From the IMG/VR virus record IMGVR_UViG_3300025117_000034: a DNA stretch of 64,000 nt; one strand, given 5' to 3'. How positions within the stretch are numbered: the first letter of the stretch is position 1; each line of letters starts with the position of its first letter. This document shows positions 1 through 64,000 of this stretch, piece after piece. A model generated the notes under the pieces. The model saw only the letters and a program-made list of their open reading frames with translations, did not search any database and had not been told where the DNA came from. Both the position numbers and the translations under genes were made by a program. This DNA is from a virus. Taxonomy: Duplodnaviria; Heunggongvirae; Uroviricota; Caudoviricetes.

Positions 1-457
1 GCTGGATAAGCTGACAGTGCCACCCCTGCCACATGAATGTTTCATTACCTCTCACAGGATGAGGCTCAAAGAAGGTCTCAAGGTTGGCATCAAAGCCCTC
101 CATACTCTCGAGACCACCCCGTAAACTCTTGTCCCATAAGTCCGCAAGTACACGTTCGTTGGCAATGAGACACGGCGCAACACTGCTACTTGCACGATTC
201 CTCCAATTGGTTGGCCGCTTCATCCAGTCATAGCGGAGGAATGCCATCTGTTCCAACCCACCTATGTGATCACCATGCAGATGGGAGATATAGATGTCAT
301 TGATATCATTGACAGAGATACCAGCCCTGTGCAATGCAGCAGGAGCCTGATACCCATAGTCAATGAGCATAGTCCTGCCGCACTCCTCCAGCATGAAACA
401 TTGGTTGAAGTTGACATTACTAAATGCGTTGCCACAGCCCAACACTGTTACTTTCAT
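1..457 (-). CDS. MBL-fold metallo-hydrolase (partial; C-terminus beyond window start)
   Basis: Own minus-strand translation from ATG ~457 gives MKVTVLGCGNAFS...ISHLHGDHIGG, with the HxHxDH metallo-beta-lactamase motif. AGGAG RBS 8 nt upstream. No stop before the window edge. Starts 4 nt after the JAB gene stop. Confidence 0.55.
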   Translation of the reverse strand, partial: MKVTVLGCGNAFSNVNFNQCFMLEECGRTMLIDYGYQAPAALHRAGISVNDINDIYISHLHGDHIGGLEQMAFLRYDWMKRPTNWRNRASSSVAPCLIANERVLADLWDKSLRGGLESMEGFDANLETFFEPHPVRGNETFMWQGWHCQLIQ

Positions 458-460
458 AGA

Positions 461-1660
461 TTACACTCCTGTGTGCTCATTAGGTGATTCAATATTTATG
501 TCCTTGTACACTGACGTGAACAGATCAACTGCATCAATGACATTAACGCACGTCCCGCAGTAGTGGCCACCAAGGCATTCCTTGCCCTCACCGCACATAG
601 GCAATGAACCTTCAAGGTTGTAAGCCTTGTAACCCTTGCTGTCAAAGATACTCTTGACCCAATCTGCGAGCTTGTTATTGTGCTTGCAGTCAAAGCAGTC
701 ATTCACACAACCTACGTTACAATTTGCGCAGAAGTGGATATCTGTTTCGGGGGGTGCACTTTCAGCAACCGTCCCGTCCATCGGGTATTCGTCGTCAAAG
801 TTTTCGACAACCGTAACATGCGGGTTAGCATTATCTCGAAAGTTCCCCCGCGTGACGCGGCTCCCCGTGAAAACGTCGTTGTCATACCCGTCCCAGTCAC
901 GCTGCCCATGATACCCAGCAAGAAGACTGCCTTGTGAAGGCGGGGTATACGGTGGGTAGTTGTATGTAGGCTTGACAATGCGCTCAATGTAGTCCGTGAC
1001 CACATCCTTGACCTGTGCATACTCAATGTTGACCTTGATATTCTTGTAGAGGAACTTGCCACAAGGAGTCATGGCCTTGGCAGTGGCAACATAGTTGATC
1101 TCACTGCCCTTCTTGGACAGGACAATGCTATAGTTATAGAGGTTGCGGCACTGCAGATCATCCTGGCCACTATGGAACGACCCCATATCATTGTGGCTAT
1201 GCACCACACCATTGAAACCAGACCCGTCACCATCCACGATTTCCACCATGGTCTTGGTAACTTTCTGCTTCGGGAAGTCCCACTCGGTAATAACACCAGC
1301 ATCATTGACGTTATAGATCATCAACCATTCGTCAGTGGGCAAACGATTCATAAGGTCAGCCCAGATTGCCCACAGCTCAGGAGGAACCACAAGGTCTTTC
1401 GGTGTGGTTGCCTCACTGCAGGCGGTGATACAGGCACTCTTGATACCCAGCGCATCCTTGATACTCTGTTTAGCAGGGTCAGCAACGGTAGTGGCAGCAG
1501 GCGGCATAAGAGAACTCTCCCTTCCAGTAGTGTTAGCAGGCTGTCTGAATCCAACAACACGGGGTGCCGGAGCAGGCGCACCTGCAGCTTTAATGTATTT
1601 CATGTTAGTCTCCACTCTCCTTTTTTCTAAAGCCTTCTTCCAGGCTTTTTTCCTTCCCAT
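461..1660 (-). CDS. JAB/MPN (JAMM) metalloprotease with C-terminal Cys-rich zinc-finger region
   Basis: Has E...HSH-x7-S-x2-D (MVEIV...VVHSHNDMGSFHSGQDD), an exact JAMM motif. C-terminal CxxC/CxxxC clusters. AAGGGG RBS. Follows the E1 gene by 12 nt. Confidence 0.8.
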   Translation of the reverse strand: MGRKKAWKKALEKRRVETNMKYIKAAGAPAPAPRVVGFRQPANTTGRESSLMPPAATTVADPAKQSIKDALGIKSACITACSEATTPKDLVVPPELWAIWADLMNRLPTDEWLMIYNVNDAGVITEWDFPKQKVTKTMVEIVDGDGSGFNGVVHSHNDMGSFHSGQDDLQCRNLYNYSIVLSKKGSEINYVATAKAMTPCGKFLYKNIKVNIEYAQVKDVVTDYIERIVKPTYNYPPYTPPSQGSLLAGYHGQRDWDGYDNDVFTGSRVTRGNFRDNANPHVTVVENFDDEYPMDGTVAESAPPETDIHFCANCNVGCVNDCFDCKHNNKLADWVKSIFDSKGYKAYNLEGSLPMCGEGKECLGGHYCGTCVNVIDAVDLFTSVYKDINIESPNEHTGV

Positions 1661-1671
1661 AAGTGCACCCC

Positions 1672-2775
1672 TTATTGGACGTTAACACCTGCAGCTTGGA
1701 ATTTCGGCTTGAGCAGCTCCATTGCCTGCTTGAGAGCATCCCACTTTTGCTGCTGGAAAATAGTGGTGGGCAAAGTATTGACCATCTCCTGACAGTCAAA
1801 GGAGGCAAATGCATGGATGATGGTAGTATTGGTTACGGAGTGTTCCGGCTCAGCATCAAGAAGACGAGCTCGGATTTCTTCGTCATACCTGCCACGAGCT
1901 AAACAGTCATGTATGTCATCATCCCAATTGCCTTCACGTATCAGATCAGAAACACTATCAGGTGAGTAGTACTCGCAGTTATCACAGTCGCCACGGTTAC
2001 AGTTGTCACAATCACCACGATGGCAATCATCACAATGACCGAGCTTCTTGTTCGCCATTACTTTGGCTTCGGCTTGCACCATGCAAGTATCCGTGAGACA
2101 ATCCTTGACAGCCTCCATAACGAAGTCGGTCACCATGGAACTGTTGCCCATGGCGAGCATGCGCATATCCTCAGTGAAGTTGACCTCACCAGCCATAACA
2201 CTGAACACCGCAAGGGATGCAGCGGTGGCGGCAGGGATTGACCACGACGGAGTAATGGTGTAACCGTTGGTCTCCTCATCAGAGAACGTGAACGGGAATG
2301 CACGGCTGACATTCAGAGTAATACCGTCGTACCCGCACCGCTGATACTGGATGTTATTCTGGCGGCACCACTTGTTAAGCAGCTGCTGTGACTTGACATT
2401 ATCCGTGCAACAGAAGATAACGCTGGCCTCATCAAGGATTGCCACGTTCTCATCAGTGATCTTTTCCTGGTAGCAGGAAACGCTGCAGTCAGGGCGAATC
2501 TTACGGATGAAATTGCGCAGCACCTCGGTCTTGAAACTCCCCACCGCACCTGATTCAAAGGGGAGGCGGTTCAGATTACTGGTCTCCAGCTTATCCATGT
2601 CGTACAATTCAAGGCTCGGGCACCCACTCATAGCCAGGAAGATTGCCACCCAGCTGCCAGTGCCACCGCAACCAACCACCACAGCCCTTGTCGGGACATT
2701 CAGAGGACGACCCAGAGCCGATTCAAGAGCAGTTTGACGTTCGTACAAAGCTCCTTCAACACGAGTAGTTTCCAT
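1672..2775 (-). CDS. E1-like adenylyltransferase (ThiF/MoeB/E1 superfamily) with C-terminal CxxC zinc motif
   Basis: VVVGCGGTGSWVAIFLAMSG...LYDMDKLETSNLNRLPF matches the ThiF Rossmann and D-x-D...SNLNRQ signature. C-terminal CDDCHRGDCDNCNRGDCDNC. Start moved to METTRV (GGAGG RBS) just after the upstream stop. Confidence 0.85.
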   Translation of the reverse strand: METTRVEGALYERQTALESALGRPLNVPTRAVVVGCGGTGSWVAIFLAMSGCPSLELYDMDKLETSNLNRLPFESGAVGSFKTEVLRNFIRKIRPDCSVSCYQEKITDENVAILDEASVIFCCTDNVKSQQLLNKWCRQNNIQYQRCGYDGITLNVSRAFPFTFSDEETNGYTITPSWSIPAATAASLAVFSVMAGEVNFTEDMRMLAMGNSSMVTDFVMEAVKDCLTDTCMVQAEAKVMANKKLGHCDDCHRGDCDNCNRGDCDNCEYYSPDSVSDLIREGNWDDDIHDCLARGRYDEEIRARLLDAEPEHSVTNTTIIHAFASFDCQEMVNTLPTTIFQQQKWDALKQAMELLKPKFQAAGVNVQ

Positions 2776-2779
2776 TATA

Positions 2780-3535
2780 CTATGTAACCTCCCCTTCTTT
2801 CTTGGTTTCTTTCTTATCAACCTTACCGAAGAACTCCTCAACACCAGTGGTCAGCTTGATGATACCCTTCTCTGCCAGATCATTGATGTTGCGCATCCCA
2901 CCATGAGTTCCAGGGCCAATGATCTTCTCAAAGGAAGGGAGCTTAAGCAGGTTATAGCTGCCACCAAGAGAAGACATATTGATTGTCTTGAGCATGCTAC
3001 GAACTTTCTTGCTGCGCTCCACTATGTCAGCATAGCTCTTGGGAGCAGGACGAATATAGGAGCTGAGTTCACCCACGCACAGAAGCTTTTCTGAGGAGTC
3101 ACCATCCCTGTCACGGACACCAAAGTTGTTGTGGAAGTGCGAGCCGACATAAGGCCACTGGGTGAAGTAGACATACTCACCGTTCGGTTCATACACTGCA
3201 CCAATGTACCCATTGAATACTGCAGGCTCAACCATCTTCCAACGCTTGCCATAGCTGTCCAGGATATACTCAATGCGAAGTTCACCTGTGTAGCCAACAA
3301 CGCACATGTAGTTACCCTTGTAGAAACGCACAGGGATCTCAGGACTGTTAATAACTGAGGGCATATTAAACTTTGACTTGCGCAGCTCCCGCATAGCCGC
3401 ATTGATCTGCTCCAGCTTGCCTTTAAATAAACGAGCTAATGAGGGAATGGGTACAGGCTTGTCCATTTCCTTGAATACTTCGACTGTCATGGTCTGCGGA
3501 GAACCATCAGCGGTGTCTTCCTCTTCGTCAGCCAT
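2780..3535 (-). CDS. hypothetical protein; candidate E2/UBC-like fold (HxHNN...LLC)
   Basis: N-terminal helix, then a beta-rich core, then SHFHNNFG...EKLLCVGEL resembling UBC HPN...ICLDIL with a longer insert. Sits between the MIB/HERC2 and E1 genes. Start chosen at MADEEED (GGAGG RBS). Confidence 0.4.
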   Translation of the reverse strand: MADEEEDTADGSPQTMTVEVFKEMDKPVPIPSLARLFKGKLEQINAAMRELRKSKFNMPSVINSPEIPVRFYKGNYMCVVGYTGELRIEYILDSYGKRWKMVEPAVFNGYIGAVYEPNGEYVYFTQWPYVGSHFHNNFGVRDRDGDSSEKLLCVGELSSYIRPAPKSYADIVERSKKVRSMLKTINMSSLGGSYNLLKLPSFEKIIGPGTHGGMRNINDLAEKGIIKLTTGVEEFFGKVDKKETKKEGEVT

Positions 3536-4610
3536 TGCCCTGACCTCCAACTCCATTTATTTCCCACACATGCTCAAACCTGAACTGACCCTGCAGCTGA
3601 GAATCCTTGTTAACACCATGAATAGCGGCAGATCTCTTGTCACGGAGCATAACCATGAATGTGTTGCACAGACCTGCAGACTTTGCCCCATTCATAAGAC
3701 GAACTAGCACTTCCCTGACACGCTTGTTCCCAAGGTCATACAACGGGACACCAAACGCTATGAGCATGACAGACTTGCCCTCACGGTAACGCTTGAATCC
3801 CTTGAGAGCTTTCTCCACCAGCTTTTTATGCTCTTTCTCAGCAGCTTCATTGGTTGAAATCACCTTGGAGTTGATAGCATCAGCAGCTTCCTTGCGCTTG
3901 GCTGCTATCTTTGCTGCATCGTGCTTGGTAACACAGCAGATATGCTTCTTAGCATCATTGTAGGCGTAGTAATAGCTGGCAGTATTGCCCCACATCACCT
4001 CAATGTTATAGATCGTTCCATCCTGTGAGGTGAAATTACGACCTACACCAATCACCCTGCCCTTGCCAGGCTTGCCATTGGTGAAATCCTGATTGCCATA
4101 GCTCCAGTCCCTGCCACGGCGAACCATCATACCAACCTTAAGCTCGGCAGGGTAGTCATCATCGGGAAGCTCAGGAGTTTCCTCCTTCTTTTCGACAGGC
4201 TTCGGTTCCTCCACAACAACGGCAGGAGCTGGGTCGTCATCAGCAAACGGATCAGGATCTTCCACTACTGCAGGTGCCGGAGTGACCAGCACAAAGTCCT
4301 GACGTTCACCACCATACAAGTAACTGTCAGTTCTGTCATTACTATCCCAACGGATTCTGTACCAACGTGAACCAGGGTAGTCTCTGTTGTCTCTTCCTAA
4401 CTCGATAATCTCACCGGCCTGCTCAACACCATGGTAATGATCCTGTGTACCCCATTGCCAGGTAAAACCACGACGAACACGGTCACCAACAGCAGGTACC
4501 CACGGTGTTGCAGCCGGTTCCTGCTGTTGAGCAGGGGCACTGTCAGCCACCGGAGGAGCCACTACTGCTGCCGGTACAGGTGCAGCTGCTGTCAAATCAC
4601 TTAGGCGCAT
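3528..4610 (-). CDS. tandem MIB/HERC2-domain protein with Ala/Pro-rich linker and unknown C-terminal domain
   Basis: Two copies of G.RVRRG..W.WG.QD..G....G.V...........Y...W (VGDRVRRGFTWQWGTQDHYHG... and VGMMVRRGRDWSYGNQDFTNG...) match the MIB/HERC2 consensus. Start MRLSDL with GGGAGGTGG RBS. Confidence 0.8.
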   Translation of the reverse strand: MRLSDLTAAAPVPAAVVAPPVADSAPAQQQEPAATPWVPAVGDRVRRGFTWQWGTQDHYHGVEQAGEIIELGRDNRDYPGSRWYRIRWDSNDRTDSYLYGGERQDFVLVTPAPAVVEDPDPFADDDPAPAVVVEEPKPVEKKEETPELPDDDYPAELKVGMMVRRGRDWSYGNQDFTNGKPGKGRVIGVGRNFTSQDGTIYNIEVMWGNTASYYYAYNDAKKHICCVTKHDAAKIAAKRKEAADAINSKVISTNEAAEKEHKKLVEKALKGFKRYREGKSVMLIAFGVPLYDLGNKRVREVLVRLMNGAKSAGLCNTFMVMLRDKRSAAIHGVNKDSQLQGQFRFEHVWEINGVGGQGNG

Positions 4611-4830
4611 CTTCCACCTCCCCACCATAGATACTCATTATCAAGCTCATTGAAACCTCAGCCCATCGTACAAAGTCAGGGAGGTAAATGTAACCACCCT
4701 TTATATCCTTGACCATATCCATACCCTCTTCGATATGATCGGCTATCTCATCAATTTCGTCATCATCAGGTGGGGCAGACTCAGCCGACACCAGCGGACT
4801 GGGCTTCCCGTTCAGTTGTGCCATATTCAT
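4597..4830 (-). CDS. small acidic hypothetical protein
   Basis: ORF track, 77 aa, D/E-rich. First gene of the colinear run feeding into the MIB/HERC2 operon. Confidence 0.5.
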   Translation of the reverse strand: MNMAQLNGKPSPLVSAESAPPDDDEIDEIADHIEEGMDMVKDIKGGYIYLPDFVRWAEVSMSLIMSIYGGEVEDAPK

Positions 4831-4846
4831 GATGTTTGGTTACCTC

Positions 4847-5086
4847 CTAGAAACTACCGAGTGTACTTTTAGCCATCGTGATAAGCTTGATGCCGAGTTC
4901 CATAAAGTGTTTGGCATCCTGTGTGGGATCACCAGTGTCAATGCTTTCAGCGAGCTCAATGATCTCGTCAAAAATGGCACCAATATCCTGAGTATCGTTG
5001 TCCTCCTCGTTGTCCTCCTCGTTACCGTCCTCGTCAATGTTCTCGTTGTAATTGCTATGCAGATCACTCAAGCGCATAATAGTCAT
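4847..5086 (-). CDS. small highly acidic hypothetical protein (MRLSDL N-terminus)
   Basis: ORF track. Start moved to MTIMRLSDL after an AGGAGG RBS. Shares the MRLSDL N-terminus with the MIB/HERC2 protein. Confidence 0.45.
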   Translation of the reverse strand: MTIMRLSDLHSNYNENIDEDGNEEDNEEDNDTQDIGAIFDEIIELAESIDTGDPTQDAKHFMELGIKLITMAKSTLGSF

Positions 5087-5317
5087 TGTGTTTCCTCCTG
5101 GGCTATGCCCTATTCCTTTGTCCACCATCCAGCTCTGTTCTCTTCAACCAAACCCACGGTAACTGTCTGACCTGTAACATCACATTGACCTGTCTGTAGA
5201 TTCAATGTTGCACTCGGCTTGCCACATGGGCACATATCCAAACCAGAGTGATTATAAGACCACCTGCTGTACTTGTCAACAGCGCACTCCTTAGTTGAGT
5301 GACTACACACTAACAAC

Positions 5318-5560
5318 CTAGGCTTGCTGTCCACTTGAATTTCCCTCCGCATTATTAAACACATGCTCATTGCCGAAGAAAGGAACACACAGCAACTGCT
5401 TAATGCCGTGACAATCCATGGGAATCTTGTTGCAATGAATCTTGTCATCTTTGTGCGGCTTGGCATGGGGACAGGATGCCCCCTTGTCCAGTGATGCACA
5501 GCCCTGCGGACTTATCCTTCCCTGACAAATGTACAGTTGTTCTTCAGCACCACTCACCAT
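5318..5560 (-). CDS. Cys-rich mini-protein, NMV(I/L)P family member (divergent)
   Basis: 80 aa, 8 Cys. C-terminal LLCVPFFGNEHVFNN resembles the family motif. Confidence 0.45.
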   Translation of the reverse strand: MVSGAEEQLYICQGRISPQGCASLDKGASCPHAKPHKDDKIHCNKIPMDCHGIKQLLCVPFFGNEHVFNNAEGNSSGQQA

Positions 5561-5810
5561 TTTGGTCTCCTTTGTTTTCAGGATCGTGTAACAACTTTGG
5601 AATTACCATGTTATCAGCATAGGGCAGACACTTGAAGAAAGGTGTTTTTCCACCAAGCTTTATGCCCCATGTACACATACCTGGTGTGTCACAATATGCA
5701 GTGCATACATGTGGAACTCTATGCCCACACCTTGCATTATGCGTTGGAGAGTGGACACAATGGCCCTGAGCTCTCCCGACACATACCATAAGCTTCTGCT
5801 CAGCATTCAA
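5544..5810 (-). CDS. Cys-rich mini-protein, NMV(I/L)P family
   Basis: 88 aa. C-terminal CLPYADNMVIPKLL. Confidence 0.55.
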   Translation of the reverse strand: MNAEQKLMVCVGRAQGHCVHSPTHNARCGHRVPHVCTAYCDTPGMCTWGIKLGGKTPFFKCLPYADNMVIPKLLHDPENKGDQNGEWC

Positions 5811-6043
5811 GGTTTGCCCACCTCCTTAGGCAGCACCATGTTATCAGCGCATGGTACACACACAGTTTTTACTATTGGCTCACTTACCCAACCACATATC
5901 TCCACATATGTGCACTCAGCACCCTGAAGCTTGTGAGGACCTCTGTGTACACATCGTATAGTATCTCCAAGTGTGGCCACTCCTTCTCTGCAATGCCCAG
6001 ACAACCATCCCGTGCACACATACCATTTAGTATCATCGCTCAA
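5807..6043 (-). CDS. Cys-rich mini-protein, NMV(I/L)P family
   Basis: 78 aa. C-terminal CVPCADNMVLPKEVGKP. ATGA-type junction with neighbours. Confidence 0.55.
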   Translation of the reverse strand: MSDDTKWYVCTGWLSGHCREGVATLGDTIRCVHRGPHKLQGAECTYVEICGWVSEPIVKTVCVPCADNMVLPKEVGKP

Positions 6044-6270
6044 CTATGACCACCCCCGTCCTTTGGAACTATGAAGTTATGTGGTGCATCTACCAAGTAA
6101 CGATCTCGTATAACAGATCGGTCACATAAAAGACTGTACCTCTTCCTGCCGTCAGGCTCTGTTATAGCTTGGGAAATGAATCCAGGATCTATCATTACTC
6201 TCCCACCACACTCTAAACATTTCTGGTCTATACCAAGCTGACCACACACTAAGTACTTTCCAATGACCAT
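6040..6270 (-). CDS. Cys-rich mini-protein (divergent, APHNFIVPKDGG)
   Basis: 76 aa, CxxC pairs. AGGAG RBS. Confidence 0.5.
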   Translation of the reverse strand: MVIGKYLVCGQLGIDQKCLECGGRVMIDPGFISQAITEPDGRKRYSLLCDRSVIRDRYLVDAPHNFIVPKDGGGHS

Positions 6271-6275
6271 AATAC

Positions 6276-6425
6276 CTAGCTCCTGAGTTCAACTTCAATG
6301 TCATCAAGGAGTTTCTGGACACTCTTGCAATACTCTTTCTTGATCTTCTGCTGCTTGTATAGTACCATGAGATCTTCAAGGAATAACCTCAGACGAATAA
6401 GCAGATCACGTGTTTGTGGTGTCAT
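6276..6425 (-). CDS. small ORF (~49 aa) below the track cutoff, ATGA-coupled
   Basis: Own translation MTPQTRDLLIRLRLFLEDLMVLYKQQKIKKEYCKSVQKLLDDIEVELRS. Its ATG overlaps the TGA of 6422..6685. Confidence 0.4.
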   Translation of the reverse strand: MTPQTRDLLIRLRLFLEDLMVLYKQQKIKKEYCKSVQKLLDDIEVELRS

Positions 6426-6685
6426 TTTAGAACCCCTTTCTCCTTAAGCCACTCACCTCTCATACCACCTTTTGGTATAACCATGTTATCATAGAACTGT
6501 ATCATTGGAACATATATTGGTTTAATAGAGCTATTGGTAAACCTCCAACAGGTGCGTTTGTCTCCAGGCTTAATAGACTTCCCAGCAAACCATATTGCAG
6601 GACGGGGTTGTGCGTATGAGCAGTTAGCACTTCTACAGTACTCACTTACATAGGCACAGATGTACGTTTCAGTACCGTGATACAT
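6422..6685 (-). CDS. Cys-rich mini-protein, NMV(I/L)P family
   Basis: 87 aa. MIQFYDNMVIPKGG. Confidence 0.55.
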   Translation of the reverse strand: MYHGTETYICAYVSEYCRSANCSYAQPRPAIWFAGKSIKPGDKRTCWRFTNSSIKPIYVPMIQFYDNMVIPKGGMRGEWLKEKGVLK

Positions 6686-6941
6686 CTATGTCCACCCCCT
6701 TGCTCTTGACCCAGTTAAAATAATGGTCACCCTCAGGTATAGCCATGTTGTCATAGTACTGGATAAGTGGAACTCTGAAATTCTTAATGTCACAACCACG
6801 TGTTTCACCAGGTTTAACACTGGTGCCCATGAACCAGTCTTCAGGCTTCTCTCTTGCGTATACACATACACCAGTGCTTTTACAATATTCACTTACATAG
6901 GCACAGATGAACCATTTAGTTTCTGATTCAGGATTAGGCAT
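6669..6941 (-). CDS. Cys-rich mini-protein, NMV(I/L)P family
   Basis: 90 aa. LIQYYDNMAIPEGDHY. Paralog of 6422..6685 (ICAYVSEYC shared). Confidence 0.55.
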   Translation of the reverse strand: MPNPESETKWFICAYVSEYCKSTGVCVYAREKPEDWFMGTSVKPGETRGCDIKNFRVPLIQYYDNMAIPEGDHYFNWVKSKGVDIDVSRY

Positions 6942-6998
6942 AGGTACTCCTTGATGATGTTGGGTGATTGGTGTAAACTACTGGGGTGAAAAGAGTTA

Positions 6999-7081
6999 TG
7001 GAGCGCACGACTGGGATCGAACCAGCATTTTCAGCTCCTGTTACGATTAACTGCTTAGAAGGCAGACTCGGCTACGTGCGC
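6999..7081 (-). tRNA. tRNA-like element with aberrant cloverleaf (possible tRNA-Arg TCT or pseudo-tRNA)
   Basis: RC gives a 7-bp acceptor stem GCGCACG/CGTGCGC, T-arm GCTGG-TTCGATC-CCAGT and an encoded CCA. The only anticodon-like hairpin is CTGC-CTTCTAA-GCAG (TCT). No D-arm can be formed. Confidence 0.45.
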
Positions 7082-7086
7082 GTTAT

Positions 7087-7551
7087 TCAAGACTTTAACC
7101 AGTGACGTATGGCATTATCAGAGACACCATATTTTCTACCTGTACCACAATATCCTAGTAATTCTACATCATTAAGCAGCATGGCAACAGAAGGTCTTTC
7201 AGCCCTTCTTTGTGATAGTCCCCAGCATTTAACGCTGCAGTACTTTTTGCTATCAATACCACAAACTGAACCACATACAGGACAAATAATAGTTTCTCTT
7301 CTAACCGGATTATGAAGTGCGCAGTGTTGGGAACTGCTGAGAACTTCTAGGTTGGCTCTAGAGTTATTTAGCTTATCTCCATCCTTGTGGTGTACGTGCT
7401 CATCTTTTCTAAGCCATCTCCCCAAGTACATCGAGGCAGCATGCCTATGATAGTACACTTTACCGTTACTAGACAAAGGGTGACCACTGTCCATAAAGTA
7501 CATGTACCCAGTACCAGTATCTAACCTTTGTTTTATGTCTTTATAATACAT
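7087..7551 (-). CDS. HNH homing endonuclease
   Basis: HHKDGDKLNNSRANLEVLSSSQHCALH is an HNH motif. Zn-binding CPVCG...C.VKC. Sits between two tRNA genes. Confidence 0.75.
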   Translation of the reverse strand: MYYKDIKQRLDTGTGYMYFMDSGHPLSSNGKVYYHRHAASMYLGRWLRKDEHVHHKDGDKLNNSRANLEVLSSSQHCALHNPVRRETIICPVCGSVCGIDSKKYCSVKCWGLSQRRAERPSVAMLLNDVELLGYCGTGRKYGVSDNAIRHWLKS

Positions 7552-7587
7552 GCTTATATTATACCATCAACAATGAACTATTTAAAG

Positions 7588-7663
7588 TGGTGGGCAAAGA
7601 CAGAATTGAACTGTCATTGACGACTTATGAGGACGCTGTTCTAAACCATTGAACTATTTGCCC
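7588..7663 (-). tRNA. tRNA-Met (anticodon CAT)
   Basis: RC: GGGCAAA-TA-GTTC-AATGGTTTA-GAAC-A-GCGTC-CTCATAA-GTCGT-CAAT-GACAG-TTCAATT-CTGTC-TTTGCCC-A-CCA. Full cloverleaf with one T-T mismatch in the anticodon stem. Confidence 0.65.
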
Positions 7664-7722
7664 TTAGAGAGGGGGCTGACCCTCGCTGGAGCCAGCCCCC
7701 AACACGTTACTACCTTACAGAA

Positions 7723-8226
7723 CTAGCCCAGGCAGATACCAGCCTTGACCGACTTGCGCACTTCAATCTCATGACCATTGAACACCGCCGGAAGGTCACC
7801 AACCTCGTCCACTTCCTCGCCATTCAGAATGATCGAGAACGAATCAACACCCTGCGAGGCAATGTCAGCCTTCAAGCGCGGCAGCACTTCGTCCGTCGGA
7901 AGAACGGTGATCTCACGGCCAAACAGCGTGTACGAAGTGCGGCTCGCAGCACCCGACAGATCACCCATGCTCATCTCCGCACCAGCCTTGACCGACTTGC
8001 GCACTTCGATGCTGTGGCCATTGAAGATAGCGGGCATATCCCCAACCTCATCAACTTCCTCGCCGTTCAGAACGATGCTGAAGCTGTCAACACCCGCAGC
8101 GGCAATGTCAGCCTTCAGGCGCGGCAGGACCTCATCCGACGGCTGCACCGTAACGTTGCGACCAAACAGCACATAGGTCGTCGTGTTCGTCGTGCCAGCC
8201 AGGTCCTGCATGTTCATGTTCGCCAT
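7723..8226 (-). CDS. tandem beta-grasp (ThiS/MoaD/ubiquitin-like) domain protein, 2 repeats each ending ...VRKSVKAG
   Basis: Two ~80-aa repeats (Y.LFGR..TV...DEVLPRLKADIA..GVDSFSI.LNGEEVDEVGD.PA.FNGH.IEVRKSVKAG). The beta-hairpin, helix, then LNGEEV...IEV...V.AG layout is like ThiS/MoaD. GAGGAG RBS. Confidence 0.5.
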   Translation of the reverse strand: MANMNMQDLAGTTNTTTYVLFGRNVTVQPSDEVLPRLKADIAAAGVDSFSIVLNGEEVDEVGDMPAIFNGHSIEVRKSVKAGAEMSMGDLSGAASRTSYTLFGREITVLPTDEVLPRLKADIASQGVDSFSIILNGEEVDEVGDLPAVFNGHEIEVRKSVKAGICLG

Positions 8227-8356
8227 GTAAATCTCTCCTCGTTACAACTAAGTTCTGCCACCAAGGGTAGCAGGTTTGAATCCTACATCTATAGCTTGTA
8301 ATGAACAGTTATATGTTACGTGCCATCCTACCCTCCCCCAGGACAGATACTACATA

Positions 8357-8575
8357 CTAGGCTTTACCTGTGTGACTAGGTTTTACTTCAACTTTGTGTA
8401 TACCAAATTCTCTGTTTAAAACTGAAGTACACTCAACTTCTACATCATCAACAAAGATATTAAATCCACGTCTATAGTCAATGGATGCTAAGTCACTAAG
8501 AATTCTCTCCCGTATTATTTCAGTTCTACCAACTGGGATAGTTTTACCGAGTATATAATAACTTGTCTTATCCAT
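8357..8575 (-). CDS. single beta-grasp (ThiS/MoaD-like) domain protein, paralog of the 7723..8226 repeats
   Basis: SYYILGKTIPVGRTEIIRERILSDLASIDYRRGFNIFVDDVEVE...HKVEVKPSHTGKA aligns with the repeat unit. Confidence 0.45.
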   Translation of the reverse strand: MDKTSYYILGKTIPVGRTEIIRERILSDLASIDYRRGFNIFVDDVEVECTSVLNREFGIHKVEVKPSHTGKA

Positions 8576-8676
8576 ATAGCACTAACCAGGAAAATTGGGG
8601 CAGCACAGGCAGACAAGAACACTGCCTTGATTTGCCCCGCATTGAGTGCAATCAAACGTTTCCATGTGGTCTCTCC

Positions 8677-9039
8677 TTATCCAAGATCTTTAAGTTTAAA
8701 ACTATTTGACCAAGGGTTCCACCCAACATCCAAGCTACTCTCAATTTTCCTTGCGTCCTCAACCAGTTTATCAATACGTTTAACACCAACTCCAGCTAAT
8801 TCCGCTAGCCTTCTCCAGTCAATCTCAATTTCCCTGCAACCCTCAACATCCATTACAATATAAGGCACTCCATCAGCCCACACATGCGTACAGTAATCAG
8901 GATTTTCAATGTAGTAGTCAATGGTAGTACGTTTGAACCTACCATCTCCGTCACTTCTCAGAAAAATGATTCTGGGATCGGGCTTAGCTTTGTAAGCCTC
9001 CCGTACTTTTTTTCTAAGGACAATATCAGTAGTGGCCAT
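8677..9039 (-). CDS. hypothetical protein
   Basis: ORF track. Start moved to MATTDIV (AAGGAGAG RBS) just after the nadE stop. Confidence 0.5.
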   Translation of the reverse strand: MATTDIVLRKKVREAYKAKPDPRIIFLRSDGDGRFKRTTIDYYIENPDYCTHVWADGVPYIVMDVEGCREIEIDWRRLAELAGVGVKRIDKLVEDARKIESSLDVGWNPWSNSFKLKDLG

Positions 9040-9050
9040 GTGGTCTCTCC

Positions 9051-9836
9051 TTAGAACAGGCGCAGGTAACAGCAAGGGTTATTGCGCTTGAAGTGAGTTG
9101 CTCTCCATCTCTTGATAATAATGTGATCCTTGTACTTCTCCGATCCATTCCAGATATGACTCTTCAGGATCTTATCCACCTCAGCGTAGCTCGATGCACC
9201 AAGCTGGTCAAGGTCGGAGTTGGTGATACCTAGTCCATCAGTAGGCACAGCTTTGATACATGCTTGCAGGGCACGTTTCTGTGCACGTGTCCCCTCATTG
9301 TCCACGATCCATTGGGCGAGCTGGTACACCTCAGTCTTCCAATAGTGCTGAATAGGTGCTATGTCGCCAACGTCCCCATGCAGAGTCCAGAAGCCAAGGA
9401 GATACTCAGTCAGGTTATCCGTGGACAGCACCGCCCCCTGGCATGAAAAGGCAGTGTTGTACAAGTGAATCATACGCACACGAGCCTTAACGTTACCTTT
9501 ACGAATTTTCTCGTTGGGTATATTCAACAAGGAAAGTTGGTGACTGCTAATTAACTCTACCTCGGAGTCAATCTCTGCTTCGAACCACCTATGAGAGTAC
9601 GTCCTACAAATGTCCCTGGCCCTCTTAAGCTCATCAGGTTTGTTAGACTTGGAAGGGAGTGAAACAAGAACCAAAGGAATACCAAGTTCCTTGTTGCAGA
9701 CATGGTAAGCAAGGGCTGCAACGAGTGCACTGTCCACACCACCACTTACACCGAGAACCAGAGACTTAAGCTGTGCCCCCTCAGTGTATCTCTTGAGCCA
9801 TGTACGTATCTTCTTCACCTCAGATTTGCAGTTCAC
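9051..9836 (-). CDS. nadE: NH3-dependent NAD+ synthetase
   Basis: SLVLGVSGGVDSALVAALA PP-loop, GNVKARVRM, TDNLTEYLLGFWTLHGDVGDIAPI and KT.VY align motif by motif with E. coli NadE. Confidence 0.9.
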   Translation of the reverse strand: MNCKSEVKKIRTWLKRYTEGAQLKSLVLGVSGGVDSALVAALAYHVCNKELGIPLVLVSLPSKSNKPDELKRARDICRTYSHRWFEAEIDSEVELISSHQLSLLNIPNEKIRKGNVKARVRMIHLYNTAFSCQGAVLSTDNLTEYLLGFWTLHGDVGDIAPIQHYWKTEVYQLAQWIVDNEGTRAQKRALQACIKAVPTDGLGITNSDLDQLGASSYAEVDKILKSHIWNGSEKYKDHIIIKRWRATHFKRNNPCCYLRLF

Positions 9837-11005
9837 ACAATCCTCCCGAACACTTGATTGAGATAGGCTAAGTAGCCATCATCCTCACACATCTGCTTGC
9901 CCTCGCTGTCACTCAGTTTGGCCACAGGTTGATACTGGCATTCCGTCATTTTTATAACACATTGCAGTGCAGGAACTCCCACATCATTGGTAAGGTTTGT
10001 ACCTATACCGAACGATGTCTTGATGTCATTACCAAACTTATTGTACAGATCAATAGCCTTGGGGATTGTCAGGCAATCCGAGAACACTGCACTCTTGGTC
10101 TTCGGGTCAATACCCATGTCCTTGTACCAACGGATCAGCTGCTCACACCAAGCATATGGATCACCACTGTCATGTCTGCATCCATCGTACAACTTGGCGA
10201 AGTACAGATCAAAGTCCTTGAGGAACGCCTTGAACCCAACAACGTCTGACAGGGCAATACCAAGATCACCACGGTACTCATCAACCCATTTCTGTAGCAT
10301 GAACTTCTGGGAATCAATGAGCCGAGGACCAAGTGCCTGACCAGCTTGGAGCCATTCATGTGCCATGGTTCCAATGGGTTTCACCCTGTGCTTCATTGCA
10401 AGGTACACATTGGATGTGCCAATGAACTTCTCAGGACATGTGCTGGCAAGGTGACCAACCACATAGTCCTGCCAGTACTTGCTGAACCTGCGCCGTGTAC
10501 CAAAGTCAGCGAACCTGAACCCTGTGGGAGCAAGGCATATATCACTGACTTTCTTGAGCAGTCGTACCTGACCCTCACCCCAGAGGATTGACTCATTCTG
10601 GGTGTGGTTGTAGTACACCTCATTGACAATGGAGAGGATGAGGGTCTCAAAGTAAATGGTCAGAAACCAGGGTCCCTCAATGGTTATACCGAGGTCCCCG
10701 TTGTCCAATGCTTTAACTGTGATGTACTTGGCATTGGGCTTGTACATCTCGAGGAAGTCAATGTAATCAGGCTTGAGGAACCTTATGGTTCGGAGGTACT
10801 CAATCTCCTGCCAATTGAACTTGAGCTCACACATCTGAATGATCTCGCTCTTGATCTCCTCAGCGAATCTGCCAAGCTCTGCCCCTGCTGTTCGGCATTT
10901 AAACTTGTACTTGACATGTGCCCCTGGGAACTGGTGAAACACAGCTTGTCCCATGCTTAATTTGTAACTGTCTAAATCTAGCAGACTTGTGATTATTCCT
11001 CCCAT
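9833..11005 (-). CDS. pncB: nicotinate phosphoribosyltransferase
   Basis: LLDLDSYKLSMGQAVFHQFPGAHVKYKFKCR matches LLDTDAYKLHMQQAVFH...EFRCR. FGTRRRFS, GTSNV..A and GTMAHEW are all conserved versus E. coli PncB. Confidence 0.9.
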   Translation of the reverse strand: MGGIITSLLDLDSYKLSMGQAVFHQFPGAHVKYKFKCRTAGAELGRFAEEIKSEIIQMCELKFNWQEIEYLRTIRFLKPDYIDFLEMYKPNAKYITVKALDNGDLGITIEGPWFLTIYFETLILSIVNEVYYNHTQNESILWGEGQVRLLKKVSDICLAPTGFRFADFGTRRRFSKYWQDYVVGHLASTCPEKFIGTSNVYLAMKHRVKPIGTMAHEWLQAGQALGPRLIDSQKFMLQKWVDEYRGDLGIALSDVVGFKAFLKDFDLYFAKLYDGCRHDSGDPYAWCEQLIRWYKDMGIDPKTKSAVFSDCLTIPKAIDLYNKFGNDIKTSFGIGTNLTNDVGVPALQCVIKMTECQYQPVAKLSDSEGKQMCEDDGYLAYLNQVFGRIV

Positions 11006-11670
11006 AGAACACGTCCGTCAAGGATAGGAGCAAGCCCTGTGATCTTGTCAATGAATCTGACGTTCTTGCCAGCAAAGCGTTTCTTGGTGTCCTCCACTGC
11101 TGTGTCACCAATACCCCTGCAGGCAGCGAGGTTGATGACCACACGGAAGCCAGCGGACACAAGCTGCTCAGAGGTGGTAGCCACGCAGTAATTAGTGGCA
11201 AGGCCCCCAACGATCACCAGCTTAATCCCCTTGCTGAACAGGAACTCAATGACCCCTGTGCTCAGCTTGTTGAACAGATCATGGAAGCATGCGCCGTACG
11301 GGTGGAGATTAGGCTCACAGCCCTTCCATACAAAAAAGTCGTACTCCGTAACATCAGGAAGACCATCCAGCAACTCACAGCCAGTGCTGCCTGTTACACA
11401 ATGGGACGGCCAGTGAATGTCCACATTGGGAAGACCAACAGGGGAAAACGGGGGGTGATCACCATCAGCGTTCCACATAGCCCAAGCAGGGTGGGCATCC
11501 TTGGAGCCAACGCGATAAGCAGCGAACAATGCCTGCTTGTTAAGTTCATTGACGATCTCAAGAGCCCCAGGGACAGGGAGCTCAGCAGGGCAGAGTTCAC
11601 TGAACCCCTTCTGAGCATCCACATCAAAGCTGGCAATGTATTTCTTGTCAATAGCCATATCTTGTGCCAC
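10993..11670 (-). CDS. pncA: nicotinamidase / isochorismatase-family hydrolase (PncA-like)
   Basis: FDVDAQKGF Asp, Lys, and catalytic Cys in ATNYCVATT, plus the isochorismatase fold pattern. Overlaps the pncB start. Confidence 0.75.
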   Translation of the reverse strand: MAQDMAIDKKYIASFDVDAQKGFSELCPAELPVPGALEIVNELNKQALFAAYRVGSKDAHPAWAMWNADGDHPPFSPVGLPNVDIHWPSHCVTGSTGCELLDGLPDVTEYDFFVWKGCEPNLHPYGACFHDLFNKLSTGVIEFLFSKGIKLVIVGGLATNYCVATTSEQLVSAGFRVVINLAACRGIGDTAVEDTKKRFAGKNVRFIDKITGLAPILDGRVLWEE

Positions 11671-11675
11671 CTTTC

Positions 11676-11945
11676 TTAGAGAGAGCTAAAAAATTTGTGC
11701 ATCCTCCACAGCAAACCACCATCAAAGTCCTTGCAATGATTGTCGTAGTTACGCTCATTACAAGAGCTTTGAAATATGGATTTCTTTTCAATGCAGTGAT
11801 CTTCAATGATGATGTTACTCTCATGAATACAGAAATGAAATGGAGACCCGATGGTGTATCTATGGAAGATACACTTAGAACAGTACACCTTAACAGGCTC
11901 AACTTTTTTCTCGTTTTCATTTACACCAAGATCGGATAGCTTCAT
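11676..11945 (-). CDS. Cys-rich mini-protein (MKLSDL family)
   Basis: 89 aa. MKLSDLG...KVYCSKCIF. Paralog of the next gene. Confidence 0.55.
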   Translation of the reverse strand: MKLSDLGVNENEKKVEPVKVYCSKCIFHRYTIGSPFHFCIHESNIIIEDHCIEKKSIFQSSCNERNYDNHCKDFDGGLLWRMHKFFSSL

Positions 11946-12250
11946 TATTTCTCCTTCTCATCGAAGTACCCAAGGAACCGTTTGACACGGAACATAAACT
12001 TTCCCTTGAAGTTCTTGCACTTGTTGTCACCATTGAGGAACAGGCACATCTCATCGGAAATTTTATTGTAACTACGCCGCAACGGGCTTGAGTAGCCAAC
12101 CATGTTTGACGGGTGCACACAAGTGCTGAGTGTCAGTTGGTGGACTTTTTCCTCCATATAAATGCATTCTTCGCAGTACACCTTGGGAGTATTGTCAATA
12201 ACCTTAGGAGTATTGTCAATAACCTTAGGTTCAAAGTCGGTGAGTTTCAT
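11945..12250 (-). CDS. Cys-rich mini-protein (MKLTDF; contains 7-aa tandem PKVIDNT repeat)
   Basis: Start moved to MKLTDFEPKVIDNTPKVIDNTPKVYCEECIY. A 21-nt direct repeat at 12185..12230. Confidence 0.55.
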   Translation of the reverse strand: MKLTDFEPKVIDNTPKVIDNTPKVYCEECIYMEEKVHQLTLSTCVHPSNMVGYSSPLRRSYNKISDEMCLFLNGDNKCKNFKGKFMFRVKRFLGYFDEKEK

Positions 12251-12387
12251 TGGATATCCTTCTCCAGACATAAGAGATGAGTGTTCAAACTGATAGACAC
12301 AAGCATTACCCAGATTGCAGTGTTATAGTCTTTTTCAAGAGCACAGGTAGCGGACAAGACGATAAGAAACGTGGATATAAGTTTCAT
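12247..12387 (-). CDS. small ORF (~46 aa) with N-terminal signal-peptide-like segment, translationally coupled
   Basis: Own translation MKLISTFLIVLSATCALEKDYNTAIWVMLVSISLNTHLLCLEKDIQ. TGATG overlap upstream and ATGA overlap downstream. Confidence 0.35.
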   Translation of the reverse strand: MKLISTFLIVLSATCALEKDYNTAIWVMLVSISLNTHLLCLEKDIQ

Positions 12388-12692
12388 CAGAGCACCTGCC
12401 CACAGCTTCCACAATACTTGACATCCGTGCCATTCTCAGCAGCACACTTGGGGCACACCCGAACTTCAATGGCCGACCCCACAGCCCCTCCAACCACGTA
12501 CCCAGCAACCCCACCAATCACAGCGTTCCATTGGTTCTCTTTGGAGCTGTCGCCCACCTGATACCCAGCCACGGTACCAATGGCAGCTCCGGCCACCTGG
12601 CTCTGCTGCGTGGTACTGCAACCCTGGGCCATCAGGATAACCAGCAATGCACTCAAGGTGAAACAGCCACACATAAGCAATCGACGAATCAT
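12387..12692 (-). CDS. lipoprotein with glycine-zipper segment and C-terminal zinc ribbon
   Basis: Signal and lipobox ...LVILMAQGC. GAAIGTVAGYQVG...GGVAGYVVGGAVG glycine zipper. CPKC...CGSC. Confidence 0.6.
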   Translation of the reverse strand: MIRRLLMCGCFTLSALLVILMAQGCSTTQQSQVAGAAIGTVAGYQVGDSSKENQWNAVIGGVAGYVVGGAVGSAIEVRVCPKCAAENGTDVKYCGSCGQVL

Positions 12693-12703
12693 TGTACACC
12701 CCC

Positions 12704-12910
12704 TTAGTATTTTTTTATCACCATGTTCTCAGCTACTCTAACAACAGTAACGCCATGAATTACTCCACCATCTCGCTGGCATGCGTGTCGTCTATGGCTG
12801 TCAGCATAGATGTTCCAGTTATTTGGATGATCTATGTTACACCCATGTTGGTTCCACTTACATTTACCATTTACAAAGTCCCGACAGATCCAGTAGTCGA
12901 GCTCAGGCAT
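12704..12910 (-). CDS. Cys-rich mini-protein, NMV(I/L) family
   Basis: 68 aa. ...VVRVAENMVIKKY. Confidence 0.5.
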   Translation of the reverse strand: MPELDYWICRDFVNGKCKWNQHGCNIDHPNNWNIYADSHRRHACQRDGGVIHGVTVVRVAENMVIKKY

Positions 12911-13124
12911 AGGGTTTCCCCTTTACTATCACCATGTTCTCAGCGTATGCTACCAAAGGAACTTTTGCATATGAATTGCCCCTGGTGCAATGTACAGGAG
13001 TGCCTTTAATATAATACTCATACCACGTACTATCTGAGCCACGTGGCTTTCGAACCTCACACCCAAAGGGTGCCCAGGTACATATGCCCTTTGCGAAGTC
13101 TGAGCAGATAAATTGCTCATCCAT
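12903..13124 (-). CDS. Cys-rich mini-protein, NMV(I/L) family
   Basis: 73 aa. ...AYAENMVIVKGKPYA. AAGGAGG RBS. Confidence 0.55.
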   Translation of the reverse strand: MDEQFICSDFAKGICTWAPFGCEVRKPRGSDSTWYEYYIKGTPVHCTRGNSYAKVPLVAYAENMVIVKGKPYA

Positions 13125-13126
13125 TG

Positions 13127-13243
13127 TTAACCCTCCTTACTATTAATCCTTGTAATCACAAGCACCATATGCAGGAGACTTGCCACGCTCAGGCATAGGA
13201 TCATCATGCTTCCAAGCATTGCATAGATATTGATTGTTTCCAT
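13127..13243 (-). CDS. small hydrophobic ORF (~38 aa, one TM)
   Basis: Own translation METINIYAMLGSMMILCLSVASLLHMVLVITRINSKEG. GAGGGTGG RBS. Its stop sits inside the RBS of the next gene. Confidence 0.3.
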   Translation of the reverse strand: METINIYAMLGSMMILCLSVASLLHMVLVITRINSKEG

Positions 13244-13277
13244 ACACCACCCTCTCTTAGTATTGTACTACCTGGAG

Positions 13278-13490
13278 CTACAGTTTGTCAATCATGTCCT
13301 GAATCTTGTAGAGAATAGTGTTGTGAACACCTGTACTGGAGAGCTCTTTGTAGAGTAGCTTCAACTGATTTCTTACCTGAATGATCTCAATAGCTCTGAG
13401 TGATAGCGTAGTCCCAACCTCCTCAAGTGCGGTTGATATTGTTATCATTAGCTTGCCACCTGCACCACTCTCTTGTTGCATTGAGAGCAA
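13278..13490 (-). CDS. hypothetical protein
   Basis: ORF track, 70 aa. Confidence 0.4.
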   Translation of the reverse strand: MLSMQQESGAGGKLMITISTALEEVGTTLSLRAIEIIQVRNQLKLLYKELSSTGVHNTILYKIQDMIDKL

Positions 13491-13614
13491 TACCTTTCCT
13501 GTAGAAGAGTCTCTCGTTCCCTCACCACAACTTCATTTAGTACAATTCTTTGGATCCCCTCAAATGGCTCTGACCACCTACCCCAACTGTGAATCCCTAA
13601 CCAGCACAGTAGTT

Positions 13615-14547
13615 TCATTTCAGTCCCTCCTCCACTTCCTCATTGAACTTAACCAGTCGCCTGTTGCAACCATACAGACACTTATCGCATTTCTCAGGCT
13701 TGTCAGTGTACACTTGATCCCTGTACAGATGCGAACAGGTGTACTCGTTGCCAGCAGTGCTCAGCACCCTCTCACTCATTGATATGTAGCATGTCCCAGC
13801 AGTGTTCTGTGGGAACCGAACACCTTGAATGATCCTTTGCTTGGCATCCAAAGTCTCCTTGATCAGTTCAAGTGATTCCCTGTCAAGTTCATTGTAAAGC
13901 TTGGGCATCACCTCATCAAAGAAGCAATCCACGTCCTCATCAGTCATCATGTAGACAGGGTTGGTGCCCTTGTACACAGAGAAGAACACTGCGTATGCCT
14001 TGTGGAATTCCCTGGCCGCAAACTGGGCAAACTCAACGGACTGCTTGTAGTTTGCCTTGCTCAGCGTGAAGGTAACGCTGACACCATTGTTAACCTCAAC
14101 TGCCTTCTTGATGTTACCAAGCACCCTGGCATGTGCACCAGGAACCCCCACTGTTTTATCCCAGGACTCTGCATCACAGCTATCAAGGGATACCTTGAGC
14201 CGTCCAACGTGCTCAGCTGGCGGCTCAATGAAAGCATTGGTGTTCAGGTTGAACCTGTACCGCTTGCTGTTCTCACGGATCAATGGATACAGCCATGGAA
14301 CCAGTGACGGCTCCCCTCCCGTGATGTGGAACAGGGCTGTGCTGCCATACTTTTCAAGGGCTTCCCTGAAGCGTTCCTCAGCCAGTGTTGTACAGGAGAT
14401 AGGATGCTTACAGTATCCGCACTTGAAGTTACACTTGTTAGTGATGAACACTGCCACCCTGCGGACAGGTGGGTTTTGCCCAGACTTCAGTGCTGCCACT
14501 GTTTCCTTAACTCGTCGTTCAAAGTCATCCCAATACAAGGAAGACAT
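13615..14547 (-). CDS. radical SAM enzyme, MoaA/viperin-like (CNFKCGYC, ITGGEPSL, C-terminal CxxC..C)
   Basis: ITNKCNFKCGYC matches MoaA ITDVCNFRCTYC and viperin CNYKCGFC. HITGGEPSL matches LTGGEPSL. NLNTNAF. C-terminal CDKCLYGCNRRLV resembles MoaA CATCNRLRV. Confidence 0.75.
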   Translation of the reverse strand: MSSLYWDDFERRVKETVAALKSGQNPPVRRVAVFITNKCNFKCGYCKHPISCTTLAEERFREALEKYGSTALFHITGGEPSLVPWLYPLIRENSKRYRFNLNTNAFIEPPAEHVGRLKVSLDSCDAESWDKTVGVPGAHARVLGNIKKAVEVNNGVSVTFTLSKANYKQSVEFAQFAAREFHKAYAVFFSVYKGTNPVYMMTDEDVDCFFDEVMPKLYNELDRESLELIKETLDAKQRIIQGVRFPQNTAGTCYISMSERVLSTAGNEYTCSHLYRDQVYTDKPEKCDKCLYGCNRRLVKFNEEVEEGLK

Positions 14548-14556
14548 AGCTGCACC

Positions 14557-14781
14557 TCAATGTTCAAGGTTAAATGCTGCGTATATTCCTGCTGACACAC
14601 AACACATAAGTACCCCTATGGCAAAGGGGAGAAAGGCTCTGTCAATGAGAACAACGCTATCACCGAAGTACACCCAGCGATACCAGTTAGCACCCATAAG
14701 GAGGATGCCAGGGACAGCTGAGGCAAGTCCTGCCCCAGCGGTGATACAGAACAGATACTTCCTAGGATCACGCCGCATCAT
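14557..14781 (-). CDS. small membrane protein (2 TM)
   Basis: 74 aa with hydrophobic stretches. Immediately upstream of the radical SAM gene. Confidence 0.5.
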   Translation of the reverse strand: MMRRDPRKYLFCITAGAGLASAVPGILLMGANWYRWVYFGDSVVLIDRAFLPFAIGVLMCCVSAGIYAAFNLEH

Positions 14782-15014
14782 CGCACCCCCCAGAGCTTGG
14801 CGAGCTCACGCGTGATCTCGTCCTCGTCAGAGGGAGCAGGTCCGATCTCAGCCACCTCACTGATCGGACGGATCGAGGAGAGATCAGCCTTGCGGAGATG
14901 ATGGGTCTCGGTAATTCCAGAAGCCCTGAGAATCGAGATCTGCACCATGGGAACCTTCTTGCGTGTGTATTCATTGAGCACCTTGTATACCCCATCCAGA
15001 TTTGCCATCTTCAT
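14778..15014 (-). CDS. hypothetical protein
   Basis: ORF track, 78 aa, ATGA junction. Confidence 0.45.
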   Translation of the reverse strand: MKMANLDGVYKVLNEYTRKKVPMVQISILRASGITETHHLRKADLSSIRPISEVAEIGPAPSDEDEITRELAKLWGVR

Positions 15015-15016
15015 TG

Positions 15017-15202
15017 TTACATGCCCTCCTTGTCAAGCTGGCGAGCCTTGACTATTGCTTCCTCAATGTCATCAAAGACATAGTTAAGCTGGATCCCCAT
15101 ATCAACGTCACCAATGTCAACATCCTCCACGGTAAGAACATTGTGCCCCTTATCCGTGGTAACTATGATCTTAGCCATGATCCACATCCCCAAGGGTGCC
15201 AA
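15017..15202 (-). CDS. hypothetical protein
   Basis: ORF track, 61 aa. The true start may be the internal MAKIIV. Confidence 0.4.
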   Translation of the reverse strand: MAPLGMWIMAKIIVTTDKGHNVLTVEDVDIGDVDMGIQLNYVFDDIEEAIVKARQLDKEGM

Positions 15203-15389
15203 GGAGCACCTTCCGTGCCAGGGCCTGGTTCATATCTGTGACTGTCTCTGCAATAGCTTTGCTAAGTGGCTCATCCTTGACCACCATGAGCGTGGCAAAG
15301 GACTTGAGAGCCAGGGCCCAGTCGGGATCTGAATACTCCATTTGAATTGCCACACTGTTCACCTTGTCAATCAGACTCGCGTTAACCAT
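15171..15389 (-). CDS. hypothetical protein
   Basis: ORF track, 72 aa. Confidence 0.4.
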   Translation of the reverse strand: MVNASLIDKVNSVAIQMEYSDPDWALALKSFATLMVVKDEPLSKAIAETVTDMNQALARKVLLGTLGDVDHG

Positions 15390-15401
15390 TGTAGGTTCCT
15401 C

Positions 15402-15728
15402 CTAGTCGATCCATTTGCGTACCCCTTTCCACTTGGGCAGGTGCTTGATGTATAGTGACACAGATGTGTAGGCATCGAACAGATACTGTGGGACATGGTT
15501 CATCCATTTGTACCATGGGATAACCAGCCACCCTGTGTACCTGCTCTCTACCTGTTTGATATCAGGGCCTAATGTAATCCGTGCCTGTGTGAATCCCTTG
15601 TAGTACCTGTACACAAGGTACATCTTCTTCCTGTAGCGACGTGCTATTTGCTCCTGACTAAAGGTTGGTATTGCCACGCTGCACACCTCCTCGTACTTAG
15701 TATAGGTAAAGCTTAATGGGGCCAGCAA
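15402..15728 (-). CDS. hypothetical protein
   Basis: ORF track, 108 aa. Confidence 0.5.
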   Translation of the reverse strand: MLAPLSFTYTKYEEVCSVAIPTFSQEQIARRYRKKMYLVYRYYKGFTQARITLGPDIKQVESRYTGWLVIPWYKWMNHVPQYLFDAYTSVSLYIKHLPKWKGVRKWID

Positions 15729-15837
15729 AGGAGATATTTATCGGGAGGGTGTACAGATAGATACGTACCCTTGCCGACCCTTTAAGCTAATCCTATCTAT
15801 GTAATGTGCTTCCTCTATGGATGTATGTTACTCTTGC

Positions 15838-16056
15838 TTACTTGGTGTCAGCCGTGGTAGCCCATGTGGCAGCCTCACGGGTGGCAATATAAATGTCTTC
15901 AGGCGACCCAGACTTGTTGATCATCTCAGCGTTGGAAAGCAGGAGGGTCTGTGCAACACTGACTCCCGACTTGAGAGTGATAAAGTCATGCTTCAGAACT
16001 TCATTGGTCATCTTGTTGATGATGAAAAATTCCGTAGCCTTATATTCCTGTGCCAT
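15838..16056 (-). CDS. hypothetical protein
   Basis: ORF track 15838..16161. Start moved to MAQEYK (AAGGAG RBS) to clear the upstream stop. Confidence 0.4.
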   Translation of the reverse strand: MAQEYKATEFFIINKMTNEVLKHDFITLKSGVSVAQTLLLSNAEMINKSGSPEDIYIATREAATWATTADTK

Positions 16057-16112
16057 TTCAGTCTCCTTGACTTCAGTATTGGTTGACTCCACTTCGCTTT
16101 CACTGCTACTGA

Positions 16113-16658
16113 TTATCTCAACAGTGCTACCTGCTGTGTGATCACTGGGATTTCTATACACAGACCAGCTATAACTGTACTTCCCTGACGGCTGTAGCTT
16201 ATGGGGTGTTCCAATATGGTTGGGATCTTGTGGTGCACATAGGCTATGCCTTTGTCCACGTTAATCTCAGCCACCATACCCTCAAGTACACTCTTGTCCC
16301 TATGGGTAACCCGAACCATATCCCCAACCTGGAGAAGCCTGTTCCTATTAATAACCTTGTCAGGATTGTACTCCTCGACCAATGAGAATGTGGAACTAGA
16401 GCTACTCCCTATTTTCGTGTAATACTTGTACTTCACCCCGTTAACCACTGGACAAGTACCAATTGGGATTAGTGTTTGGGAAAAGCTGTTCAAGTTCTGG
16501 ACATTATGGAACAACCAGAAGGTGCCAATCACCACTTTTCCCACCACAGCAATGACATCCCACTTCCCTGTAGTACTGCGGAAGTCCAGCTTCATCCCGA
16601 CTCGTACTGAGTCAAACACTTCTGAAACTTTGTACCTCTTACCCATCTCAAAGTTCAT
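16113..16658 (-). CDS. hypothetical protein
   Basis: ORF track, 181 aa. Confidence 0.5.
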   Translation of the reverse strand: MNFEMGKRYKVSEVFDSVRVGMKLDFRSTTGKWDVIAVVGKVVIGTFWLFHNVQNLNSFSQTLIPIGTCPVVNGVKYKYYTKIGSSSSSTFSLVEEYNPDKVINRNRLLQVGDMVRVTHRDKSVLEGMVAEINVDKGIAYVHHKIPTILEHPISYSRQGSTVIAGLCIEIPVITQQVALLR

Positions 16659-16688
16659 GCTCTCACCTCCTCTCCATTCAAGTCATTG

Positions 16689-16988
16689 CTATTCCCGCCG
16701 CTTCCTGATAGCAGATGCAGCCATGTTACCAGCGACAGCAAGCCCACCCGCTTCACGGATGGCATTGAGATGCTTGGCCAGAGACATCGAGATATACAGG
16801 CCATCATCGCCATCGCTCTCACAGTTCATAAGCACTGTGTGCTCCGTTGCACCTGGGGTGTTACGCATAATCAAGTCGGCCTCAGCCAGCTCCTCAGTGG
16901 TGTAGTACCACTCCAGCTCGTCAGAATCAAAGATGCCCAGATAGAACTTGTTATACGGAGATTTGTTACCCTCGAGTATCATTACCAT
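16689..16988 (-). CDS. hypothetical protein
   Basis: ORF track, 99 aa. AAGGAGGG RBS. Confidence 0.5.
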   Translation of the reverse strand: MVMILEGNKSPYNKFYLGIFDSDELEWYYTTEELAEADLIMRNTPGATEHTVLMNCESDGDDGLYISMSLAKHLNAIREAGGLAVAGNMAASAIRKRRE

Positions 16989-17003
16989 TGCGATCCCTCC
17001 TTC

Positions 17004-17135
17004 TTAGTTTACCAGCTCTTCAACAATGTTGTTACCCACTTTCCAGTAATAAGTCCAGCCACCCCCTTTGCGTGACCGTGCATACATGAACCATCCGAAT
17101 ACCTCTCCGAACTTTTTATAGATAGGTGAGCTCAT
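17004..17135 (-). CDS. small ORF (~43 aa), ATGA-coupled to the repeat-protein gene
   Basis: Own translation MSSPIYKKFGEVFGWFMYARSRKGGGWTYYWKVGNNIVEELVN. Its ATG overlaps the TGA of 17132..18157. Confidence 0.3.
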   Translation of the reverse strand: MSSPIYKKFGEVFGWFMYARSRKGGGWTYYWKVGNNIVEELVN

Positions 17136-18157
17136 ACCTTTATCTCCTTGATCACTCTGCATTTACTGACCCGCACTTTTCCTTCCTGGATGGCAAGGAT
17201 ATCCTTCATATCAACTTCGCATGCCAAGTAACAATCAATGAACTCCCTGTCCCAGTAGTGCAGATGGGACAGGTGTATTCCTGAAGCACAGGATTTCTTT
17301 GGGTCCCTGTCAGGATTTTTAACCCTTACCACCTCTCCTACATGGTAAATGAAGTCAATGTTATACTGAGAGTAGAAACCCCTTAGACTCTTGTAAACTG
17401 ATTTAAACAGGATCACCTTCCCATTGACTGGGAAGTGTAGAGTCTGAGCATACAGGGAGTGTTGTTTATTATTACCCCCTGTGATATCCTGTGCTAAGTT
17501 ACCAACTATAAAGTGTGACTCTCCGGTACGAGAATTGCCATACACCCAAGCATTGCCTGACACCTGAGCATCGCCATACACCCGAGAATTGCCATACACC
17601 CAAGCATTGCCTGACACCTGAGCATTGCCTGACACCTGAGCATCGCCATACACCCGAGAATTGCCATACACCCAAGCATTGCCTGACACCCAAGCATTGC
17701 CTGACACCCGAGCATTGCCTGACACCTGAGCATTGCCATACACCCAAGCATTGCCTGACACCTGAGCATTGCCTGACACCTGAGCATTGCCTGACACCTG
17801 AGCATCACCATACACCCGAGCATTGCCATACACCCGAGCATCACCATACACCCGAGCATCACCATACACCCAAGCATTGCCTGACACCTGAGCATTGCCT
17901 GACACCTGAGCATCGCCTGACACCCGAGCATCGCCTGACACCCGAGCATCGCCTGACACCCGAGCATCACCATACACCCGAGCATCACCATACACCCAAG
18001 CATCACCATACACCCAAGCATTGCCCTCATGGCTAAGGTTGGACTCTTTCTCTACAAAGCCACCTTTGTCTCCAGCTTTGACATTGGAGAAGTCCTTAAG
18101 GGCTATTACCCTGTGCAGACCACTAACTTCCTTTTTACCTAGTTTGTACTTTTCCAT
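17132..18157 (-). CDS. hexapeptide-repeat (left-handed beta-helix-like) protein with ~30 tandem G(D/N)A(R/Q/W)V(S/Y) repeats
   Basis: 341 aa. The central 180 aa are perfect hexad repeats (VYGDARVSGNAQVSGNAWVYG...). Non-repetitive N- and C-terminal domains. Confidence 0.7.
   Translation of the reverse strand: MEKYKLGKKEVSGLHRVIALKDFSNVKAGDKGGFVEKESNLSHEGNAWVYGDAWVYGDARVYGDARVSGDARVSGDARVSGDAQVSGNAQVSGNAWVYGDARVYGDARVYGNARVYGDAQVSGNAQVSGNAQVSGNAWVYGNAQVSGNARVSGNAWVSGNAWVYGNSRVYGDAQVSGNAQVSGNAWVYGNSRVYGDAQVSGNAWVYGNSRTGESHFIVGNLAQDITGGNNKQHSLYAQTLHFPVNGKVILFKSVYKSLRGFYSQYNIDFIYHVGEVVRVKNPDRDPKKSCASGIHLSHLHYWDREFIDCYLACEVDMKDILAIQEGKVRVSKCRVIKEIKV
17500..18040. repeat. ~30 tandem copies of an 18-nt coding repeat (gcattgcctgacacc[tc][ga]a variants)
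   Basis: Seen directly in the sequence. It encodes the hexad repeats and generates the spurious alt-frame ORFs 17499..18036. Confidence 0.85.
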
Positions 18158-18166
18158 TATCTCCTC

Positions 18167-18598
18167 CTAGAATCCCATGAGTTTCATAGTGCTACGACGT
18201 TCCTCGGGGGTAGCGTCACCCCAGATCACCTGAGTCATCAGATACAGGGAACGATCTTCAGCAAAGTAATAGCTGGCGACTTGGAACTTATCAGCGACCA
18301 GCACGTAACTCCCTGGCTTCAGGTAAGTTACATTGTCGAACTGCTTCTTCTCTTCATTCCAGGGCCAGCTAATGCGACTCATATCCCGTCGCACTGCCGC
18401 CCGAAGAACGCTGCCGTCCTCGTCTTCCTTGAGGACACGGAGGGTTCCTGTGGGACTAACCTTGCCAGGGTTGGGCAGGTCTTCACGGCTGTCAGTGTCC
18501 ATGGTCATAATGTCAATGCCTGTGGGTACATAGCCACAGGGGTCAGCCAGTTCCGCAATGGGAACCTCTTGGATCGTGATCTCATTGTCGCCACTCAT
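18167..18598 (-). CDS. hypothetical protein
   Basis: ORF track, 143 aa. Confidence 0.5.
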   Translation of the reverse strand: MSGDNEITIQEVPIAELADPCGYVPTGIDIMTMDTDSREDLPNPGKVSPTGTLRVLKEDEDGSVLRAAVRRDMSRISWPWNEEKKQFDNVTYLKPGSYVLVADKFQVASYYFAEDRSLYLMTQVIWGDATPEERRSTMKLMGF

Positions 18599-18660
18599 GA
18601 TTGTCGCTCCTTGTTACTACTAGTGATTTGTTGTTCTACCTGGGATCCTGCAAGGCAGGA

Positions 18661-18894
18661 TCATAATGGATCAGCCTGTACTCCGTTCACCATTTCCTTG
18701 TCTACCAACTTGAAATGTTCTGCACCCTCACCTGTGGAATGGCATGAGATACAAGGCTGACCAAATAAATCTACATCCCTGTGAACACAGTTAATACATA
18801 GGTCAGTGTGCTCATGGTCCACCTCACCATCCTCCGTCAATATAAGCCTAGTCATCGTTGCCCACCTGAAGACCTCTCCAGCTCCACCACCCAC
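18661..18894 (-). CDS. zinc-ribbon mini-protein (DKE(E/M)V family)
   Basis: CINCVHRD...CISCHSTG...FKLVDKEMV. Confidence 0.5.
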   Translation of the reverse strand: MGGGAGEVFRWATMTRLILTEDGEVDHEHTDLCINCVHRDVDLFGQPCISCHSTGEGAEHFKLVDKEMVNGVQADPL

Positions 18895-19087
18895 CGTCCA
18901 CTTCTTCCTTGTCCTTCAGTTTAAACAGTAGCACATCGTTCTCACCACTACCATTGCTGCACAGACAGCATGGCTCATCCTCAGTGTCACATTCTGCATA
19001 GGCACAGTTGCCACAATGCTCCATGTCGATTGTGCCATTGGCATTCAGATAAAGCTTTGACATTACTGTGCTCACCTCCTCTCTCAT
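18848..19087 (-). CDS. zinc-ribbon mini-protein (DKEEV family)
   Basis: CGNCAYAEC...CCLCSNG...FKLKDKEEV. Confidence 0.5.
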   Translation of the reverse strand: MREEVSTVMSKLYLNANGTIDMEHCGNCAYAECDTEDEPCCLCSNGSGENDVLLFKLKDKEEVDGGWWSWRGLQVGNDD

Positions 19088-19090
19088 TAG

Positions 19091-19369
19091 TTAACCATTG
19101 AAGCCATGCATGCCTATCATGCCACAGACAGGGCATGCTGCCCATTTGAATCCCTTGCCTAGCACAGGCATCCTGGGTGCCCAATGCACATTGTCATCCT
19201 TGTCAAGTAACAGGTACTCCCAACTTCTTAACCACTCACTAGGCTTATCGTGCTTAGCAAGGTTAATATTGTCTGCCACCGGAATGGCAACGATGTCCCT
19301 TACCTTGCTGCGTTGCTTACAGTGACTGCAGCAATGTGTGTTGTCTGGATTTGAATCAAAGATACTCAT
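19091..19369 (-). CDS. Cys-rich mini-protein (CxHCK...ACPxC...HG family)
   Basis: 92 aa. Paralog of 19988..20260. Confidence 0.5.
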   Translation of the reverse strand: MSIFDSNPDNTHCCSHCKQRSKVRDIVAIPVADNINLAKHDKPSEWLRSWEYLLLDKDDNVHWAPRMPVLGKGFKWAACPVCGMIGMHGFNG

Positions 19370-19563
19370 GTCACCACCCCCTCATAGCTCTTCTCCTTAA
19401 GCACCATGTTCTCTGCGTACTCTATGCAGCCTACCACCTTGTCAGCCTGTGGACAATACGCTTCATCACAATGTCCTGGAGTTATTGTGACATGCGGGTT
19501 ATAGCATTGGCAGCATGGGTTTACACAGTCACCTCTGCCCTCACAGATATACTTGATGGTCAT
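19366..19563 (-). CDS. Cys-rich mini-protein, NMV(I/L) family
   Basis: ...CIEYAENMVLKEKSYEG. Confidence 0.5.
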   Translation of the reverse strand: MTIKYICEGRGDCVNPCCQCYNPHVTITPGHCDEAYCPQADKVVGCIEYAENMVLKEKSYEGVVT

Positions 19564-19787
19564 ACTGTGTAGTCTCCTCTCTCTACCCTCTCAATGTCCT
19601 CCTTGTTAGGCGGCTCAAAGCCAGGGTTATCCTCACCCATGTATACACGTGGCCAACAAGACGAGCAGGGTTCAACACCGATACTTACACAGTAGTGTTT
19701 GCATCTTGCGCACCTCTTGAGCACTATACCACTTTTATCAAGCATGAGCACATTTTGTGTCATCCTGCACCCACCTCCTCGCTCCAA
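19560..19787 (-). CDS. zinc-ribbon mini-protein (paralog pair with 19760..19984)
   Basis: KRCARCKHY...EPCSSCWPRVYMGEDNPGFEPPNKEDIE. Confidence 0.55.
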   Translation of the reverse strand: MERGGGCRMTQNVLMLDKSGIVLKRCARCKHYCVSIGVEPCSSCWPRVYMGEDNPGFEPPNKEDIERVERGDYTV

Positions 19788-19984
19788 TTACTTATGAACT
19801 CAATGTTCTCCTTGTTGGGGGCCTCAAAGCCTGGATTGCCCTCACCCATGTATACACGTGGCCAGCAAGACGAGCAGGGTTCAAGCGTTATACTATGTGA
19901 ATAGTACTTACAACTTGTGCACCTAGGTACAACTCTGCCTTTTCTTAACTCTATGTAGTTAGAGTTGAACTGATGGGTAGCCAT
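19760..19984 (-). CDS. zinc-ribbon mini-protein (paralog of 19560..19787)
   Basis: RCTSCKYY...EPCSSCWPRVYMGEGNPGFEAPNKENIE. Confidence 0.55.
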   Translation of the reverse strand: MATHQFNSNYIELRKGRVVPRCTSCKYYSHSITLEPCSSCWPRVYMGEGNPGFEAPNKENIEFISNWSEEVGAG

Positions 19985-19987
19985 GGC

Positions 19988-20260
19988 TCAGCTCCCCCAG
20001 CCATGATAGTTAATCTTACTACACCTAGGGCAAGCTGTCAGGTAATGATCCCCTTTGATGGCCAGCTCCAACATCCTACCAATCCCTGTAACCCAAGTGC
20101 AATCAAAGTTAGGCAGGACTACCAGGAAGTTCTTGTATGAGTGTGGCAGGATTGAGTTCTCAGCAAGTGGTACCAGGGATGTCTCTGATACTGGGATCTC
20201 AATATCACAATGCTTGCATCTGTGCAGACACAGATTCATCTTACGTATGTCATAGCTCAT
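19988..20260 (-). CDS. Cys-rich mini-protein (paralog of 19091..19369)
   Basis: CLHRCKHCD...ACPRCSKINYHGWGS. Confidence 0.5.
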   Translation of the reverse strand: MSYDIRKMNLCLHRCKHCDIEIPVSETSLVPLAENSILPHSYKNFLVVLPNFDCTWVTGIGRMLELAIKGDHYLTACPRCSKINYHGWGS

Positions 20261-20280
20261 TTAGGCTAACCTCCTTTCTC

Positions 20281-20466
20281 TTACCCGTGGTACACAATAC
20301 GAACTACCTTCTCCTTGTCCTGTACCTCGAACCTTACTGTGGATCCAGTACTGTGGCAAGTACGACAAGGCTCACTCGCTAAGGACACGTCAATGTGCTT
20401 ACAGCTACCACATCTCTTGAGCACATTGTTACCCCTTACATAAAGTGTGTACTTCATAGTCATCAT
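20281..20466 (-). CDS. zinc-ribbon mini-protein (DKEKV)
   Basis: KRCGSCKH...CRTCHSTG...FEVQDKEKV. GGAGGG RBS. Confidence 0.5.
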   Translation of the reverse strand: MMTMKYTLYVRGNNVLKRCGSCKHIDVSLASEPCRTCHSTGSTVRFEVQDKEKVVRIVYHG

Positions 20467-20486
20467 TAGCTTAGCCCTCCGTTAGC

Positions 20487-20666
20487 TTAGTATATGTAGA
20501 GTCCTACTATGTCCTCCTTGTCCACCATTTCAAATCCTGATGCATCGTCACCACTAACGCAGCAGGAAAGGCATGGCTCTATCTCGCCGTTGACTGCATA
20601 CCATTTGCAGTTAGCACATGACCTTTCTATAGCACCATTCCATATGGAGATTTTGTACTTCCTCAT
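20487..20666 (-). CDS. zinc-ribbon mini-protein (~59 aa) below the track cutoff, DKEDIV family
   Basis: Own translation MRKYKISIWNGAIERSCANCKWYAVNGEIEPCLSCCVSGDDASGFEMVDKEDIVGLYIY. Confidence 0.45.
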   Translation of the reverse strand: MRKYKISIWNGAIERSCANCKWYAVNGEIEPCLSCCVSGDDASGFEMVDKEDIVGLYIY

Positions 20667-20669
20667 AGC

Positions 20670-20894
20670 TTAGCCCTCCCTCTTCTCCACTGCCTTACCC
20701 TTGAGTACCATGTTGTCTTGGTACTCAATGCAGCGCACAGGCTTGCCATGATTAGCACAGTTACAAGTGTGCTCACATAAAGCACTGTACTCATGGGGCT
20801 TCTGTGATAGATAGCATATGCACTCTGAGGTACAGCCTACGCTAAGCATTGCCTCGCAGATCATAAGCTTGGGCTTATTAGAATTCATAGTCAC
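20670..20894 (-). CDS. Cys-rich mini-protein, NMV(I/L) family
   Basis: ...CIEYQDNMVLKGKAVEK. Confidence 0.5.
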   Translation of the reverse strand: MTMNSNKPKLMICEAMLSVGCTSECICYLSQKPHEYSALCEHTCNCANHGKPVRCIEYQDNMVLKGKAVEKREG

Positions 20895-21111
20895 CTCCCA
20901 TCTCGCTCACCTTACCAATCTCCTCTTTGTCCACCATCTCAAAGTAGGGCTTGTTAAAGTTAGTGCTTGTACATGGTGTATTGTAGAACGCTGCCAGGCA
21001 ATCCGCACATGGGAAATACTGTGATCTCACGTGTACATGCCTGCAGCTCTCACACATGTACAGCATTGTCCCTTTGTTCGTAAGGGTTAAGCTCCTTACA
21101 CCGAGATCCAT
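20878..21111 (-). CDS. zinc-ribbon mini-protein (DKEEI)
   Basis: CESCRHVH...CADC...FEMVDKEEIGKV. Confidence 0.5.
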   Translation of the reverse strand: MDLGVRSLTLTNKGTMLYMCESCRHVHVRSQYFPCADCLAAFYNTPCTSTNFNKPYFEMVDKEEIGKVSEMGGDYEF

Positions 21112-21114
21112 AGC

Positions 21115-21360
21115 TTAGCCTCCTCCATTGTAATTCCTCCCAGCTGTGCCTAGCACCTCCTCCTTATCAATGACCTCAAAGAAGGGCTTGGCAAGTAAGC
21201 CATTGTGATCCTGGGCCGGAGTACCAATGAGCCCTAGGCATTCCCTACATGGCCCTCCTGCATCTATAGGGAGATCCATGTTCTTACAGCTGACACAGAA
21301 CCTTTTGACTGTGCCAGCACTGGTGAACTCTAATACTTTGTGTTGTGGCACTGGCATCAT
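21115..21360 (-). CDS. zinc-ribbon mini-protein (DKEEV)
   Basis: CVSCKNMD...CRECLG...FEVIDKEEVLG. Confidence 0.5.
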   Translation of the reverse strand: MMPVPQHKVLEFTSAGTVKRFCVSCKNMDLPIDAGGPCRECLGLIGTPAQDHNGLLAKPFFEVIDKEEVLGTAGRNYNGGG

Positions 21361-21366
21361 CTTAGA

Positions 21367-21966
21367 TTACCTCCCCTCCTCATCATACCAATGATTCTGC
21401 TGTATGTAGAGCACAGCTTCCTCAATGGTGTTGAACTTTTCTACCCACATCTCCATGCTATAGCAAGTCTTGGTGAGCACTGACTTCTTCATATCCTTGT
21501 CAACCTTAAGCTTATAGACACCATGCTCTGACAAGGTTTCCTCAAAGATGTCAATAGGGATCTTGTTACCAATAGGCTTCAGATAGGGCAGGATAAACTT
21601 AAGTCCTTTCACTGTAGCATTGAAGGACTTCTTGGATCCCTTTGTCAGGGATATCCTGATGCACACCTGCTCTGTCTCATCGAAGTACCCAGTTGAACCC
21701 AGGCCAATCTTAGCCAGCTTCTTATCCCGTTCATTGTGCTTCACCGTGCTACCATTGCCATCCTCTTGGAGCAGCCATGACCAGCTATTACCAGTAGCTG
21801 CCCTGATAGTATCCAGTTGATCCCTTAGGCCACGGAGCTCATTGTAGAGCTCCCTAATCCTGGCATCAATGGGCTCCTTCTGAATGAACATGAGCTTCCT
21901 CTCGGCCTCCACTGATTTAATCTTGGCCTCAAGCTCTGCAGCCTTTGCCTCGCTAGATTTACTCAT
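21367..21966 (-). CDS. hypothetical protein with N-terminal coiled coil
   Basis: ORF track, 199 aa. Heptad-like AKAAELEAKIKSVEAERK. Confidence 0.5.
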   Translation of the reverse strand: MSKSSEAKAAELEAKIKSVEAERKLMFIQKEPIDARIRELYNELRGLRDQLDTIRAATGNSWSWLLQEDGNGSTVKHNERDKKLAKIGLGSTGYFDETEQVCIRISLTKGSKKSFNATVKGLKFILPYLKPIGNKIPIDIFEETLSEHGVYKLKVDKDMKKSVLTKTCYSMEMWVEKFNTIEEAVLYIQQNHWYDEEGR

Positions 21967-22148
21967 TGCTTAACCTCCGATGAAAGTATTACCTTGGTGA
22001 ACTTATGATTACCACTGCTGGGGTTAATCTCTATTACCCAGTTAGCCGTGACAGTACCAACAAAGTCAATGCTATGATTATCAACAAGGTTATCAACGAG
22101 GATCTTTGCTATCTCCTCTGTTGAAAGCTCCACTGATAATGTACCCAT
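21963..22148 (-). CDS. hypothetical mini-protein
   Basis: ORF track. Preceded by the conserved GGAGGTGACAAAGCAATG-type initiation region. Confidence 0.45.
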   Translation of the reverse strand: MGTLSVELSTEEIAKILVDNLVDNHSIDFVGTVTANWVIEINPSSGNHKFTKVILSSEVKQ

Positions 22149-22155
22149 TGCTTTG

Positions 22156-22335
22156 TCACCTCCCCTCTATTATCTTAATCTCAACCCTGACTGGCTGCAC
22201 AGAGTTGTTCATATTACCTGAACGCTTCTGTAACCCACAGTAATCCCTTGCCCTATCCCTTGTAGAGAATAGCATAGCAAGGTCACCCCAAGTGATAACC
22301 TCTCCATTGTAGGCCAAAGCCCAAGCAGTACTCAT
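22156..22335 (-). CDS. small ORF (~59 aa) below the track cutoff
   Basis: Own translation MSTAWALAYNGEVITWGDLAMLFSTRDRARDYCGLQKRSGNMNNSVQPVRVEIKIIEGR. AAGGAGGTGACAAAGCA-ATG initiation region. Its stop lies in the next gene's RBS. Confidence 0.45.
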   Translation of the reverse strand: MSTAWALAYNGEVITWGDLAMLFSTRDRARDYCGLQKRSGNMNNSVQPVRVEIKIIEGR

Positions 22336-22351
22336 TGCTTTGTCACCTCCT

Positions 22352-22549
22352 TTACCATTTCACTCTTTTTGTTTGGCTATACTCGTAGCCACAAAGGAAA
22401 CAGAACACCTCATCCACTGTCTCAAAGGATCCCAGCATTAAACTCTTGTCATCCTTGAGAGTTATCTTACTCTTTACTTCCCATGTTACACCGAAGGACA
22501 TCATTCTCTGCTTGCATAGTTCCCACTTTGATACATCATAGGCATTCAT
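22352..22549 (-). CDS. hypothetical mini-protein
   Basis: ORF track. Same conserved initiation region. Confidence 0.45.
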   Translation of the reverse strand: MNAYDVSKWELCKQRMMSFGVTWEVKSKITLKDDKSLMLGSFETVDEVFCFLCGYEYSQTKRVKW

Positions 22550-22758
22550 TGCTTTGTCACCTCCCTCTCCATTTCATTCAGTGCTTCCTGTATAGTACTG
22601 CTAACACCACGTGGTACATTCCTCCCAGTTAATCTATTGGTGAGCACCTCCTTGTCTGCAAGTGTAAAGTTGGAGGCCCTTATACAGTGTAGGCAGGGCT
22701 CATCAAGAACTGATACTATCCTGTGCCTGCATGCTGAGCATCTGAATAATATTCTCAT
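22546..22758 (-). CDS. zinc-ribbon mini-protein (DKEVL)
   Basis: FRCSACRHR...EPCLHC...TLADKEVL. Confidence 0.5.
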   Translation of the reverse strand: MRILFRCSACRHRIVSVLDEPCLHCIRASNFTLADKEVLTNRLTGRNVPRGVSSTIQEALNEMEREVTKQ

Positions 22759-22775
22759 TGCTCTGTGCCACCTCC

Positions 22776-23009
22776 CTACCCTTTCATTGGACTGGGGATA
22801 TACATGTTCTCCCCAACCATTCTGAATCTGATCATCTCAATTGGTGACTCAGAGAGTATAGCTCCCATGATGGGAGGGTAGCCACACATTGCTACCTTGA
22901 TAGCCAGCCCCTGCTTTGTCAAGGACTTAGCTGTGATGGACCCGTCCTCCTTGATTACCTCAAAGTGGATGAGAGGGCCTTGAATGCTTTTACCTATCCA
23001 TGTCTCCAT
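22776..23009 (-). CDS. hypothetical mini-protein
   Basis: ORF track. Conserved initiation region cattgttgctcacctcc. Confidence 0.45.
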   Translation of the reverse strand: METWIGKSIQGPLIHFEVIKEDGSITAKSLTKQGLAIKVAMCGYPPIMGAILSESPIEMIRFRMVGENMYIPSPMKG

Positions 23010-23218
23010 TGTTGCTCACCTCCTTTCGTTCCAGCTTCTCCTTCACTGCTGTCTCAATGAACCTAAGCACAGGCTCATCAAAGCAGAAGACATCAGAGGA
23101 GCATATCATCTGCCCACAGAAGCAATCATGGGCGTAGCTGTTCTTGAAGTGCTCATTCCCTACCTTTGTGGCAATGGCACATAACCTTTCAATGACTTCA
23201 TCCTTGACCATTTCTTGG
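22990..23218 (-). CDS. Cys-containing mini-protein
   Basis: Track ORF 22990..23382 trimmed to start at MVKDEV, which follows GGGGGTGACCAAGAA and the stop of 23219..23401. Confidence 0.4.
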
Positions 23219-23401
23219 TCACCCCCTTTCCCAGTAGATAGTATCCAGTACAATCTCATCAACCACTTTGTCAATACCTTTACGGGTAATTTCCTCACTG
23301 GATGCAGGAAGCTTATCCAAGCATATAGTATGAATACCCATACCTGCAAGTTTTTTCCCAGCAAGGTCAAGCACTTCACCACTGATGTTCATTGTTGTCA
23401 C
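23219..23401 (-). CDS. hypothetical mini-protein
   Basis: ORF track. Conserved initiation region cattgttgtcaccccc. Confidence 0.45.
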   Translation of the reverse strand: MTTMNISGEVLDLAGKKLAGMGIHTICLDKLPASSEEITRKGIDKVVDEIVLDTIYWERG

Positions 23402-23609
23402 CCCCTTTAAGGAAACTCATGCAGTTAAGCTTGTCCGCTGTCTCCTGCACAGACCTGTATGGACCCCGTGTAACAAGTCTCCTTTGCTCACAGGTATCGT
23501 ATACCCAGGAGTCCAAGGGTAGGCATGTCTTGCCTTCGTTTCCGTGGATCTCCTCAAGCCTGTAACTGTTTACACATATTACAGGCTTGTACTTCACTGG
23601 TATCTTCAT
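23376..23609 (-). CDS. hypothetical mini-protein
   Basis: ORF track. Conserved initiation region cattgcttagtcacctcc. Confidence 0.45.
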   Translation of the reverse strand: MKIPVKYKPVICVNSYRLEEIHGNEGKTCLPLDSWVYDTCEQRRLVTRGPYRSVQETADKLNCMSFLKGGDNNEHQW

Positions 23610-23794
23610 TGCTTAGTCACCTCCTTTCACTTTTCCTCCCACTTGACCTCTGGGTTAGTTGTTGTCCTTCCCACTTAGGCGGGAGGGGTACAGCACTGTT
23701 TCCCACTGGCTTACCATAAGGAGTATTACTGGTATAACAGTGCTTACATAAGTTCCACTACGTAGTTGAACTTATGACAGTGGGAGGGAATTGA

Positions 23795-23893
23795 TTACTT
23801 GTTGTAATACGTGCACGACCATTCACCAATAGTGCAGCCACTGTCTTCCCAGTACTCACAATACCTGCACTCACTGCAGTAATAGATAGTCAC
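23795..23893 (-). CDS. candidate 32-aa Cys-rich peptide (GTG start)
   Basis: AAGGAGG, 6 nt, then GTG ACT... gives VTIYYCSECRYCEYWEDSGCTIGEWSCTYYNK. Last minus-strand ORF before the strand switch. Confidence 0.25.
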   Translation of the reverse strand: MTIYYCSECRYCEYWEDSGCTIGEWSCTYYNK

Positions 23894-23957
23894 TGCGGGC
23901 CTCCTTGAAATCAAGTTTCACATTTTTAACAATACACCTCTAAGAGAGGTGAGCAAA

Positions 23958-24407
23958 ATGAGTGACATAAGTATCCACCTAAACTTCGTTCCCATAACAA
24001 CAGGTAAATCATATGGAAGAAATGGTAAGTACACATTCCTCAGCAAGGCTGGTCAGGAATGTTCTAAGGCTATCAAAGATGCTTGGTGTTCTGCTGGGTC
24101 ACCTATGATGCTTGGTGTACCTAGACTTAAGGTTTCAATAGAGTACGGAATAGTTAGCAATGCTAGAAGAGACCTAGACAATATGTGCAAGCTACTTATT
24201 GATACTCTGGTAAAGTGCGGGTGCATAAAGGATGATTCCTATATTGATGATCTCCACCTTGTGAAGAAGAACAGCTCTACCTCCTATACAGATATAGTTA
24301 TCTCTGAGTTACTAGATGAAGAGTTCAATGATATAGCAGATAACTTAGAAGCAGAGCTTAGTACACTTGAACCTATAAGTGTATCCTTTGAAGAGCTTAT
24401 AGACTAG
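23958..24407 (+). CDS. rusA: RusA-family Holliday-junction resolvase
   Basis: RRDLDNMCKLLIDTLVKCGCIKDDSYIDDLHLVK matches the RusA core RRDLDNLLKALLDAL...DDS. GAGAGGTGAG RBS. Only plus-strand gene in the window. Confidence 0.8.
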   Translation: MSDISIHLNFVPITTGKSYGRNGKYTFLSKAGQECSKAIKDAWCSAGSPMMLGVPRLKVSIEYGIVSNARRDLDNMCKLLIDTLVKCGCIKDDSYIDDLHLVKKNSSTSYTDIVISELLDEEFNDIADNLEAELSTLEPISVSFEELID

Positions 24408-24675
24408 TCAACCCCACCAACCATTCCCAACAGTACAACCACTACCACAAGGCCATACCCTACAACAATGGCCCATTGAATCCTACGAAGTACTCTGCTC
24501 TTTGCTGCCGTCCTTGGCGTGAGTATATACATTGTACCCTCCTTGTTAGGTTTCCCAGCTAACTCTATAAGGCACGGTCAACAGTGCCAGGCTATCACCC
24601 CTGCCTGCTACCGTGCCCTAAGAATTACTGAGCCAAATTATTTTTTGAGTGCTCTGTTTCCGTGACAGTGATACT

Positions 24676-24715
24676 AAACAGAAAGGGGCACAAGGTCAAC
24701 TGCCCCCTGTGCCCC
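24676..24715 (-). terminator. rho-independent terminator for the minus-strand moron gene
   Basis: GGGGCACA...TGTGCCCC 8-bp GC stem, followed on the minus strand by TTTCTGTTT. Confidence 0.55.
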
Positions 24716-24749
24716 TCTGCTTACTCCTTGCTGCTGTGCTACTTACTGA

Positions 24750-25271
24750 TTACTTCTTGGCGATGCGCTGCTCCTTGACAACCTCGACCTGACCCTTGGC
24801 CATCAGGGCATTGGCGATCTTCGCACCAAAGGCCTTCTTCAGGCCCGCTGCCGTGGCCGTGACGGCAACGATACCATTGTGCGCGTCCTCGACCTTGACT
24901 TCGCCCGTCGGCTTCACAGCGTCACTGTAGAGCCCTTCCACGCCCGTCAGCTCCTGCAGCTTCTGTGCCGTGGTGAAGGCCGCTTCCCGCAGCTGTGCCG
25001 TGTCCGTGAGCTTCACCTGCTCGACCTCTTCCACCGGCAGAAGCCCAGCGTCCACAATGGCCTGCAGCGTCTCGCTCTGCACAGCCATGGCATCCTTGAC
25101 CGCATCCCGCGCAGCCGTCACCGCCCGCCGCTGATCGGCCAGAAGGGCCCGCAGCTCCCGATGGGACTTCTGCTTCAACTGCGCCAGCAACGCCGAGTCC
25201 TTGACACTGGGCTCACCTGCGACAAGCTCAAAGCCTGCCGGTACAACACTGTTCAACAATGCATTAGCCAT
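24750..25271 (-). CDS. hypothetical Ala/Glu/Lys/Val-rich protein on a GC-rich island (moron)
   Basis: The ORF is clearly more GC-rich than its flanks. Start moved to MANALL (AAGGGG RBS). Terminator downstream and hairpins upstream. Confidence 0.5.
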   Translation of the reverse strand: MANALLNSVVPAGFELVAGEPSVKDSALLAQLKQKSHRELRALLADQRRAVTAARDAVKDAMAVQSETLQAIVDAGLLPVEEVEQVKLTDTAQLREAAFTTAQKLQELTGVEGLYSDAVKPTGEVKVEDAHNGIVAVTATAAGLKKAFGAKIANALMAKGQVEVVKEQRIAKK

Positions 25272-25351
25272 GATGCTAACCCCTTGTACTACATGGGTGC
25301 TACCCCGCCCCGCCAATGGCAGTTATATTGGGATAGGTCACCCATTGCTAC

Positions 25352-25389
25352 AGATACAACAATGCCGTCAATGGTTGCGGATACATTGA
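25352..25389. repeat. perfect 14-bp inverted repeat (caatgccgtcaatg/cattgacggcattg) plus adjacent GC hairpin 25419..25447
   Basis: Seen directly. Lies at the boundary between the GC-rich island and an AT-rich gene-poor stretch. Confidence 0.6.
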
Positions 25390-25872
25390 CGGCATTGTAT
25401 ACTTTGTTTTAATTGGTTGGGCAAAGTTGAACCCCGCCGGACATTGATTGGCGGGGTTACATGGTAAGCATAACTCTAACCTTGTGAGGGGTTTCTATTC
25501 CCTCTGACTTCCTCTGACACCATAAGTATACCATAGGGGGGGACCCGCCCGACCGAGCTCCTTCCCAATCACCGAACTCCACCAATATCCAGGCCACAAA
25601 GCCAAACTCAACTATCCTAGCGAACCCCAACCCACCCAATCACACTATACAAAATATGTACATAGCCCTACAAAAAATGCACAGTCCTACCCAGCAAACC
25701 CTCCCAGTTATAACATAACTCTATAAGAATATACCTGGTAAGTTTAGTTACCAGTGTACACCCTAGATGTTCAATTATTGAACGATGGATCTCTAAGTAC
25801 ATCAAGGTAGGAACTTGTATAGCAGTACTTATTAAATGTTCTTACTAGTCTTTACCCTACAAATTAGGTATC

Positions 25873-26028
25873 ACTATGAGAGATATATATGAGAGATATA
25901 CATGTCATCCACAGGTGTTCCGTATACTGCATCTGCATAGTCAGCTATACAATCCATATCCTCTTTATTTACACCCAAGTTTATAGCTGTCTTTAGTGCT
26001 AGATCTATTCTTTCCTGTCGTGTCATAG
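25873..26028 (-). CDS. small ORF (~49 aa) with KEDM motif, possibly decayed
   Basis: Own translation MTRQERIDLALKTAINLGVNKEDMDCIADYADAVYGTPVDDM... An adjacent frame-shifted paralogous segment (LGIDKENMDSVIETLRECGI) suggests decay. Confidence 0.25.
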
Positions 26029-26090
26029 TTACTAGATACCACATTCCCTCAAAGTTTCTATTACAGAATCCATATTCTCTTTATCTATAC

Positions 26091-26270
26091 CTAGGAATCT
26101 ATCCATTGTACATCCCTTGGATCAAATGAATACACATAATTAAGTTCTTTACATAGATCTATAGCTCTTCTTATTAGGATATGCATATCTTCCTTATGAG
26201 TTCCATAGTCTTGTTGTTCAATTCTAATAACTTTAGTTAGGTTAACAGTTCTTGTAGTCACTATACTCAT
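26091..26270 (-). CDS. small ORF (~59 aa) with KEDM motif, ATGA-coupled
   Basis: Own translation MSIVTTRTVNLTKVIRIEQQDYGTHKEDMHILIRRAIDLCKELNYVYSFDPRDVQWIDS. Its ATG overlaps the TGA of 26267..26545. Coordinates are approximate (+/-2). Confidence 0.35.
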   Translation of the reverse strand: MSIVTTRTVNLTKVIRIEQQDYGTHKEDMHILIRRAIDLCKELNYVYSFDPRDVQWIDS

Positions 26271-26545
26271 TGTTCTATCTCCCTATTAAACTCTTCGAGT
26301 GCCTTCTGTGCTACTCTGGCAGAGTACTCCCCATCTTCCGAGATAGATATATTTTCCAATGCCTTATGCATTATGTTGTTCTGTCGGTTTAAGTTATGGT
26401 TTACAGCAATTACTTCCCGGCACTTTTCTTCCCAAGACGTTATATTAGGCACACCCCTCACGAAATCAATTCCTCTTCTACTAGGTGGAGGAGGTGGTGT
26501 AGGTTTAACTGCGTCAACCGGACGTGGTATAGGTTGTTTCCTCAT
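26267..26545 (-). CDS. hypothetical protein (Pro-rich segment)
   Basis: ORF track, 92 aa. Confidence 0.45.
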   Translation of the reverse strand: MRKQPIPRPVDAVKPTPPPPPSRRGIDFVRGVPNITSWEEKCREVIAVNHNLNRQNNIMHKALENISISEDGEYSARVAQKALEEFNREIEQ

Positions 26546-26730
26546 TGTTCTTTCCTCTCTATACGTTCTCCTATCTCATAATCATTTGGGTCTTCGGTAC
26601 AACCTGCTAACCACAATACTGGTCTACTTAGGCGTTCGTACCTCGCTACTACCCACTCTGATTTCTTATCCTTACTCTTAACCCAATAGTAACCATCAGT
26701 TAGATCTTTCAATTCTAGCCCCCATTTCAT
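26542..26730 (-). CDS. mini-protein, GYYWVKSK family
   Basis: Tandem paralog pair: GYYWVKSKDKKSEWVVARYE...VLWLAG..EDPNDYEIGERIER. Confidence 0.5.
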   Translation of the reverse strand: MKWGLELKDLTDGYYWVKSKDKKSEWVVARYERLSRPVLWLAGCTEDPNDYEIGERIERKEQ

Positions 26731-26884
26731 AGTCCTTTGGATCTTCGTCTACATCCCAACCTGTTATCCACAAAACTCCTTTTCTTAAACAGTTCTTATC
26801 TGGTTCATACCTAGCTACTTCCCATTCAGAGTCCTTATTAATCTTAGACTTAACCCAATAGTAACCAGCTATGGCGTTCTTCAT
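26696..26884 (-). CDS. mini-protein, GYYWVKSK family
   Basis: GYYWVKSKINKDSEWEVARYE...VLWITG..EDPKDYEMGARIER. Confidence 0.5.
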   Translation of the reverse strand: MKNAIAGYYWVKSKINKDSEWEVARYEPDKNCLRKGVLWITGWDVDEDPKDYEMGARIERSN

Positions 26885-26905
26885 TCAATGCGCTCTCCTG
26901 TGTCT

Positions 26906-27190
26906 TCAAATGTATATGTACTTTACCTTCTGTCTATCTGCCCTGTATACAATGCTACGCATATACTTAGCAGTATCAAGTGGATAAGGATCTGTATACA
27001 TAATCCTTCTACATCTTAGCCTTTGCTCTTTGCATTCCTCAAGTACTTTGGCTATGACTTCCTTGATGTCTTCCTCTGTAAACTCCACAGGTATATCATA
27101 CTTGGATACATGTTTCTCTGTGTTTATAACGGACTCCCTCTCCTGCTCTTTACTATCCCAATCCTCATATACAACACAAGTGTGGTTCAT
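26906..27190 (-). CDS. hypothetical protein
   Basis: ORF track, 94 aa. Confidence 0.5.
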   Translation of the reverse strand: MNHTCVVYEDWDSKEQERESVINTEKHVSKYDIPVEFTEEDIKEVIAKVLEECKEQRLRCRRIMYTDPYPLDTAKYMRSIVYRADRQKVKYIYI

Positions 27191-27193
27191 TTA

Positions 27194-27334
27194 TTAACCC
27201 TTTCTAAACAGTACGCAGTACAACACCAAAATGGGTACCCAAACAGGAGACAGTATTATGACAGAGCAAATAACTCCAATAGTCAAGCTGATTAACCCAT
27301 CTATACTGCTGTTCCCTGTAATACGCATTGTCAT
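27194..27334 (-). CDS. small hydrophobic ORF (~46 aa, TM)
   Basis: Own translation MTMRITGNSSIDGLISLTIGVICSVIILSPVWVPILVLYCVLFRKG. Starts 1 nt after the upstream TAG. Its stop abuts the next ATG. Confidence 0.3.
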   Translation of the reverse strand: MTMRITGNSSIDGLISLTIGVICSVIILSPVWVPILVLYCVLFRKG

Positions 27335-27487
27335 CTATCTGTCCTCTCCCTCTCTGTTCCATCCAGTGTCTGGATAAGCTGGATAGAAGTTTATGAAGTT
27401 ATCTACATGTATTATCATGTTCTCTTTATGTACATTGAAGTCTCTGAATGCTACAATTAGATCCTCCATGAATTGCCTGTTTATCAT
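27335..27487 (-). CDS. small ORF (~50 aa), VHKENM family, ATGA-coupled
   Basis: Own translation MINRQFMEDLIVAFRDFNVHKENMIIHVDNFINFYPAYPDTGWNREGEDR. Confidence 0.35.
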   Translation of the reverse strand: MINRQFMEDLIVAFRDFNVHKENMIIHVDNFINFYPAYPDTGWNREGEDR

Positions 27488-27678
27488 ATAGCTACCTGGC
27501 CCTCTTCATCATCCCACACAATACGAACTCTACGTGGGTTAACAATAAAGGAGCTACGTGCCTGAGCTTGGGCTATGCTTATGTCTATATGTTCCTTGTT
27601 CACTCCCCATCTCTGACATTGCTCTATGAGTTCTTCCCCTTTAATTACATAATAGGTATCCATAAGACTAGCCATCAA
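27484..27678 (-). CDS. hypothetical protein
   Basis: ORF track, 64 aa. Confidence 0.45.
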   Translation of the reverse strand: MMASLMDTYYVIKGEELIEQCQRWGVNKEHIDISIAQAQARSSFIVNPRRVRIVWDDEEGQVAI

Positions 27679-27806
27679 TCAATGATCCTTCATATAAACT
27701 CTTTATTACATCTACATTAACATATATATGCATATCTTCTTTATCCCTAGGTATAATCGGACCAGGTACCTCATATCTATAGCCCTGCACATGCTCTATG
27801 TGGTAC

Positions 27807-27962
27807 CTAAGCAGTTGAGTGATTGTCCATTTCATTGGCTACCTCCTCATAGAAATGTGTAACCCAGTTGGGCAGTGAATCATGTGCACACATATTCTCT
27901 TTATGTACACCAAAGGATTGCAGCCCTCTTATGAATAACTCAATCCTTCCCAGGTTTATCAT
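27807..27962 (-). CDS. small ORF (~51 aa), VHKENM family, TGATG-coupled
   Basis: Own translation MINLGRIELFIRGLQSFGVHKENMCAHDSLPNWVTHFYEEVANEMDNHSTA. Paralog of 27335..27487. Confidence 0.35.
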   Translation of the reverse strand: MINLGRIELFIRGLQSFGVHKENMCAHDSLPNWVTHFYEEVANEMDNHSTA

Positions 27963-28270
27963 CACGGTACCAATGTATCTCCTCTATCCCTCGCTACCTT
28001 CTTTATCATATCTAAGTCTATATAACAGTGCATTCTCTCTTTGTGTATAACATAGGTATTACTAGCTGGCCTACTATAAATAGGTATCTGTACCCCATTG
28101 ACAAATGTCTTCATGATAAGCAATGCACTACATACTCCAGGAGGTAATGCAGCGGTCTCTGGAATACCCTCAAAGTCATCATCTACGTCATCCTCAAAGT
28201 CTTCTGAATCCCAATCATTATCAAGCAGTATCATTAGTATATCCTGTTCCAGATCCAGGGTGATGGCCAT
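27962..28270 (-). CDS. acidic hypothetical protein
   Basis: ORF track, 102 aa. Confidence 0.45.
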   Translation of the reverse strand: MAITLDLEQDILMILLDNDWDSEDFEDDVDDDFEGIPETAALPPGVCSALLIMKTFVNGVQIPIYSRPASNTYVIHKERMHCYIDLDMIKKVARDRGDTLVP

Positions 28271-28440
28271 ATGTACATACTGAACTCCTCTGCCGCATCA
28301 TCACAAGAATCCTTCAGCACAACCTTTAAGTAGTTACTCATATCCTCTTTGTGCACATTACGTAGATGACCATTAGGACCAAGTCTTATAGCAACAGCAT
28401 CAATAATCTTGTGCTCGTTCTTACCAGTTATGAGTATCAT
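28234..28440 (-). CDS. hypothetical protein (internal NVHKEDM motif)
   Basis: ORF track. ATGA overlap with the upstream stop. Confidence 0.45.
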   Translation of the reverse strand: MILITGKNEHKIIDAVAIRLGPNGHLRNVHKEDMSNYLKVVLKDSCDDAAEEFSMYIWPSPWIWNRIY

Positions 28441-28637
28441 TGAGGTGTACCATCAGGCCCCATAAAGATGAACTTCTCTATCATATTTTCCTTGTTTGTG
28501 CATGGGAAGTACGAAGTAATTATGTCACTTATGTCCTTAACAGACGGGACAGTGCCATACGAAACCTCCACAACTGTGGAGAAGCTAGCACTGAGGTAGT
28601 CATTACCAACGTAGGTCATATTAAAAGCTATCTCCAT
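28437..28637 (-). CDS. hypothetical protein
   Basis: ORF track, 66 aa. Confidence 0.45.
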   Translation of the reverse strand: MEIAFNMTYVGNDYLSASFSTVVEVSYGTVPSVKDISDIITSYFPCTNKENMIEKFIFMGPDGTPQ

Positions 28638-28668
28638 GTCTATATTATACCATAGATTAGATTAACAA

Positions 28669-29067
28669 TCAAGGGGTTGATGGAGGATCATCCACGAATT
28701 GTATCTGCCCTGTGTACATTGGAGTATATGTACCCCTGCTAACATTGTATCTATACATGGAATCCATTGCCTTAACGAATGCAGCATGTGCTTCCCCTGC
28801 ATCCCTTATGAGCACGTTCTTATAATGCATACCATCCTTGTCTATCTTAAGGATCTCCTCACCACCTATCGTAAACACTACATTATCATGTGGCTGGGGA
28901 TCCTGATAAACGTAACCAGTGCTAACTGTGCTACGTGCATGCCAAGGTTCATATATAACACGAGTGTCCAGAGCTCCCCAATCAATAGTATCAGCACTAT
29001 GTATGGTATACGCGTACCGCTGATGAATAGAAGTATCCCCAGTTGTGTCTCCACCTGTCCAGTCCAT
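28669..29067 (-). CDS. hypothetical protein
   Basis: ORF track, 132 aa. Confidence 0.5.
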   Translation of the reverse strand: MDWTGGDTTGDTSIHQRYAYTIHSADTIDWGALDTRVIYEPWHARSTVSTGYVYQDPQPHDNVVFTIGGEEILKIDKDGMHYKNVLIRDAGEAHAAFVKAMDSMYRYNVSRGTYTPMYTGQIQFVDDPPSTP

Positions 29068-29364
29068 TTAATCCACCCGCCCTTTCAATAATGCATCCGC
29101 GTACTTAAGTATATTCTCTTTATTTACATAGGAGTTAAGTCTCTCAATCTTCCTTCTCAATATTTCCCTTGGATAGAAGTACAGCCTAACACCAAGAGAC
29201 GTACCTATGTTATCCTCCTGATCTATACTCAGTATTGAGCATGGAATATGCTCTGGTGGTACTGTTATATCAGTAAAAATAAAAGGTGATATATATGGTT
29301 GTTCATTGTCTATAAAGGGTAACTCAAAGCTAATGGTAGTTTCTCCTGCTAGTATGCGCTCCAT
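29068..29364 (-). CDS. hypothetical protein (C-terminal RLNSYVNKENILKY)
   Basis: ORF track. C-terminus paralogous to that of 29370..29780. Confidence 0.5.
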   Translation of the reverse strand: MERILAGETTISFELPFIDNEQPYISPFIFTDITVPPEHIPCSILSIDQEDNIGTSLGVRLYFYPREILRRKIERLNSYVNKENILKYADALLKGRVD

Positions 29365-29369
29365 AGTTA

Positions 29370-29780
29370 TTACCTCAACTGCTTAGTGTACTTACTCATA
29401 TCCTCTTTGTTCACGTACTCATTAAGCCTTATAATCCTATACTTTATATCCTCACCAACAATCTTATTGATGAACACACGCTGCATTGTGTGACCATTCC
29501 ATATATTGAGAAAGCTACCCTGCTGACCAAGGTAAGTATCATCAGACCCATACCTATAGTCCATCCAGAAGACCTGACCAGTAGTACGATCCATAGGCTG
29601 GACAGATACAACATCTTCCAACCAACTATTCCAGAACTCCTGGCTGTATCTTCTGTTAGTATTTGGTCCTAGAGCTTGCGTAAGCATGGATACTCCGACA
29701 AAAGCGGCTTCTGTAACTCTCTCAACAGTATACTCTATATAGTTGTTTACTGTACTTATAACGTTAGATACAATGGACAT
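29370..29780 (-). CDS. hypothetical protein carrying a major-capsid-protein (gp23-like) N-terminal fragment
   Basis: EDVVSVQPMDRTTGQVFWMDYRYG is near-identical to DDIVSVQPMDRKTGQVFWLDYQYE in the MCP gene 48451..49932. C-terminal RLNEYVNKEDMSKY. Confidence 0.5.
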   Translation of the reverse strand: MSIVSNVISTVNNYIEYTVERVTEAAFVGVSMLTQALGPNTNRRYSQEFWNSWLEDVVSVQPMDRTTGQVFWMDYRYGSDDTYLGQQGSFLNIWNGHTMQRVFINKIVGEDIKYRIIRLNEYVNKEDMSKYTKQLR

Positions 29781-29782
29781 TA

Positions 29783-30073
29783 CTACTTAGCTCTCAGCTG
29801 ATCAATCTCAGCCTGGGCATAGCCAAGCTCCCTTGACACACGGGACAACTCCTTGAGTGCCAGGTTCAATTGATCCCTTGTACTGATCTCCCTGTCAACT
29901 GCCTCGCATACATAGCGATACGCAGGGGTGTAGTACTGGCTATGGAAAGGGATCCTCTGCTGCAGAGCTGACTTCCTGGTGTTGCACTCTGCAGCTGTAC
30001 TGATAGCAGCCATCTGCATCCTATATAATTCTATGGAGTTAAGGTGCTCGTTGCTCTCAAACTGGTTGTCCAT
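29783..30073 (-). CDS. hypothetical protein
   Basis: ORF track, 96 aa. Confidence 0.5.
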   Translation of the reverse strand: MDNQFESNEHLNSIELYRMQMAAISTAAECNTRKSALQQRIPFHSQYYTPAYRYVCEAVDREISTRDQLNLALKELSRVSRELGYAQAEIDQLRAK

Positions 30074-30335
30074 TATTGTTAACCTCCGTTGACCACGACT
30101 GGATCATATCAAACACTCTACTTCCTACAGGGAACACATTGGGTTGAATGTACCTAGGATTAAAGAGAGGAATATAATTGTGCATGTGTTCCTTGTCTAC
30201 ACATAAACGCCTACATGAAACCACTATACGGCACATACCCTCATAGGAGATCATGTGATCAGCATTAGTAACTGCACGAGGTACGCATCCAAGTATTGAG
30301 CCCATATGTACGTCTGCTATAGTTAATGATCTCAC
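30057..30335 (-). CDS. hypothetical protein
   Basis: ORF track, 92 aa. Confidence 0.45.
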   Translation of the reverse strand: MRSLTIADVHMGSILGCVPRAVTNADHMISYEGMCRIVVSCRRLCVDKEHMHNYIPLFNPRYIQPNVFPVGSRVFDMIQSWSTEVNNNGQPV

Positions 30336-30386
30336 TGGATCTCTCCTGTCCTATACTTACATTGTACTACATATCTCCTTTATATT

Positions 30387-30815
30387 CTAGTCTTCTGGAT
30401 AATAGTTCTTGTTACCATGCCTGTGCTCGTCATCCATATCATTAGCTTCTCTCTCAGCTATAGCCTTCTTCTTGCGCAGCTCTGCCTCAATGGAATCAAT
30501 GGGCCACACCATACACTGCTCCCGCTTGTATGTGTCGGAGAAGATGCACTGCTCATCAGGTAGCATGTTGCAGAACTTAACCTGTAATGTTTCCGGTACG
30601 TTATCATAGCTCTTACGCATTACATCCACAGCTTCCTCTGGGCTTGATGCCTTGATAGCCCCAACCATAATGTCATTCATGTCACAGTCCATACCAGTGA
30701 TCCACCAAGGACCATGGTACTCAAACTCCTTCTTGCTACAAGGAGAGATCCAGCTTAGGAAGTACGTGTGCTTAGGTAGTTCCTTCTTAGTCCTCTTCTT
30801 AACTCTACTAGCCAT
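30387..30815 (-). CDS. hypothetical protein
   Basis: ORF track, 142 aa. Confidence 0.5.
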   Translation of the reverse strand: MASRVKKRTKKELPKHTYFLSWISPCSKKEFEYHGPWWITGMDCDMNDIMVGAIKASSPEEAVDVMRKSYDNVPETLQVKFCNMLPDEQCIFSDTYKREQCMVWPIDSIEAELRKKKAIAEREANDMDDEHRHGNKNYYPED

Positions 30816-31369
30816 TAAACCTTACCCTCCCTAGCGAACCGTTCTAGTATGATCCATGCCTTTGCACTGATCATTGCACTGCTATCCTTAAGTAGATCTG
30901 AAACCTCTGCTCGAGTTGCTACATAAGTAGTTATGTCCTCTGAGTCCTGTAGGTCAGGTTCTCCTACACCACCACGTGCCTCACAGTATACAATGGCTAT
31001 AGCTTCATCTGTAAGGCCAGCTGAGTTATACACAAAAGGACTTACACGATTTATACCGAAGAGTGAAAACCCTGTCTCTTCCTTGATCTCCCTGTATGCT
31101 GCGTCCTCAACGCTCTCCCCATCATCTATGAGCCCTGCAGGGAACCCCCACTCGTAGCCGCCAAGAGGTGCCCTGTACTCCCTAGTGATAATAATGTTGT
31201 CACCTATGGTAGCCACAATCATTACAGCGTTGACACCAGTACGCCTTGTGACGAACTGCCAATGCTTTGTGTTACCCTTGATCTCATATGTCCTATCAAT
31301 GAAGGACAGGTGGTTGGTACCAGCTAGGAGCTCATCACCGTCCCCTAGCTTTATTGGATTACGTCTCAT
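30815..31369 (-). CDS. Nudix hydrolase, ADP-ribose pyrophosphatase-like
   Basis: Nudix box GGYEWGFPAGLIDDGESVEDAAYREIKEETG (G-x5-E-x7-REuxEExG). Overall layout as in ADPRase/NudF. Confidence 0.8.
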   Translation of the reverse strand: MRRNPIKLGDGDELLAGTNHLSFIDRTYEIKGNTKHWQFVTRRTGVNAVMIVATIGDNIIITREYRAPLGGYEWGFPAGLIDDGESVEDAAYREIKEETGFSLFGINRVSPFVYNSAGLTDEAIAIVYCEARGGVGEPDLQDSEDITTYVATRAEVSDLLKDSSAMISAKAWIILERFAREGKV

Positions 31370-31386
31370 GTGTAACTCCTTTAAAA

Positions 31387-31458
31387 TGGAGGGAGTGGCG
31401 AGACTTGAACTCGCAACCCCATGATCAGTGGTGCTCTATCCATTGAGCTACCTGCCCA
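31387..31458 (-). tRNA. tRNA-like element / degenerate tRNA (perfect D- and T-arms, 3-bp anticodon stem, mismatched acceptor)
   Basis: RC: GGGCAGG-TA-GCTC-AATGGATA-GAGC-A-CCA-CTGATCA-TGG-GGTT-GCGAG-TTCAAGT-CTCGC-CACTCCC-T-CCA. The acceptor pairs at only 4 of 7 positions. Anticodon would be GAT. Confidence 0.35.
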
Positions 31459-31580
31459 TAAATGCGCTGGCATCTATTATCAACCACTCACTCGCTCAGC
31501 TGTGGGCCTCATAGCTAGCGGCTGTTTATTACTGCGTGGTCTGAACACCACACCCCTACGGATCAGCGCATGTATAACTG

Positions 31581-32405
31581 TTAAGGAACCTGAATCATTG
31601 CTGTAGTGTTGTTTCCTAGAACCGTGGTAGGCATTGCACCATTCCATCTCTCAATCCAACGCAGCTGAAGAACCTGTGGGCTCTGAGCCAGGGCCTGGGC
31701 AGTAAGACGGATAGCCTCAGCCTTACCCTTGGCTTCAGCAATGGCCTGATCAGCTTCAAACCTAACCTGCGCTAGCTTGTTCTCTGCTGCTAGAGCATTC
31801 TGCTCTGCTGTAACCTTGGCCTCAACGGCAGCATTGAAGCTGGGAGAGAAGTCGAAGTTAACAATGTTAAGCTCGTCCACTACAATACCCATGGGGGCAA
31901 GCTTCTCACGCAGTAGAACCTTGATAGCCTCGCGCACCTCTTCACGCTTGGTAACCAGTTCCTCTGCTGTATAACGTGCTGTCACTGACTTCACTGATTC
32001 CTGCAGGGCAGGGTCAATCATACGATCCTTGAAGTCAACACCGAACTGCTGGTAGATAGTTGCCACTGCCTCAGGCTTAATGTTAAAGTTAAGAGCCACA
32101 ACACTATGCACTATCTGAAGATCCTTGGATGCTGCAGAGGCTTCAGTCTGCTTCTTCTGAACACGAACGTCAGCAATGATAACTTCCTGCACGAACGGGA
32201 TCTTAATGTATAGACCTTCACCCTTTACGTCTGAGGACACTGCACCGAACGTAGTAGTAACACCACGCTCACCAGCCCCTACAATACCGAACGTACCACT
32301 GATAGCACATAGAACTAGAACAACCAACACACCACCTACAACAACCTTCCAATTAACAAAGTCCATTGCCTCTCCTTTTATTACCCTCTTGCGGGGTGAT
32401 ATCAT
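31581..32405 (-). CDS. SPFH/band-7 (prohibitin/HflC/stomatin-like) domain protein
   Basis: N-terminal TM, then GLYIKIPFVQEV...TARYTAEELVTKREEV...LAPMGIVVDELNIVNFDFS...AEQNA...EA.GKAEA, a typical SPFH domain with a coiled coil. Confidence 0.85.
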   Translation of the reverse strand: MISPRKRVIKGEAMDFVNWKVVVGGVLVVLVLCAISGTFGIVGAGERGVTTTFGAVSSDVKGEGLYIKIPFVQEVIIADVRVQKKQTEASAASKDLQIVHSVVALNFNIKPEAVATIYQQFGVDFKDRMIDPALQESVKSVTARYTAEELVTKREEVREAIKVLLREKLAPMGIVVDELNIVNFDFSPSFNAAVEAKVTAEQNALAAENKLAQVRFEADQAIAEAKGKAEAIRLTAQALAQSPQVLQLRWIERWNGAMPTTVLGNNTTAMIQVP

Positions 32406-32911
32406 TTTGCTACCTTCTTAGTCACAACATGAGTACACTCAATGTTACTTGGATCACTGCTCATATCATATAGCTGTGCATAAAGAGATGGTGTAAGCCC
32501 TGACTGCCTTCTTCCAGAAGCCAGCTCTCTCCTTCTGATATCAGCTACACGTTCCTTGTATGATGGGTGGTGGTGAATTTGATTAAGATTTTTCTCAATT
32601 CTCACCACCCTACTTAAGAAGTCCAAGTGCTCACAGTTAACACCATTCTTTTTAAGCTCTTCTCTCTTCTGACGATACTTGTTAACACTATACTTATCAA
32701 TGATCTTCTGCAGGCTATCAGTCTTCTTAACCAAGCCAACCTTAGTGCCAACACTGATCAACCCAAGCACAGCCTTGTTGATTAGATCAGTACGCTCCTC
32801 ACCAGATAGAGTAGCGATGTGCTTATCATATGCCCAGTAACCTAGCAGCCCAGCGACGGGCGTTCCAAAACCGTAGACAAAGAACTTGATTACAAAACTC
32901 TCAAAGTCCAT
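32402..32911 (-). CDS. membrane protein, ATGA-coupled partner of the SPFH gene
   Basis: 169 aa. N-terminal hydrophobic helices. Overlaps the SPFH start. Confidence 0.5.
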   Translation of the reverse strand: MDFESFVIKFFVYGFGTPVAGLLGYWAYDKHIATLSGEERTDLINKAVLGLISVGTKVGLVKKTDSLQKIIDKYSVNKYRQKREELKKNGVNCEHLDFLSRVVRIEKNLNQIHHHPSYKERVADIRRRELASGRRQSGLTPSLYAQLYDMSSDPSNIECTHVVTKKVAK

Positions 32912-32968
32912 GTGAATTCTCCTCTAGCTCTTGTTAATATTGTACTACTAGCTGGAAGAGATTTAAAG

Positions 32969-33289
32969 CTAGAATCTATTATTAGGTGAGGTACCGAACA
33001 GGAACAACTCTCGGTACAATGGGTTGGTCGAGGAGGGATCTACACTTACTGTTACTGGTGCATTCTCTGTAGGCTGATCATCTGAGTTTAACTCTTGGAG
33101 CACCAATGTGGTGGGTACGTTTACATCAATGGCATCTACTCTGTACTCGGAACCTACCTTGCGATCAACTACAATGTCCCCTGGCTTAAGGTAGACACCG
33201 TTGTACATGTGGGTAGCAGGGTCATACTTGATAGCGTTGGAGTCCATGGACTCCTTCAAGTACTTGAGGATGAGAAGCTCTTTAGACAT
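32969..33289 (-). CDS. hypothetical protein
   Basis: ORF track, 106 aa. Confidence 0.5.
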   Translation of the reverse strand: MSKELLILKYLKESMDSNAIKYDPATHMYNGVYLKPGDIVVDRKVGSEYRVDAIDVNVPTTLVLQELNSDDQPTENAPVTVSVDPSSTNPLYRELFLFGTSPNNRF

Positions 33290-33674
33290 TGCCAGTCTCT
33301 GATGCTGTGTTGGCTACCTCTGTCTGATAGCTGGCTAGGAATGTATCGAGCTCTGTAAGTGAATCACGTAGTCCTTGGATGTGCTCGAAGGACTTCTCAA
33401 GTGACTTGCTATCTGACTTGCTTAGCTGTGACAAGGTGTGTGCTAGTACTGTCATGCTCTTCAGTACTTCTGATGCCCTTGAGCCAACCTCTGGCAGCTT
33501 ATGCAGGGCAAAGTTATCTGCCTTCACTGGCTGGTTGAGTGCGTCTACCTCATCTGACCCAAAGGTAACCTGTGTGTGACCATCGCCTGTCGGAGTTGTT
33601 ACTCTGTCCTTGGGACCAGTGAAGTCAACCACATCTTCTCGTAGCATCTTGAGCAACTGAATAGTAGCTTGCAT
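33282..33674 (-). CDS. hypothetical protein
   Basis: ORF track, 130 aa. Promoter-like ATGTATAAGTAA motif upstream. Confidence 0.5.
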   Translation of the reverse strand: MQATIQLLKMLREDVVDFTGPKDRVTTPTGDGHTQVTFGSDEVDALNQPVKADNFALHKLPEVGSRASEVLKSMTVLAHTLSQLSKSDSKSLEKSFEHIQGLRDSLTELDTFLASYQTEVANTASETGNV

Positions 33675-33722
33675 GTAGTATCCTCTTACTCGTTATGTGA
33701 TAATGTATAAGTAAAAGGTTGC

Positions 33723-33974
33723 CTATTTAAACCACCATTCTTTATCCTGGTAGCTCTGTCCTATACTCTTATCAGCGTGGCACTTAATGTGACATGTGCA
33801 CTCTGTAAGCTTAACCATCTCTAGCTGCTTGACCACCTGCTTATCCCTGTCAAACATATAGAATCCCCTGCCCTCTACCACGTCAACGAAGTTATCCTCT
33901 ATGTCCTTGCGACCTATAACCACAGTCTGTCCAGGACATATGGATAGGATGAGCTCCTTAATTACATCACTCAT
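33723..33974 (-). CDS. hypothetical protein
   Basis: ORF track, 83 aa. Confidence 0.45.
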   Translation of the reverse strand: MSDVIKELILSICPGQTVVIGRKDIEDNFVDVVEGRGFYMFDRDKQVVKQLEMVKLTECTCHIKCHADKSIGQSYQDKEWWFK

Positions 33975-34200
33975 CTAGATCTAACTCCTTGAATCCAATA
34001 CAGGTCTTAGCGTCAACCTCAGCAGCTTGTACCTCGAACTCACGGAACATACCTTCACGTGGGTTATCAGTCCAGTATGATACCTGATAGGTGATAACGT
34101 TGTTGCGTCCTATAGTTACTCCCACAACAAAGCCAGTGAGCTCAGGGCATAGGACAAAGCTAACCTGTGTTCCGATTGGATAGATCTCTAAGGTTTCCAT
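33967..34200 (-). CDS. hypothetical protein
   Basis: ORF track, 77 aa. Confidence 0.45.
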   Translation of the reverse strand: METLEIYPIGTQVSFVLCPELTGFVVGVTIGRNNVITYQVSYWTDNPREGMFREFEVQAAEVDAKTCIGFKELDLDE

Positions 34201-34243
34201 TTAGTTCTCCTATCTATATTGTACTACTGGCGAGCACAAACTT

Positions 34244-34675
34244 CTACTCTGGATTTGTAGCACCAGGAACAGGGACATTAGTTGGCTTCTGTACACTGAC
34301 ATCAACTGCTCCAGGTACTGGCTTGTTCCCTGCCTTCTTATCGTTAAGGGCCCGCTGTGCACGTTCAAACTGATCCTTGGTTACTGTGGTGGGTACTGGC
34401 ATACCCTGCTCCATCTCACCCATTGGATCCTTAAAGATAACCCCATCAGCAGTGGTCTCGTAAGGCACGTTACGCTCTAGCATATCCATGGTTTCATCAA
34501 GGCTTGCCTCACTGGTTGGATAGGAAGCATTGCTCTTGCTACCTTCCCCGCCAACGAAGTTACCGTGCTGGTCATAGCCACCAGCAGCTGGGTCATCCGC
34601 AGATGTATAGTGTGTGGTCACTGCTTCCTTGACTGACTTAAGTAGCCCACGAATGTCCTTGATCATTGTCCTCAC
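34244..34675 (-). CDS. hypothetical protein
   Basis: ORF track, 143 aa. Promoter-like motif upstream. Confidence 0.5.
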   Translation of the reverse strand: MRTMIKDIRGLLKSVKEAVTTHYTSADDPAAGGYDQHGNFVGGEGSKSNASYPTSEASLDETMDMLERNVPYETTADGVIFKDPMGEMEQGMPVPTTVTKDQFERAQRALNDKKAGNKPVPGAVDVSVQKPTNVPVPGATNPE

Positions 34676-34755
34676 CTCTGTACTTGTTATGATGTAAATG
34701 TATAAGTAAAAAGGGAGATGCCTTGATGGGCACCTCCCCTGTGTACTCAGTGTTG

Positions 34756-35040
34756 TTACGGACGGATGATGCGGCTCTGCTGCTTCTCATGTGCATCCTG
34801 TACTGCGCTCATGTGTAGGTCAAGCACAACCCAGTTAAGCATGCCAGCAATGTCCACAGGTGATAGATTGAACTCGCTCATGTACTTATTGATAGTGGTA
34901 ATGATCTCTACATATGCTTCCTTCTTAGCCATGTTGTACTGAACGAAACGATCAACAGCTGGCTTCTCACTTGCAGCAGCTTCCTCCATGGGTGTTGGCT
35001 GTGTATCTCCACCGATTACTTTGCTCTCATCTTCTGACAT
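34756..35040 (-). CDS. hypothetical protein
   Basis: ORF track, 94 aa. Confidence 0.5.
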   Translation of the reverse strand: MSEDESKVIGGDTQPTPMEEAAASEKPAVDRFVQYNMAKKEAYVEIITTINKYMSEFNLSPVDIAGMLNWVVLDLHMSAVQDAHEKQQSRIIRP

Positions 35041-35070
35041 AACTATCTCCTGTCCGTATTGTTAGTGACT

Positions 35071-35529
35071 CTAACGGTCACTTCTGTTTAGATAATCACG
35101 CTCAGTGTTAACATGGGTCTTGCCATCACCCTCTACAATGACGGTCTGCTCACCACGGATCACTGCTTGCCAGTCAATACTAAGTGCTTGATGCGGTGTG
35201 TTAAGCGGAGCCTCAGTGATTGTGGACGCTGGGTTGTCACCGACTATCTGATACTGTGACTGATAATCCCAACCATAATGATTACCATTGTTCTCGGTGT
35301 TACCATTAGCTTGCTCAGGTAGGCTAATACCAATTGCGTCCTCTACACGACCACGTACTTCCTGCTCAACCCTGTCACGTACCTCTCGACCAATAGCCCT
35401 GCCCATGTCACGCAGGACACCTTTGGTGTAGGTGGTGTCAGTCTTTGTAAGCTTGTGCATCTCATCAGCAAAGGTGGGTGTGTACAGAAGGAATACTGAT
35501 AACGCTGCAACGATAAGACGAGTCTTCAT
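35071..35529 (-). CDS. secreted/periplasmic hypothetical protein (signal peptide)
   Basis: MKTRLIVAALSVFLLYTPTFA signal peptide, then a repeat REVRDRVEQEVRGRVED. Confidence 0.55.
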   Translation of the reverse strand: MKTRLIVAALSVFLLYTPTFADEMHKLTKTDTTYTKGVLRDMGRAIGREVRDRVEQEVRGRVEDAIGISLPEQANGNTENNGNHYGWDYQSQYQIVGDNPASTITEAPLNTPHQALSIDWQAVIRGEQTVIVEGDGKTHVNTERDYLNRSDR

Positions 35530-35597
35530 GTCCGTCTCCTTTCCTCTATGATTATATTATACTACAGTTGTTTATAAATGTCAAGCTGAATTACTAA

Positions 35598-35957
35598 CTA
35601 GGCTCCCATACCAGCTGGTGTTACTGCTGCTGACCCTGGACTGTTAGCTCCAACCATACCGCCTGTTGGAGTCTCTGCCCCCACTGAAGGAGGATTACCT
35701 GGAGGTGACTGAGTGCCACCCTCTGGCCTCTGGGTCTGCTGCTGAGCTTGTGGGTTAGCCTGAACGAACTGCTGGATGGCTTCGCCAATCTCTGTCAAGG
35801 TCTTCACTGCCTGTTCACGAACCGGACCTTCTTTATATGTGGTGCACACTGTAAGCAGCTCTGTGATGTCACGTTTAATGTTGTTAAAGAACTCAAGGGG
35901 AACCCGATCCTTCTCAAGCATCTCTACCAGGTTCTTCATGTTAAACCGTGTTCCCAT
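35598..35957 (-). CDS. hypothetical protein
   Basis: ORF track, 119 aa. Confidence 0.5.
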   Translation of the reverse strand: MGTRFNMKNLVEMLEKDRVPLEFFNNIKRDITELLTVCTTYKEGPVREQAVKTLTEIGEAIQQFVQANPQAQQQTQRPEGGTQSPPGNPPSVGAETPTGGMVGANSPGSAAVTPAGMGA

Positions 35958-36151
35958 GCTTCAACTCCTGAAAATTTTTTAGGTGCTCTTATTCCGTCAC
36001 TGTGATACTAAACAGGATTTTGTATCACGTATTTAAAAGACTTATGACTTCAGTTTTCTAAATCTAAATTGTCTGTTTCCGTCACTGTGATATCTAAATT
36101 TAATAGGTACTAGCCTTAGATGTCACGCAGTAGTGTATAAGAAAATAGTTA

Positions 36152-36748
36152 CTAAGCTACTTTAACTTTACACACCCATGCAGCCTGGAGGAATGGATCA
36201 GCAAGCAGTGGTCGTAGTAGGTATCTCCGGCTACATTCCTCTATATGATTCTCTGTAATCTCGCAGCAAGGCCACACCTTACCACGCATCTCCTTATTAA
36301 AGAATGTCATATCAGGTGCATAGTCATGAGCCATAATAATATCCCCAACCTTAAGGAATTGGGAGAAGTGATTGAACTCACCAATCTTGTTACCATTGTC
36401 GCATAGTAGAACTGTGATGCCATCCTGCCTGATCATATCAGAGATCTCTTTTAGTGTATCACTTGCAAAGATATCCTTGAACCGCATATCAACACCGAGC
36501 TTATCCAGTACTGACTTGTCAAACAATGAGTTAGCAATGTCGTAGGAGATTACAGAGCAACCTGCTGTTAGGCTGTATAAACCAAGGAATGTAGTGAGCC
36601 CACCATTGAGAGCACCTAGCTCAATGACACGAGCTGGCTTCACAGTCTTGAAGAGCATATCAAAAGCCTCAAGAGCATACTCGTTCTGTGACATTGGGTA
36701 CCCAAGGAAGTCAAGCCTACCTGAATTACCAACAACACTATGCTTCAT
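36152..36748 (-). CDS. class I SAM-dependent methyltransferase (CmcI/Methyltransf_24-like)
   Basis: ARVIELGALNGGLTTF resembles motif I. Size and position fit the glycan cluster. Confidence 0.45.
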   Translation of the reverse strand: MKHSVVGNSGRLDFLGYPMSQNEYALEAFDMLFKTVKPARVIELGALNGGLTTFLGLYSLTAGCSVISYDIANSLFDKSVLDKLGVDMRFKDIFASDTLKEISDMIRQDGITVLLCDNGNKIGEFNHFSQFLKVGDIIMAHDYAPDMTFFNKEMRGKVWPCCEITENHIEECSRRYLLRPLLADPFLQAAWVCKVKVA

Positions 36749-37454
36749 ACGTGAACTCCTTTAGCTCAAACACTGGTTTAAACGTGGCATTAGTTGTGAA
36801 TGACTTTGCATTACTGTGTATACCATTGATACCTATATGGTTACTACGTGAGTGACCAGGAACAACATTGAACATATTGTTCCTCTCAATGATCCTTCGT
36901 ATGTTCCAGTCCCAACCACCTGGAGTTCCTGTAGCCTTACCACTTGAGTAATCAAAGTCCCATGTGTTACGCAGATACGTATTCCATCTGTCCTTCCATG
37001 TCATCCATACCCAGCAGGTTAGCAATCCTAATTTTCTAAATGCATATGGGTTATCCTCTTGCACCGTTTCATTCCTACCACTGACAACCATCACATCCTT
37101 CTGATCCTTGAACAACTTATCAGCTGCAGTGAACATATCAATGATATCATTAGATACAATGAAGTCTTCCTCTGCCAGTACTACACTATCTGAATGTTCA
37201 AACCCACGCTCCAAAGCATTCCAGCTGTTCTTTGCACAACCAATGACTCCCTCATTAACATTGATTGTTACATCACCCACTGAAGAGTTATGACAGAACG
37301 AATCAAGGACAGCAATCATCTCCTTGAGCTTGTCAGTCTTCTCTATATTGAATATCATCTTTACCTTATCAAGATTGTTAACTGCTGCCCAGGAATTCAT
37401 AGTCTCAACAAAGTAATCAACTCTGTTGAATGCAGTGAATGTTATGCAAAGCAT
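36738..37454 (-). CDS. glycosyltransferase, GT2-like (GT-A fold)
   Basis: N-terminal CITFTAFNRVDYFVETMNS resembles GT2 IPTYNR. Acidic EED motif. Confidence 0.45.
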   Translation of the reverse strand: MLCITFTAFNRVDYFVETMNSWAAVNNLDKVKMIFNIEKTDKLKEMIAVLDSFCHNSSVGDVTINVNEGVIGCAKNSWNALERGFEHSDSVVLAEEDFIVSNDIIDMFTAADKLFKDQKDVMVVSGRNETVQEDNPYAFRKLGLLTCWVWMTWKDRWNTYLRNTWDFDYSSGKATGTPGGWDWNIRRIIERNNMFNVVPGHSRSNHIGINGIHSNAKSFTTNATFKPVFELKEFTYEA

Positions 37455-38065
37455 GTGGCTCTGTACCCCTCCATGATTACCTCTAGTATGTTCTCATCCT
37501 TTGTAGCCATGAACAGACCACGATCTGTTCTCTCGTTGTCCCGCTGTTCACAATCATGTACCCAGTAATAACTTGGGTCATTAACTATAACGTTGTACAA
37601 CGTTATAGTTAATGCGCAACCACCGAGCTTTAGGTTAACCGAGTTGGTGTCATGAGCTACCAATAGCCTAGGTAGTTCTGGCTTAGCTATGATAGCTTTC
37701 CACTCCTCCTGGGTTGGAGCAAGGCGATGGTCGCTGTCCAGGAACACAACATCAAAGGGTGGGTTGATACGTATGGCATCAGCACCCTTACCATGGAAGA
37801 TCTCATGCCCACCAATAACCTTTATTGCCTGTGGCTGAAAGTTAATGTCAGCGAACATAGCTCTAAGGATATGCCCCTTGTTGGCTGCATCAACGAACAC
37901 AGAGCTCGACACACCCTTCCACGAGCCAGACTCCAATGATGATAGCCATGGCCCACCAACAGGGTTGCTCAACACGTAGTGCATCCACTCTAAATGCCTC
38001 GTGTCAATTGACATACCAATGTCGAAGTCTGTCACACCTAGCTCAGCAAAGTTAATGTTACTCAT
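37442..38065 (-). CDS. methyltransferase-like protein (DVVFLDSDH motif)
   Basis: FDVVFLDSDH resembles class I O-MTase DFVFIDADH. Confidence 0.4.
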   Translation of the reverse strand: MSNINFAELGVTDFDIGMSIDTRHLEWMHYVLSNPVGGPWLSSLESGSWKGVSSSVFVDAANKGHILRAMFADINFQPQAIKVIGGHEIFHGKGADAIRINPPFDVVFLDSDHRLAPTQEEWKAIIAKPELPRLLVAHDTNSVNLKLGGCALTITLYNVIVNDPSYYWVHDCEQRDNERTDRGLFMATKDENILEVIMEGYRATCFA

Positions 38066-38723
38066 TGTGCACGTTCAGTCTGCTCAGTGCCGCAACCCTT
38101 AAGTCCTTGTCCACTGAAGTAAGGTGTGCAAGGAAGTCACCCTCAGCCCATGGATCCAAAGCCAATGGTTGAACAAAAGCTGGCACAGCATTTAGGATAC
38201 GACGATTTAGAATATTAATATAGTACCTTGTGTGTGGCACAGTCTTGAGCACTTCCCTTACTGCACCTTGATCCTGCTCATAGACTGCACGTGAGTACTT
38301 AAGCAAAGAGCTAGCAAGGTCCAGCAGTTCATTACCTCTAGTGGTATTCATCCACACAAAGTTACCCATAGAGAAGTTACTGTAGGGCTGGTCAATAGGA
38401 TGGTTACCCCAGTCAGTAGATGCATACAAGCATTTCTGACCGTCAATGTTATGCAGGGTCTTAATCAGAGTCATGATGTCAATGAACTGATTAGTTATAA
38501 CTGCATCAGCATCAAGCCATAGTACAGCATCATACCCTTGCTGAAACAGTTCCTTGATTAAACGTAGCTTCTGCCAAGATGGCAGACCAAACTCTTCTGG
38601 GTAGTCAACGTTACACTTAAATGATAGCCCGTACTTCTCAGCGTACCATTCTTTACCCTGCTTGGTACGTGCACCCATCCATGCAAAGTCTTCCCTGTAA
38701 CCTGTAAGCAATACGGTATTCAT
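38058..38723 (-). CDS. nucleotide-sugar glycosyltransferase (GT-A, DxD)
   Basis: YDAVLWLDADAV carries a DxD motif. Confidence 0.5.
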   Translation of the reverse strand: MNTVLLTGYREDFAWMGARTKQGKEWYAEKYGLSFKCNVDYPEEFGLPSWQKLRLIKELFQQGYDAVLWLDADAVITNQFIDIMTLIKTLHNIDGQKCLYASTDWGNHPIDQPYSNFSMGNFVWMNTTRGNELLDLASSLLKYSRAVYEQDQGAVREVLKTVPHTRYYINILNRRILNAVPAFVQPLALDPWAEGDFLAHLTSVDKDLRVAALSRLNVHNE

Positions 38724-38731
38724 GTAATCTC

Positions 38732-39463
38732 CTAGTTAAATGTGTAGCGGCCTGAGATACCATCAAAGATGCAGTTGGGACACTTGATATACGATTCCTG
38801 CGCAAAGGGAAGCCCTAGGCCGATGCGAACTGACATAGGCATACTTTGGTTACCAATGAAATATCGTGCGTCCTTGAGCCTCTGAGCTAGCACCAATGCG
38901 TTCTCACAGGGGTAATAGGGGATGTCAATCTCAAAGGTCTTACTGAACACCTCGTGCTCAAACGGTGTGCCTACGAACTCTGCCTTGTCCCTACACATAC
39001 CAGCAAGGGTTACCCACATGATATAGGCTGTGTGATATCTAAGACTTCTGTTAACAACTATCTCTCTGACAGGAGCTCTACCACTATCAGGAACCTCAAT
39101 CCAAGGTATAATCTCTTTATCAGATAGATCTAGATTGAAGTACTTAAGATGGGACTGAGCTAGGTTCTCTTGATTATCTGCCCTAAGCCTTGTTCTAAAG
39201 CCATTTAGATTTACATTGATCTTCTGTGATACATACTTCTCTACGCCATGTATGTAAGGCTGAGCTTCAATCAGCGGCTTAAGGAAGTTATAACAAGTGT
39301 CATTGAACTTAAGGTGCCACCCAGATCCAAGCTGCCGGTTAACAAACGGATCGTTTCCACCCCCGCTAGTATCCAGATACAGTACTCCACCACCCATTGC
39401 GCGTATCGTTGGAAGCGCATATACAATGTCCCCCATGTCTCCTGAATGTAAAAAGGTCTTCAC
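38732..39463 (-). CDS. GT9-like (heptosyltransferase-fold) glycosyltransferase, tentative
   Basis: SGDMGDIVYALPTIRAM resembles GT9 LGDV...P..RAL. C-terminal FIGNQSMPMSV resembles VGNDSGPMHLA. Confidence 0.4.
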   Translation of the reverse strand: MKTFLHSGDMGDIVYALPTIRAMGGGVLYLDTSGGGNDPFVNRQLGSGWHLKFNDTCYNFLKPLIEAQPYIHGVEKYVSQKINVNLNGFRTRLRADNQENLAQSHLKYFNLDLSDKEIIPWIEVPDSGRAPVREIVVNRSLRYHTAYIMWVTLAGMCRDKAEFVGTPFEHEVFSKTFEIDIPYYPCENALVLAQRLKDARYFIGNQSMPMSVRIGLGLPFAQESYIKCPNCIFDGISGRYTFN

Positions 39464-39672
39464 TTTTTGTGCTCCTTCTTAATCTGCAACATATTCTTGG
39501 ATCTGGTCTTTAGCCAATGCTTGGACACTTTATCACCACACTGAAGGCACACTATGAACTTCTCTTCATTTAGTTTCTGGTGGAATGTTGTACGCTGTAC
39601 TGCTACTTCTACACTACCCCTGTCAGGGTTTTCTATTAGTTTACCACAGTCATCACAGAACGTAGCTTGCAT
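39460..39672 (-). CDS. zinc-ribbon mini-protein
   Basis: CDDCGK...CLQCGDK. Confidence 0.45.
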   Translation of the reverse strand: MQATFCDDCGKLIENPDRGSVEVAVQRTTFHQKLNEEKFIVCLQCGDKVSKHWLKTRSKNMLQIKKEHKK

Positions 39673-39711
39673 ACCATCTCCTCTGTCCTCTTACATTATA
39701 CTACTAGGAGA

Positions 39712-41091
39712 TTACTTTTTTAAGGTGGTGTACACAAGAACAGCTGCAGTGTAAGCTGACTTAGCCTTTACTCTATCCTCATCTGTTAGATCTGGTGACT
39801 TAACTATCTTGGGATCAGACAGTGATCCAACAAGCATGATAGCCCTGTAGAGCTTATTCATTGCCATGTCATCTTTACTTAAGTCAATGACATCCTTGAA
39901 CTCAGACAGGTCAATGGCACTAAAGTTATTCTTAAGCAGGAATATCTCACCGCTTCCCAGTGGTGTACTGGTGCTTGTCTTGGTGTTAACCAGTGCTGAC
40001 TTGCCATTAGGTTGTATCCTATCTAGAAGTTCCACACCAAAGTCTATCTGTTCCTGAAGCAGTACTAGCTTATCCTCTGGTGTGACATCAGCTTCAATAG
40101 GTTCTTTGTCGGCTTCAGCTGGCTCCTCAACTGGAGCACTAGGTTCTTCAACGTCTACCTCGGACTCTGGCTCAGCTTCCTCGCCATCCTCATCAGGTAC
40201 GTTGACATCTTCCTCACCCTGGTCTTCAGCTGCAGCCTCAAGTAGATCATTGATGGTGTACTTAGTACCAGATGCTGTGTTGATAATGTACACAGCTGTC
40301 TCCACATCCTCAAAGGTTTCAATGCTATTCATAACTTCTCTGAGCACTGACTCCTCATTACCTTCAATGTCTTCTTCCTTCTCACCAGTAAAGGCGGCAA
40401 GGAATGCCCTAAGCTTTGACTCAGAGATGCCTGACTCAAGATAGTTAAGCAGAGCTTCCTTCTGCATGTTAAGGGTATGCACGTCACCCTTGGCAGTAGG
40501 CTTCTCTACAGGCTTCTCATATGAACTTGTGTCCTCTGGGGGTGCGACAGGTTCCTCAGCTGGTGCTTCATCTGGTACATCCTCAGCAGGCTTGTCAGCA
40601 GTTGTCTCGGTAATACCAACCAGTCTCCTGGTTATGGGTAGGGTATTGAATCCAGCTTTAGATAATGAACCAGATAGAGCCAGCGTACTATCAATGAGAT
40701 CATCAAAGAGTGGCTCTTCAATACCCTCTGAACGAATGGTGGCTAGTATTGATTCCACAATGCTGGCCAGTTTATCAATGCCAGTCTTAACTCCCTTTAC
40801 GTACTCAGCTTCCACAGTCTTATTGTGCTCATCATCCTCTGCGTCTACATCGTCAGCCCAGTCTTCGTTACCGATCCAATCAAAGATACTGCCAACAACA
40901 TTAGTCAATGCTTCGAAGTCATCTTCAATGTCGGGTATTGATTCCTCAGGGATCTTATCTAATATCTTGGTAGACGCAGCTTGAGCTGAGGACAGAAGAT
41001 CCTCAGCAGATTTCTCAAGGGAATCCTGCGCAGCTTTCACTTCTTTATTATTAGTATCTGGGAACTCTATTGCTAACTCCAAAGGCCGCAT
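39712..41091 (-). CDS. highly acidic protein (candidate scaffold/internal virion protein)
   Basis: 459 aa with very high D/E content. First gene of the structural block. Confidence 0.55.
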   Translation of the reverse strand: MRPLELAIEFPDTNNKEVKAAQDSLEKSAEDLLSSAQAASTKILDKIPEESIPDIEDDFEALTNVVGSIFDWIGNEDWADDVDAEDDEHNKTVEAEYVKGVKTGIDKLASIVESILATIRSEGIEEPLFDDLIDSTLALSGSLSKAGFNTLPITRRLVGITETTADKPAEDVPDEAPAEEPVAPPEDTSSYEKPVEKPTAKGDVHTLNMQKEALLNYLESGISESKLRAFLAAFTGEKEEDIEGNEESVLREVMNSIETFEDVETAVYIINTASGTKYTINDLLEAAAEDQGEEDVNVPDEDGEEAEPESEVDVEEPSAPVEEPAEADKEPIEADVTPEDKLVLLQEQIDFGVELLDRIQPNGKSALVNTKTSTSTPLGSGEIFLLKNNFSAIDLSEFKDVIDLSKDDMAMNKLYRAIMLVGSLSDPKIVKSPDLTDEDRVKAKSAYTAAVLVYTTLKK

Positions 41092-41099
41092 CTATCTAC

Positions 41100-42089
41100 C
41101 TAACCTTTAGCAGTTGGTGTGCTGTTAGCTGGACCCTGCTGTTTAATAAACTTCTTGGATACTCTGTTGAGCTCAATCATCTTGCTGTTGATGAAGCTCT
41201 TGTCCTCATCAGCAGCATTCTTTTGAATGGCATCAGCCAGTCTTAGGATGAAGTCCACAGCGTTATCATCGCCGTTCTCAAGCTTCTGGATGTAGCCGAA
41301 CATCTCTTTGTTTAACTCATCTATTCTTTCGTTGTCAGAGTACTTCCTGGCTATACTAATGCACAGCTCCTTAGCTGCCTTGAGTGCACCCTTTAGCCTG
41401 TCAGTAGCCACTGGCTCATCTACGCTCTTGACATCCTTGTTGCTTACTGGTTCCTGGCCAAGAGCTGTTAGACTTGCCTGGATGTCTGCCAGTGCTGACT
41501 TGAGAACGCCTGAAAACTCTGGCTTGGATGACATCAAGGCTGCTACATTCTCAGGTAGGGTAACCTTAGAGAACGTGGTGTACAACTCATTGAGCTTGGT
41601 TAGGGCTTCAGCATCCGTAGCGGCTGACTTGATAGCTGTGTTAGTATCAAGCAGTGCGGAGTCCAGCTGTGCTACCATGGTATCAATGGCATTGATAAGC
41701 TCAGGGTCTTCAACCCCGTCCTTCAATGATTCATAGGACACAACAATGTTACGCAGCTTGCCAAGGACTTCAGCAAACCGCTGTCTCTTATAGTCAGCTT
41801 CCATCAGCACTGCATCATTGATACTCTCAAGCACAGAGATAACATCCATGATACCTGGGCATGACAACTTGGAAACCCTGTCCCGTGCATCTGATGCGCA
41901 CTCTAGAATTGCACGGATACCCTCTGAGCGAATTGACTCAGAGGCGTACCCACAAAGAAGCACACCTTCTACGTGCCCACTGATCTTGTCAGCATCAGCA
42001 CGTAGAAGTTCTTTGGTACCTGAATCCTCAAGTGCATCACAAGCTACCTTGAAGTCCTGCACTAAGCTTTGCATAGCACTGTGTCCCAT
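41100..42089 (-). CDS. alpha-helical hypothetical protein
   Basis: ORF track, 329 aa. Confidence 0.55.
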   Translation of the reverse strand: MGHSAMQSLVQDFKVACDALEDSGTKELLRADADKISGHVEGVLLCGYASESIRSEGIRAILECASDARDRVSKLSCPGIMDVISVLESINDAVLMEADYKRQRFAEVLGKLRNIVVSYESLKDGVEDPELINAIDTMVAQLDSALLDTNTAIKSAATDAEALTKLNELYTTFSKVTLPENVAALMSSKPEFSGVLKSALADIQASLTALGQEPVSNKDVKSVDEPVATDRLKGALKAAKELCISIARKYSDNERIDELNKEMFGYIQKLENGDDNAVDFILRLADAIQKNAADEDKSFINSKMIELNRVSKKFIKQQGPANSTPTAKG

Positions 42090-42101
42090 TTGTACACCTA
42101 T

Positions 42102-45100
42102 CTACCGACGTGTATTGTACTGTAGTGCACGGAAGATAACTGACTCATTACAAACCTGGCAGCTCTCTTCCTTCTTTGGCTCATCCTTAGCTGGCTCTTC
42201 CACTTCTAGTTCATCAGTGTCTGCATCAGCAACGTCAGTGTCAACATCCTCTTCATTGTCTGACTCTGCATCTGCAGTGGCTTCCTCTGCGTCACTGATC
42301 AGTGCATCAAGATCTTCAGCAAGACCATCACGCTTCTCTTTCATCTTGGCAATGTCAGCTGCATCTGCACCAGCTGCCTCTGCCTCAGAGATCTTGGTGT
42401 CAACTTCGGCAAGCTTGTCGGCTGCTGAGCCAGCTTCATCCCAAGCATCCTCACCAATGTCCATGCTGTCAAACTCATCTGATGGTGCGCTCTCTGGAAC
42501 TGCAGGCACATCCATAGCCAAGCTTGACTCTACCTCACCTGCTGGAGAATCCATACTCTGTGAACCGCCAATGCCGCTGAACTCTTCTGTTGCTTTCTTC
42601 ATCTTGCTCTCTCCTCGTAATGTCGCCTGTGATCTGCTTGGTCCGAACATAGCAGATAAGTGCCCAGCCTGAACTGGGTTACCTTGTGCATCTGTGGTTA
42701 GTACGTTGCCTTTGTTGTCAACTTCTTTGCCCTTTACATCACCAACATAACTGAATGGTTCCTCTGTATCATCACCAGTCTTCTTGTAGTTTACGTTGGT
42801 CTGCCACAAGAAGCTGTTAACTACACGACCTAGATCCTTCAGGCTCTTCTCAAGCAACCCTCTCGAGGTAAGGTCAAAGCTAGGTAGCTTACTAACATCT
42901 ATAATAAACTCCTTCTTTAGTTCCTCTGTAAGAGTGGGGGTTGTGCCTGACGGTACTTCCTCAGTTGCTCCCCAATTGTACGCAAGAAGTTCATCGGCCT
43001 CAACACCACTTGACAATGCACTCTTTAGATACTCATAGTCAAAGGTCTTCTCGGTCTCTACCTGCTTGTCTGATACCATCTTGTTAATGTTTTCTACTTC
43101 CTTGTAGAGTACTTCAAATGATCTTAACAGGCGATTGGTTACACGGTACAGTCTCTCGTAGGTTGAAGAGGATAGCTCAAGGAAGAACTTGATTGCGTTG
43201 TCCATCTTCTTTGGGCCAGTCAAGCCAGCGAGCTGCTGGTTGAGTAGATCAAGCAGACGGGCTTCTTCCTTGGAAGTAGCAACCCTGGCCTTCTTACCTA
43301 CACGTTTTAGATAATCACTAATCACTGCATCAATCTGTTCCGCAGCCTGTACAACTGTCTGAGTCTGTAGCTCACCAGTTTCCTTCTTACCATCAGTTGT
43401 GAACTGGAAGTTCTTCAATGAGCTTCTGAAATCTCTATATGGCTGACCATACTCAAGAAGGTTAACTGTGCCCTCTGGTGTGTCAAAGACAAAGAAATCT
43501 TTCTTCATAGACTTGCCAAGCACAGGGAAGATATCGCTGATGTACACGTCACCTGCAGGTGTTTCAGATACACCTAGGTATTTTGTTCCTGTGCCTGCTG
43601 CTGTCTTAAATGCATCCTTGAAAGCATCATTGATATCAGCACCCTTTGATGATTCCTTCTCAGCTGCAAGTGTTGCATTGGCTACACGCTCGTAGTCAAG
43701 GGTGCTCTCGAACCTTCTGTATGCATCACGGATCTCATTGGCATCCTGTACGAACTGATCCTTAGCTGTGCGTAGGTTGTTAAGAGCAGTGTTAAAGTCT
43801 GCGCCCATGTCTAGCACATCATCAGCTACATCCTTCTTTACTTTGGCACGGGCTTCAGCAAAGATGCTGACACTCTCGTACTTAAGTGGCTTGCCCTGCA
43901 TGTACGCTTCCATACAGGTGAACCATGTGTACACTGCGCTGATGCTATATGTGGCATCATGCACACCAACAACAGTGTTGTTATCAGTCAGATATACAAC
44001 TGACCAAGCTCCAGGCTTACGGATGAAGCGCAGCTTAGTAACAAGGACATCAGCTGCTTTGCCCTTGATCCTCAGGCTGTCAACGATCATCTTCCTTGCC
44101 TGTGCAGCATCTGAAGAACCAGACTTGGATGACTGCACTGCACTGGCAATGTTACGCTGAGCCAAGCTTACACTGAATGGTGTATAGTCGGAGTACTTGC
44201 GTACAATATCATTGTAGTACCCAACTAGATACAAAGACATATTGCGTAGAATAACATTATGGGTCTCAACAGGAACTGCATCTCTAACCTGCTTACCCTC
44301 TTTCTGCACGAACTCTTTCATCACATTTGCTTTGGCTGGGTTCTTGGTATCTGGAACCTTGTCACCAATGCTGAACTCAATACTGAGGATCTTACCAGAG
44401 TTCTTTGAGATGACTGCATTGCTGAAGTCAGTGGCAATCTTCTTGCCGATTGACGAGACAAAGTGTTTAGCTACGCCCTTCTTGGTGGCTAGTAGTTCTT
44501 CGCTCTCACCAAAGGATTCATTGGGAATCTCAAATGCTTTCTGTGCATTCTTGTCACCCTCAACAAATGCCTTGGTGGCAACCTGCATATCACTCAAGCA
44601 CAAGCTCTGGTCATAGTTAAGGAAGCTTGAAGCCACAGACTTATCCTTGAAGAAGTCAAATACTTCCTTTGGTGATGCTGTGTTCTTACGCTTCTGGTAC
44701 TCATCTTCCTTCTCGCCAGCCTGCTTTGGAACTGACAACTCAAGGTTCTTACCATCAGCTGACCAGCGAATAGGAAAGGTTCCAGGGGCAGCAACAGCCA
44801 TACGCATGGAGATCTGTCTGACAATCTCAAACACTTTCATGCTTGACTCTAACAAAGCATTGTTGGCTGCAGCAAGCTTCCGGATAGAAACCTTTAGTGC
44901 GGCTATGAACTTCTGATCAACTTCTTTATGGCTAATGATAATATCTTTGTATGTATGTAACAGGTCTACCTGTTCTTTAACCACACCACGATTGGTGGTC
45001 TGCTCAGTGTTAGCCTGCTCGTAAGCATCCCACAGCTTCTGTGCGTCCATTCCCTCGTAGGTATCAAACAGCTTATCGCCAGCTCGTGAGCTGACAGCAT

Positions 45101-46118
45101 CATCCTTTGAGTACTTGTACACAAAGTGGAGGGTTGTTACTGGACTCTGGCGACCAACCTTCTTACTATATGATCTCCAGTTAAGAGTATAGAAGTCACC
45201 ACTTGATGCAGAGATCTTCTGTGCCCCAGTCTTGTCAGCATTGGGATCAAGGTTCTCACCTGTCTCAATAGCTGCCTGCTGAGCAACATAAAGATCCTCA
45301 AGGGTTCTGGTGTCATCAATCTGCTTCTGTGATGTACCTTTCTCCTTGACCTTTGTCTTGGCTGCTTTCTTATCTTCCTTACCCTTCTTATAGATATCAA
45401 TGTATTTGTAGTAGTCGTTGTTCTTTGTATCAATAGCATCAAGCAAACGCTTGGTGAAGTACTCGTTGCGCTCAATATCATTTAGATATACATTAGCTGT
45501 TGTAATACTGGACTCTGATGGTTCAGGTCTTAGTGCACCAAAGTCCTGACCATACCGTGATTTCAGAATTGACTTGAAAGCATTGAGCTTACCTGCAACT
45601 GTCTTGCCCTCTCCAACCCTCTCAATGCCGATCTCATCACGAATATAATCAAGCAGTGCTTCCCTGCCCTTCAACGCAATCTTATCAGCTACTGATGCAT
45701 TGCCAACAATGCCAGCCAGCTCAGCTAGCTGGTTGTCGTCACTGATCAAACTGGCTGCATCTCTTACCTGCTTCTTAAGTATGGCCAGCTTCTTAACCAG
45801 GTCAGGGATCTCCTGGGCTTTGGCTGTTGAGATATTAATGAAGTCAAAGTACTCCTTTGGAACCCCAGCTTCAACAAGGGCATTGGATACTTCGCTGTAG
45901 GACTGATCATCAATGACTGAAGCTGCAATGTCTGCTGTTAGCTTGTTCTTGTCTTTGCCATAGCGAGCAACACGGTCTGCACCTAGGATCTTATCACTTA
46001 CTTTGGCTAGGGCACTTGAGTCTAAATCCTTTAGTAGATTGGAGATGACAGACTTCTTGTACTCAAAAAGTCCAGGAGCTGCCTCAAGCGCAATTGTAGT
46101 ATCTTTTGTTTCAGACAT
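42102..46118 (-). CDS. large (1338 aa) hypothetical protein with acidic C-terminal tail, probable virion protein
   Basis: Single uninterrupted ORF. Promoter-like GTATATAACTAAAC motif upstream. Acidic DEEDVDTDVADADTDE tail with CQVCNES. Confidence 0.6.
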   Translation of the reverse strand: MSETKDTTIALEAAPGLFEYKKSVISNLLKDLDSSALAKVSDKILGADRVARYGKDKNKLTADIAASVIDDQSYSEVSNALVEAGVPKEYFDFINISTAKAQEIPDLVKKLAILKKQVRDAASLISDDNQLAELAGIVGNASVADKIALKGREALLDYIRDEIGIERVGEGKTVAGKLNAFKSILKSRYGQDFGALRPEPSESSITTANVYLNDIERNEYFTKRLLDAIDTKNNDYYKYIDIYKKGKEDKKAAKTKVKEKGTSQKQIDDTRTLEDLYVAQQAAIETGENLDPNADKTGAQKISASSGDFYTLNWRSYSKKVGRQSPVTTLHFVYKYSKDDAVSSRAGDKLFDTYEGMDAQKLWDAYEQANTEQTTNRGVVKEQVDLLHTYKDIIISHKEVDQKFIAALKVSIRKLAAANNALLESSMKVFEIVRQISMRMAVAAPGTFPIRWSADGKNLELSVPKQAGEKEDEYQKRKNTASPKEVFDFFKDKSVASSFLNYDQSLCLSDMQVATKAFVEGDKNAQKAFEIPNESFGESEELLATKKGVAKHFVSSIGKKIATDFSNAVISKNSGKILSIEFSIGDKVPDTKNPAKANVMKEFVQKEGKQVRDAVPVETHNVILRNMSLYLVGYYNDIVRKYSDYTPFSVSLAQRNIASAVQSSKSGSSDAAQARKMIVDSLRIKGKAADVLVTKLRFIRKPGAWSVVYLTDNNTVVGVHDATYSISAVYTWFTCMEAYMQGKPLKYESVSIFAEARAKVKKDVADDVLDMGADFNTALNNLRTAKDQFVQDANEIRDAYRRFESTLDYERVANATLAAEKESSKGADINDAFKDAFKTAAGTGTKYLGVSETPAGDVYISDIFPVLGKSMKKDFFVFDTPEGTVNLLEYGQPYRDFRSSLKNFQFTTDGKKETGELQTQTVVQAAEQIDAVISDYLKRVGKKARVATSKEEARLLDLLNQQLAGLTGPKKMDNAIKFFLELSSSTYERLYRVTNRLLRSFEVLYKEVENINKMVSDKQVETEKTFDYEYLKSALSSGVEADELLAYNWGATEEVPSGTTPTLTEELKKEFIIDVSKLPSFDLTSRGLLEKSLKDLGRVVNSFLWQTNVNYKKTGDDTEEPFSYVGDVKGKEVDNKGNVLTTDAQGNPVQAGHLSAMFGPSRSQATLRGESKMKKATEEFSGIGGSQSMDSPAGEVESSLAMDVPAVPESAPSDEFDSMDIGEDAWDEAGSAADKLAEVDTKISEAEAAGADAADIAKMKEKRDGLAEDLDALISDAEEATADAESDNEEDVDTDVADADTDELEVEEPAKDEPKKEESCQVCNESVIFRALQYNTRR

Positions 46119-46158
46119 TTAAGTACCTCTTAGTATACTTACTTACAGAAGTATATAA

Positions 46159-46503
46159 CTAAACCGTCTTTAGACCTAGATCACTTGGAACAGTTACCAT
46201 GACCCCACCGATGTTAACTGGGATACCTTGATCCTCACCACAGCTCTCATCATCAACCACATCTACAGCAGCTGGCATAGCATCCATTCCCATAGCCTGA
46301 GCCATCTGCAGCATGGCTGGATCCTTGATTGATGCTGTGCTGTTGGATACATTGACAACAATGATGATAGGCTGCACACCATCTGCACCACCCATCATTG
46401 CCATATCCTGATCCATTATATCCTGAGGGAACTGCTGCTGACCATGCCCCAGAAGACTCTGGAGCTGGTCAATGGGAACTACTTGAACCTGTGGCTGAGC
46501 CAT
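46159..46503 (-). CDS. hypothetical protein
   Basis: ORF track, 114 aa. Confidence 0.5.
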   Translation of the reverse strand: MAQPQVQVVPIDQLQSLLGHGQQQFPQDIMDQDMAMMGGADGVQPIIIVVNVSNSTASIKDPAMLQMAQAMGMDAMPAAVDVVDDESCGEDQGIPVNIGGVMVTVPSDLGLKTV

Positions 46504-46508
46504 ATATA

Positions 46509-47363
46509 CTACTGACCCTTCTTGATACGGGAGATAATGTCATCAAGGTTATCTTCATCAGGGGTATGAATGGCTTCATCCTGGGTTACATCGTTGTTGT
46601 TACCCAGCTCATCAAGCTCTTCCTTCTCGTCTTCAGTACCCTCTTCTTCAGCGTCCTTCTCTGCAGCCCTAACTTCCTTGTTAAGATCGGTTTCGAGATC
46701 CTCAATGATAGGAGGTAGGTCGCTAACATCAATTGCCTTAATGCGAGCAAGGATCTCCTCAATGATATCCTCGCCTTCCTTCTCTGACTCCTGCATGATC
46801 TGGCGCATCTCTTCAGCCTTCGAGCGCAGGTTAACTGCGAGCTCATCAGCCTTCTCTTCGATAAGATCTAGGATTTCTTCCCATCTTTCTTCAAGGACTT
46901 TCTTTTTGTCCGAAGCTTCATCAGGTTCAGAATCTCCATGGCGGTCATCTTTATCTTCGTCATCAGCGTCTTCTGAGTCTTCTTTGGTTTCTTTGTTGAA
47001 ATCTTCTGAGTCACTACCTTCTTTTTCTTTGTCATCATTATCATCCTTATCTTCAAACATAGCAGTATAAAACTCGTCATCGAGTTCCTCTTCAAAGTTC
47101 TCCACAGTTGATACCTTGATACCGTCTGGCATACCCTTGATGGTATCTGGTGGAATATTTACTAGTGACGTAGCATAGCCATCGCACCCGTCAACGGAGC
47201 ACTTGTCAATGCGTTCATCATCTTCCTTGAAAGCTAGGAGCACACTGTTGCTGATGCCTGAGATTAGACGACAGGTATTACAGATAGGGGCATAGATAGT
47301 CCCGTCACTGTTCTTGATAACCTTGGCATCAACGAACTCTAAACCCTTGAATTCAATAGACAT
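46509..47363 (-). CDS. Zn-binding N-terminus plus acidic C-terminal region protein
   Basis: CNTCRL...CSVDGCDG, then a D/E/K-rich tail. Confidence 0.55.
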   Translation of the reverse strand: MSIEFKGLEFVDAKVIKNSDGTIYAPICNTCRLISGISNSVLLAFKEDDERIDKCSVDGCDGYATSLVNIPPDTIKGMPDGIKVSTVENFEEELDDEFYTAMFEDKDDNDDKEKEGSDSEDFNKETKEDSEDADDEDKDDRHGDSEPDEASDKKKVLEERWEEILDLIEEKADELAVNLRSKAEEMRQIMQESEKEGEDIIEEILARIKAIDVSDLPPIIEDLETDLNKEVRAAEKDAEEEGTEDEKEELDELGNNNDVTQDEAIHTPDEDNLDDIISRIKKGQ

Positions 47364-47375
47364 TGTGTTCCTCCA

Positions 47376-47636
47376 CTACTTTTTCTTTTTGGTTTTCTTA
47401 GCAGCCTTAGTGGGCTGTGCTTCAGTCTCTTCTAGTTTATTAATAACTTCTTCAGCTGTCTCATTTGTGAAGGACATAATCTTTGATCCGTCACGGAATA
47501 TATCACAGACACCAAGAAGGTACTGGATGTTACCTACATAGGTTGTAGTCATCTGACAGTTTGGCTGAAGCACAATGCTGCTGACTCCTGTGTTAACTGC
47601 TACTGCCTCGTCACTCTTATTGTGTACTTGGTACAT
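47376..47636 (-). CDS. hypothetical protein
   Basis: ORF track, 86 aa, KKTKKKK tail. Confidence 0.45.
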   Translation of the reverse strand: MYQVHNKSDEAVAVNTGVSSIVLQPNCQMTTTYVGNIQYLLGVCDIFRDGSKIMSFTNETAEEVINKLEETEAQPTKAAKKTKKKK

Positions 47637-47646
47637 TAGTTTAATC

Positions 47647-48372
47647 CTACCTAATAGAAGGCATTGGAATGGCCTTAGCCAACTGCTGCTCCAAGCGTTC
47701 CTTACTTGCTAGACCTTCTTGCTTAATGCTTGCACCCTGTACATCAAGACCTACCGCTGTTGCCTTGGATAGTATTTCGCCCTGCCTCAACTGGAACAAA
47801 GCTAGTGAGTACTCTTTGATCCAACGGAATGCAAACCTATCCTGCAAACGATAATTAGGTGAGAATGGATGAGCAGGGATCTCTCTCTTGTATGTAACAA
47901 ACAATGACACTGCGCCATAAGGCATCTGGTTTACTGTTAGTCTGCCAATCTCCTGGAAGAATCTCCAGTCAAACCTGAGCCCAAAGTACTGACGATACTG
48001 GGCCAGAAACTGTCTTGTAAGGATTAGCTGCTGCATATCACGGTACTGACCGCCACCACCAGTCAGCATCTTATCTGTCCAGTTTAAAAGAATAAGGTCA
48101 GTGATACTGTCAACGCTGCCAACTTCACTGACCATGTTAGGTACACGAGGAATAACATCTACAACTGAGATAGCATTAAGATCTGTCATATCAATAACAG
48201 CAGATCTGTTCTGCCCTATTGTTGGGCTGATCTCATCACAGCGTGTCTCGCCACACTCACAGTTAAAATAATCTAAAGCATGGGCTACACAACTCTCTGG
48301 TGTCCCAGGTTCAATTGTAGGAATCGGTTGAAAGTAATTATCTAAATAGTCTACTATATAGCTTAGTAGCAT
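47647..48372 (-). CDS. hypothetical protein
   Basis: ORF track, 241 aa. Confidence 0.55.
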   Translation of the reverse strand: MLLSYIVDYLDNYFQPIPTIEPGTPESCVAHALDYFNCECGETRCDEISPTIGQNRSAVIDMTDLNAISVVDVIPRVPNMVSEVGSVDSITDLILLNWTDKMLTGGGGQYRDMQQLILTRQFLAQYRQYFGLRFDWRFFQEIGRLTVNQMPYGAVSLFVTYKREIPAHPFSPNYRLQDRFAFRWIKEYSLALFQLRQGEILSKATAVGLDVQGASIKQEGLASKERLEQQLAKAIPMPSIR

Positions 48373-48450
48373 GAGGGCTCCTACCTATGAAAAAAGGAGC
48401 TGAGCTTTTACGCCCAGCTCCTTTATTTGAATCAAGTTACTTACTAACTA

Positions 48451-49932
48451 CTACACCCACCGGATGCTGCTCTTCACGAAGAAGCCGTCGTTCAGCATTG
48501 TCTGGGCATTCTTTGTGATCACGCCACGTTCATATTCCATGTTCCCTACTGGATATGGATCAGTGACCATGATTGGAATGAATGGAAGCCATGCATAACC
48601 GGCTTCGATCCAGCTGTTACCCTTTGCGCCCATGACATACTCATTGTCACCATACGCTAGGTTACGGTAGATGTCCCAACGATCCATCAACCGACCAACC
48701 TTGTGTGGACCTGTAGGTGGCTGCATGCCGTTGTTCTCAACCTTGAACATTGTGTTAGGCATTGACATGATCAGGTTGCAAACTTCGTTACCTGCACCCA
48801 GCCATGTGCCCTGGATACGCCGTGTGGTCTTGTAGATCTGTGAACTTTCGCGCTGTAGATGCTTCACGAAGTCCTGGGCGCGTTCCATTTCGCTGATGAA
48901 CACTGGGTTAGCTGCTAGGAAGCGGTCTGCACCGGCTAGAGTTGATGCAGGAGCCTGTGCCATAATGTCGTCCAGAACTAGCTGGTCGATTTCGGCGCGG
49001 AGCTCACCGGCGAGAATTGCGATTGCTTCGTCGTCAATGCTCTTGCCATAGTGCTGCTCTAGTTCGAATGCTGAGTCAAGCAACCAATTCATTGCTAGCT
49101 GACGCTTCTGTGCTACCACGACTGCCTCACGGATTGCGAGCTTCACGCGGCCAGTGTTGGCTGGGCGACTTTCGAAGTCGAACTCATAGCTTGCAACTGT
49201 TAGTGCATTGGTCTGAGGAACGAACGCAACACCAACGTTGAAGGTACCAATTGCCTGGGTGTTGTCATGAACGATTGTTACTGTGTCAACGCCATCAGTG
49301 ATGGTGAATGAACTAGCTGCTGCAGTGCCAGTGAAGGTACGAACAGCTGCACCATCCCAGTAACCAACAGTAACAGTAGCCCCAGTCTTGAATGGGAAAT
49401 GCTCGAAGCTGTGTTCATAGTTGGTACCAATTGCACCAAAGGCTGCAATAGGCTCGCCCTGAACGATGTCTGAGCTGAAGTACTTATAGGCATTACCATT
49501 GTTACGGAGACCAGTAACCTTCTGTGCATGGAACATTGTGTCGCCTGGGCGAATGATACCCTGGCCTGTTTCATACTGGTAGTCTAGCCAGAAGACCTGA
49601 CCAGTCTTACGATCCATAGGCTGAACGCTAACAATGTCGTCTAGGATTGAGCTTGGGATCAGTGCGCTGATCAGCTCGAAACCATGACGAATGTAGGTGC
49701 CTAGGTCTGAAGTGGTTAGCCCTTCAGTCTTTAGGTAACCGCGTTTCTTTGCAATCCCTTCGAAGTAAGCCTGGGTATTGGTGAGGCACTGCCCTAGAAC
49801 TGCTTCAACGTTCTCAGGTAGGTTGCGGCCATGAGCTGTCTTGTAGAAGCTCTGGACTGCTTCCAGGTGTTTCTTGAATTTGCTGTTGGCAGCTTTGCAA
49901 CCCTGCTCAACTAGCTGTGTGTGATTTGCCAT
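48451..49932 (-). CDS. major capsid protein, T4 gp23-like (HK97 fold)
   Basis: LDDIVSVQPMDRKTGQVFWLDYQY matches T4 gp23 FDICGVQPMNSPTGQVFALRAVYG. VAQKRQLAMNWLLDSAFELE matches IEAKSRQLKAAYSIELAQDL. Promoter-like motif about 110 nt upstream. Confidence 0.85.
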   Translation of the reverse strand: MANHTQLVEQGCKAANSKFKKHLEAVQSFYKTAHGRNLPENVEAVLGQCLTNTQAYFEGIAKKRGYLKTEGLTTSDLGTYIRHGFELISALIPSSILDDIVSVQPMDRKTGQVFWLDYQYETGQGIIRPGDTMFHAQKVTGLRNNGNAYKYFSSDIVQGEPIAAFGAIGTNYEHSFEHFPFKTGATVTVGYWDGAAVRTFTGTAAASSFTITDGVDTVTIVHDNTQAIGTFNVGVAFVPQTNALTVASYEFDFESRPANTGRVKLAIREAVVVAQKRQLAMNWLLDSAFELEQHYGKSIDDEAIAILAGELRAEIDQLVLDDIMAQAPASTLAGADRFLAANPVFISEMERAQDFVKHLQRESSQIYKTTRRIQGTWLGAGNEVCNLIMSMPNTMFKVENNGMQPPTGPHKVGRLMDRWDIYRNLAYGDNEYVMGAKGNSWIEAGYAWLPFIPIMVTDPYPVGNMEYERGVITKNAQTMLNDGFFVKSSIRWV

Positions 49933-50041
49933 CTGTGTTCTCCCTTTTGGGTTTTAGTTTTCACTGCTTTTTATAACTAGGTGGTTTCGCTCTTGCCTCA
50001 AGTAGAAAGTCTCACACTTAAGAACTTTGCTAACCAAATAG

Positions 50042-50056
50042 GTATATAAGTAATTC
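50042..50056 (-). promoter_or_regulatory. conserved promoter-like motif GTATATAAGTAATTC (plus-strand reading) ~110 nt upstream of the MCP gene
   Basis: The same 15-mer occurs at 59217..59231. Related ATGTATAAGTAA occurs at 33703, 34698, 54632, 46151 and 36133, always just upstream of minus-strand gene starts. Confidence 0.45.
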
Positions 50057-50064
50057 AGAGAATG

Positions 50065-51537
50065 TTAACGCCGAGCTGACTTCTTTATAACATTTGTCAG
50101 GCGATTAACTTCAGGATCAACCTGCTTGCCTAGCTCGTCCTCGATCTCACGCTGAATATTCTCAACCTTAATCATCTCTGTAGGTAGTGCTTCCTTCATT
50201 GTTTCGTGTAGCTCAGTGTAACGCTGCTCAACCATCTTGACTTCCTTAACTGACTTGCACGATTCAACAAGGCTGCGGAACTCATCATTGTTAGTCTGGC
50301 CTAGATTCTTTAGTACTGCCTCACCAGCCAGCTTAACCTCTACCTCTTCATTGGTACCCTGTAGTTCCTTAACCTTAGCTGTAAGACGAGTAATAGCTGA
50401 CTCGTAGCGGGCCTTCATCTCATCTGCTGCAGCAAGCTTTGCCTTCTGGTCATTGATCATATCACGCATCTTCTCAATAGCCACAACTGACTTCTCCGTA
50501 AGGACTTCGCCAGTTGACTCAGTGCTGTTGAGCTTCTCACGCATACGACCAACAAGGCCATCTGCTAGCTGGACCTGACGATCAGCCTCTGCCTTAACCT
50601 CTTCCATCTTAACTGAGCTCTCTGCAATCTTAGAGCGTAGGTCCTTGGCTGTGTTAATGAAGCTTTCACGCATCTTTAGATAATTGCTCTTCACTGTGTC
50701 AATCTTAGCAGTGAAGGATGCAACCTCTTCATTAGCCTTAGCTAGCTGCTCCTGGAGATCAACCTTTTCTTTTGCTGCCTTCTCAAGTAGTTCCTGGACT
50801 TCTGTGCTTTCCATTGGGTTGATCTCCTTCTCAGTGGTGGTCTCTTCTTTAGGTGCCTCAACTACTGGCTCTGCTACTACTTCCTTAACTGCTTCCTCTG
50901 TAACTTTCTTGTAGCCAAGTGCTTCCATAATAACCTTGGAATCATCAGAGTTAGACTTAGCGATACTTTCCATAAGTGACTTAGCACCCTTTCTAATATC
51001 CAATGATTCGCCAATAGGCTTTAGTACTGCACACTTAACTGAGGGATCAATGACATAATCCCAACCGAAGATCTCACCTTCATTGATGTCTTCGAACTCA
51101 CCGTTGTACTCTGATACAGCAAGAGCACGTGAGCTAACACCTAGGCGAACACCTGCATCTAGAAGAACTTTAACGTCACGACCAGCTGAGGTATTGAATA
51201 CTTCAACTTTACCCATGACGTTGTTGCCTTCAACACGAAGGCTTGTGATTGCATGTGAGGTTAGGTTCTCAAAGAATGAACCATCATCAAGGTTACGTGG
51301 GTGTGAGTACTGACCAAGTAGTAGCTTGCCTTCAAGCTTCTCTTTGGTTGATTCCTGATTGAGCCATGTGTCCCAGAACTTCTTAGTGTACCGACGCTTG
51401 TTCTGGTTGGCAGTATCAATCTGCTGAACGATACCTTCATAAGTGCCTATGATAGCTGGGTTACTGGTAATGCCAGCAACAGCTGTGAAGCCACCAGTAC
51501 TCTCACAAGCTACTGTAAGCATTTTCTTATCGCTCAT
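50065..51537 (-). CDS. candidate prohead protease/scaffold protein (gp21/gp22-position)
   Basis: Sits between the candidate portal and the MCP as in T4. Long E/K-rich coiled-coil C-terminal half. Confidence 0.4.
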   Translation of the reverse strand: MSDKKMLTVACESTGGFTAVAGITSNPAIIGTYEGIVQQIDTANQNKRRYTKKFWDTWLNQESTKEKLEGKLLLGQYSHPRNLDDGSFFENLTSHAITSLRVEGNNVMGKVEVFNTSAGRDVKVLLDAGVRLGVSSRALAVSEYNGEFEDINEGEIFGWDYVIDPSVKCAVLKPIGESLDIRKGAKSLMESIAKSNSDDSKVIMEALGYKKVTEEAVKEVVAEPVVEAPKEETTTEKEINPMESTEVQELLEKAAKEKVDLQEQLAKANEEVASFTAKIDTVKSNYLKMRESFINTAKDLRSKIAESSVKMEEVKAEADRQVQLADGLVGRMREKLNSTESTGEVLTEKSVVAIEKMRDMINDQKAKLAAADEMKARYESAITRLTAKVKELQGTNEEVEVKLAGEAVLKNLGQTNNDEFRSLVESCKSVKEVKMVEQRYTELHETMKEALPTEMIKVENIQREIEDELGKQVDPEVNRLTNVIKKSARR

Positions 51538-52021
51538 TATTGGTTACCTCTAGTCCTAAAATGTATTTCATTCCTTCGATTGCAAATGCATAATCTGATT
51601 GCTCACATACTTTTCTGAGTATATTATTAAACCGTTGGAAGATAGACTTAACATTTCCCAGCTTCTCAAATTCAATAAACAGATGTGTCATTGCGCTAGA
51701 CACTATCTTGTTCATGCTCTCTTCCTGCAGGCTTCCAGACAACACTCTCTGGAAGTTACGGAAGAATGGTTTGTCCTTGGAGTACTCCCTAAAGTGGGAT
51801 AGGAATAGTGCCTCCTGAAGGACACACAAATCCTCTGTCTTGAATAAGTTAAGATTATCTAGGACGAAGGATTCATTTGTTTGAATAAGGTTCTTCAGAT
51901 AGGAAAGGTCTTCGCTACTACTCTTTGCTTTGTACCTCTTTACTCTTTCCTTTACTATCTGAAACTCGTACAAACTTTCTAACTTCCTTGAAGTCATACT
52001 TGCCCTTACCTTTGTCTTCAT
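51527..52021 (-). CDS. hypothetical protein
   Basis: ORF track, 164 aa. Overlaps the end of the upstream gene. Confidence 0.4.
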   Translation of the reverse strand: MKTKVRASMTSRKLESLYEFQIVKERVKRYKAKSSSEDLSYLKNLIQTNESFVLDNLNLFKTEDLCVLQEALFLSHFREYSKDKPFFRNFQRVLSGSLQEESMNKIVSSAMTHLFIEFEKLGNVKSIFQRFNNILRKVCEQSDYAFAIEGMKYILGLEVTNNER

Positions 52022-53780
52022 ATTTATCTGGCGTAGCCGCCGTTACATCCTTGTTATCAGTTGGGGTTAGCTCACCAAACAACTTGGTTAGCTTGGTCTT
52101 CTTCTCCATCTTGATCTCACCTAGTGTCTTTTCCTTCTGTGCTAGGAACTGATCAAGCGGGATACCCTCTGGAGGCATAGCACCAGGGGTCATAGGTGAC
52201 GCTCCTGGAGCAGCTGGGCCTGCCTCTGGTCCTGGGACAGGTGCTGGTGCACCTAGGTCAATACCGCCACCTACGCCTCCTAGAGCACCACCCATTGGTG
52301 TACCCTGTGGTGCTGCACCAAGCTCAGTCTCAACCTTCTTAAGGATATCATTTACATCAAAGTCATTTAGGTTAAGATGCTTGATTGCCCACTTAGCAAA
52401 CTTGTAACGATCATACTCAACCCCAACGCCTTCAAGCAACCGAGCAAACTCAGAGAGGAACCCAATGATTGTCTTGGTTGTCTCTGCCCGTGACAGATCT
52501 TCCGCTGTGGTAACTGATGCAGTGTTTAGGTCAAAGTCATGACGAAGTAGTAGTGGATCACGATAAGCTAAATGGATACGGCATATACGTTTAATACCCC
52601 ACAGTACCTGCATCTTAATACGCCGTACTGTACGTGCATAACGCATAGACATCATGTACAAATTATCAGAGTTAAGTCCACCCATATCAGCAGTGATGCC
52701 AATGAACGGAGGTGGTACTTTGAAACTCCCATAGAGCTTGTTGCGCATATATTCAATGTCAATAATGCCTGAAACTGAGGGATCTTCGCTCCAGTCTTCA
52801 TGAGTTATATCCCCACCATCCTTAGACATAGGAATATAAATGGGCTCAGAAGCTGACAATGCTTTAGCCTGCTGCTGATAGATACTCTCATTAGGAGAGA
52901 AGCTGGATGTGTACTCAAAGCGATTAATAACTCTGTCAAAGTACTCGCGCTGCTGAGCCTTTGGAACTGCATCCATGTTGATCTTTACAATCATTGGACG
53001 ACTGATCTTGGCATTGCGGTACAGCACCATTGAGTCTTCCATCATGTTAAGCTTGCGCCATGTGAGGATTGACTGGCTTAGCAGAGGATCACCATAGGTT
53101 CCTTCTTTGATGCTTCCGTAGAACAGACGCTCACGAAGTCTCTGAGTACCATTACGGAAATGTGCAAACTGCCATGGAGTAAAATAAGTTACCTCATTAT
53201 GATCCTGGCTGAATGCAGCTGACGAGAATGCGAATAGGCTACCATTCTTTTCATATCTCTTAATAAGTTTTGGATGGATGTCGTAATCTAAATTTGTAAC
53301 ACCATGACCACGTTCGCCATCAACCTTAACGAAGTGGTCACCATACTTAATATGTTGGAACGTGATAGACCATACACGCTCAAGAATACCTGAGGACTCA
53401 AGGAACTCATCAACGATATCACGAACCTTACTGTTAAGGCATGAGCACCAAATATGATTATCCTTACCCTCTAGAACATCACCAAAGGCATCCTCAGCAT
53501 ACAGCTCAAGGACTGAGTTAACGATTGAGTCATAGGACATATCTTCAATCTGCACGTATACTTGGTCACGTGAAGCTGCTGGCTTTACGTAGTCCTGATA
53601 GAACTGGAACATCTTGTTGGATGTCTGTACCTGTAAGTACTCACCATCCTGTACGTCAGCAGCTTTGGCTAGAGCCTCATTACCACCAGTTCCAAAGTAT
53701 TCGTTCTTAGGAACTAGTGCTGGAAGTGCCTCGACTTTAACTTTCTTTTTACGGCGAACTACTGGACTCTTAGGTTCCAT
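51918..53780 (-). CDS. candidate portal protein (by size/position)
   Basis: 620 aa. Upstream of the protease/scaffold and MCP. No motif verified. Confidence 0.4.
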   Translation of the reverse strand: MEPKSPVVRRKKKVKVEALPALVPKNEYFGTGGNEALAKAADVQDGEYLQVQTSNKMFQFYQDYVKPAASRDQVYVQIEDMSYDSIVNSVLELYAEDAFGDVLEGKDNHIWCSCLNSKVRDIVDEFLESSGILERVWSITFQHIKYGDHFVKVDGERGHGVTNLDYDIHPKLIKRYEKNGSLFAFSSAAFSQDHNEVTYFTPWQFAHFRNGTQRLRERLFYGSIKEGTYGDPLLSQSILTWRKLNMMEDSMVLYRNAKISRPMIVKINMDAVPKAQQREYFDRVINRFEYTSSFSPNESIYQQQAKALSASEPIYIPMSKDGGDITHEDWSEDPSVSGIIDIEYMRNKLYGSFKVPPPFIGITADMGGLNSDNLYMMSMRYARTVRRIKMQVLWGIKRICRIHLAYRDPLLLRHDFDLNTASVTTAEDLSRAETTKTIIGFLSEFARLLEGVGVEYDRYKFAKWAIKHLNLNDFDVNDILKKVETELGAAPQGTPMGGALGGVGGGIDLGAPAPVPGPEAGPAAPGASPMTPGAMPPEGIPLDQFLAQKEKTLGEIKMEKKTKLTKLFGELTPTDNKDVTAATPDKYEDKGKGKYDFKEVRKFVRVSDSKGKSKEVQSKE

Positions 53781-53783
53781 ATC

Positions 53784-54602
53784 TTATAGATCCCATTCTT
53801 TAGCTGAGGTATCTTCTATTATCCCTGACTTAACAAGCTTGCTCTCCTGGCCTATAACAGAAATGCCAGCTTCACTTATGTCCTTCATATCAATAGAGTT
53901 ACTACCTGTTGCATTTAGATTACCACCAATGCGCATAGGCAAACCAATAGCACTGGTAAGACCACAGTTATTCAATGTTAGGTCACCCTCGATAATTCCA
54001 ACTGGACGTTCAGCAACGCCGCCTGACACACTACCCTTCTTGAACTTCATGTTGGTTAGTGTCAAGCTGCTGTCAAGTCTCTGCGGCATACCAGCTAGAG
54101 TGAACTCCCGCTGCATGTTTGGTGTTACAATAATCTCAATTAGGCCCTTACCAGTTGGCTGTGCAAAACCAGTGAAGTCCTTAGCCATAATGTATACACT
54201 GTTCAGTTTGATATCACCAGACACCTTTGTTGGGAATCCAGCAAAGGACTTAATGACACAGTTGTTCAGTGTGAAGTTACCGTTGATCTCTTGAGGAAAG
54301 TTCTGGAATGAGGCTAGAACAGCATTAGATATTACTAATGAAACATCACATGCGTCAATCTTAACTGGAAGAATACCATTGGTTAAGGTTGGATTTGTTA
54401 GTCTTAGTTCCTTCTTGCCAACCTGCCTCTGACCTGAAGGAAGATCCTCCACAGGAGCAAAGTTACCATCCTGCAGGGTTAGTACATCTGTCTCTTGATT
54501 GTAATCAGCGAAGGCTAAATTCTTGATATCATTACCTTTGTCTGAGTCAGCTGCACCAATAGCAATAAGACCAAGTATCATATCTTTAGGGGATCGTGCC
54601 AT
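53784..54602 (-). CDS. leucine-rich-repeat-like protein
   Basis: Repeated ~22-aa units of the form L.LNNC.I.SFAGFP..V.GD..L. Confidence 0.4.
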   Translation of the reverse strand: MARSPKDMILGLIAIGAADSDKGNDIKNLAFADYNQETDVLTLQDGNFAPVEDLPSGQRQVGKKELRLTNPTLTNGILPVKIDACDVSLVISNAVLASFQNFPQEINGNFTLNNCVIKSFAGFPTKVSGDIKLNSVYIMAKDFTGFAQPTGKGLIEIIVTPNMQREFTLAGMPQRLDSSLTLTNMKFKKGSVSGGVAERPVGIIEGDLTLNNCGLTSAIGLPMRIGGNLNATGSNSIDMKDISEAGISVIGQESKLVKSGIIEDTSAKEWDL

Positions 54603-54840
54603 TTATGTCTCCTGATGTAACTACACAACATATGTATAAGTAAGGGAAAAAAAGAAGCTAGGGGGTTACCCTAGCTTCACGCTGACGGATTGGTTTGACT
54701 CTGTACTATATAGCTTGCCACACTCAGTACAACGCTTTACTCCAGGTGTTCTTGTGTCTTCGAACAATGCACATACATGTTTGTCACAAGCGCACGTATC
54801 CTTCCTGCACCAACCTTCGTTGTTACCACAACAGTTCATA

Positions 54841-55029
54841 CTATTTGCCCTCCTGTTCCTTTAGGGCATCCTCTGCTGTACGTGTAATCTTTAGCTTTGC
54901 ATCGTACTGGTCTAAAGGAAGAACAAACTTTGTTTCCCCACGGTTAATTGCGTCAAGGATATTGGGGATAACATCACTTGCTAACTGAAGAATCAACTTA
55001 ACTAGTTCAGGATCAATCTTAGTAGACAT
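54841..55029 (-). CDS. hypothetical mini-protein
   Basis: ORF track, 62 aa. Confidence 0.35.
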   Translation of the reverse strand: MSTKIDPELVKLILQLASDVIPNILDAINRGETKFVLPLDQYDAKLKITRTAEDALKEQEGK

Positions 55030-55042
55030 GTTCTATCTCCTT

Positions 55043-55498
55043 TTACTGTTGGACGGCAGTAAGAAGATTCTGCCCTTCAACAAGAATACCTGTGATGTTT
55101 GCAAGTGCTGAATTAATAAGAGCTTCCTTAGCTGACATCTTACTTTCAATCTGTGATACTGATGCTGCATCTCCAGCCTGATCTGCCGTAGCAAGCTGCT
55201 GTAACATCCCAGCGTAAACCTTTAATACCTCTGTTAATGCATTCTGAGATGCTCTGAACTTAGCATCAACTGAACTCCAACTGTTCCACTGTGCATCTGT
55301 CATCATACCAGCAATCTTTGCTTTAGCAAATGCATCTTGGGTATTATACCATGTAGCACGTGTGGTCATCATGGTATTAGTGCTAACCTGCAGAAACTTG
55401 TTTGTTACCTGACCATCCTGAATATAGTACTTTGTACCAACACATCCTGGAGCAGCTAGAATAGCACAGAGTAGAACCAAACCCAACAGTTTCTTCAT
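55043..55498 (-). CDS. lipoprotein (candidate o-spanin-position gene)
   Basis: MKKLLGLVLLCAILAAPGC signal plus lipobox. Confidence 0.5.
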   Translation of the reverse strand: MKKLLGLVLLCAILAAPGCVGTKYYIQDGQVTNKFLQVSTNTMMTTRATWYNTQDAFAKAKIAGMMTDAQWNSWSSVDAKFRASQNALTEVLKVYAGMLQQLATADQAGDAASVSQIESKMSAKEALINSALANITGILVEGQNLLTAVQQ

Positions 55499-55507
55499 AC
55501 GTTCCTC

Positions 55508-55918
55508 CTAGCCCTTTGATGGCTTAGCATAAGTTACAATCTTTGCAATGATAACAGGCATGTACTCTTTACCAAGAATAGCTAGAATATCCATACCCTT
55601 TGTCTTGCCCAGATTGATTGCAATCTTAGTTGCCTCGTCACGTGCTTCAAGGATATCCTTCTTTTTAAGCTTGCCCTTCTTTGCCTTCAACGCACGAACA
55701 GTTTCAACGTACACCTGCTCAACTGCAACCTCTACTAGCTTGTAGGCTTCCTCATACAGATCGTTCTTCTTACGGAGTGCCTCTGTCTTCTTTGCTGCCC
55801 ACATCTTAAAAGCTGCCCAAACTGGGGCACCAACTACTGCAAGAACGCCAAACACATACTGCCAAAGATCTGCTTGGGTCAATGCATTTACTAATGCTGC
55901 CTTAATTTCTGGTGTCAT
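55508..55918 (-). CDS. type II membrane coiled-coil protein (i-spanin-like)
   Basis: N-terminal TM LWQYVFGVLAVVGAPVWAAF, then a K/E-rich helical periplasmic domain. Confidence 0.4.
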   Translation of the reverse strand: MTPEIKAALVNALTQADLWQYVFGVLAVVGAPVWAAFKMWAAKKTEALRKKNDLYEEAYKLVEVAVEQVYVETVRALKAKKGKLKKKDILEARDEATKIAINLGKTKGMDILAILGKEYMPVIIAKIVTYAKPSKG

Positions 55919-56178
55919 TTAACACCTCCTAGAATAGTATACAAATAAATTGATACCAAGAATAACATAATGCCAGCAAGATCTGCAAATAAATCCCATA
56001 AATCACAGCAGTGTGGTGGGTTATAGTGATCCCACATTTCCTTTGCTGCGCCAATACCCAGAGCTACAGCGCACACAAACAACACTGAACTGAGTGATTG
56101 TCCATACAGCAGGACCCAGCAGATTATGAAGCTTACCAAGGCGTGAAGAATTTTGTCCTTAAATTTCATGTCTACCAT
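55915..56178 (-). CDS. small multi-TM protein (holin-like)
   Basis: 87 aa with 3 hydrophobic segments. ATGA-coupled upstream of the i-spanin-like gene. Confidence 0.4.
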   Translation of the reverse strand: MVDMKFKDKILHALVSFIICWVLLYGQSLSSVLFVCAVALGIGAAKEMWDHYNPPHCCDLWDLFADLAGIMLFLVSIYLYTILGGVK

Positions 56179-56453
56179 GTGAACCAGGATTTAATTATGC
56201 TCCATGCAGATGGCTTCTTGTCCTCATCTGACATGAAATCTCTAACTGCGTTATCCATGGCTCTCTTTCTATTAAATGAAAACGAGCTATACAGCATCTT
56301 TATGATGGAGTGCAGCTCTTTACTGCACTCTGAACAAAGTTCCAGATCACCTAAGTATACCAGCTTATTATCTAAATCGTTCTTAGTCAAAAGCTTAAAA
56401 CACTTATCACAGATTGTCTTTTTCATTGAGCACACCTCTAACCCTTTGCTCAA
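56172..56453 (-). CDS. zinc-ribbon protein
   Basis: CDKC...CSEC. Confidence 0.45.
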   Translation of the reverse strand: MSKGLEVCSMKKTICDKCFKLLTKNDLDNKLVYLGDLELCSECSKELHSIIKMLYSSFSFNRKRAMDNAVRDFMSDEDKKPSAWSIIKSWFTW

Positions 56454-56468
56454 TGTATAACTAAAAAG

Positions 56469-58781
56469 TTATGCAGCACCAACCATAAGTTCGAAGGCTC
56501 TGACTGCAGCACCCCATGTAAACATCTGAGCCTTCTTAATACCAGCCTCTGACTTCTTCTTCAGTGTCTCACGATCATCATACGAGTTACGCATATGAGC
56601 TACAAGTGAGTCCATACTTGGCTGAAGATTGAACCAGCCATTGTCTGTATCCTTTGCATCAATGTATGCTGGAGCTCCACAAGCAACTGTGCTGCAGGTT
56701 ACCAAGTAACTTGTATCCTTTGAAGTGAAATCCATACTACCACCACCGGCTGTGATAATAGCTGGTGTACCTACAGCCATAGCCTCAAGAGCGCATAGGT
56801 TGAACCCTTCTCCACGGTTGGGACTAACTACTACATTGGCCCTCTTGTACAACCCAGCGATAGCTTCCTGTGGCATGAATGAATCCATCACAGTAATGCG
56901 CGGATAATTCTCCTTGCCCTGCATGTGCTGCCGAACCTGCTGCACAAAGTTAGGCATGTTAGGAGCCTGCAGTGTCTTGATAACAAGGGCAACATTGTCT
57001 GACTTGCTAAATGCTTTTGTATATGCATCCAGAACATAGCTAACACCCTTGCGGCTATCAACTGACATTAGACTACCAAGCATAAGGATTACAAATGTAT
57101 CTTTCTTGATGTCAGAGAAATCATGTGGCGTGGCATCAGTGTTGAACACTGACTGGTTGTACCCCAGACCCATGCCTTTAACCTTTTCTTTTGGAACACC
57201 TGAGCCAGTGAATACAAACTCCTCATGCTTGGACAAAGGCATAACATAGTGCAAACCTGGGTTCCATGATTCCTGGACCCACGACTTAGGAAGGTTCTGC
57301 CATTCATAAGGAACAAGATTTACATTTGTCCGACCAACCATAAGCTTACTGTCTAGTGGATAGGATACTCTCAGGTGGTAATCAAAGTTACGGTGTGCAT
57401 AGCTATTGTAGCATGCTGTACGTGCTAGCTCCTTGTTCTGGTTCCAGTGATCCACTGTGAAGTTAGTGTGCTCTACAACATACCCACGTTTGCTGAACTC
57501 CTCAGCTAGTGCCCTGCACACTACTCCGTAAGAGAATGTTGGGCTATCATTACCCTGGATAAGAATGCTACGAGCCGTACTACCAATAAAACACCCTCTT
57601 GGCTCATTTTCTACACAAACTATATTCTCAACCAAATCAACCCACTGCTTCTGAATTACTGGTGCACTATACTTTGCAATGATGTACTCACGCATCGCAG
57701 TCTTTTCTTCTTCAATGGAAACATTGTTCTTCCATGTCTGGTACATCACCTCGAGTGCTTCAGCTGCTTTGTCCGTGTCCATCAATGGACGATCAACACC
57801 AAGGTCTGGCTGGATGTCAAAGGCAATTGGATCAATAAGAACTCCATGGTTGTCAATGATCTCAGGCATAGTTGAGCTCTTGGTAGTGATATTGACAACA
57901 CCACATGCCATTGTCTCAATCAGTGTTACTCCGAATCCTTCTGACGCTGATGGCAAACAATGTACATCTGCCATGTTCATTAGGCTGACCAGTTCTTCTG
58001 TGGAGCACTGCAGCTTACTTGATAGACCACATGAGTCCTTCACACCAAAACGTTCAATCAGGTAAGGAAGGTTGTACCCTGTCTGAAGATTAGTTGACAC
58101 AGTACTCACGTCAGTGTGCATAATAAGAACTGCATCCTTCTTGTCTTTTACGAACTTAGCCCACGCACGAATAAGAAGATCAGGACGCTTTCTCCACTGG
58201 TTACGCGAAACAAATAGTGCTACAAACTTGTCCTCGAAGCCACCCTTCTTCTTAAGCTCCTTCTTGTCTGCTACAGGCTTGAACACTTCAGTATCAACAC
58301 CCAGATAAATAGTTGAAACAGTGTGCTCATTAGGATGTTTATCTAAATACGTGCTATATATTCTCTTGCCATAATCAGCCATGAATACAAGATGCTTACG
58401 GAACCAGATCTGGCTATGAACTGCAGGCTCATTGATTGGCTCGCAGTCAACCGCCACCCAGTGAATACAACGGTTACGCCACTTCTCAGGCAGCTTTGCA
58501 ATATCCATTGTCCAGCTAAACTCAGCAACTGAAATAATTACATCTGGCTGCTCAACAAGAATGATGTGATAGATCTCGTGGTACTCACTTGTACCCTTCA
58601 CACCATATAGCTTCCAATGTGGCTGGAACATTGAGATACCTTGGTCCTTTGCATTGAACCCAATGGACACAACCTCGCTACCATTGTTAATGAACCCGTT
58701 TGCAATTAGTCTGATCTGGTTTGAGAACCCTGTGTGTTGAGCCGGAGAATCGCCAATGATTAGAATCTTACGCACATGCAT
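56469..58781 (-). CDS. dual-domain GT4 (GT-B) glycosyltransferase
   Basis: Two E-x7-E GT4 signatures: EGFGVTLIETMACGV and EGFNLCALEAMAVGTPAI. Confidence 0.75.
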   Translation of the reverse strand: MHVRKILIIGDSPAQHTGFSNQIRLIANGFINNGSEVVSIGFNAKDQGISMFQPHWKLYGVKGTSEYHEIYHIILVEQPDVIISVAEFSWTMDIAKLPEKWRNRCIHWVAVDCEPINEPAVHSQIWFRKHLVFMADYGKRIYSTYLDKHPNEHTVSTIYLGVDTEVFKPVADKKELKKKGGFEDKFVALFVSRNQWRKRPDLLIRAWAKFVKDKKDAVLIMHTDVSTVSTNLQTGYNLPYLIERFGVKDSCGLSSKLQCSTEELVSLMNMADVHCLPSASEGFGVTLIETMACGVVNITTKSSTMPEIIDNHGVLIDPIAFDIQPDLGVDRPLMDTDKAAEALEVMYQTWKNNVSIEEEKTAMREYIIAKYSAPVIQKQWVDLVENIVCVENEPRGCFIGSTARSILIQGNDSPTFSYGVVCRALAEEFSKRGYVVEHTNFTVDHWNQNKELARTACYNSYAHRNFDYHLRVSYPLDSKLMVGRTNVNLVPYEWQNLPKSWVQESWNPGLHYVMPLSKHEEFVFTGSGVPKEKVKGMGLGYNQSVFNTDATPHDFSDIKKDTFVILMLGSLMSVDSRKGVSYVLDAYTKAFSKSDNVALVIKTLQAPNMPNFVQQVRQHMQGKENYPRITVMDSFMPQEAIAGLYKRANVVVSPNRGEGFNLCALEAMAVGTPAIITAGGGSMDFTSKDTSYLVTCSTVACGAPAYIDAKDTDNGWFNLQPSMDSLVAHMRNSYDDRETLKKKSEAGIKKAQMFTWGAAVRAFELMVGAA

Positions 58782-58841
58782 CTCCTATGTGGTTTTTACT
58801 TACACTTATATTATACTAGGTAGGAGGTATTTTTTAAAGTG

Positions 58842-59183
58842 TTACTTTAAGATTAGTTTGTATAATGCAGCAGCAATGGCACCTATTGTGGTTGTGCCTA
58901 AAATCATAAGGAGTTTGTTATGCCAGGATACCTGCTGCTGTACTGCAATGAACTCTGGGTTGTACTTCTCGCAATGTGCATCTCTTTTATTTACTCTCTC
59001 AGTTAGGTTCTTAATCTCTGTCTGCATACCAACTAGAGTTGAGATAGCTTCTCTTACTTCCTTGGCAAAGGAGTGCGCCATCTCACGTATCTCCCTGATA
59101 TCCTGCGAGATATTACCTACAGTGTTCTCGATGTTGTTAACCTGGGACTTCACCGCGTTCATCTCTTGATCATCAGGTGCCAT
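58842..59183 (-). CDS. coiled-coil protein with C-terminal TM
   Basis: ORF track, 113 aa. Promoter-like GTATATAAGTAATTC motif upstream. Confidence 0.5.
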   Translation of the reverse strand: MAPDDQEMNAVKSQVNNIENTVGNISQDIREIREMAHSFAKEVREAISTLVGMQTEIKNLTERVNKRDAHCEKYNPEFIAVQQQVSWHNKLLMILGTTTIGAIAAALYKLILK

Positions 59184-59418
59184 TGTTGTTCCCTCGTGCT
59201 GTAGTTATTGCCTGAGTATATAAGTAATTCTAAAACAAGGTGTCAATTTGTAACCATTGCTCTGCGGTAAAGTCCCCATCAACAAGGGAATAGCCAAGCT
59301 CACAGGTAACAGCGAGTAATGACACTCCTGTTAGTTCCTTTATAGCGGTGTGAAGTTCCTCGGATATAACCCACGAGCTATTGTTGAATTTTCGTTCTTC
59401 TCTCATATGTCTGCTCCA

Positions 59419-61035
59419 CTAAATGTATTTAATGTTTATACAAACCTTGCCAGGAATGATTGACGCTGTGTTTCCGGTAGTACCAATACATACCTCAGTT
59501 GAAGCTGTGACATTACCGTTCACAATGTCGTTAACACTTATGTTCACTGTAGGTGTTAGGTCAACGTAATCCGTAGCATTAGTTGATATATCCCCACTGT
59601 AGTAAGAAACTCCATTAACAATAATCTTAATTCTACCATATGCAGGTACTCCTGCGTTATCTGTCTTCAAGCCAAAACAAGAGTTTCCCATAGCAGCAAC
59701 TACTGTCTCTGAACCCCAAACGTTAATTAATGGGACTCTTATTTGAGTTGTTGTTCCTGTCTTGTACGCAGGGTAACCGTCAACAGATGTAGTAACAGTT
59801 GTATTTACGTCTCTAAGTACGAACGCTCTTGTCATTGGTGAATCATCTAGCGTGTCTAATGCTGCTTGTACAGTGGTGTCTGCTGTTGACAAACGCTTAC
59901 TGAAATTAGTAGTGTCTGGCGCAATCGCTGTCGCAGGGTGTGAGTTAGCATCTGTACGGTTAGATAGCGCAGAGTGTGACGTGGCTGAAACAATACCACT
60001 AAGCACTGACCTTGTACCAATCAGACGATTAACAGACTCAATTACAGTGTAGAACGAAGTACCTGCCACTGTTCCACGCTTGCAGACAATCTGATATAGT
60101 GGGGCAAGTTCTCTAAATGGTACATGTGCCCCCCATGAGATAGCTGTGGCAAATGAAGCTGCTGACGCAGTTGCGCTTGATGTGTGGAGAACCTGTCCTT
60201 GGATAAATACCATCTTGTGTTTATTGTCTATTGTAGGTACTGCACATACCCACACGTTGAACCAACTATTGATTGTGCTGATTTCTGTGTTTGTCCAATT
60301 ACCACCCGACAACTGATTATAGAACGGGTTGGTTGTGTTGTTGATAAATGGAGTGTTACTGTCTTGCCAATCCCACTCGCCAGTCACATCTGCCCCACTG
60401 CGATACCAACAGTTATAGGAAGTATTAGCTGACACAGCGGGGATAGTAGTGTACAGGTCTTCGTCTGCAATAACCCCTGTGCCCACTGTTGGTTGAACAT
60501 CAACAAGGACATTTGAGTTGACGGTGTAGCTTGAAATAGCAAACCCGCTTGTAACCCGTGTACCCTCGTGAGTGTGCTCGTACAGGTGAGTTGCATTGCT
60601 CATACCACTTGAAGCAGGGTGTCTCTCATCCATTAGGATTCCCTTGCCTGTAGTGGCATTATAGTACACTGCTGCTATCGGGGCATCGTCTACTAAATTC
60701 CAAGATGCTGTGTTAAATGTAACTGCTCCACTGCTAAGTACCTGCAAGAAGTATGAGTCGGTGACATCAACATGGTTAAAGGTCTGAGTAGGCAGTGGAT
60801 ACTTTACCCCTGCCACATACGCCGATGCACCGTTAGCAGACATGGTAACAACCATATTAGCCGAGTCATACGCAAGGGATACCGCTGTGTTGTTGTCTAT
60901 GCCGTTGTAGTTTGTCAATGACGATTGAGTGTCAGTTATCTTAGACCCATTAACGCCAATAAGAGTACTCGACAGGTTCTCGTAGGTATTGGCTGACACC
61001 TTATCATCGAATTTATGCTGACCAAAATATTCCAT
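59419..61035 (-). CDS. tail fibre / receptor-binding protein candidate
   Basis: 538 aa, S/T/N/G-rich, beta-rich composition. Adjacent to the fibre genes. Confidence 0.5.
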   Translation of the reverse strand: MEYFGQHKFDDKVSANTYENLSSTLIGVNGSKITDTQSSLTNYNGIDNNTAVSLAYDSANMVVTMSANGASAYVAGVKYPLPTQTFNHVDVTDSYFLQVLSSGAVTFNTASWNLVDDAPIAAVYYNATTGKGILMDERHPASSGMSNATHLYEHTHEGTRVTSGFAISSYTVNSNVLVDVQPTVGTGVIADEDLYTTIPAVSANTSYNCWYRSGADVTGEWDWQDSNTPFINNTTNPFYNQLSGGNWTNTEISTINSWFNVWVCAVPTIDNKHKMVFIQGQVLHTSSATASAASFATAISWGAHVPFRELAPLYQIVCKRGTVAGTSFYTVIESVNRLIGTRSVLSGIVSATSHSALSNRTDANSHPATAIAPDTTNFSKRLSTADTTVQAALDTLDDSPMTRAFVLRDVNTTVTTSVDGYPAYKTGTTTQIRVPLINVWGSETVVAAMGNSCFGLKTDNAGVPAYGRIKIIVNGVSYYSGDISTNATDYVDLTPTVNISVNDIVNGNVTASTEVCIGTTGNTASIIPGKVCINIKYI

Positions 61036-61175
61036 TATTGTTTTACCTCCGCTATCACTTCTATTACTGTGCTCACCATCTCACCAACTATATAAGGTGG
61101 TGTGTTCTCCACTATAACAGACCATCAACACTCTTAGTGTCTGACAGAGTTATATCACCTATGGAGCGCATATAA

Positions 61176-63572
61176 CTACCCTACCACTGTCACATAGCAA
61201 TTAACAGTGTTACCACTGAAATCAACCACTACATTGTTTGTATCGTTGTAACTAACCTTCCAAGGAATTACAACTTCATTGTTTGAGATAACTGTTACCT
61301 GGGGATACGCTACAGCAAGAGCATGGTTAACAGTGTAGAATGTATTGGCTGTGAGGTTAGGTGATTCATAGGTGCGTGAAACTCTTGCCCCCTCAATCAT
61401 TACCCCAGTGTTAAACGTAGTTCCACCGTTGTGTGACACGGTAGCTACATCCAGTGCACCACCAATAATAGAGGTGGTTGTAGCTGCATTGGACGAGAAT
61501 ATAATACCCTCATCTGTGAACCTCACATTTGCATTATCAGCCGTGATTTGCAGGTTAGCGGAAATCTGCATCTCTCCCGATAAGTGACTGATAGTAGCTA
61601 CATCTAAAGCACCACCAATAATAGAAGTTGAAGTAGCAGAGTTGGACGATAGAATAATACCTTCATCGGTGATGCGTACATTGCCATTGTCACCTGTAAT
61701 CTGAATGTTGGCTGAAATCTGCATCTCACTTGTTAGGTGGCTAATTGTGGCTACATCAAGTGCGCCACCTATAATCGAAGTACTCGTAGCGGAGTTAGAA
61801 GAAAGAACAATCCCCTCATCAGTGAAGCGAACATTTGCGTTATCGGCAGTGATTTGCAAGTTAGCTGAAATCTGCATCTCGCTTGATAGGTGGGAGATGG
61901 TAGCTACGTCCAAGGACTTGTTAGCAGATATTAGAACATCACTAAACAACTCAATACTATCCTCTGCCCTTAGCGTTATGATTCCTGGGTCTGTAAATAG
62001 AATGGCATTGTCATTTGCGCCAAACTGAAATCCATAGCCATTGCCTGTACCCTCTATCTGCATACCCTGATTTAGTGTTATACCTGTTACTACATTGGTA
62101 CCACCACTATGTGATATTGTGGTTACATCCAGGGTACCATTTGCGGTTAGTGTCACAGTATTTGTACCAAGATCAAACAGAAGTGCTGTGTTACCCTCGC
62201 CTACTTGTAGGGTATCTCCACCACCACCCATTAGAATCTTGTAAACTCTCCACTCGTCTGTGTTGTTCTGTGCCCCTACGTTACCCCATATTTGAACCTC
62301 TGTGGCTGTTATCCCTATCTGCCCATTGTGTGATACAGTGGTTACATCAAGAGTGCCAGCAATAGCAGTGTTACCACTGAGTTCAATTAGGTCTTCAGTA
62401 ATATTAACCTCAATAGAACCTGAGGCAACGTCAAAGTTGATACCGTTCTTAGCTGAAATATTAGCCCAGCCATCATCACCAAGAGCTAGTGATGTTGGCT
62501 CTGCTGACACTGCATTTAGATTGAAGTTTGCCGCTGTCAGATTAATGGTACTGTTATGGCTAACAGTAGCTACGTCAAGTGCACCACCAATAATAGAGGT
62601 AGTTGTAGCTACATTTGATGATAGGATAATGCCTTCATCAGTGATACGAACATTACCATTATCTCCTGTAATCTGAAGGTTAGCTGAAATTTGCATCTCG
62701 CTTGTCAGATGGCTAATAGTGGCTACATCGAGAACACCATTTGTGGTGACAGTAACAATCTCTGCATTAAGGTTAATGTAGGGGTAAGAAACTGCGAAGC
62801 TATCTGAGTCATAGTTCATGTCAATGGTGTAGCCGTCGCCGCTGCCGATAAGGATGTTACCTGTATGAGCAATGGTGGCTACGTCTAGTGTACCATTTGC
62901 TGTAATGTTTACGAAAGGTGAGTTTAGGTCAATATAACTAGCAGCATTTAACTCAATACCACTGTCATCCCACAACTTAATAACAGAACCAGCGTTGTTT
63001 GACAGAGTAATAATTGACACGGTTGATGTACCACCAATGTCAATATTACCGCTATGACTAATAGTAGCAACGTCAAGCGTTGAGTTTATACTTACCAGAG
63101 GTGATACAAGGTTAATTAGGTCATCCCCACCAACAATCTCAATCTTTACTCCGTTTGAACCCTGAAGAGTAAGATTGTCAACTGCACTTGCATCAATGTT
63201 ACCGGCTTCAATTACCATATCAACAGCATTGATAGGAGTGTTAAATGTTACACCACCATTGTGGCTAATGGTATGGACATCAAGTAAACCAATAATGTTA
63301 ACTGTATCAGCAAAGTAGGAGTTTCCATTAACTGTTAGTGTATCAAAAGGCTCATCACCGAGAACAGTGTTACCGCTTGCATGTAGATTACCACTAATCT
63401 CAATACTGTTTACTGTTACAACGTCACCTGCAACATATAAATCAGCAGCAACAAGTCTTCCATTAACCGACACATCTTGCATAATAACTGTAGCAAGGTT
63501 AACAGTGTTGGTAGCTGTTAAGTTATTGAATACAGAATCATTAGCAGTAATATTACCAAGTATACGTGACAT
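61176..63572 (-). CDS. tail fibre / tailspike-like protein with internal ~50-aa repeats
   Basis: Four copies of ALDVATISHL.SEMQISANLQITADNANVRFTDEGIILSSN.ATSTSIIGG. C-terminal ...TVVG shared with the next fibre gene. Confidence 0.6.
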   Translation of the reverse strand: MSRILGNITANDSVFNNLTATNTVNLATVIMQDVSVNGRLVAADLYVAGDVVTVNSIEISGNLHASGNTVLGDEPFDTLTVNGNSYFADTVNIIGLLDVHTISHNGGVTFNTPINAVDMVIEAGNIDASAVDNLTLQGSNGVKIEIVGGDDLINLVSPLVSINSTLDVATISHSGNIDIGGTSTVSIITLSNNAGSVIKLWDDSGIELNAASYIDLNSPFVNITANGTLDVATIAHTGNILIGSGDGYTIDMNYDSDSFAVSYPYINLNAEIVTVTTNGVLDVATISHLTSEMQISANLQITGDNGNVRITDEGIILSSNVATTTSIIGGALDVATVSHNSTINLTAANFNLNAVSAEPTSLALGDDGWANISAKNGINFDVASGSIEVNITEDLIELSGNTAIAGTLDVTTVSHNGQIGITATEVQIWGNVGAQNNTDEWRVYKILMGGGGDTLQVGEGNTALLFDLGTNTVTLTANGTLDVTTISHSGGTNVVTGITLNQGMQIEGTGNGYGFQFGANDNAILFTDPGIITLRAEDSIELFSDVLISANKSLDVATISHLSSEMQISANLQITADNANVRFTDEGIVLSSNSATSTSIIGGALDVATISHLTSEMQISANIQITGDNGNVRITDEGIILSSNSATSTSIIGGALDVATISHLSGEMQISANLQITADNANVRFTDEGIIFSSNAATTTSIIGGALDVATVSHNGGTTFNTGVMIEGARVSRTYESPNLTANTFYTVNHALAVAYPQVTVISNNEVVIPWKVSYNDTNNVVVDFSGNTVNCYVTVVG
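61436..61900. repeat. 3 tandem ~150-nt coding repeats (4th copy at ~62555..62705)
   Basis: Seen directly (e.g. gctacatc...caccaataatagaggt...gaaatctgcatctc). Confidence 0.8.
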
Positions 63573-63582
63573 TTATATTCTC

Positions 63583-64000
63583 CTACCCTACCACTGAAAT
63601 CGTTACATCATAAGAAGCATTGAAGCTAACAGTTACTGAATTAGCATCTACAACATCAATGCTGTCAGCACCATACTGTTTGTTGGCTGAGTATATCTGA
63701 ACGATTGGTACCATGTTATTAACTGAATGAACAACTAGGTAGGAGCTTGCACTATTATATGTCTGGCTGAAAAAGTGTGGTACTCCTGGTGCACTAAATG
63801 AACCCGAAACTGTAAGGTCATTATCAACTAAAGCATTGTTAAAAGTAACGTCACCCAGATCAAGACCATTAGTAAACAGAACATCACCATTAAAGGTGAT
63901 TGTATTACCACTCATCTCAATTGCTGTGGTACCTGTAATGCCATCTGTAGCAGCTACAACAAGCTTTAGTTTCTTTGTTGAGCTAATACGTGAGTCAACG
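63583..64000 (-). CDS. tail fibre-like protein (partial; N-terminus beyond window end)
   Basis: The frame stays open to the window edge upstream of the listed Met. C-terminal ...TISVVG. Confidence 0.5.
   Translation of the reverse strand, partial: VDSRISSTKKLKLVVAATDGITGTTAIEMSGNTITFNGDVLFTNGLDLGDVTFNNALVDNDLTVSGSFSAPGVPHFFSQTYNSASSYLVVHSVNNMVPIVQIYSANKQYGADSIDVVDANSVTVSFNASYDVTISVVG

Follow-up and report, generated by a model that had tools for sequence, protein, structure and literature searches.

An apparently undescribed radical SAM family of large phages and its recurrent RNA-repair neighbours

Among described radical SAM enzymes, those nearest in sequence or fold to the phage protein studied here differ chiefly in what follows their shared catalytic core. 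MoaA, the GTP 3',8-cyclase (PDB 1tv7/2fb2), has three C-terminal cysteines in CX2CX13C (open iron), a C-terminal GG tail, and, in the S. aureus enzyme (2FB3), basic GTP-binding residues that we take to be R17, K69, R71, K163, R192, R266, and R268. Twitch and SPASM domains are marked by a CX9-15GX4C hairpin followed by further cluster-ligating cysteines, and in BtrN and anSME a fully ligated auxiliary cluster shuttles an electron. Viperin, to our knowledge, binds one [4Fe-4S] cluster and lacks an auxiliary Cys domain, and we know of no auxiliary cluster in DesII (PDB 8hzy). BlsE, the cytosylglucuronate decarboxylase (PDB 7vob), has been reported with one [4Fe-4S] cluster (PMC3715490). The genes for BlsE and DesII lie in actinomycete antibiotic gene clusters, not in phages.

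A second body of work concerns RNA repair. In Pnkp/Hen1 repair systems, methylation by Hen1 is a protection step. For phages, comparative genomics has assembled repair components including RtcB, RlaP, and calcineurin-like and HD phosphoesterases, with no mention of a radical SAM enzyme (PMC7824862), and RlaP has been proposed to restore excised anticodon nucleotides (PMC12776372). Our literature searches on radical SAM enzymes with RtcB, phage, or NAD returned nothing relevant, and none of the literature searched described a radical SAM enzyme as an RNA-repair component.

Large phages carry many radical SAM genes without an assigned function, and annotation pipelines routinely call the present one "MoaA," a label that risks false claims of viral molybdenum cofactor synthesis or sulfur relay. 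Here, we follow up this gene in a 64,000-nucleotide stretch of DNA from a T4-like phage (IMG/VR record IMGVR_UViG_3300025117_000034; the whole stretch is hereafter "the window"), and compare its product, its family, and its genomic surroundings with the systems above.

The radical SAM gene and its family

The initial annotation had read a radical SAM ORF with CNFKCGYC, ITGGEPSL, and NLNTNAF motifs from the sequence, and both the translation (Table 1) and a match to Pfam Radical_SAM (PF04055; E=1.2e-8, 35.8 bits against a cut-off of 29.5) bear this out. The cluster-binding cysteines C39, C43, and C46 are invariant in 38 of 38 aligned family members, as are H74, T76, G77, G78, E79, P80, and S81 around the GGE motif, and the AF2 model (mean pLDDT 91.4) has a fold that matches many radical SAM structures. 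The gene product is a genuine radical SAM enzyme, and its reading frame is no chance ORF because an identical protein is encoded on 20 contigs and the searches yielded 357 homologues.

Table 1. Positions of the radical SAM gene, its motifs, and the adjoining small ORF in the window
Feature	Position	Strand	Remark
Radical SAM gene	13615-14547	(-)	310-aa product; founding member here of the phage-restricted family, with twitch-like C-terminal domain
CNFKCGYC	14410..14433	(-)	aa 39-46; CX3CX2C (C39, C43, C46), motif of the SAM-cleaving [4Fe-4S] cluster
ITGGE	14311..14325	(-)	GGE SAM-binding motif; family-invariant His74 directly before
HITGGEPSL	aa 74-82 of 310-aa protein		from translation
NLNTNAF	aa 100-106 of 310-aa protein		from translation
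C-terminal Cys region	13666..13791	(-)	C253-x12-G266-x4-C271 ... C290-x3-C294; probable auxiliary Fe-S site, from sequence and model
74-aa ORF	14557-14781	(-)	two hydrophobic segments; 9 nt upstream of radical SAM gene

The family is compact, with members 35-63% identical to the window protein and the best 120 of the 357 homologues 51-63% identical over the full length. Only two full-length members occur in genomes of 185,579 species, both on MAG contigs shorter than 9 kb. GenBank phages gave no DNA match and, at the protein level, only generic radical SAMs at 22-29% identity, and a fold search of BFVD recovered no family member (best matches 12-19% identical). Matches from a genome scan in Brachyspira were set aside as a different, 490-aa radical SAM protein, whose neighbours read from their translations as glycosyltransferases or sugar epimerases. 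Members are carried by T4-like phages, of which the window is itself one, and by jumbo phages with RNA-polymerase-subunit-like genes; no domain fusion hinting at a partner appeared among the 1.84 billion representatives searched, and the nearest outgroups fall in no named NCBIfam family. By these comparisons, the protein appears to belong to an undescribed radical SAM family that is almost wholly confined to large phages and sits in none of the curated families.

The C-terminal domain and the closest described enzymes

Beyond the core, the protein has cysteines at 253, 271, 287, 290, and 294. The initial annotation had singled out a C-terminal CxxC..C; the Cys-containing region stands, but the first cysteine of that motif does not hold across the family (25 of 38 members have His in place of C287), and the positions invariant in all 38 are C253, G266, C271, C290, and C294. 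Their spacing fits the twitch/SPASM hairpin motif with its subsequent cysteines, and the AF2 model folds this region as a beta-hairpin plus helices, which together point to a probable auxiliary Fe-S cluster site. The C-terminal 108-111 aa searched alone gave no SPASM match in Pfam even at E<=10 and no match among PDB sequences, and the N_Twi_rSAM model scored 31.6 against a cut-off of 170.

The best structural matches of the model are BlsE, DesII, and SkfB, and the matched SPASM/twitch enzymes align with it over 235-270 residues. BlsE and DesII resemble the phage enzyme in fold at just 13-17% identity; the NCBIfam BlsE model (TIGR04466) scores 20.8 bits against a cut-off of 400, which places the protein outside the BlsE family, and the four extra invariant cysteines set the phage family apart from the single cluster of BlsE. 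Compared with the twitch/SPASM enzymes SkfB, CteB, anSME, SuiB, and BtrN, the phage C-terminal domain matches no SPASM/twitch profile and lacks the CX2CX5CX3C block that full SPASM domains have, and there is neither a leader-peptide-binding domain nor a conserved peptide gene nearby.

At the sequence level, MoaA is the best match among curated families and solved structures, over the N-terminal core only (E-value 7e-10, residues 18-183). MoaA and the phage family have in common the CX3CX2C, GGEP, xTN, and SLD core motifs as well as a second, Cys-containing C-terminal region, and to this extent the MoaA likeness noted in the initial annotation holds. It does not extend to family scores (TIGR02666, 41.5 against 284 bits; TIGR02668, 41.2 against 325; NF001199, 32.9 against 231) or to the GTP-binding residues. 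At the five alignable positions, a comparison that does not reach R266 and R268, all 38 members carry substitutes (R17 to A/S, K69 to I/L, R71 to H, K163 to S, R192 to Y), and these are themselves invariant or nearly so; R17 is also among the residues mutated in 2fb2, as seen in the HMMER alignment. The phage cysteines are four, in C-x17-C...C-x3-C, rather than the three of CX2CX13C, no cysteine stands three residues ahead of C253, and the C-termini in the family alignment are variable and lack the GG tail. No MoaC, MoaD, or MoaE was found in the Pfam listings of the examined loci or in the scanned ORFs of the window, outside which lie ~75 kb of the 139.6-kb phage genome. MoaA membership is not supported, given scores far below cut-off, replaced basic residues, missing CX2CX13C and GG tail, and no MoaC in the neighbourhoods examined; what is left is essentially a set of generic SPASM/twitch-type matches that do not preserve the GTP-binding residues of MoaA.

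The viperin comparison, also raised in the initial annotation, fares no better. The NCBIfam viperin model (NF038283) scores 27.5 bits against a cut-off of 180 over aa 31-128, and the PADLOC pVip model of 257 positions scores 39.5 bits over aa 31-170, both weak, core-only matches that do not span the full length with the C-terminal NTP-binding extension. The structural match to viperin spans 209 residues against 261 for BlsE, and the phage family differs from viperin in its additional domain with four invariant C-terminal cysteines.

Genes around the radical SAM gene

Across 90 non-redundant loci, no single neighbour gene is constant. RtcB is the most frequent, occurring in 10 loci and additionally in L078; in L016, L076, L090, and L152 it abuts or overlaps the gene (with overlapping reading frames in L076 and L090), and in L005, L031, and L150 it lies within 1 kb. 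RlaP adjoins the gene in L076 and L028, and other near neighbours include Metallophos (7 loci), Band_7 (4), HD_4 (3), and exoribonuclease (3). tRNA genes lie 30-200 bp away in L082, L100, L128, and L016, and L100, L021, and L149 have arrays of 10-27 tRNAs within 3 kb of it. The components described for jumbo-phage RNA-repair modules (RtcB, RlaP, calcineurin-like/HD phosphoesterases; PMC7824862) adjoin the radical SAM gene in many phages, and exoribonuclease and tRNA arrays are among its neighbours too.

This association is short in range. RNA-repair markers reach 12.3 per 100 kb at 0-1 kb from the gene against 2.2 at 1-10 kb, a ~5.6-fold difference (17 marker genes within 1 kb across the 90 loci, and 15 in the 1-10 kb range, which holds five times as much sequence), which is somewhat optimistic because the neighbour families were picked from the same loci as the density test; RtcB alone counts 7 at 0-1 kb and 4 at 1-10 kb. 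The links are scattered over the family tree, including an outgroup at 36% identity, and gene order varies by locus, so the adjacency to RNA-repair genes is repeated and independent. It is also statistical and not universal: about three quarters of the flanked loci have no RNA-repair gene within 1 kb, and the window locus, in an accessory region with NAD-salvage genes, has no RNA-repair gene within 10 kb of the gene and no RNA ligase in the 64 kb. The closest relative of the window gene with flanking sequence (L076) lies between RlaP and RtcB. As evidence of function, such association is weak, as accessory genes of phages collect in shared variable parts of the genome.

Two further neighbours had been proposed as partners. 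The 74-aa ORF, which the initial annotation had called a small membrane partner, has two hydrophobic segments (aa 10-28 and 43-70; Kyte-Doolittle means 1.9-2.1). The partner role itself finds no support in its distribution: it matches no protein family, it has homologues on contigs of its own phage alone (L001-L003), and none stands beside the gene in 90 other non-redundant family loci. The ORF is specific to this one phage, and the enzyme does not have it as a conserved partner. More generally, no small ORF or peptide is conserved beside the gene across 25 distinct loci (ORFs >=25 aa, relaxed BLAST), and we therefore rejected both the membrane-partner and the precursor-peptide ideas. A 299-aa ORF upstream of the gene in L027 and L029, considered as a partner of the divergent subfamily, was dropped; it has no Pfam match and its translation resembles an HNH/NUMOD-type homing endonuclease. 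The suggested coupling to E1/beta-grasp genes likewise finds no support. In the window, an HNH gene, tRNA genes, and NAD-salvage genes separate the radical SAM gene from the E1 gene, 10.8 kb away, and a JAB-E1 pair falls within 10 kb in only one other locus, L090, which was also the only locus matched when the E1, JAB, MIB_HERC2, and 258-aa proteins of the window were searched against all loci by tblastn.

What the enzyme may do

We consider the best explanation to be a stand-alone, two-cluster radical SAM enzyme serving phage tRNA or RNA repair, at a probability of roughly 0.45. The core cluster would cleave SAM, and the resulting 5'-deoxyadenosyl radical would abstract a hydrogen from the substrate. 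The four C-terminal cysteines would hold a fully ligated auxiliary [4Fe-4S] cluster that exchanges an electron with the substrate radical without binding the substrate directly, unlike that of MoaA. The substrate would be anionic, because ten invariant Arg/Lys residues point there, and would most likely be RNA or a nucleotide handled by the phage tRNA-repair module. One possible role for the enzyme is to re-create a modification, or introduce one, on phage-encoded tRNA or on tRNA that has been repaired; alternatively, it might alter the repair junction and so block re-cutting by host anticodon nucleases, a protective role for which the repair-and-protect logic of Pnkp/Hen1 offers a precedent. 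Weighing on the other side, the family mean pI is only 8.1, the protein contains no recognisable RNA-binding domain, and the enzymes closest in fold (BlsE, DesII, and SkfB) have peptides or small nucleoside- or nucleotide-sugars as substrates rather than RNA. The more specific version, in which the enzyme is an unrecognised tRNA-repair component that acts by radical chemistry on phage-encoded tRNA, or on tRNA rebuilt by RlaP and RtcB after cutting or trimming by host anticodon nucleases, and re-installs a lost modification or makes the junction uncleavable, maybe together with the neighbouring E1/JAB genes (ubiquitin-like or sulfur-carrier) in the window phage and L090, is speculative and on balance unlikely.

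In a different reading, the target is a small molecule in free form, be it a nucleotide, a nucleotide sugar, or a metabolite resembling a nucleoside, which the enzyme would modify by sugar-carbon chemistry of the BlsE, DesII, or viperin type. It would thereby either supply a modified nucleotide to the phage or destroy a host defence signal or toxic nucleotide. The RNA-repair, NAD-salvage, NUDIX, and HD neighbours would then reflect a shared counter-defence island and not a shared substrate. We hold this to be possible if doubtful, given that no nucleotide-sugar or nucleotide-biosynthesis gene recurs next to the gene, that the RtcB enrichment is sharply short-range and includes overlapping reading frames, and that the family keeps four invariant C-terminal cysteines not matched in the one-cluster BlsE or in DesII, which is not known to have an auxiliary cluster. 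The looser fallback of the initial annotation, a novel nucleotide-modification enzyme, is possible. Maturation of a phage or host peptide or protein, in the manner of SkfB, CteB, or anSME and possibly with a flanking small ORF as substrate, is a good deal less probable: no flanking small ORF is conserved in the 25 loci even at relaxed thresholds, the segment ahead of the radical SAM core is just ~28 residues with one helix and no separate leader-binding domain, and 35-63% identity across very different phages favours a universal substrate over a co-evolving peptide.

A viperin-like enzyme producing chain-terminating ddhNTPs seems very improbable, its profile matches (39.5 bits; 27.5 against 180) being confined to the generic core, its structural match being shorter than that of BlsE, and the four-Cys domain of the family not being known from viperins. 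Least credible of all is a MoaA-type GTP 3',8-cyclase, or an E1/beta-grasp partner in a thiocarboxylate or sulfur-transfer pathway. MoaA is the top sequence match, and the distance between the gene and a JAB-E1 pair is 10.8 kb in the window and 2.5 kb in L090; against this, 41 bits fall far below cut-offs of 231-325, all five alignable basic residues have given way to other conserved residues, CX2CX13C, the GG tail, and MoaC/MoaD/MoaE in the neighbourhood listings are missing, and besides L090 no flanked family locus has an E1 within reach.

A phage-restricted, tightly conserved family that repeatedly sits beside RtcB, RlaP, end-healing phosphoesterases, and tRNA arrays offers a concrete and testable lead. 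If true, it would add a new enzymatic step to the struggle in which phage RNA repair counters host anticodon nucleases, where we know of no radical enzyme. If the lead is wrong, the family would still be a clean target for finding new radical SAM chemistry whose substrate many bacterial hosts share.

A phage-restricted radical SAM family

A ribosome-binding-like GAGGTG precedes the radical SAM ORF, whose stop codon shares an ATGA with the start codon of the small ORF that follows, and its product scored 35.8 bits against the Pfam radical SAM domain (cut-off 29.5). Reading of the translation placed all motifs named in the initial annotation within the 310-aa protein, with CNFKCGYC at residues 39–46, HITGGEPSL at 74–82, NLNTNAF at 100–106, and C-terminal cysteines at 253, 271, 287, 290, and 294. 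The gene is clearly real: the identical protein occurs on 20 contigs, the longest of which (139.5–139.7 kb) end at different points, suggesting a complete, circularly permuted phage genome, and 357 further homologues were found (51–63% identity over full length among the 120 matches listed).

The family is phage-restricted. A scan of one genome per species across 185,579 bacterial and archaeal species recovered two full-length members, both on <9 kb contigs from metagenome-assembled genomes and thus probably mis-binned phage DNA, all other matches being generic radical SAMs. No members were found in GenBank phages or the BFVD viral structure set, and a library of 1.84 billion representatives held ~30 family representatives at E ≤ 1e-30 (fragments counted), none with domain fusions, beyond which scores fell sharply to unnamed radical SAM proteins. 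Carrier contigs derive from large phages. The window phage is T4-like (Gp23 capsid protein, Gp20 portal, prohead protease), as is the phage of L032 (L-numbers denote contigs carrying family members); L004, L005, and a further carrier contig, P0054, are from phages of 190–240 kb, the latter two with RNA-polymerase-subunit-like genes. Occasional gene loss is suggested by an L031 remnant retaining residues 3–37 and 260–310 only, beside the RNA ligase RtcB, and by a frameshift-split gene in L024.

Coordinates of features in the window and at other loci carrying the family
Locus	Feature	Position	Strand	Remarks
Window	JAB-like protein	461-1660	-	399 aa
Window	ThiF-type E1	1672-2844	-	390 aa
Window	MIB_HERC2 protein	3528-4628	-	366 aa, two MIB_HERC2 domains
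Window	small Cys-rich paralogues	5544-6941, 12704-13124, 19366-19563	-	65–90 aa
Window	tRNA-like match	7002-7081	-	weak, Rfam
Window	HNH endonuclease	7087-7551	-	
Window	tRNA-Met (CAT)	7588-7663	-	
Window	NAD synthetase (NadE)	9051-9836	-	
Window	nicotinate phosphoribosyltransferase (PncB)	9833-11005	-	
Window	PncA-like isochorismatase/nicotinamidase	10993-11670	-	
Window	radical SAM ORF	13615-14547	-	310 aa, ATG start
Window	74-aa ORF	14557-14781	-	9 nt upstream of radical SAM gene
Window	hexapeptide-repeat protein	17132-18157	-	341 aa
Window	NUDIX hydrolase	30815-31369	-	
Window	tRNA-like sequence	31390-31457	-	ends in CCA
Window	SPFH/Band_7	31581-32405	-	
Window	five-gene run	36152-39463	-	includes 243-aa ORF, 38732-39463
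L004	second radical SAM	1539-2954		
L016	second radical SAM	12223-13104		
L024	radical SAM, frameshifted	10001-10926		
L027	flanking ORFs	9118-10017, 11043-11342		
L031	radical SAM remnant	9863-10153		
L090	JAB-E1 pair	1518-3616		
L119	second radical SAM	1458-2492		

Comparison with MoaA, viperin, and twitch-domain enzymes

The protein had been likened to MoaA and viperin. MoaA was the top match in NCBIfam and among PDB sequences, over the N-terminal core only (profile E-value 7e-10, residues 18–183), with its models at 41 bits against cut-offs of 231–325. Of the residues that we take to be the GTP-contacting basic residues of MoaA (R17, K69, R71, K163, R192, R266, and R268; 2FB3 structure), five could be mapped through the HMMER alignment, R266 and R268 being not alignable, and all five are replaced in 38/38 members of an alignment of diverse family members (R17 by A/S, K69 by I/L, R71 by H, K163 by S, R192 by Y; the HMMER alignment confirms a mutation of R17 in the 2fb2 entry). 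The CX2CX13C motif and GG tail of MoaA are absent from the aligned family, and no neighbourhood listing contained MoaC, MoaD, or MoaE. Viperin models matched only the generic core (NCBIfam 27.5 vs 180; PADLOC pVip 39.5 bits), and an auxiliary Cys domain is, to our knowledge, absent from viperin. These results argue against either identity, and the protein passes none of the curated family tests applied.

Within this 38-member alignment (mean column identity 60%), the invariant positions comprise the radical SAM cysteines C39, C43, and C46, the GGEPS motif, an N-terminal YWD.F..R segment, H74, N102, N104, R116, K118, S120, D122, Y192-K193-G194, R244-F245, S272-H273-L274, R276-D277, and four C-terminal cysteines (C253, C271, C290, and C294); ten Arg/Lys residues are invariant in the family. 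The first cysteine of the C-terminal "CxxC" first noted, Cys287, is His in 25/38 members. C253-x12-G266-x4-C271, with an invariant glycine, matches the CX9-15GX4C hairpin that we take to be the defining motif of SPASM/twitch domains, and C290-x3-C294 comes 18 residues later. An AlphaFold2 model built on the alignment (mean pLDDT 91.4, pTM 0.89) shows a partial barrel of six strands together with a beta-hairpin, two long helices, and terminal helices. Its fold matches were BlsE (score 19.7 over 261 residues), DesII (18.0, 270), SkfB (17.7, 251), CteB (16.7, 235), anSME (16.1, 236), SuiB (15.7, 240), MoaA (15.2, 228), and viperin (15.2, 209). Since the C-terminal domain alone gave no match by sequence, it would be classed as twitch-type by motif and fold only. 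The superfamily is known, while the family has its own auxiliary-Cys pattern and, as far as the literature was searched, a previously unreported gene association; it is without a named or characterised relative in the libraries or papers searched.

Gene neighbourhoods

Loci were pooled from viral, genome, and metagenome scans and exact-protein look-ups, leaving 90 after redundancy removal, and all flanking ORFs were clustered. RtcB was the commonest neighbour (10 loci, with a partial copy in L078 as well, same strand throughout), lying immediately next to the radical SAM gene or overlapping it in L016, L076, L090, and L152 and <1 kb away in L005, L031, and L150. Other neighbours were SNF2 helicases (8 loci), a calcineurin-like phosphoesterase (7, five within 300 bp), SPFH/Band_7 (4), a second radical SAM family (4), the RNA-repair nucleotidyltransferase RlaP (4, adjacent in L076 and L028), an HD_4 phosphohydrolase (3), and an Rv2179c-like 3'-5' exoribonuclease (3); no gene accompanied the radical SAM gene in all loci. 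In L076, whose radical SAM is the nearest relative of the window gene among those with flanking sequence, RlaP, radical SAM, and RtcB follow in this order with overlapping reading frames. As an internal control, these marker genes were binned according to how far they lie from the radical SAM gene, and counts were normalised to the sequence available, giving 17 (12.3 per 100 kb; RtcB alone 7) in 138.5 kb at 0–1 kb and 15 (2.2 per 100 kb; RtcB alone 4) in 681 kb at 1–10 kb. RNA-repair associations occur in several family-tree branches, including a 36%-identity outgroup (L028), and gene orders vary across loci, so they do not represent a single inherited cassette. tRNA genes lie 30–200 bp away in L082, L100, L128, and L016, and 10–27-tRNA arrays <3 kb away in L100, L021, and L149.

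Comparative genomics of jumbo phages assigned RtcB, RlaP, and calcineurin-like/HD phosphoesterases to RNA repair against host anticodon nucleases and NAD synthesis to parallel counter-defence, with no mention of a radical SAM enzyme (PMC7824862). A 2025 preprint demonstrated nucleotide addition to RNA ends by RlaP and proposed that the enzyme replaces anticodon nucleotides that "smart" ribotoxins have removed (PMC12776372). No literature link of a radical SAM enzyme with RtcB was found.

Several further genes were observed. The three NAD-salvage genes of the window have overlapping reading frames, with no NadD-type adenylyltransferase seen alongside, and in L005 and L027, too, NadE and/or PncB lie <10 kb from the radical SAM gene. 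The tRNA-like sequence between Band_7 and NUDIX genes scored 35.1 bits (Rfam tRNA) and was not called by ARAGORN; SPFH/Band-7 with tRNA-like RNA was reportedly proposed as an RNA-repair scaffold by Burroughs and Aravind in 2016, and Band_7 genes stand near the radical SAM gene in four other loci too. A second, unrelated radical SAM protein occurs near the first in L119, L100, L084, L145, L016, and L004; one such family (285–355 aa) adjoins it in L119 and on visual inspection ends in a Cys-rich SPASM-like region, which could hint at multi-step radical chemistry. A divergent-subfamily gene in L027 is flanked by ORFs whose translations resemble an HNH/NUMOD-type homing endonuclease (no Pfam match) and a DUF4326-like protein, a domain predicted to link NAD-utilising signalling systems with DNA modification (PMC7824862). 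The window also encodes a YdcK beta-solenoid/bactofilin-like protein (~30 tandem GDA(R/W/Q)V(Y/S) hexapeptides, DUF5758-like C-terminal region) and, just upstream of the structural genes, five co-directional genes that may form a module for glycan or nucleic-acid modification; all but the 243-aa ORF gave weak Pfam hints, mostly under curated cut-offs (FtsJ-like methyltransferase, GNT-I-like and GMA12/MNN10-like glycosyltransferases, Methyltransf_24).

Couplings to a small membrane partner and to E1/beta-grasp genes, as in a sulfur-carrier pathway, had also been suggested. The 74-aa ORF has two hydrophobic stretches, each of membrane-spanning length, and no family match in Pfam, NCBIfam, or PHROGs; its homologues are confined to contigs of the same phage (0/90 other non-redundant loci), which speaks against a partner, and no other conserved small ORF flanking the gene was found. 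The JAB, E1, and MIB_HERC2 genes are real, forming a cluster (461-4628) with a 258-aa protein, and the E1 resembles E1-E2 proteins of defence systems (PADLOC), but they lie 9–13 kb from the radical SAM gene, beyond small Cys-rich ORFs, an HNH endonuclease, tRNA genes, and the PncA-PncB-NadE block. Among the other loci, a JAB-E1 pair recurs nearby only in L090, where it lies 2.5 kb upstream of paired radical SAM and RtcB genes. A genome-level link is thus a faint possibility, and neither direct biochemical coupling nor the sulfur-carrier reading is supported. The Cys-rich proteins comprise at least seven paralogues, dispersed across the accessory region and with a common (A/Y)(D/E)NMV(I/L) motif at the C-terminus.

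A possible role in RNA repair

We put the probability of an RNA-repair-related role at roughly 45%. SAM would be reductively cleaved, the 5'-deoxyadenosyl radical would take hydrogen from an anionic substrate within a tRNA/RNA-repair process, and a fully Cys-ligated auxiliary cluster may shuttle an electron, as those of BtrN and anSME do; the MoaA cluster, in contrast, binds substrate via an open iron, which the phage cluster presumably would not. Our preferred substrate is tRNA, either repaired or encoded by the phage; the enzyme might restore a lost modification or block re-cleavage, a role like that of Hen1 in Pnkp/Hen1 repair.

Caution is warranted because the variable regions of phage genomes collect accessory genes, most loci are without a repair gene within 1 kb, and the window locus has NAD-salvage genes, not an RNA ligase, within 10 kb. 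Moreover, no RNA-binding domain is obvious in the protein, and its closest folds act on small sugar-nucleosides or peptides. The chief rival, which we rate as somewhat less likely, is an enzyme of small-molecule nucleotides or nucleotide sugars that has only the counter-defence island in common with the repair genes. The broader idea of a novel nucleotide or nucleic-acid modification survives in altered form, shorn of its MoaA, viperin, sulfur-carrier, and membrane-partner specifics. Although function is unproven, an RNA-repair role for this phage family is a concrete and testable lead.

Follow-up and report, generated by a model that had tools for sequence, protein, structure and literature searches.

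A segment of 0.6-1 kb in the genome of a T4-like groundwater phage, extending from about 24682 to 25270-25620 and containing an orphan gene with its terminator, was probably acquired horizontally from an unsampled high-GC source and would be transcribed as an insulated unit. We estimate the probability of this reading at roughly 0.6. The foreign origin of the GC-rich gene is well supported by its sequence, and nothing sets it apart from the usual run of accessory genes gained by horizontal transfer. Neither a donor nor a homolog was found, and the argument for transfer is therefore entirely compositional. The analysis covered a 64-kb stretch of phage DNA, referred to here as the window.

If true, the locus holds a clean, datable gene import into the hyperplastic part of a T4-like phage that branches deeply and comes from groundwater, still undrifted toward phage base composition and with its regulatory packaging (own terminator, insulating hairpins and terminator-embedded promoter) still visible. 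It adds one orphan protein family, and a case for terminator/promoter composites framing shuffled orphan genes beyond the classical T4 group. No new mechanism is opened, and the value lies mainly in annotation and in a candidate for accessory-gene screens.

Composition of the GC-rich gene

24750..25271, minus strand: GC-rich orphan gene (composition, codon score, no homolog)

The gene has a GC content of 0.625 against a window mean of 0.457, and is the highest-GC 522-nt stretch of the 64 kb (z 4.3; next peak 0.58). An earlier note on this DNA had described it as clearly more GC-rich than a background of ~42% GC, and had named a uniform composition, when computed numerically, as a point against its reading. 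The computed composition was not uniform, and the gene stood out as a sharp island in GC, GC3, CpG and codon choice, a pattern classically associated with horizontal acquisition. The background figure is correct solely for the adjacent 26-30 kb (39-42%), the window as a whole being at about 46%.

GC by codon position was 0.71/0.40/0.77. The same protein was written in phage codons in 5000 simulations, which gave an expected GC3 of 0.453±0.035; the observed value of 0.775 (z 9.3) was reached in none of them. Amino-acid composition accounted for a GC content of 0.517 only. The gene contains 44 CpG dinucleotides, compared with 12.5±6.1 per 522 nt (3.5 times background), and its rho(CG) of 0.90 compares with 0.47 over the whole window, the genome being CpG-depleted. 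The CpG density has sharp edges, at 24761 and 25239. Threonine was encoded by ACG in 9 of 10 cases and arginine by CGG in 6 of 7, and codons avoided by the phage and its capsid gene were used freely (ACG 90% versus 7%, CGG 86% versus 9%, GCG 28% versus 5%). So extreme a preference for G-ending codons (ACG, CGG) is unusual even among high-GC bacteria, and the codon dialect of the orphan matches neither the phage nor typical high-GC bacteria.

The gene might instead be native, its GC- and CpG-rich, G-ending codons being kept by selection, for example for mRNA stability or structure, for translation timing at rare codons, or for an Ala-rich helical protein. The G>C skew of its coding strand equals that of the rest of the phage, which could mean long residence, or selection instead of recent transfer. 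Its in-frame score under the phage codon model is positive, part of the GC excess (0.457 to 0.517) is due to amino-acid composition, and searches yielded neither donor nor homolog. A second GC- and CpG-rich gene lies in the window at 7723..8226, and such genes are therefore not unique in the genome. However, the GC3 excess remains at z 9.3 even after amino-acid control, the preferred codons are the ones shunned by the highly expressed capsid gene, and the CpG depletion seen throughout the genome is interrupted here, with the change in density falling at the ends of the ORF. We consider a native origin unlikely on this evidence.

No similarity was detected between the proteins of the two GC-rich islands. 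An N-terminal targeting peptide common to the orphan, the capsid protein and the protein of the second island was considered and discarded, as 'MAN' alone is shared.

An abrupt change in composition would also be produced if a GC-rich piece from another organism had been mis-joined during assembly. The junctions and neighbours of the locus were identical on 23 contigs, which came from different samples and were assembled independently with different assemblers (ENA, JGI and Logan), and the locus was 100% identical between two samples. These contigs include those of 50-200 kb in 22 index blocks. An assembly chimera can be dismissed for practical purposes.

Coding frame, searches and phage setting

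The minus-strand frame 24750..25271 is a coding frame. It has three-base periodicity and a codon score of +0.31, AAGGGG lies 8 nt 5' of its ATG, and the terminator begins 34 nt past its stop codon. The antisense ORF (24879..25412, plus strand, 177 codons) scored -0.10, had no PHROG match, and was rejected as a true gene.

Alternatively, the GC-rich stretch could be a non-coding DNA or RNA element specifying no protein, with the 173- and 177-codon ORFs as by-products of few stop codons. This would agree with the absence of a homolog, family or confident fold and with the long ORFs on both strands, and we estimate that at such composition a 173-codon frame is open by chance at roughly 0.7% per frame. 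It does not agree with the strong periodicity of GC by codon position, with the frame specificity of the codon scores, or with the correct placement of ribosome-binding site, ATG and terminator; the encoded sequence is also plausibly amphipathic and helical, and there was no Rfam match. We regard a non-coding element as very improbable.

The orphan protein has 173 aa, with 18.5% Ala, no Cys or Trp and a pI of 6.8, and is predicted to be mostly helical (helices 23-74, 91-109 and 141-158). Searches of Pfam, PHROGs, NCBIfam, PADLOC and PDB sequences, tblastn against 50,697 phage records, a word-indexed search of 5.8 billion clusters, and IMG/VR and GTDB genome scans were empty or returned noise. 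An exhaustive phmmer search of 1.84 billion cluster representatives, in answer to the homology search that the earlier note had called for, matched only the protein itself. Among about 15 billion predicted proteins, its family has no second member.

A single-sequence AF2 model of the protein had a pLDDT of 55, and Foldseek of this model against the PDB gave nothing with E<1. As this pLDDT is of low confidence, any functional statement is nearly unconstrained; our guess, offered with low confidence, is that the orphan is most likely a non-essential accessory protein acting on the host cell during infection (host takeover or counter-defence). The orphan might further be a recently imported effector from an unsampled lineage, with such a role, whose hairpin-rich 600-nt leader and promoter-in-terminator make it a self-insulated, portable expression cassette, a mobilisation system of PeSL-like kind, but we hold this to be a long shot.

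The phage itself is a gp23-type (T4-like) myovirus of ~139 kb from groundwater, and its sole sources are near-identical metagenome contigs. The window contains structural genes of T4 type, and genes for lysogeny were not observed in it. The lineage is previously unknown, deep-branching and very distant from T4. Megablast of the locus against phage records gave no match, scanning IMG/VR with RusA, the 199-aa neighbour, Band_7 or the capsid protein returned nothing, and relatives were found neither in IMG/VR nor among cultured phages. A protein search for relatives with RusA matched RusA itself alone. With Band_7, a search of 5.8 billion clusters revealed no related phage; its matches were bacterial homologs (60-63% identity) and a single phage-like contig, L005, that has nothing but Band_7 in common with this phage. 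Scanning metagenome contigs with a native 21-nt motif gave 4 matches, all by chance.

About 60 small ORFs without a Pfam match surround the locus, paralog remnants lie near it, and GC varies from 0.30 to 0.66 within 2 kb. The locus is best read as a patchwork inside a hyperplastic, orphan-gene-rich region.

RusA and the left border of the segment

23905..23933, plus strand: best sigma70-like site 5' of RusA, TTGAAA-17-AACAAT (a consensus match only, ranking 28th on this strand)
23935..23951, unstranded: 7-bp hairpin CACCTCT-aag-AGAGGTG, its 3' arm being the RusA Shine-Dalgarno
23958..24407, plus strand: RusA-family Holliday-junction resolvase, 149 aa (Pfam, PHROG, NCBIfam and PDB match)
24404..24532, minus strand: 42-aa ORF, called on contigs L001 and L002, overlapping the RusA stop codon by 4 nt
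24549..24648, plus strand: candidate RusA terminator, a long imperfect hairpin with core GGCACGGT/ACCGTGCC, then AAATTATTTTTT
24640..24681, minus strand: native repeated phage motif, 86% identical to 35974-36015
24671..24699, minus strand: strong sigma70-like promoter TTGACC-17-TAGTAT, 8th best minus-strand position in the window
24684..24716, minus strand: intrinsic terminator of the GC-rich gene, an 11-12-bp G+C-rich stem with a 9-nt loop, then UUUCUGUUU

RusA matched Pfam PF05866 with 33.3 bits (cut-off 22.8; 8.7e-8), phrog_34 (2e-14), NCBIfam RusA and PDB entry 1Q8R (4e-6). In the alignment to E. coli 1Q8R, RRDLDNmcK and kDD of the phage protein stand opposite RRDLDNlqK and lDD. Equivalents of D70, D72, K76 and D91 are kept in phage RusA; we take Asp70, Asp72, Lys76 and Asp91 (E. 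coli numbering) to be the catalytic residues, which is consistent with the D70N mutant chain 2H8C. The protein thus resembles RusA of E. coli prophage DLP12 and phage 82 (PDB 1Q8R) in family and in the catalytic Asp/Asp/Lys/Asp set. It differs in its low identity to 1Q8R and in an acidic C-terminal extension of about 30 aa. GC3 of the phage gene is 0.36, slightly AT-shifted.

Independent gene calls on contigs L001 and L002 (window 14.5-35.3 kb) placed RusA alone on the plus strand. Its codon log-odds were +0.28, compared with at most +0.13, and mostly negative values, for all other plus-strand ORFs. The earlier note had called RusA the only plus-strand gene, and on both lines of evidence it is the sole credible one. 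In this T4-like genome it thus stands alone on the reverse strand. Phage T4, for its part, relies on endonuclease VII.

The GC-rich gene had been described as converging on RusA. The two are indeed on opposite strands, but the 42-aa ORF lies between them and itself abuts RusA. This ORF has a strong Shine-Dalgarno AAGGAGGG, and its product, which matched nothing in the family databases (Pfam, PHROGs), is basic at the N-terminus and hydrophobic throughout the C-terminal half WAIVVGYGLVVVVVLLGMVGGV. The hairpin at 24549..24648 has a fold z of -2.75; if it is the RusA terminator, the RusA 3' UTR would be antisense to the 42-aa mRNA. Read on the minus strand, the hairpin at 23935..23951 is a terminator-like stem followed by a T-rich tail. 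Judged from sequence, it could make the RusA ribosome-binding site inaccessible when the transcript is longer, could halt antisense transcription, or could do both. In phage T4, early transcripts of the resolvase gene 49 have their ribosome-binding site masked in a similar way.

These elements allow the view that a RusA regulatory module is the functional unit and the orphan a passenger, or that a pair resembling a type I toxin-antitoxin system is made up of the 42-aa peptide and its antisense. The module would set the 42-aa mRNA against the RusA 3' UTR, with antisense minus-strand read-through and the hairpin over the RusA ribosome-binding site giving timing control. The 42-aa ORF with its Shine-Dalgarno, hydrophobic tail and 4-nt stop overlap, the strong promoter at 24699..24671 directed at RusA, the candidate terminator beyond the 42-aa ORF and the hairpin over the ribosome-binding site all favour such a module. 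Each step, however, is read from sequence, consensus matches are as frequent in shuffles, and the composition of the orphan gene is left unexplained. Both the module as functional unit and its proposed timing control seem improbable to us.

The earlier note had the GC-rich gene ended by an 8-bp GC terminator hairpin. The hairpin was found at 24684-24716, its core GGGGCACA/TGTGCCCC extended to 11-12 bp, and the region folded with z -3.0 (1 of 200 shuffles was as good); that the orphan gene has its own terminator is well supported by the predicted structure. The -35 box of the promoter at 24671..24699 lies inside the terminator loop, making a composite terminator/promoter. Directly past the terminator starts the native motif, whose core TATCACWGTSACGGAA has exactly 3 intergenic copies, one of them at 36077-36092. 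This motif marks the left border of the island. Perfect sigma70 consensus sites are carried elsewhere by the phage. Generic promoter and terminator consensus scans gave no enrichment over shuffles, and individual sites are therefore treated as candidates only.

Upstream hairpins and comparison with known cassettes

25272..25873, minus strand: ~600 nt without a credible ORF (composition)
25359..25398, unstranded: perfect inverted repeat of 15 bp around a 10-nt loop; no other hairpin-type repeat of the window is longer
25394..25424, minus strand: weak promoter-like site TTGCCC-19-TACAAT (rank 46), directly past the CCCCGCC hairpin
25430..25458, minus strand: 9-bp hairpin AACCCCGCC/GGCGGGGTT; the loop has 11 nt and the U-tail is poor
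25874..26044, minus strand: 56-aa ORF (codon score +0.24), one of a few paralogs sharing a GVNKEDM motif

Two hairpins had been reported upstream of the gene. The CCCCGCC hairpin is present at 25430-25458; the inverted repeat is perfect, as claimed, but 15 bp long and not 14 (arms 25359-25373 and 25384-25398). The 141 nt holding both folded with z about -6 (0 of 200 shuffles as good), and all three hairpins, including the terminator, fold far more stably than shuffled sequence. The 64 kb contain just 6 inverted repeats of at least 11 nt with a spacing of at most 20 nt, 2 of them within the locus. The repeat at 25359..25398 has a T-rich plus-strand tail ATACTTTGTTTTAAT and a weaker minus-strand tail, which suggests a bidirectional terminator or insulator, or alternatively an operator. 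The two upstream hairpins fit insulators or terminators better than part of a promoter.

The best sigma70-like sites 5' of the orphan gene are weak (ranks 46 and 103 in the window), those within 86 nt of its ATG rank no better than 332, and the T4 late promoter TATAAATA is absent on the minus strand. The signature of independently transcribed cargo is thus borne out for foreign composition and an own terminator, but not for a convincing upstream promoter. Within the gap at 25272..25873, GC and CpG are intermediate up to about 25620, and this part therefore probably belongs to the acquired segment. A minus-strand transcript at 25500-25700 would be strongly G/U-rich. The gap had no Rfam match and no excess folding apart from the hairpins. 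The 56-aa ORF beyond it marks the right-hand native flank; it ends in a 13-nt tandem duplication, and as it was not called on L001 and L002 it may be a decaying copy.

Under horizontal acquisition, the segment would have been inserted co-oriented with the minus-strand phage genes, beside the reverse-oriented RusA. Minus-strand transcription from upstream would be attenuated by the two strong hairpins (25359-25458), and either a weak promoter nearby or residual read-through would then drive transcription of the orphan gene, whose transcript would end at 24684-24716. The sigma70-like promoter embedded in the terminator would restart transcription into the 42-aa membrane-peptide ORF, and this transcript would run antisense into RusA, so that RusA and the minus-strand units would be convergent, overlapping and mutually insulated.

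Lying in a hyperplastic region, the orphan gene and its flanks are best read as a cassette of moron-like or PeSL-like type. Morons of lambdoid and other temperate phages (HK97 gp15 type) are extra genes of deviating GC with their own factor-independent terminator (Cumby et al. 2012, PMC3594210). The orphan likewise is a single deviating-GC gene with such a terminator amid otherwise co-transcribed phage genes; in contrast to morons, no clear promoter of its own was found for it. Morons are defined by their absence from related phages, in which the flanking genes are adjacent (PMC3594210). No cassette-less variant was present among the contigs; look-ups with a flanking protein gave the same context, a look-up with the 77-aa neighbour returned no record, and the flank-bearing contigs all carry the gene. 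The virus is a gp23-type myovirus, and its window gives no hint of lysogeny. In its strict sense, which implies expression from a repressed prophage, the moron label therefore does not obviously fit such a T4-type virus.

In T4-type phages, PeSL and ORFan cassettes carry composites of a stem-loop and a sigma70-like promoter (Arbiol et al. 2010, PMC2839356; Comeau et al. 2014, PMC4122927). The present locus shares with them an orphan gene in a hyperplastic T4-like region, with composites of a G/C-rich stem-loop (GGGG...CCCC type) and a sigma70-like promoter at its flanks. The composite at 24671-24716, whose stem-loop holds the -35 box of TTGACC-17-TAGTAT (rank 8), resembles the PeSL subclass with the -35 box inside the stem-loop on the 3' side of the orphan gene; the composite at 25394-25458 is weaker. 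A PeSL is a conserved motif of ~100 bp, with about 50 copies in each genome (PMC2839356; PMC4122927). In contrast, within the 64 of about 139 kb examined, the two flanking stem-loops are mutually unrelated and unrepeated, and only the 42-nt promoter-proximal motif (24640-24681) recurs, two to three times. No stem-loop accompanies the other strong promoters of the window.

Three further elements lie on the far side of RusA:

23692-23744, minus strand: hairpin-forming inverted repeat AGCACTGTT/AACAGTGCT in the divergent intergenic region
23747-23776, minus strand: 30-bp near-perfect palindrome in the divergent intergenic region
23795..23893, minus strand: possible 32-aa Cys-rich mini-ORF VTIYYCSECRYCEYWEDSGCTIGEWSCTYYNK, an uncertain gene

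The mini-ORF was not called on L001 and L002 and has a codon score of +0.04, with a GTG start 6 nt past AGGAGG. The region 23610-23960 folded on the minus strand with z -2.7.

The GC-rich gene beside RusA

The locus around RusA contains the following features.

23958..24407, plus strand: RusA, above the Pfam cut-off, with phrog_34 and NCBIfam RusA matches
24404..24532, minus strand: 42-aa ORF that is preceded by a strong Shine-Dalgarno sequence, is hydrophobic in its C-terminal half and overlaps the RusA stop codon
24549-24648, plus strand: long imperfect hairpin followed by AAATTATTTTTT, best candidate RusA terminator
24684-24716, minus strand: orphan-gene terminator, in a region folding at z -3.0
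24699..24671, minus strand: TTGACC-17-TAGTAT, ranked 8th among promoter-like sites of the window, with the -35 box inside the terminator loop
24750..25271, minus strand: orphan gene, 173 aa
25359-25373 / 25384-25398: perfect 15-bp inverted repeat
25430-25458: hairpin AACCCCGCC/GGCGGGGTT (CCCCGCC hairpin)

Alignment with E. coli RusA showed that the catalytic RRDLDN..K and DD motifs are conserved. Nearly all long ORFs of the window lie on the minus strand, and RusA had been described in the earlier note as the only plus-strand gene. Gene calls on two metagenome contigs matching the window (L001 and L002) agree, with RusA the one opposite-strand gene at 14.5-35.3 kb, as do scores from a log-odds model of codon use, with 30 long genes as its training set, in which RusA reaches +0.28 and all other plus-strand ORFs in the window at most +0.13.

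The claim that the neighbouring minus-strand gene stands out from a less GC-rich background was borne out numerically. In a sliding GC profile the maximum, 0.66, falls at 24900-25200, with flanks of 0.35-0.48. The ORF itself has a GC content of 0.625 (0.71/0.40/0.77 by codon position), the highest of any 522-nt stretch in the 64 kb (z 4.3; next peak 0.58). When the same protein was re-encoded 5000 times with phage codon usage, GC was 0.517±0.012 and GC3 0.453±0.035, compared with an actual GC3 of 0.775 (z 9.3, reached in 0 of 5000 encodings); about half of the GC excess thus comes from synonymous choices. The codon preferences are also qualitatively unlike those of the phage: ACG accounts for 9 of 10 Thr codons (phage 7%, capsid gene 0%), CGG for 6 of 7 Arg codons (phage 9%), and GCG for 28% of Ala codons as against 5%. 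The gene has a rho(CG) of 0.90 versus 0.47 for the window, and 44 CpGs versus 12.5±6.1. The dense CpG run extends from 24761 to 25239, with intermediate density on to ~25620.

Four points say that the ORF is a gene: strong three-base periodicity, an in-frame codon score of +0.31 (-0.10 for the 177-codon antisense ORF), AAGGGG 8 nt before the ATG, and a terminator starting 34 nt past the stop codon. The exact protein is present in 42 index blocks, and on all 23 contigs examined, from ENA, JGI and Logan assemblies, the gene has the same neighbours, indicating that it is not an assembly artefact. The product contains 18.5% Ala and no Cys or Trp, and has a pI of 6.8. It gave nothing above noise in Pfam, PHROGs, NCBIfam, PADLOC or PDB sequences, and no match among phage records or GTDB genomes. 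A search of 5.8 billion clusters and an exhaustive phmmer run against 1.84 billion cluster representatives each returned the self-match only. By these sequence comparisons, it can be said that sequenced genomes of any kind appear to encode no detectable homolog. A single-sequence AF2 model (pLDDT 55) has a fairly confident long helix at 23-74 and two shorter helices; with this low-confidence model, Foldseek found no match. Judged from context, the protein is tentatively a putative accessory protein acting on the host.

Hairpins, promoters and borders

The three hairpins noticed on first reading are real. The 25330-25470 segment has a folding z-score of ~-6 for both strands, and of six inverted repeats of this quality in 64 kb, two are in this locus. 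The perfect repeat, reported with 14-bp arms, has arms of 15 bp. A T-rich tail follows it on the plus strand, and a less pronounced one on the minus strand. This repeat and the CCCCGCC hairpin are read as candidate insulators; an operator role is a possible alternative. Apart from these two hairpins, no excess structure was found in the ~600 nt preceding the orphan gene, nor any credible ORF or Rfam match, and the highest-scoring promoter-like sites in this stretch are weak (46th and 103rd in a position-weight scan). The same scan found perfect TTGACA-17-TATAAT sites at 5251-5279 and 35556-35584 (minus strand), which imply a host with canonical sigma70 recognition.

Downstream of the gene, the candidate promoter TTGACC-17-TAGTAT faces the 42-aa ORF. 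Because the terminator loop holds its -35 box, the element is a composite terminator/promoter, one of the kinds described among the PeSLs, the stem-loop/promoter composites of T4-type phages (PMC2839356). The 42 nt directly past the terminator stem (24640-24681) are 86% identical to 35974-36015 and are native to the phage, which sets the left border of the island at ~24682. Their 16-nt core TATCACWGTSACGGAA occurs in exactly three copies (24658-24673, 35992-36007 and 36077-36092), all intergenic and on the minus strand; a promoter, a leader or a protein-binding site specific to the phage are possible roles. Several structural genes (starts 49932, 46118, 54602 and 61035) are preceded, at a distance of 25-45 nt, by a TTATA[TA]A-like motif that is possibly a late-promoter element; CCTTATAGAGTT, close to it, lies upstream of the 42-aa ORF (~24560-24572). 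The T4 consensus TATAAATA was not found on the coding strand of the window.

If 24549-24648 terminates RusA, the RusA 3' UTR and the 42-aa mRNA would be antisense partners. A 7-bp hairpin at 23935-23951 includes the RusA Shine-Dalgarno sequence, and on the other strand it resembles a terminator that would stop antisense read-through.

Morons, meaning extra horizontally transferred phage genes, have hallmarks that include deviant GC, their own terminator and their own promoter (PMC3594210). The locus shares the first two, but for the third has only the weak upstream candidates. As in PeSL and ORFan cassettes, the orphan gene is flanked by stem-loop/promoter composites and lies in a hyperplastic region of a T4-like genome; unlike them, the locus shows no conserved, highly repeated motif within the 64 kb. 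With the hallmarks of each present only in part, it is described as working like both, without being assigned to either as a strict member. The observation of the earlier note is confirmed, and its interpretation as horizontally acquired, independently transcribed cargo is partly supported, by deviant composition and an own terminator, with weak candidates for the promoter. The phenomenon, an orphan-gene cassette of foreign composition within the hyperplastic region of a phage genome, is a familiar one. This is an unusually clean example, in a phage lineage without prior description.

The phage and other features of its genome

Pfam searches identified a Gp23 major capsid protein, a T4-type portal (Gp20) and an S77 prohead protease. 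The capsid protein (48451..49932, minus strand) is no more than 27% identical to its counterpart in any cultured phage and yielded no IMG/VR relative; the virus belongs to a deep gp23-type lineage that is essentially undescribed. Every search for related phages failed (phage records, IMG/VR scans, RusA protein search, metagenome contig motif scan), and a look-up via a flanking protein returned the same gene arrangement and no other. Part of L002, a 139-kb groundwater metagenome contig, is 100% identical to the window. L001, from a second sample, is 99.9% identical, and its 16 differences all fall at 17.8-18.0 kb in a repeat-containing gene; the RusA/orphan-gene locus itself is therefore invariant. 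The whole window is strongly CpG-depleted (rho CG 0.47) and NCG codons are avoided (GCG 5%, ACG 7%, TCG 4%), for which a host signature and restriction avoidance are among the possibilities.

Further features are as follows.

7087..7551, minus strand: HNH_3 endonuclease, adjoining a second island
7588..7663, minus strand: tRNA-Met, the only tRNA gene, adjoining the second island
7640-8300: second GC-rich (0.55), CpG-rich island with gene 7723..8226 (minus strand); 44 CpG per 522 nt, equal to the orphan gene
17132..18157 (L001 17115..17870), minus strand: YdcK beta-solenoid/bactofilin-like gene, ~25 copies of an 18-nt repeat
25874-26100, 27484..27678 and ~27911: small paralogous protein family, motif G[VI][NHD]KE[DNH][MI]
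31581..32405, minus strand: Band_7/prohibitin gene

The Band_7 product shares 60-63% identity with bacterial proteins, among them those of Candidatus Uhrbacteria/Patescibacteria and Acidobacteria. This gene matched one phage-like contig having nothing else in common with the window; it is an auxiliary gene and a possible hint at host or donor. The second island, lying beside the only tRNA gene and the endonuclease, is possibly a further segment that was imported or is mobile; its gene encodes 167 aa with two tandem 81-aa repeats (243-nt DNA repeat, 72% identical). The YdcK-like product has 341 aa in one sample and 251 in the other, and its gene holds every SNP between the two, which makes it a hypervariable, possibly host-interaction protein. 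Within the paralogous family, one copy is a 24-aa remnant (~26091) and another, of 56 aa, terminates in a tandem duplication of 13 nt (25875-25900), apparent signs of recombination and decay at the island's very edge. A 36-bp perfect palindrome, CATTAACTATAACGTTGTACAACGTTATAGTTAATG, lies within a coding region at 37579-37614, and a 70-nt direct repeat (79% identical) links 29549-29618, in a small-ORF region, with 49572-49641, inside the major capsid gene.

Follow-up and report, generated by a model that had tools for sequence, protein, structure and literature searches.

A NUDT5-type Nudix hydrolase gene of a T4-like groundwater phage and its possible part in nicotinate-route NAD+ salvage

Background

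Few outcomes of bacterial anti-phage immunity are commoner than the depletion of NAD+. Experiments have established three phage pathways of NAD+ reconstitution, NARP1-3, while nicotinate-route phage clusters have so far been listed from genomes only. The locus considered here comes from the 139-kb genome of a T4-like groundwater phage; the stretch of DNA that was analysed (hereafter, the window) is 64 kb long and covers under half of that genome. It raises a key question: does a Nudix hydrolase gene lying beside a tRNA-like element take part in phage NAD+ salvage? If the link is functional, the enzyme would be a new component of metabolic counter-defence; if not, it is an ordinary housekeeping Nudix enzyme of a large phage.

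Results and discussion

Identification of the Nudix gene

A previous reading of this DNA from its letters (hereafter, the sequence-only reading) had proposed an ADP-ribose-pyrophosphatase-like gene with a perfect Nudix box at 30815-31369. An open reading frame lies exactly there, with the following features:

30815-31369, minus strand: Nudix hydrolase gene, 184 aa, ATG start; predicted NUDT5-type ADP-ribose/ADP-sugar pyrophosphatase (ORF, Pfam, PDB and fold)
31067-31135, minus strand: Nudix box GLIDDGESVEDAAYREIKEETGF, residues 79-101 (regular expression)
31376-31381, minus strand: Shine-Dalgarno-like AAGGAG, 6 nt 5' of the Nudix ATG (read from the sequence)

The box is indeed perfect: when the expression G-x5-E-x7-R-E-U-x-E-E-x-G-U was run over the six frames of the window, GLIDDGESVEDAAYREIKEETGF was the single match, and a rough calculation from amino-acid frequencies puts the chance expectation far below 0.001 matches per window. 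The Pfam model NUDIX (PF00293) matches the protein at E 7.8e-15 (55.5 bits; cut-off 21.1). Because 938 database proteins match it in full-length alignment (E<=1e-3, ~40-50% identity), the reading frame is, by sequence, a real gene.

In a PDB sequence search the best match was human NUDT5 (2.5e-14; ~27% identity), and the second-best characterised relative was E. coli NudE (ADP compounds hydrolase, PDB 1VHG/1VHZ; 30% identity, 4e-13). A family profile gave 1.4e-31 for NUDT5 and 2.1e-19 for NudE; of the 26 PDB entries that it matches at E<=1e-8, 24 bear the names of ADP-ribose/ADP-sugar pyrophosphatases or of close relatives, and the two exceptions are unnamed members of the MutT/Nudix family. 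The AlphaFold2 model (pLDDT 92.1) has the alpha/beta/alpha fold of the Nudix superfamily and an N-terminal beta domain (strands 6-42), which in the ADP-ribose pyrophosphatase branch forms a swapped dimer and supplies an adenine-stacking residue. Foldseek against the PDB returned 490 matches at E<=1e-3; the best 50 of these 490 are all ADP-ribose/NDP-sugar Nudix enzymes with an N-terminal beta domain, and ranks 1-19 are NUDT5, aligned over the full length (TMq 0.74-0.83, ~0.8).

With the ADP-ribose/ADP-sugar pyrophosphatase branch taken as NUDT5, NudE, NudF, Ndx4 and Rv1700, sequence comparison and the predicted structure make the phage protein a member of this branch, nearest to human NUDT5. 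The enzyme is probably dimeric, and by homology its most likely activity is the splitting of ADP-ribose to AMP and ribose-5-phosphate. The class proposed earlier was thus borne out, since sequence, profile and predicted fold all agree on it. The comparison with NudF and NatV suggested at the same time did not point to the closest relatives: neither is nearest; NUDT5 is so by far, with E. coli NudE in second place.

Conservation of the active site

Another important question is whether the residues that serve ADP-ribose hydrolysis in NUDT5 are kept. Their roles (metal binding, phosphate binding, adenine stacking, catalytic base) were taken from the literature on NUDT5 (PMC3203587), and conservation was read from 65 family members. 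E94, E97 and E98 of the Nudix box are invariant in all 65 sequences, and the first and last of these correspond to NUDT5 E112 and E116. The adenine-stacking W46 of NUDT5 aligns to W37, invariant in the 65 sequences; the phosphate-binding R51 and R84 align to R42 (invariant in the family alignment) and R66 (invariant or nearly so in the 65 sequences); A96 aligns to A78; and E166, the catalytic glutamate on the loop after the Nudix fold, aligns to the invariant E144. The two proteins resemble each other both in these seven positions and in the two-domain layout of N-terminal beta domain plus Nudix fold.

They differ in other respects. NUDT5 W28 aligns to H20, a site at which homologues have Phe or Trp; P134 aligns to Ala117, with proline present in only a few homologues, such as P0009; and the phage protein is without the longer loop that precedes the catalytic Glu. 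A proline ~15 residues after the Nudix box was reportedly proposed by Dunn et al. in 1999 as a hallmark of ADP-ribose pyrophosphatases, and in the alignment to NUDT5 this proline is absent from the phage protein (Ala117). NUDT5 is eukaryotic, whereas the clade studied here is viral or bacterial. The two NUDT5 tryptophans were unconserved in the prokaryotic ADP-ribose pyrophosphatases then known (PMC3203587), and this clade is therefore unusually NUDT5-like.

The intact site also bears on the idea of a non-catalytic, NrtR-type sensor of ADP-ribose that regulates NAD genes. Bacterial NrtR-type Nudix-like proteins sense ADP-ribose and are encoded beside pncA, pncB, nadE or nadD (PMC2330246; PMC9503650), a setting that resembles the linkage described below. 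The phage protein, however, has only 184 aa, and in the AlphaFold2 model the Nudix fold is followed by one helix (169-181) but not by a winged-helix DNA-binding domain; its Nudix box and all catalytic glutamates are intact and invariant; and no NrtR structure occurs among the best 50 of 490 fold matches. We regard a sensor as scarcely credible, and identity with NrtR was rejected on the same absence of a winged-helix domain and on a Nudix box that is perfect rather than degenerate.

Relation to other Nudix families

Several named families were considered and set aside. The best NCBIfam model is the E. coli NudE equivalog NF008736, which reaches 58.2 bits against a cut-off of 169 and matches residues 43-106 only; with a score below the cut-off and similarity limited to the N-terminal 100 residues, orthology to NudE was rejected. 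Orthology to NudF was rejected as well, NUDT5 being nearer by a wide margin. Identity with NatV/NadM, in which an NMN adenylyltransferase is fused to a Nudix domain (PMC9503650; PMC13464706), was dismissed because the 184-aa protein consists of a Nudix domain alone, without the HIGH-motif nucleotidyltransferase domain, and NadM-Nudix models (PRK05379) give at most 19.6 bits against cut-offs of at least 350. The Nudix domain of NatV from Vibrio phage KVP40 is said to hydrolyse ADP-ribose (Lee et al. 2017). KVP40 NatV, NadM and NARP2 share with the present case a phage Nudix enzyme of the ADP-ribose type that is genetically tied to NAD+ salvage (PMC9503650; PMC13464706), but here the protein stands alone and the partner route is that of nicotinate (PncA/PncB/NadE), not Nampt-NMNAT.

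T4 NudE.1 is likewise a Nudix protein of a T4-like myovirus and also accepts ADP-ribose (PMC9503650). No similarity to T4-type NudE.1 was found at E<=1e-5: tblastn of 50,697 phage records gave nine matches, none from a T4-like phage. Identity was rejected, the protein belonging to a separate Nudix clade and its gene not adjoining lysozyme or head genes. NudC was rejected because its model (NF001299, cut-off 158) scores 23.3 bits and the motif SQPWPFPxS of NudC was not found in the protein. These comparisons weigh on a further explanation, the removal of NAD or ADPr caps from RNA as performed by NudC and, reportedly, by T4 NudE.1. Capped RNA can be a substrate of Nudix enzymes from phages and large viruses (PMC9503650), and the gene adjoins a tRNA-like sequence; against this stand the NudC score and missing motif, the lack of NudE.1 similarity among the phage records, and structural neighbours that, in the profile search and among the best 50 of 490 Foldseek matches, are all small-molecule ADP-sugar hydrolases. 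RNA decapping is in our judgment very improbable.

NAD salvage genes of the phage

The sequence-only reading had also connected the gene with a PncA/PncB/NadE trio, and this trio is present at 9051-11670:

9051-9836, minus strand: NadE, NAD+ synthase of the short ammonia type (TIGR00552, 148.9 bits against 63.65; Pfam NAD_synthase, 5.8e-42)
9833-11005, minus strand: PncB, nicotinate phosphoribosyltransferase (TIGR01514 equivalog, 441.9 bits against 269.55; Pfam NAPRTase, 1.8e-68)
10993-11670, minus strand: PncA-like nicotinamidase (Pfam Isochorismatase, 29 bits; PDB)

All seven PDB matches of the PncA-like protein are nicotinamidases or pyrazinamidases (best 4.2e-14), and a homologue 52% identical to it is encoded 0.6 kb from the Nudix homologue in contig L011. 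The trio lies 19 kb from the Nudix gene, on the same strand of the same genome, and its three products may be functional partners of the Nudix enzyme. This distance is one observation that counts against a role in NAD salvage, together with the fact that the Nudix gene is here co-transcribed, if at all, with an ORFan.

Pfam gave no match to CTP_transf_like, the family expected for NadD, in the window's reading frames of at least 55 aa, and no NadD was found in ~12 kb of the 139-kb genome beyond the window's edges. A candidate from tblastn with two phage NadD queries was discarded: the 30-bit, 49-residue match lies inside a 798-aa protein without a matching Pfam domain. Domains of the NARP1 or NARP3 type (Prs-like, PnuC, NadR/NMNAT) were not found among the Pfam matches to the window's reading frames. 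The replacement of the proposed hallmark proline by Ala117, the histidine in place of NUDT5 W28, and the NadD not found in the window are further observations that count against a role in ADP-ribose and NAD salvage.

Linkage to NAD salvage genes in relatives

Is the co-occurrence of the Nudix gene with nicotinate-route genes peculiar to this genome? Seven of the closest homologues had readable context, four on phage-like and three on bacterial contigs. All four phage-like contigs have PncB, NadE or PncA within 4 kb of the Nudix gene: the order is Nudix-NadE-x-PncB-ADP-ribosylglycohydrolase-PncA in L176, Nudix-x-PncA in L011 and Nudix-x-PncB in L183, and in L013 PncB-NadE lies 2.5 kb from the Nudix homologue. 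On the three bacterial contigs no NAD salvage genes were found nearby, and bacterial homologues occur in housekeeping contexts, for example beside an rRNA adenine dimethylase gene. Among IMG/VR clusters dereplicated at 90% identity, 9 of 37 have PncA, PncB, NadD or NadE within 10 kb of the Nudix gene, whereas none does among the 22 non-viral (metagenome-only) clusters that offer 10 kb or more of sequence (Fisher p = 0.02); viral cassettes include NadE-NadD-Nudix (L015, L017) and PncB-NadE-Nudix (L047 group). Since PncB occurs in only 14 of 50,697 GenBank phage records, the linkage is far above background.

The earlier suggestion of a tie to NAD homeostasis therefore stands in one part: relatives encode the Nudix enzyme beside PncB, NadE, PncA or NadD. 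In the phage studied here it does not extend to gene order, the Nudix gene lying 19 kb from the trio and sharing no operon with it. In other phages the genes that directly flank the Nudix gene have no homology to one another. Close relatives of this phage were not found by megablast against GenBank phages, and scans of IMG/VR with the Nudix and SPFH proteins gave distant or no matches; contigs with an identical Nudix protein proved to be this 139-kb phage itself.

The remaining 28 of 37 viral clusters have no NAD gene nearby, and together with the bacterial homologues, all without NAD genes, they indicate that members of the family also serve in ordinary housekeeping. Such general housecleaning, unrelated to NAD, would remove ADP-sugars (ADP-glucose, ADP-mannose) or oxidised nucleoside diphosphates (8-oxo-dGDP/dADP, also NUDT5 substrates), so as to protect phage DNA synthesis or divert host sugar-nucleotide pools. 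The housekeeping contexts of bacterial homologues, the viral clusters lacking a NAD neighbour and the separation of gene and trio here speak for it. It leaves unexplained, however, why all four of the closest phage copies and a quarter of the viral clusters lie beside PncB, NadE, PncA or NadD, genes that are very rare in phages, and NUDT5 is far slower on oxidised nucleotides than on ADP-ribose (PMC3203587). We consider housecleaning unlikely to be the role in this phage.

The sequence-only reading had further raised the destruction of ADP-ribose-derived immune signals. A pyrophosphate bond is present in such messengers, and the enzyme would cleave those of Thoeris-type systems (1''-2'/1''-3' gcADPR, His-ADPR, N7-cADPR) before they activate their effectors. 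The phage has other anti-signalling equipment, an Apyc1-like anti-defence gene for a protein of the metallo-beta-lactamase (MBL) fold, and phage Nudix, Macro and NADAR domains have been proposed to counter soluble ADPr-derived signals (PMC9503650). On the other hand, the conserved neighbours are salvage enzymes rather than sponges or phosphodiesterases, the active site fits an enzyme for linear ADP-ribose, and among the titles and abstracts listed by a full-text literature search none reports a phage Nudix enzyme degrading gcADPR, the known counters in that listing being sponge proteins. The proposal is thus unsupported, and we rate it as improbable.

Phage clusters of the Preiss-Handler type are known, for example pncB-nadD-nadE in the jumbo phage Kuafu_71 (PMC11662467); the same salvage genes are phage-encoded here, and the IMG/VR cassettes described above are of the same type. 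The present phage differs in its 139-kb, non-jumbo genome, in having pncA and no nadD in the window, and in its Nudix gene standing apart from the trio. The Kuafu_71 paper makes no mention of a Nudix partner (PMC11662467). The present analysis shows one particular NUDT5-like ADP-ribose pyrophosphatase accompanying nicotinate-route clusters in unrelated phages. The 'ADP-ribose pyrophosphatase' annotated 3 kb from PncB in Atu_ph07 was rejected as a further case, as it shares only the Nudix box with the present protein.

Proposed role in NAD+ salvage

What was observed is the family, the fold, the conservation of active-site residues and a linkage of genes that recurs in phages, while we infer a substrate, a metabolic coupling and a benefit in counter-defence. 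The reading that we favour, with somewhat better than even confidence, is that of an active, probably dimeric, NUDT5-type hydrolase forming the ADP-ribose-recycling arm of a phage nicotinate-route (Preiss-Handler) NAD+ salvage. Host NADase defences or NAD-consuming enzymes would cleave NAD+ to ADP-ribose and nicotinamide. PncA would convert nicotinamide to nicotinate, PncB would join nicotinate with PRPP to give NaMN, an adenylyltransferase, presumably host NadD (none having been found in the window), would make NaAD, and NadE would make NAD+. The Nudix enzyme would meanwhile clear free ADP-ribose, and probably other ADP-sugars too, by cutting the pyrophosphate bond to release AMP and ribose-5-phosphate; ribose-5-phosphate could become PRPP via host Prs, and AMP could rejoin the pools used by PncB, NadD and NadE.

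NARP1 (Adps and Namat) and NARP3 (PnuC and NadR) presumably share with this route a common goal, the restoration of NAD+ after NADase attack, and NARP1 starts from ADP-ribose too. NARP1, however, pyrophosphorylates ADP-ribose and re-joins nicotinamide, whereas the Nudix enzyme would hydrolyse ADP-ribose. A stronger form of the proposal makes the NUDT5-type Nudix enzyme a dedicated and required part of a Preiss-Handler-type reconstitution that uses PncA, PncB and NadE, with NadD optional, and would be a fourth route in addition to NARP1-3. It is put forward only tentatively and is more doubtful; if true, such a system would let phages escape NADase-based immunity. NUDT5 is reported to make ATP with pyrophosphate, and the phage enzyme might yield ATP directly from ADP-ribose, to supply PncB and NadE when the cell is short of energy. 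A bolder version would have it move the AMP of ADP-ribose onto NaMN. Such a transfer would account for the majority of cassettes, which have no NadD, but L015 and L017, in which NadD and the Nudix gene both occur, weaken the idea. The linkage thus offers a testable hypothesis, on a small and easily expressed enzyme family, for how phages handle ADP-ribose, the other product of NAD+ cleavage.

The tRNA-like element and the immediate neighbourhood

The last question concerns the elements on either side of the gene:

30387-30815, minus strand: ORFan of 142 aa, in translational coupling with the Nudix gene through a TAATG overlap
31387-31457, minus strand: mosaic pseudo-tRNA with encoded CCA (Rfam tRNA; 3' part identical to tRNA-Leu)
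31581-32405, minus strand: SPFH/Band 7 protein gene (Pfam Band_7, 1.9e-34), upstream of the tRNA-like element

The Rfam tRNA model (RF00005) matches 31390-31457 on the minus strand, 20 nt upstream of the Nudix gene, with 35.1 bits (gathering score 29; E 7.9e-6 in a local search and 1.3e-3 over the whole window); ARAGORN did not call a tRNA there. From its 3' end (..U-CCA, 31387) it is 17 nt to the Nudix ATG. The D and T arms are intact. The acceptor stem has four of seven pairs and three non-pairs, the anticodon stem has 3 bp where a functional tRNA has 5 bp, the anticodon arm is 4 nt too short, and position 37 is C where a functional tRNA has a purine. The minimum-energy fold is not a cloverleaf and is no stabler than shuffled sequence (z = -1.27). 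Two IMG/VR contigs have tRNA-Leu(taa) genes to which the 3' third (25 nt) of the element is identical, and in these genes the 5' strand reads GGGAGTG. The 5' part of the element resembles the tRNA-Met of the window; an exact match to a parent of this 5' part was not found in IMG/VR or in 185,579 species genomes.

A functional element, either an unusual tRNA or a signal for RNase P/RNase E processing that fixes where the Nudix mRNA begins, would fit the Rfam score above gathering, the intact D and T arms and the CCA encoded so close to the Nudix start. It would also fit the finding that in L030 (at 55 nt) and L018 tRNA genes closely precede the Nudix homologue. The defective acceptor and anticodon stems, the pyrimidine at position 37, a folding energy with no gain over shuffled sequence, ends derived from different tRNA types, and the failure to find relatives in GenBank phages, IMG/VR or the 185,579 species genomes all argue against function, which we judge decidedly unlikely. 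The element is best read as a mosaic left over from tRNA genes, without function and not a partner of the Nudix enzyme; its earlier description as a degenerate tRNA-like element was correct and can be made more exact.

Downstream of the Nudix gene, the 142-aa reading frame has no Pfam or NCBIfam family, and its sole database match is itself. Scans for sigma-70 promoters and intrinsic terminators around the Nudix gene gave nothing convincing on the coding strand, and the T4 late-promoter motif TATAAATA was not enriched. Band_7 genes, like the SPFH gene upstream, recur in L013, the L051 group and L087, again close to the Nudix homologue.

The Nudix gene and its genome

30815-31369, minus strand: Nudix ORF of 184 aa with an ATG start
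30387-30815, minus strand: 142-aa ORF, translationally coupled to the Nudix gene
31581-32405, minus strand: SPFH/Band 7 gene, adjoining the tRNA-like element and the Nudix gene

The Nudix gene with a perfect box proposed in the sequence-only reading was recovered as an exact ORF, and its box, GLIDDGESVEDAAYREIKEETGF (residues 79-101), is the single regex match over the six reading frames of the window. AAGGAG is positioned 6 bases before the ATG, and the stop codon overlaps the start of the next ORF as TAATG. The protein was matched by Pfam NUDIX at 55.5 bits (cut-off 21.1) and by 938 database proteins at E<=1e-3, with selected homologues showing ~40-50% identity in alignments spanning essentially the full length. 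The ORF is a genuine gene and not an accidental motif.

All sizeable ORFs of the window lie on the minus strand and include a T4-type portal, prohead protease and major capsid protein. Because more than 20 metagenomic contigs, each of ~139 kb and with differing end points, encode an identical Nudix protein, the window is ~46% of the genome of a T4-like myovirus, with a permuted assembly. One sample holding this protein is labeled groundwater. Near relatives of the phage were sought among GenBank phages and in IMG/VR, and none were found. The 142-aa ORF matched only itself among 5.8 billion proteins and had no family match. Band 7 homologues are located 1-6 kb from the Nudix homologue on other viral contigs (L013, 4545-5735; the L051 group; L087), a proximity that may be coincidental.

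A probable pseudo-tRNA beside the Nudix gene

31390-31457, minus strand: tRNA-like element, Rfam tRNA match
7002-7081, minus strand: second atypical tRNA-like sequence
7087-7551, minus strand: HNH endonuclease gene
7591-7663, minus strand: normal tRNA-Met

The element next to the Nudix gene, on the same strand, scored 35.1 bits with Rfam (gathering score 29) and was not called by ARAGORN, in agreement with its earlier description as degenerate. Its minus-strand sequence is GGGCAGG UA GCUC AAUGGAUA GAGC A CCA CUGAUCA UGG GGUU GCGAG UUCAAGU CUCGC CACUCCC U CCA. It has intact D and T arms, an acceptor stem with 4 of 7 positions paired, a 3-bp anticodon stem and C at position 37. Its minimum-energy fold lacks a cloverleaf shape, and the stability of that fold does not exceed that of shuffled sequences (z = -1.27). 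In the 25 nt immediately preceding the discriminator base, the element matches tRNA-Leu(taa) genes of two IMG/VR contigs without a mismatch. The 5' strand of those genes, GGGAGTG, is the exact complement and is absent from the element. The 5' part has the appearance of a class I tRNA and is similar to the phage's own tRNA-Met. The simplest reading is a pseudo-tRNA in which two tRNA genes were fused by a deletion inside a former tRNA cluster, although the element may retain a role as a processing signal. On two other contigs (L030 and L018), the Nudix homologue has tRNA genes immediately upstream, which fits accessory genes and tRNA islands sharing a common variable region.

The second atypical sequence (Rfam 33.3 bits; missed by ARAGORN) lacks a D arm; its acceptor stem is good, and it carries an insert of ~20 nt and the anticodon loop CUUCUAA. 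The HNH endonuclease gene separates it from tRNA-Met.

Protein class and active site

To which Nudix class does the protein belong? The closest solved structures by sequence were human NUDT5 (2.5e-14) and E. coli NudE (4e-13), and a 65-member family profile yielded 1.4e-31 and 2.1e-19, respectively. Among the 26 PDB profile matches at E<=1e-8, 24 are named ADP-ribose/ADP-sugar pyrophosphatases or the related methanol dehydrogenase activator, and two are unnamed MutT/Nudix-family proteins. An AlphaFold2 model built from the family alignment (pLDDT 92.1) was compared with the PDB by Foldseek: the top 19 matches were NUDT5 chains aligned over the full length (TM 0.74-0.83), and the rest of the top 50 were other ADPR or NDP-sugar hydrolases. 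In NUDT5, adenine is sandwiched by W28/W46*, and R51 and R84 bind phosphate; A96, E112 and E116 are metal ligands, and E166 is the proposed general base (PMC3203587).

Table. NUDT5 residues (roles from PMC3203587), their phage counterparts and conservation in the Nudix family alignment
W28: H20; Phe or Trp in homologues
W46: W37; invariant
R51: R42; invariant
R84: R66; nearly invariant
A96: A78; nearly invariant
E112: E94; invariant
E116: E98; invariant
E166: E144; invariant

From homology and these conserved residues, we concluded that the protein is a predicted active NUDT5-type ADP-ribose/ADP-sugar pyrophosphatase. A proline ~15 residues past the box, reportedly a classical hallmark of ADP-ribose pyrophosphatases (Dunn et al. 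1999), is replaced by Ala117 and occurs in only a few homologues.

NudE orthology was ruled out (58 bits against a cut-off of 169), as was T4 NudE.1 (no match at E<=1e-5 in 50,697 phage records). NudF and NatV, the comparisons suggested earlier, were not the closest relatives: the models of NudF, NudC and the NadM/NatV Nudix domain scored far under their cut-offs, and NUDT5 was the best match. An NrtR identity was excluded by the absent DNA-binding domain. Membership tests were negative both for an RNA deNADding enzyme, a very improbable role, and for an NrtR-like regulator, which is scarcely credible.

Linkage to NAD salvage genes

9051-9836, minus strand: NadE
9833-11005, minus strand: PncB
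10993-11670, minus strand: PncA

The trio named in the earlier reading holds: PncB scored 441.9 bits (NCBIfam equivalog cut-off 269.55), NadE 148.9 bits with TIGR00552 (cut-off 63.65), and the isochorismatase-fold protein PncA matched only nicotinamidases in the PDB. The wider NAD investment proposed there gains from Nudix/salvage linkage in other phages and is weakened by the 19 kb separating the trio from the Nudix gene here. Gene context was inspected for the seven closest Nudix homologues (44-53% identity). Salvage genes stood beside Nudix on all four phage-like contigs, and NAD genes were near it on none of the three bacterial ones. The phage-like orders were as follows (x, intervening ORF):

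L176: Nudix-NadE-x-PncB-ADP-ribosylglycohydrolase-PncA
L013: Nudix, two small ORFs, RtcB, x, PncB-NadE
L011: Nudix-x-PncA, with PARP 4 kb upstream
L183: Nudix-x-PncB

For a broader survey, IMG/VR and metagenome contigs were scanned with the family alignment; the window's enzymes and phage NadD and Macro proteins then served as tblastn queries, and clusters were dereplicated at 90% identity. PncA, PncB, NadD or NadE lay within 10 kb, mostly at 1-3 kb, in 9/37 viral clusters (those from IMG/VR, where some contigs may be non-viral) versus 0/22 non-viral clusters whose sequence reached at least 10 kb (Fisher p = 0.02 on raw cluster counts ignoring phylogeny). Recurrent orders were PncB-NadE-Nudix (the L047 group of 15 loci, and L046), PncB-Nudix-NadE (L033, L034) and NadE-NadD-Nudix (L015, L017). 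Since PncB occurs in just 14 of 50,697 GenBank phage records, this linkage represents strong enrichment, and since the immediate non-NAD neighbors show no homology from phage to phage, the salvage genes are the sole conserved partners. A plain housecleaning enzyme, which would be consistent with the homologues in bacteria and with the 28 viral clusters that lack NAD neighbors, leaves this linkage unexplained and is unlikely. We infer from the linkage in other phages that the Nudix enzyme works alongside the salvage genes.

The usual phage cassette contains PncB and NadE, with or without PncA, and no NadD within 10 kb (L011, L013, L176, L183, L021, L026, L033, the L044 group, L046 are mostly of this kind); NadD lies within 10 kb only in L015, L017 and L034. 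Either the host NadD is relied on or another factor fills this step. ADP-ribose-network genes accompany the cassettes on other phage contigs: PARP with WGR and regulatory domains (L011:2948-4369), ADP-ribosylglycohydrolase flanked by PncB and PncA (L176:7413-8477), Macro domains (L047:12155-12631, L033:6626-7156) and RtcB with RlaP (L013:9332-10570). Genes for phage-encoded tmRNA (tag AEELRMVA*) are found ~4 kb away from the PncB-NadE-Nudix cassette, at ~14.0-14.5 kb in the 20-kb loci L047, L049, L056, L062 and L067 and at 6951-7330 in L044; several viral contigs of this observation, which extends to L026, L027, L030 and L073, have tRNA genes whose anticodon, cta, reads amber. In the cultured jumbo Agrobacterium phage Atu_ph07 (L179, 186402-191071), an annotated ADP-ribose pyrophosphatase is 3 kb from PncB; that protein aligns only over the Nudix box and represents another Nudix clade, so ADPR-type Nudix genes and PncB may have been brought together on more than one occasion.

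Proposed mechanism and novelty

Cleavage of NAD+ would release nicotinamide and ADP-ribose. Phage PncA, PncB and NadE, together with a NaMN adenylyltransferase probably supplied by the host, would remake NAD+ from nicotinamide, consuming PRPP and ATP, and Nudix hydrolysis of ADP-ribose would yield AMP and the PRPP precursor ribose-5-phosphate while clearing a reactive by-product. In NadM/NatV, where a Nudix domain is fused to NMN adenylyltransferase, that domain has been credited with the same logic (PMC9503650, PMC13464706). The phage Nudix, a separate enzyme of another clade, would instead act alongside the nicotinate route. The Nudix domain of KVP40 NatV reportedly hydrolyses ADPR, and an ATP-synthesis reaction is reported for NUDT5. 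A possible counter-defence role is favored only by an Apyc1-like gene of the same phage and by the NARP1-3 literature. Destruction of ADPR-derived immune signals, also raised earlier, finds support in neither gene context nor literature and is improbable.

Phage Nudix proteins are common, with two major clades described (PMC9503650), and NARP1, NARP2 and NARP3 are reconstitution pathways with experimental proof. The genome-based account of pncB-nadD-nadE clusters in jumbo phages (PMC11662467) makes no mention of Nudix, and our literature search found no naming of the Preiss-Handler pathway plus an ADPR pyrophosphatase as phage counter-defence. The Nudix/salvage-gene association is a new, modest observation.

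Other accessory genes of the phage

A ubiquitin-like conjugation-type cluster occupies 461-4628 (minus strand) and, past the window start, L184:11204-12082; it comprises JAB-like (399 aa), ThiF/E1 (390 aa), unknown (258 aa) and MIB_HERC2-domain (366 aa) proteins, and after these comes a 292-aa metallo-beta-lactamase (MBL) fold protein matching Pfam Anti-Pycsar_Apyc1. Further accessory genes, all on the minus strand (56469-58781, 36152-39463, 13615-14547 and 17132-18157), include a double GT4 glycosyltransferase with a 'GT4-conflict' match, a stretch of genes resembling methyltransferases and glycosyltransferases, a radical SAM protein and a protein of the YdcK beta-solenoid/bactofilin-like type.
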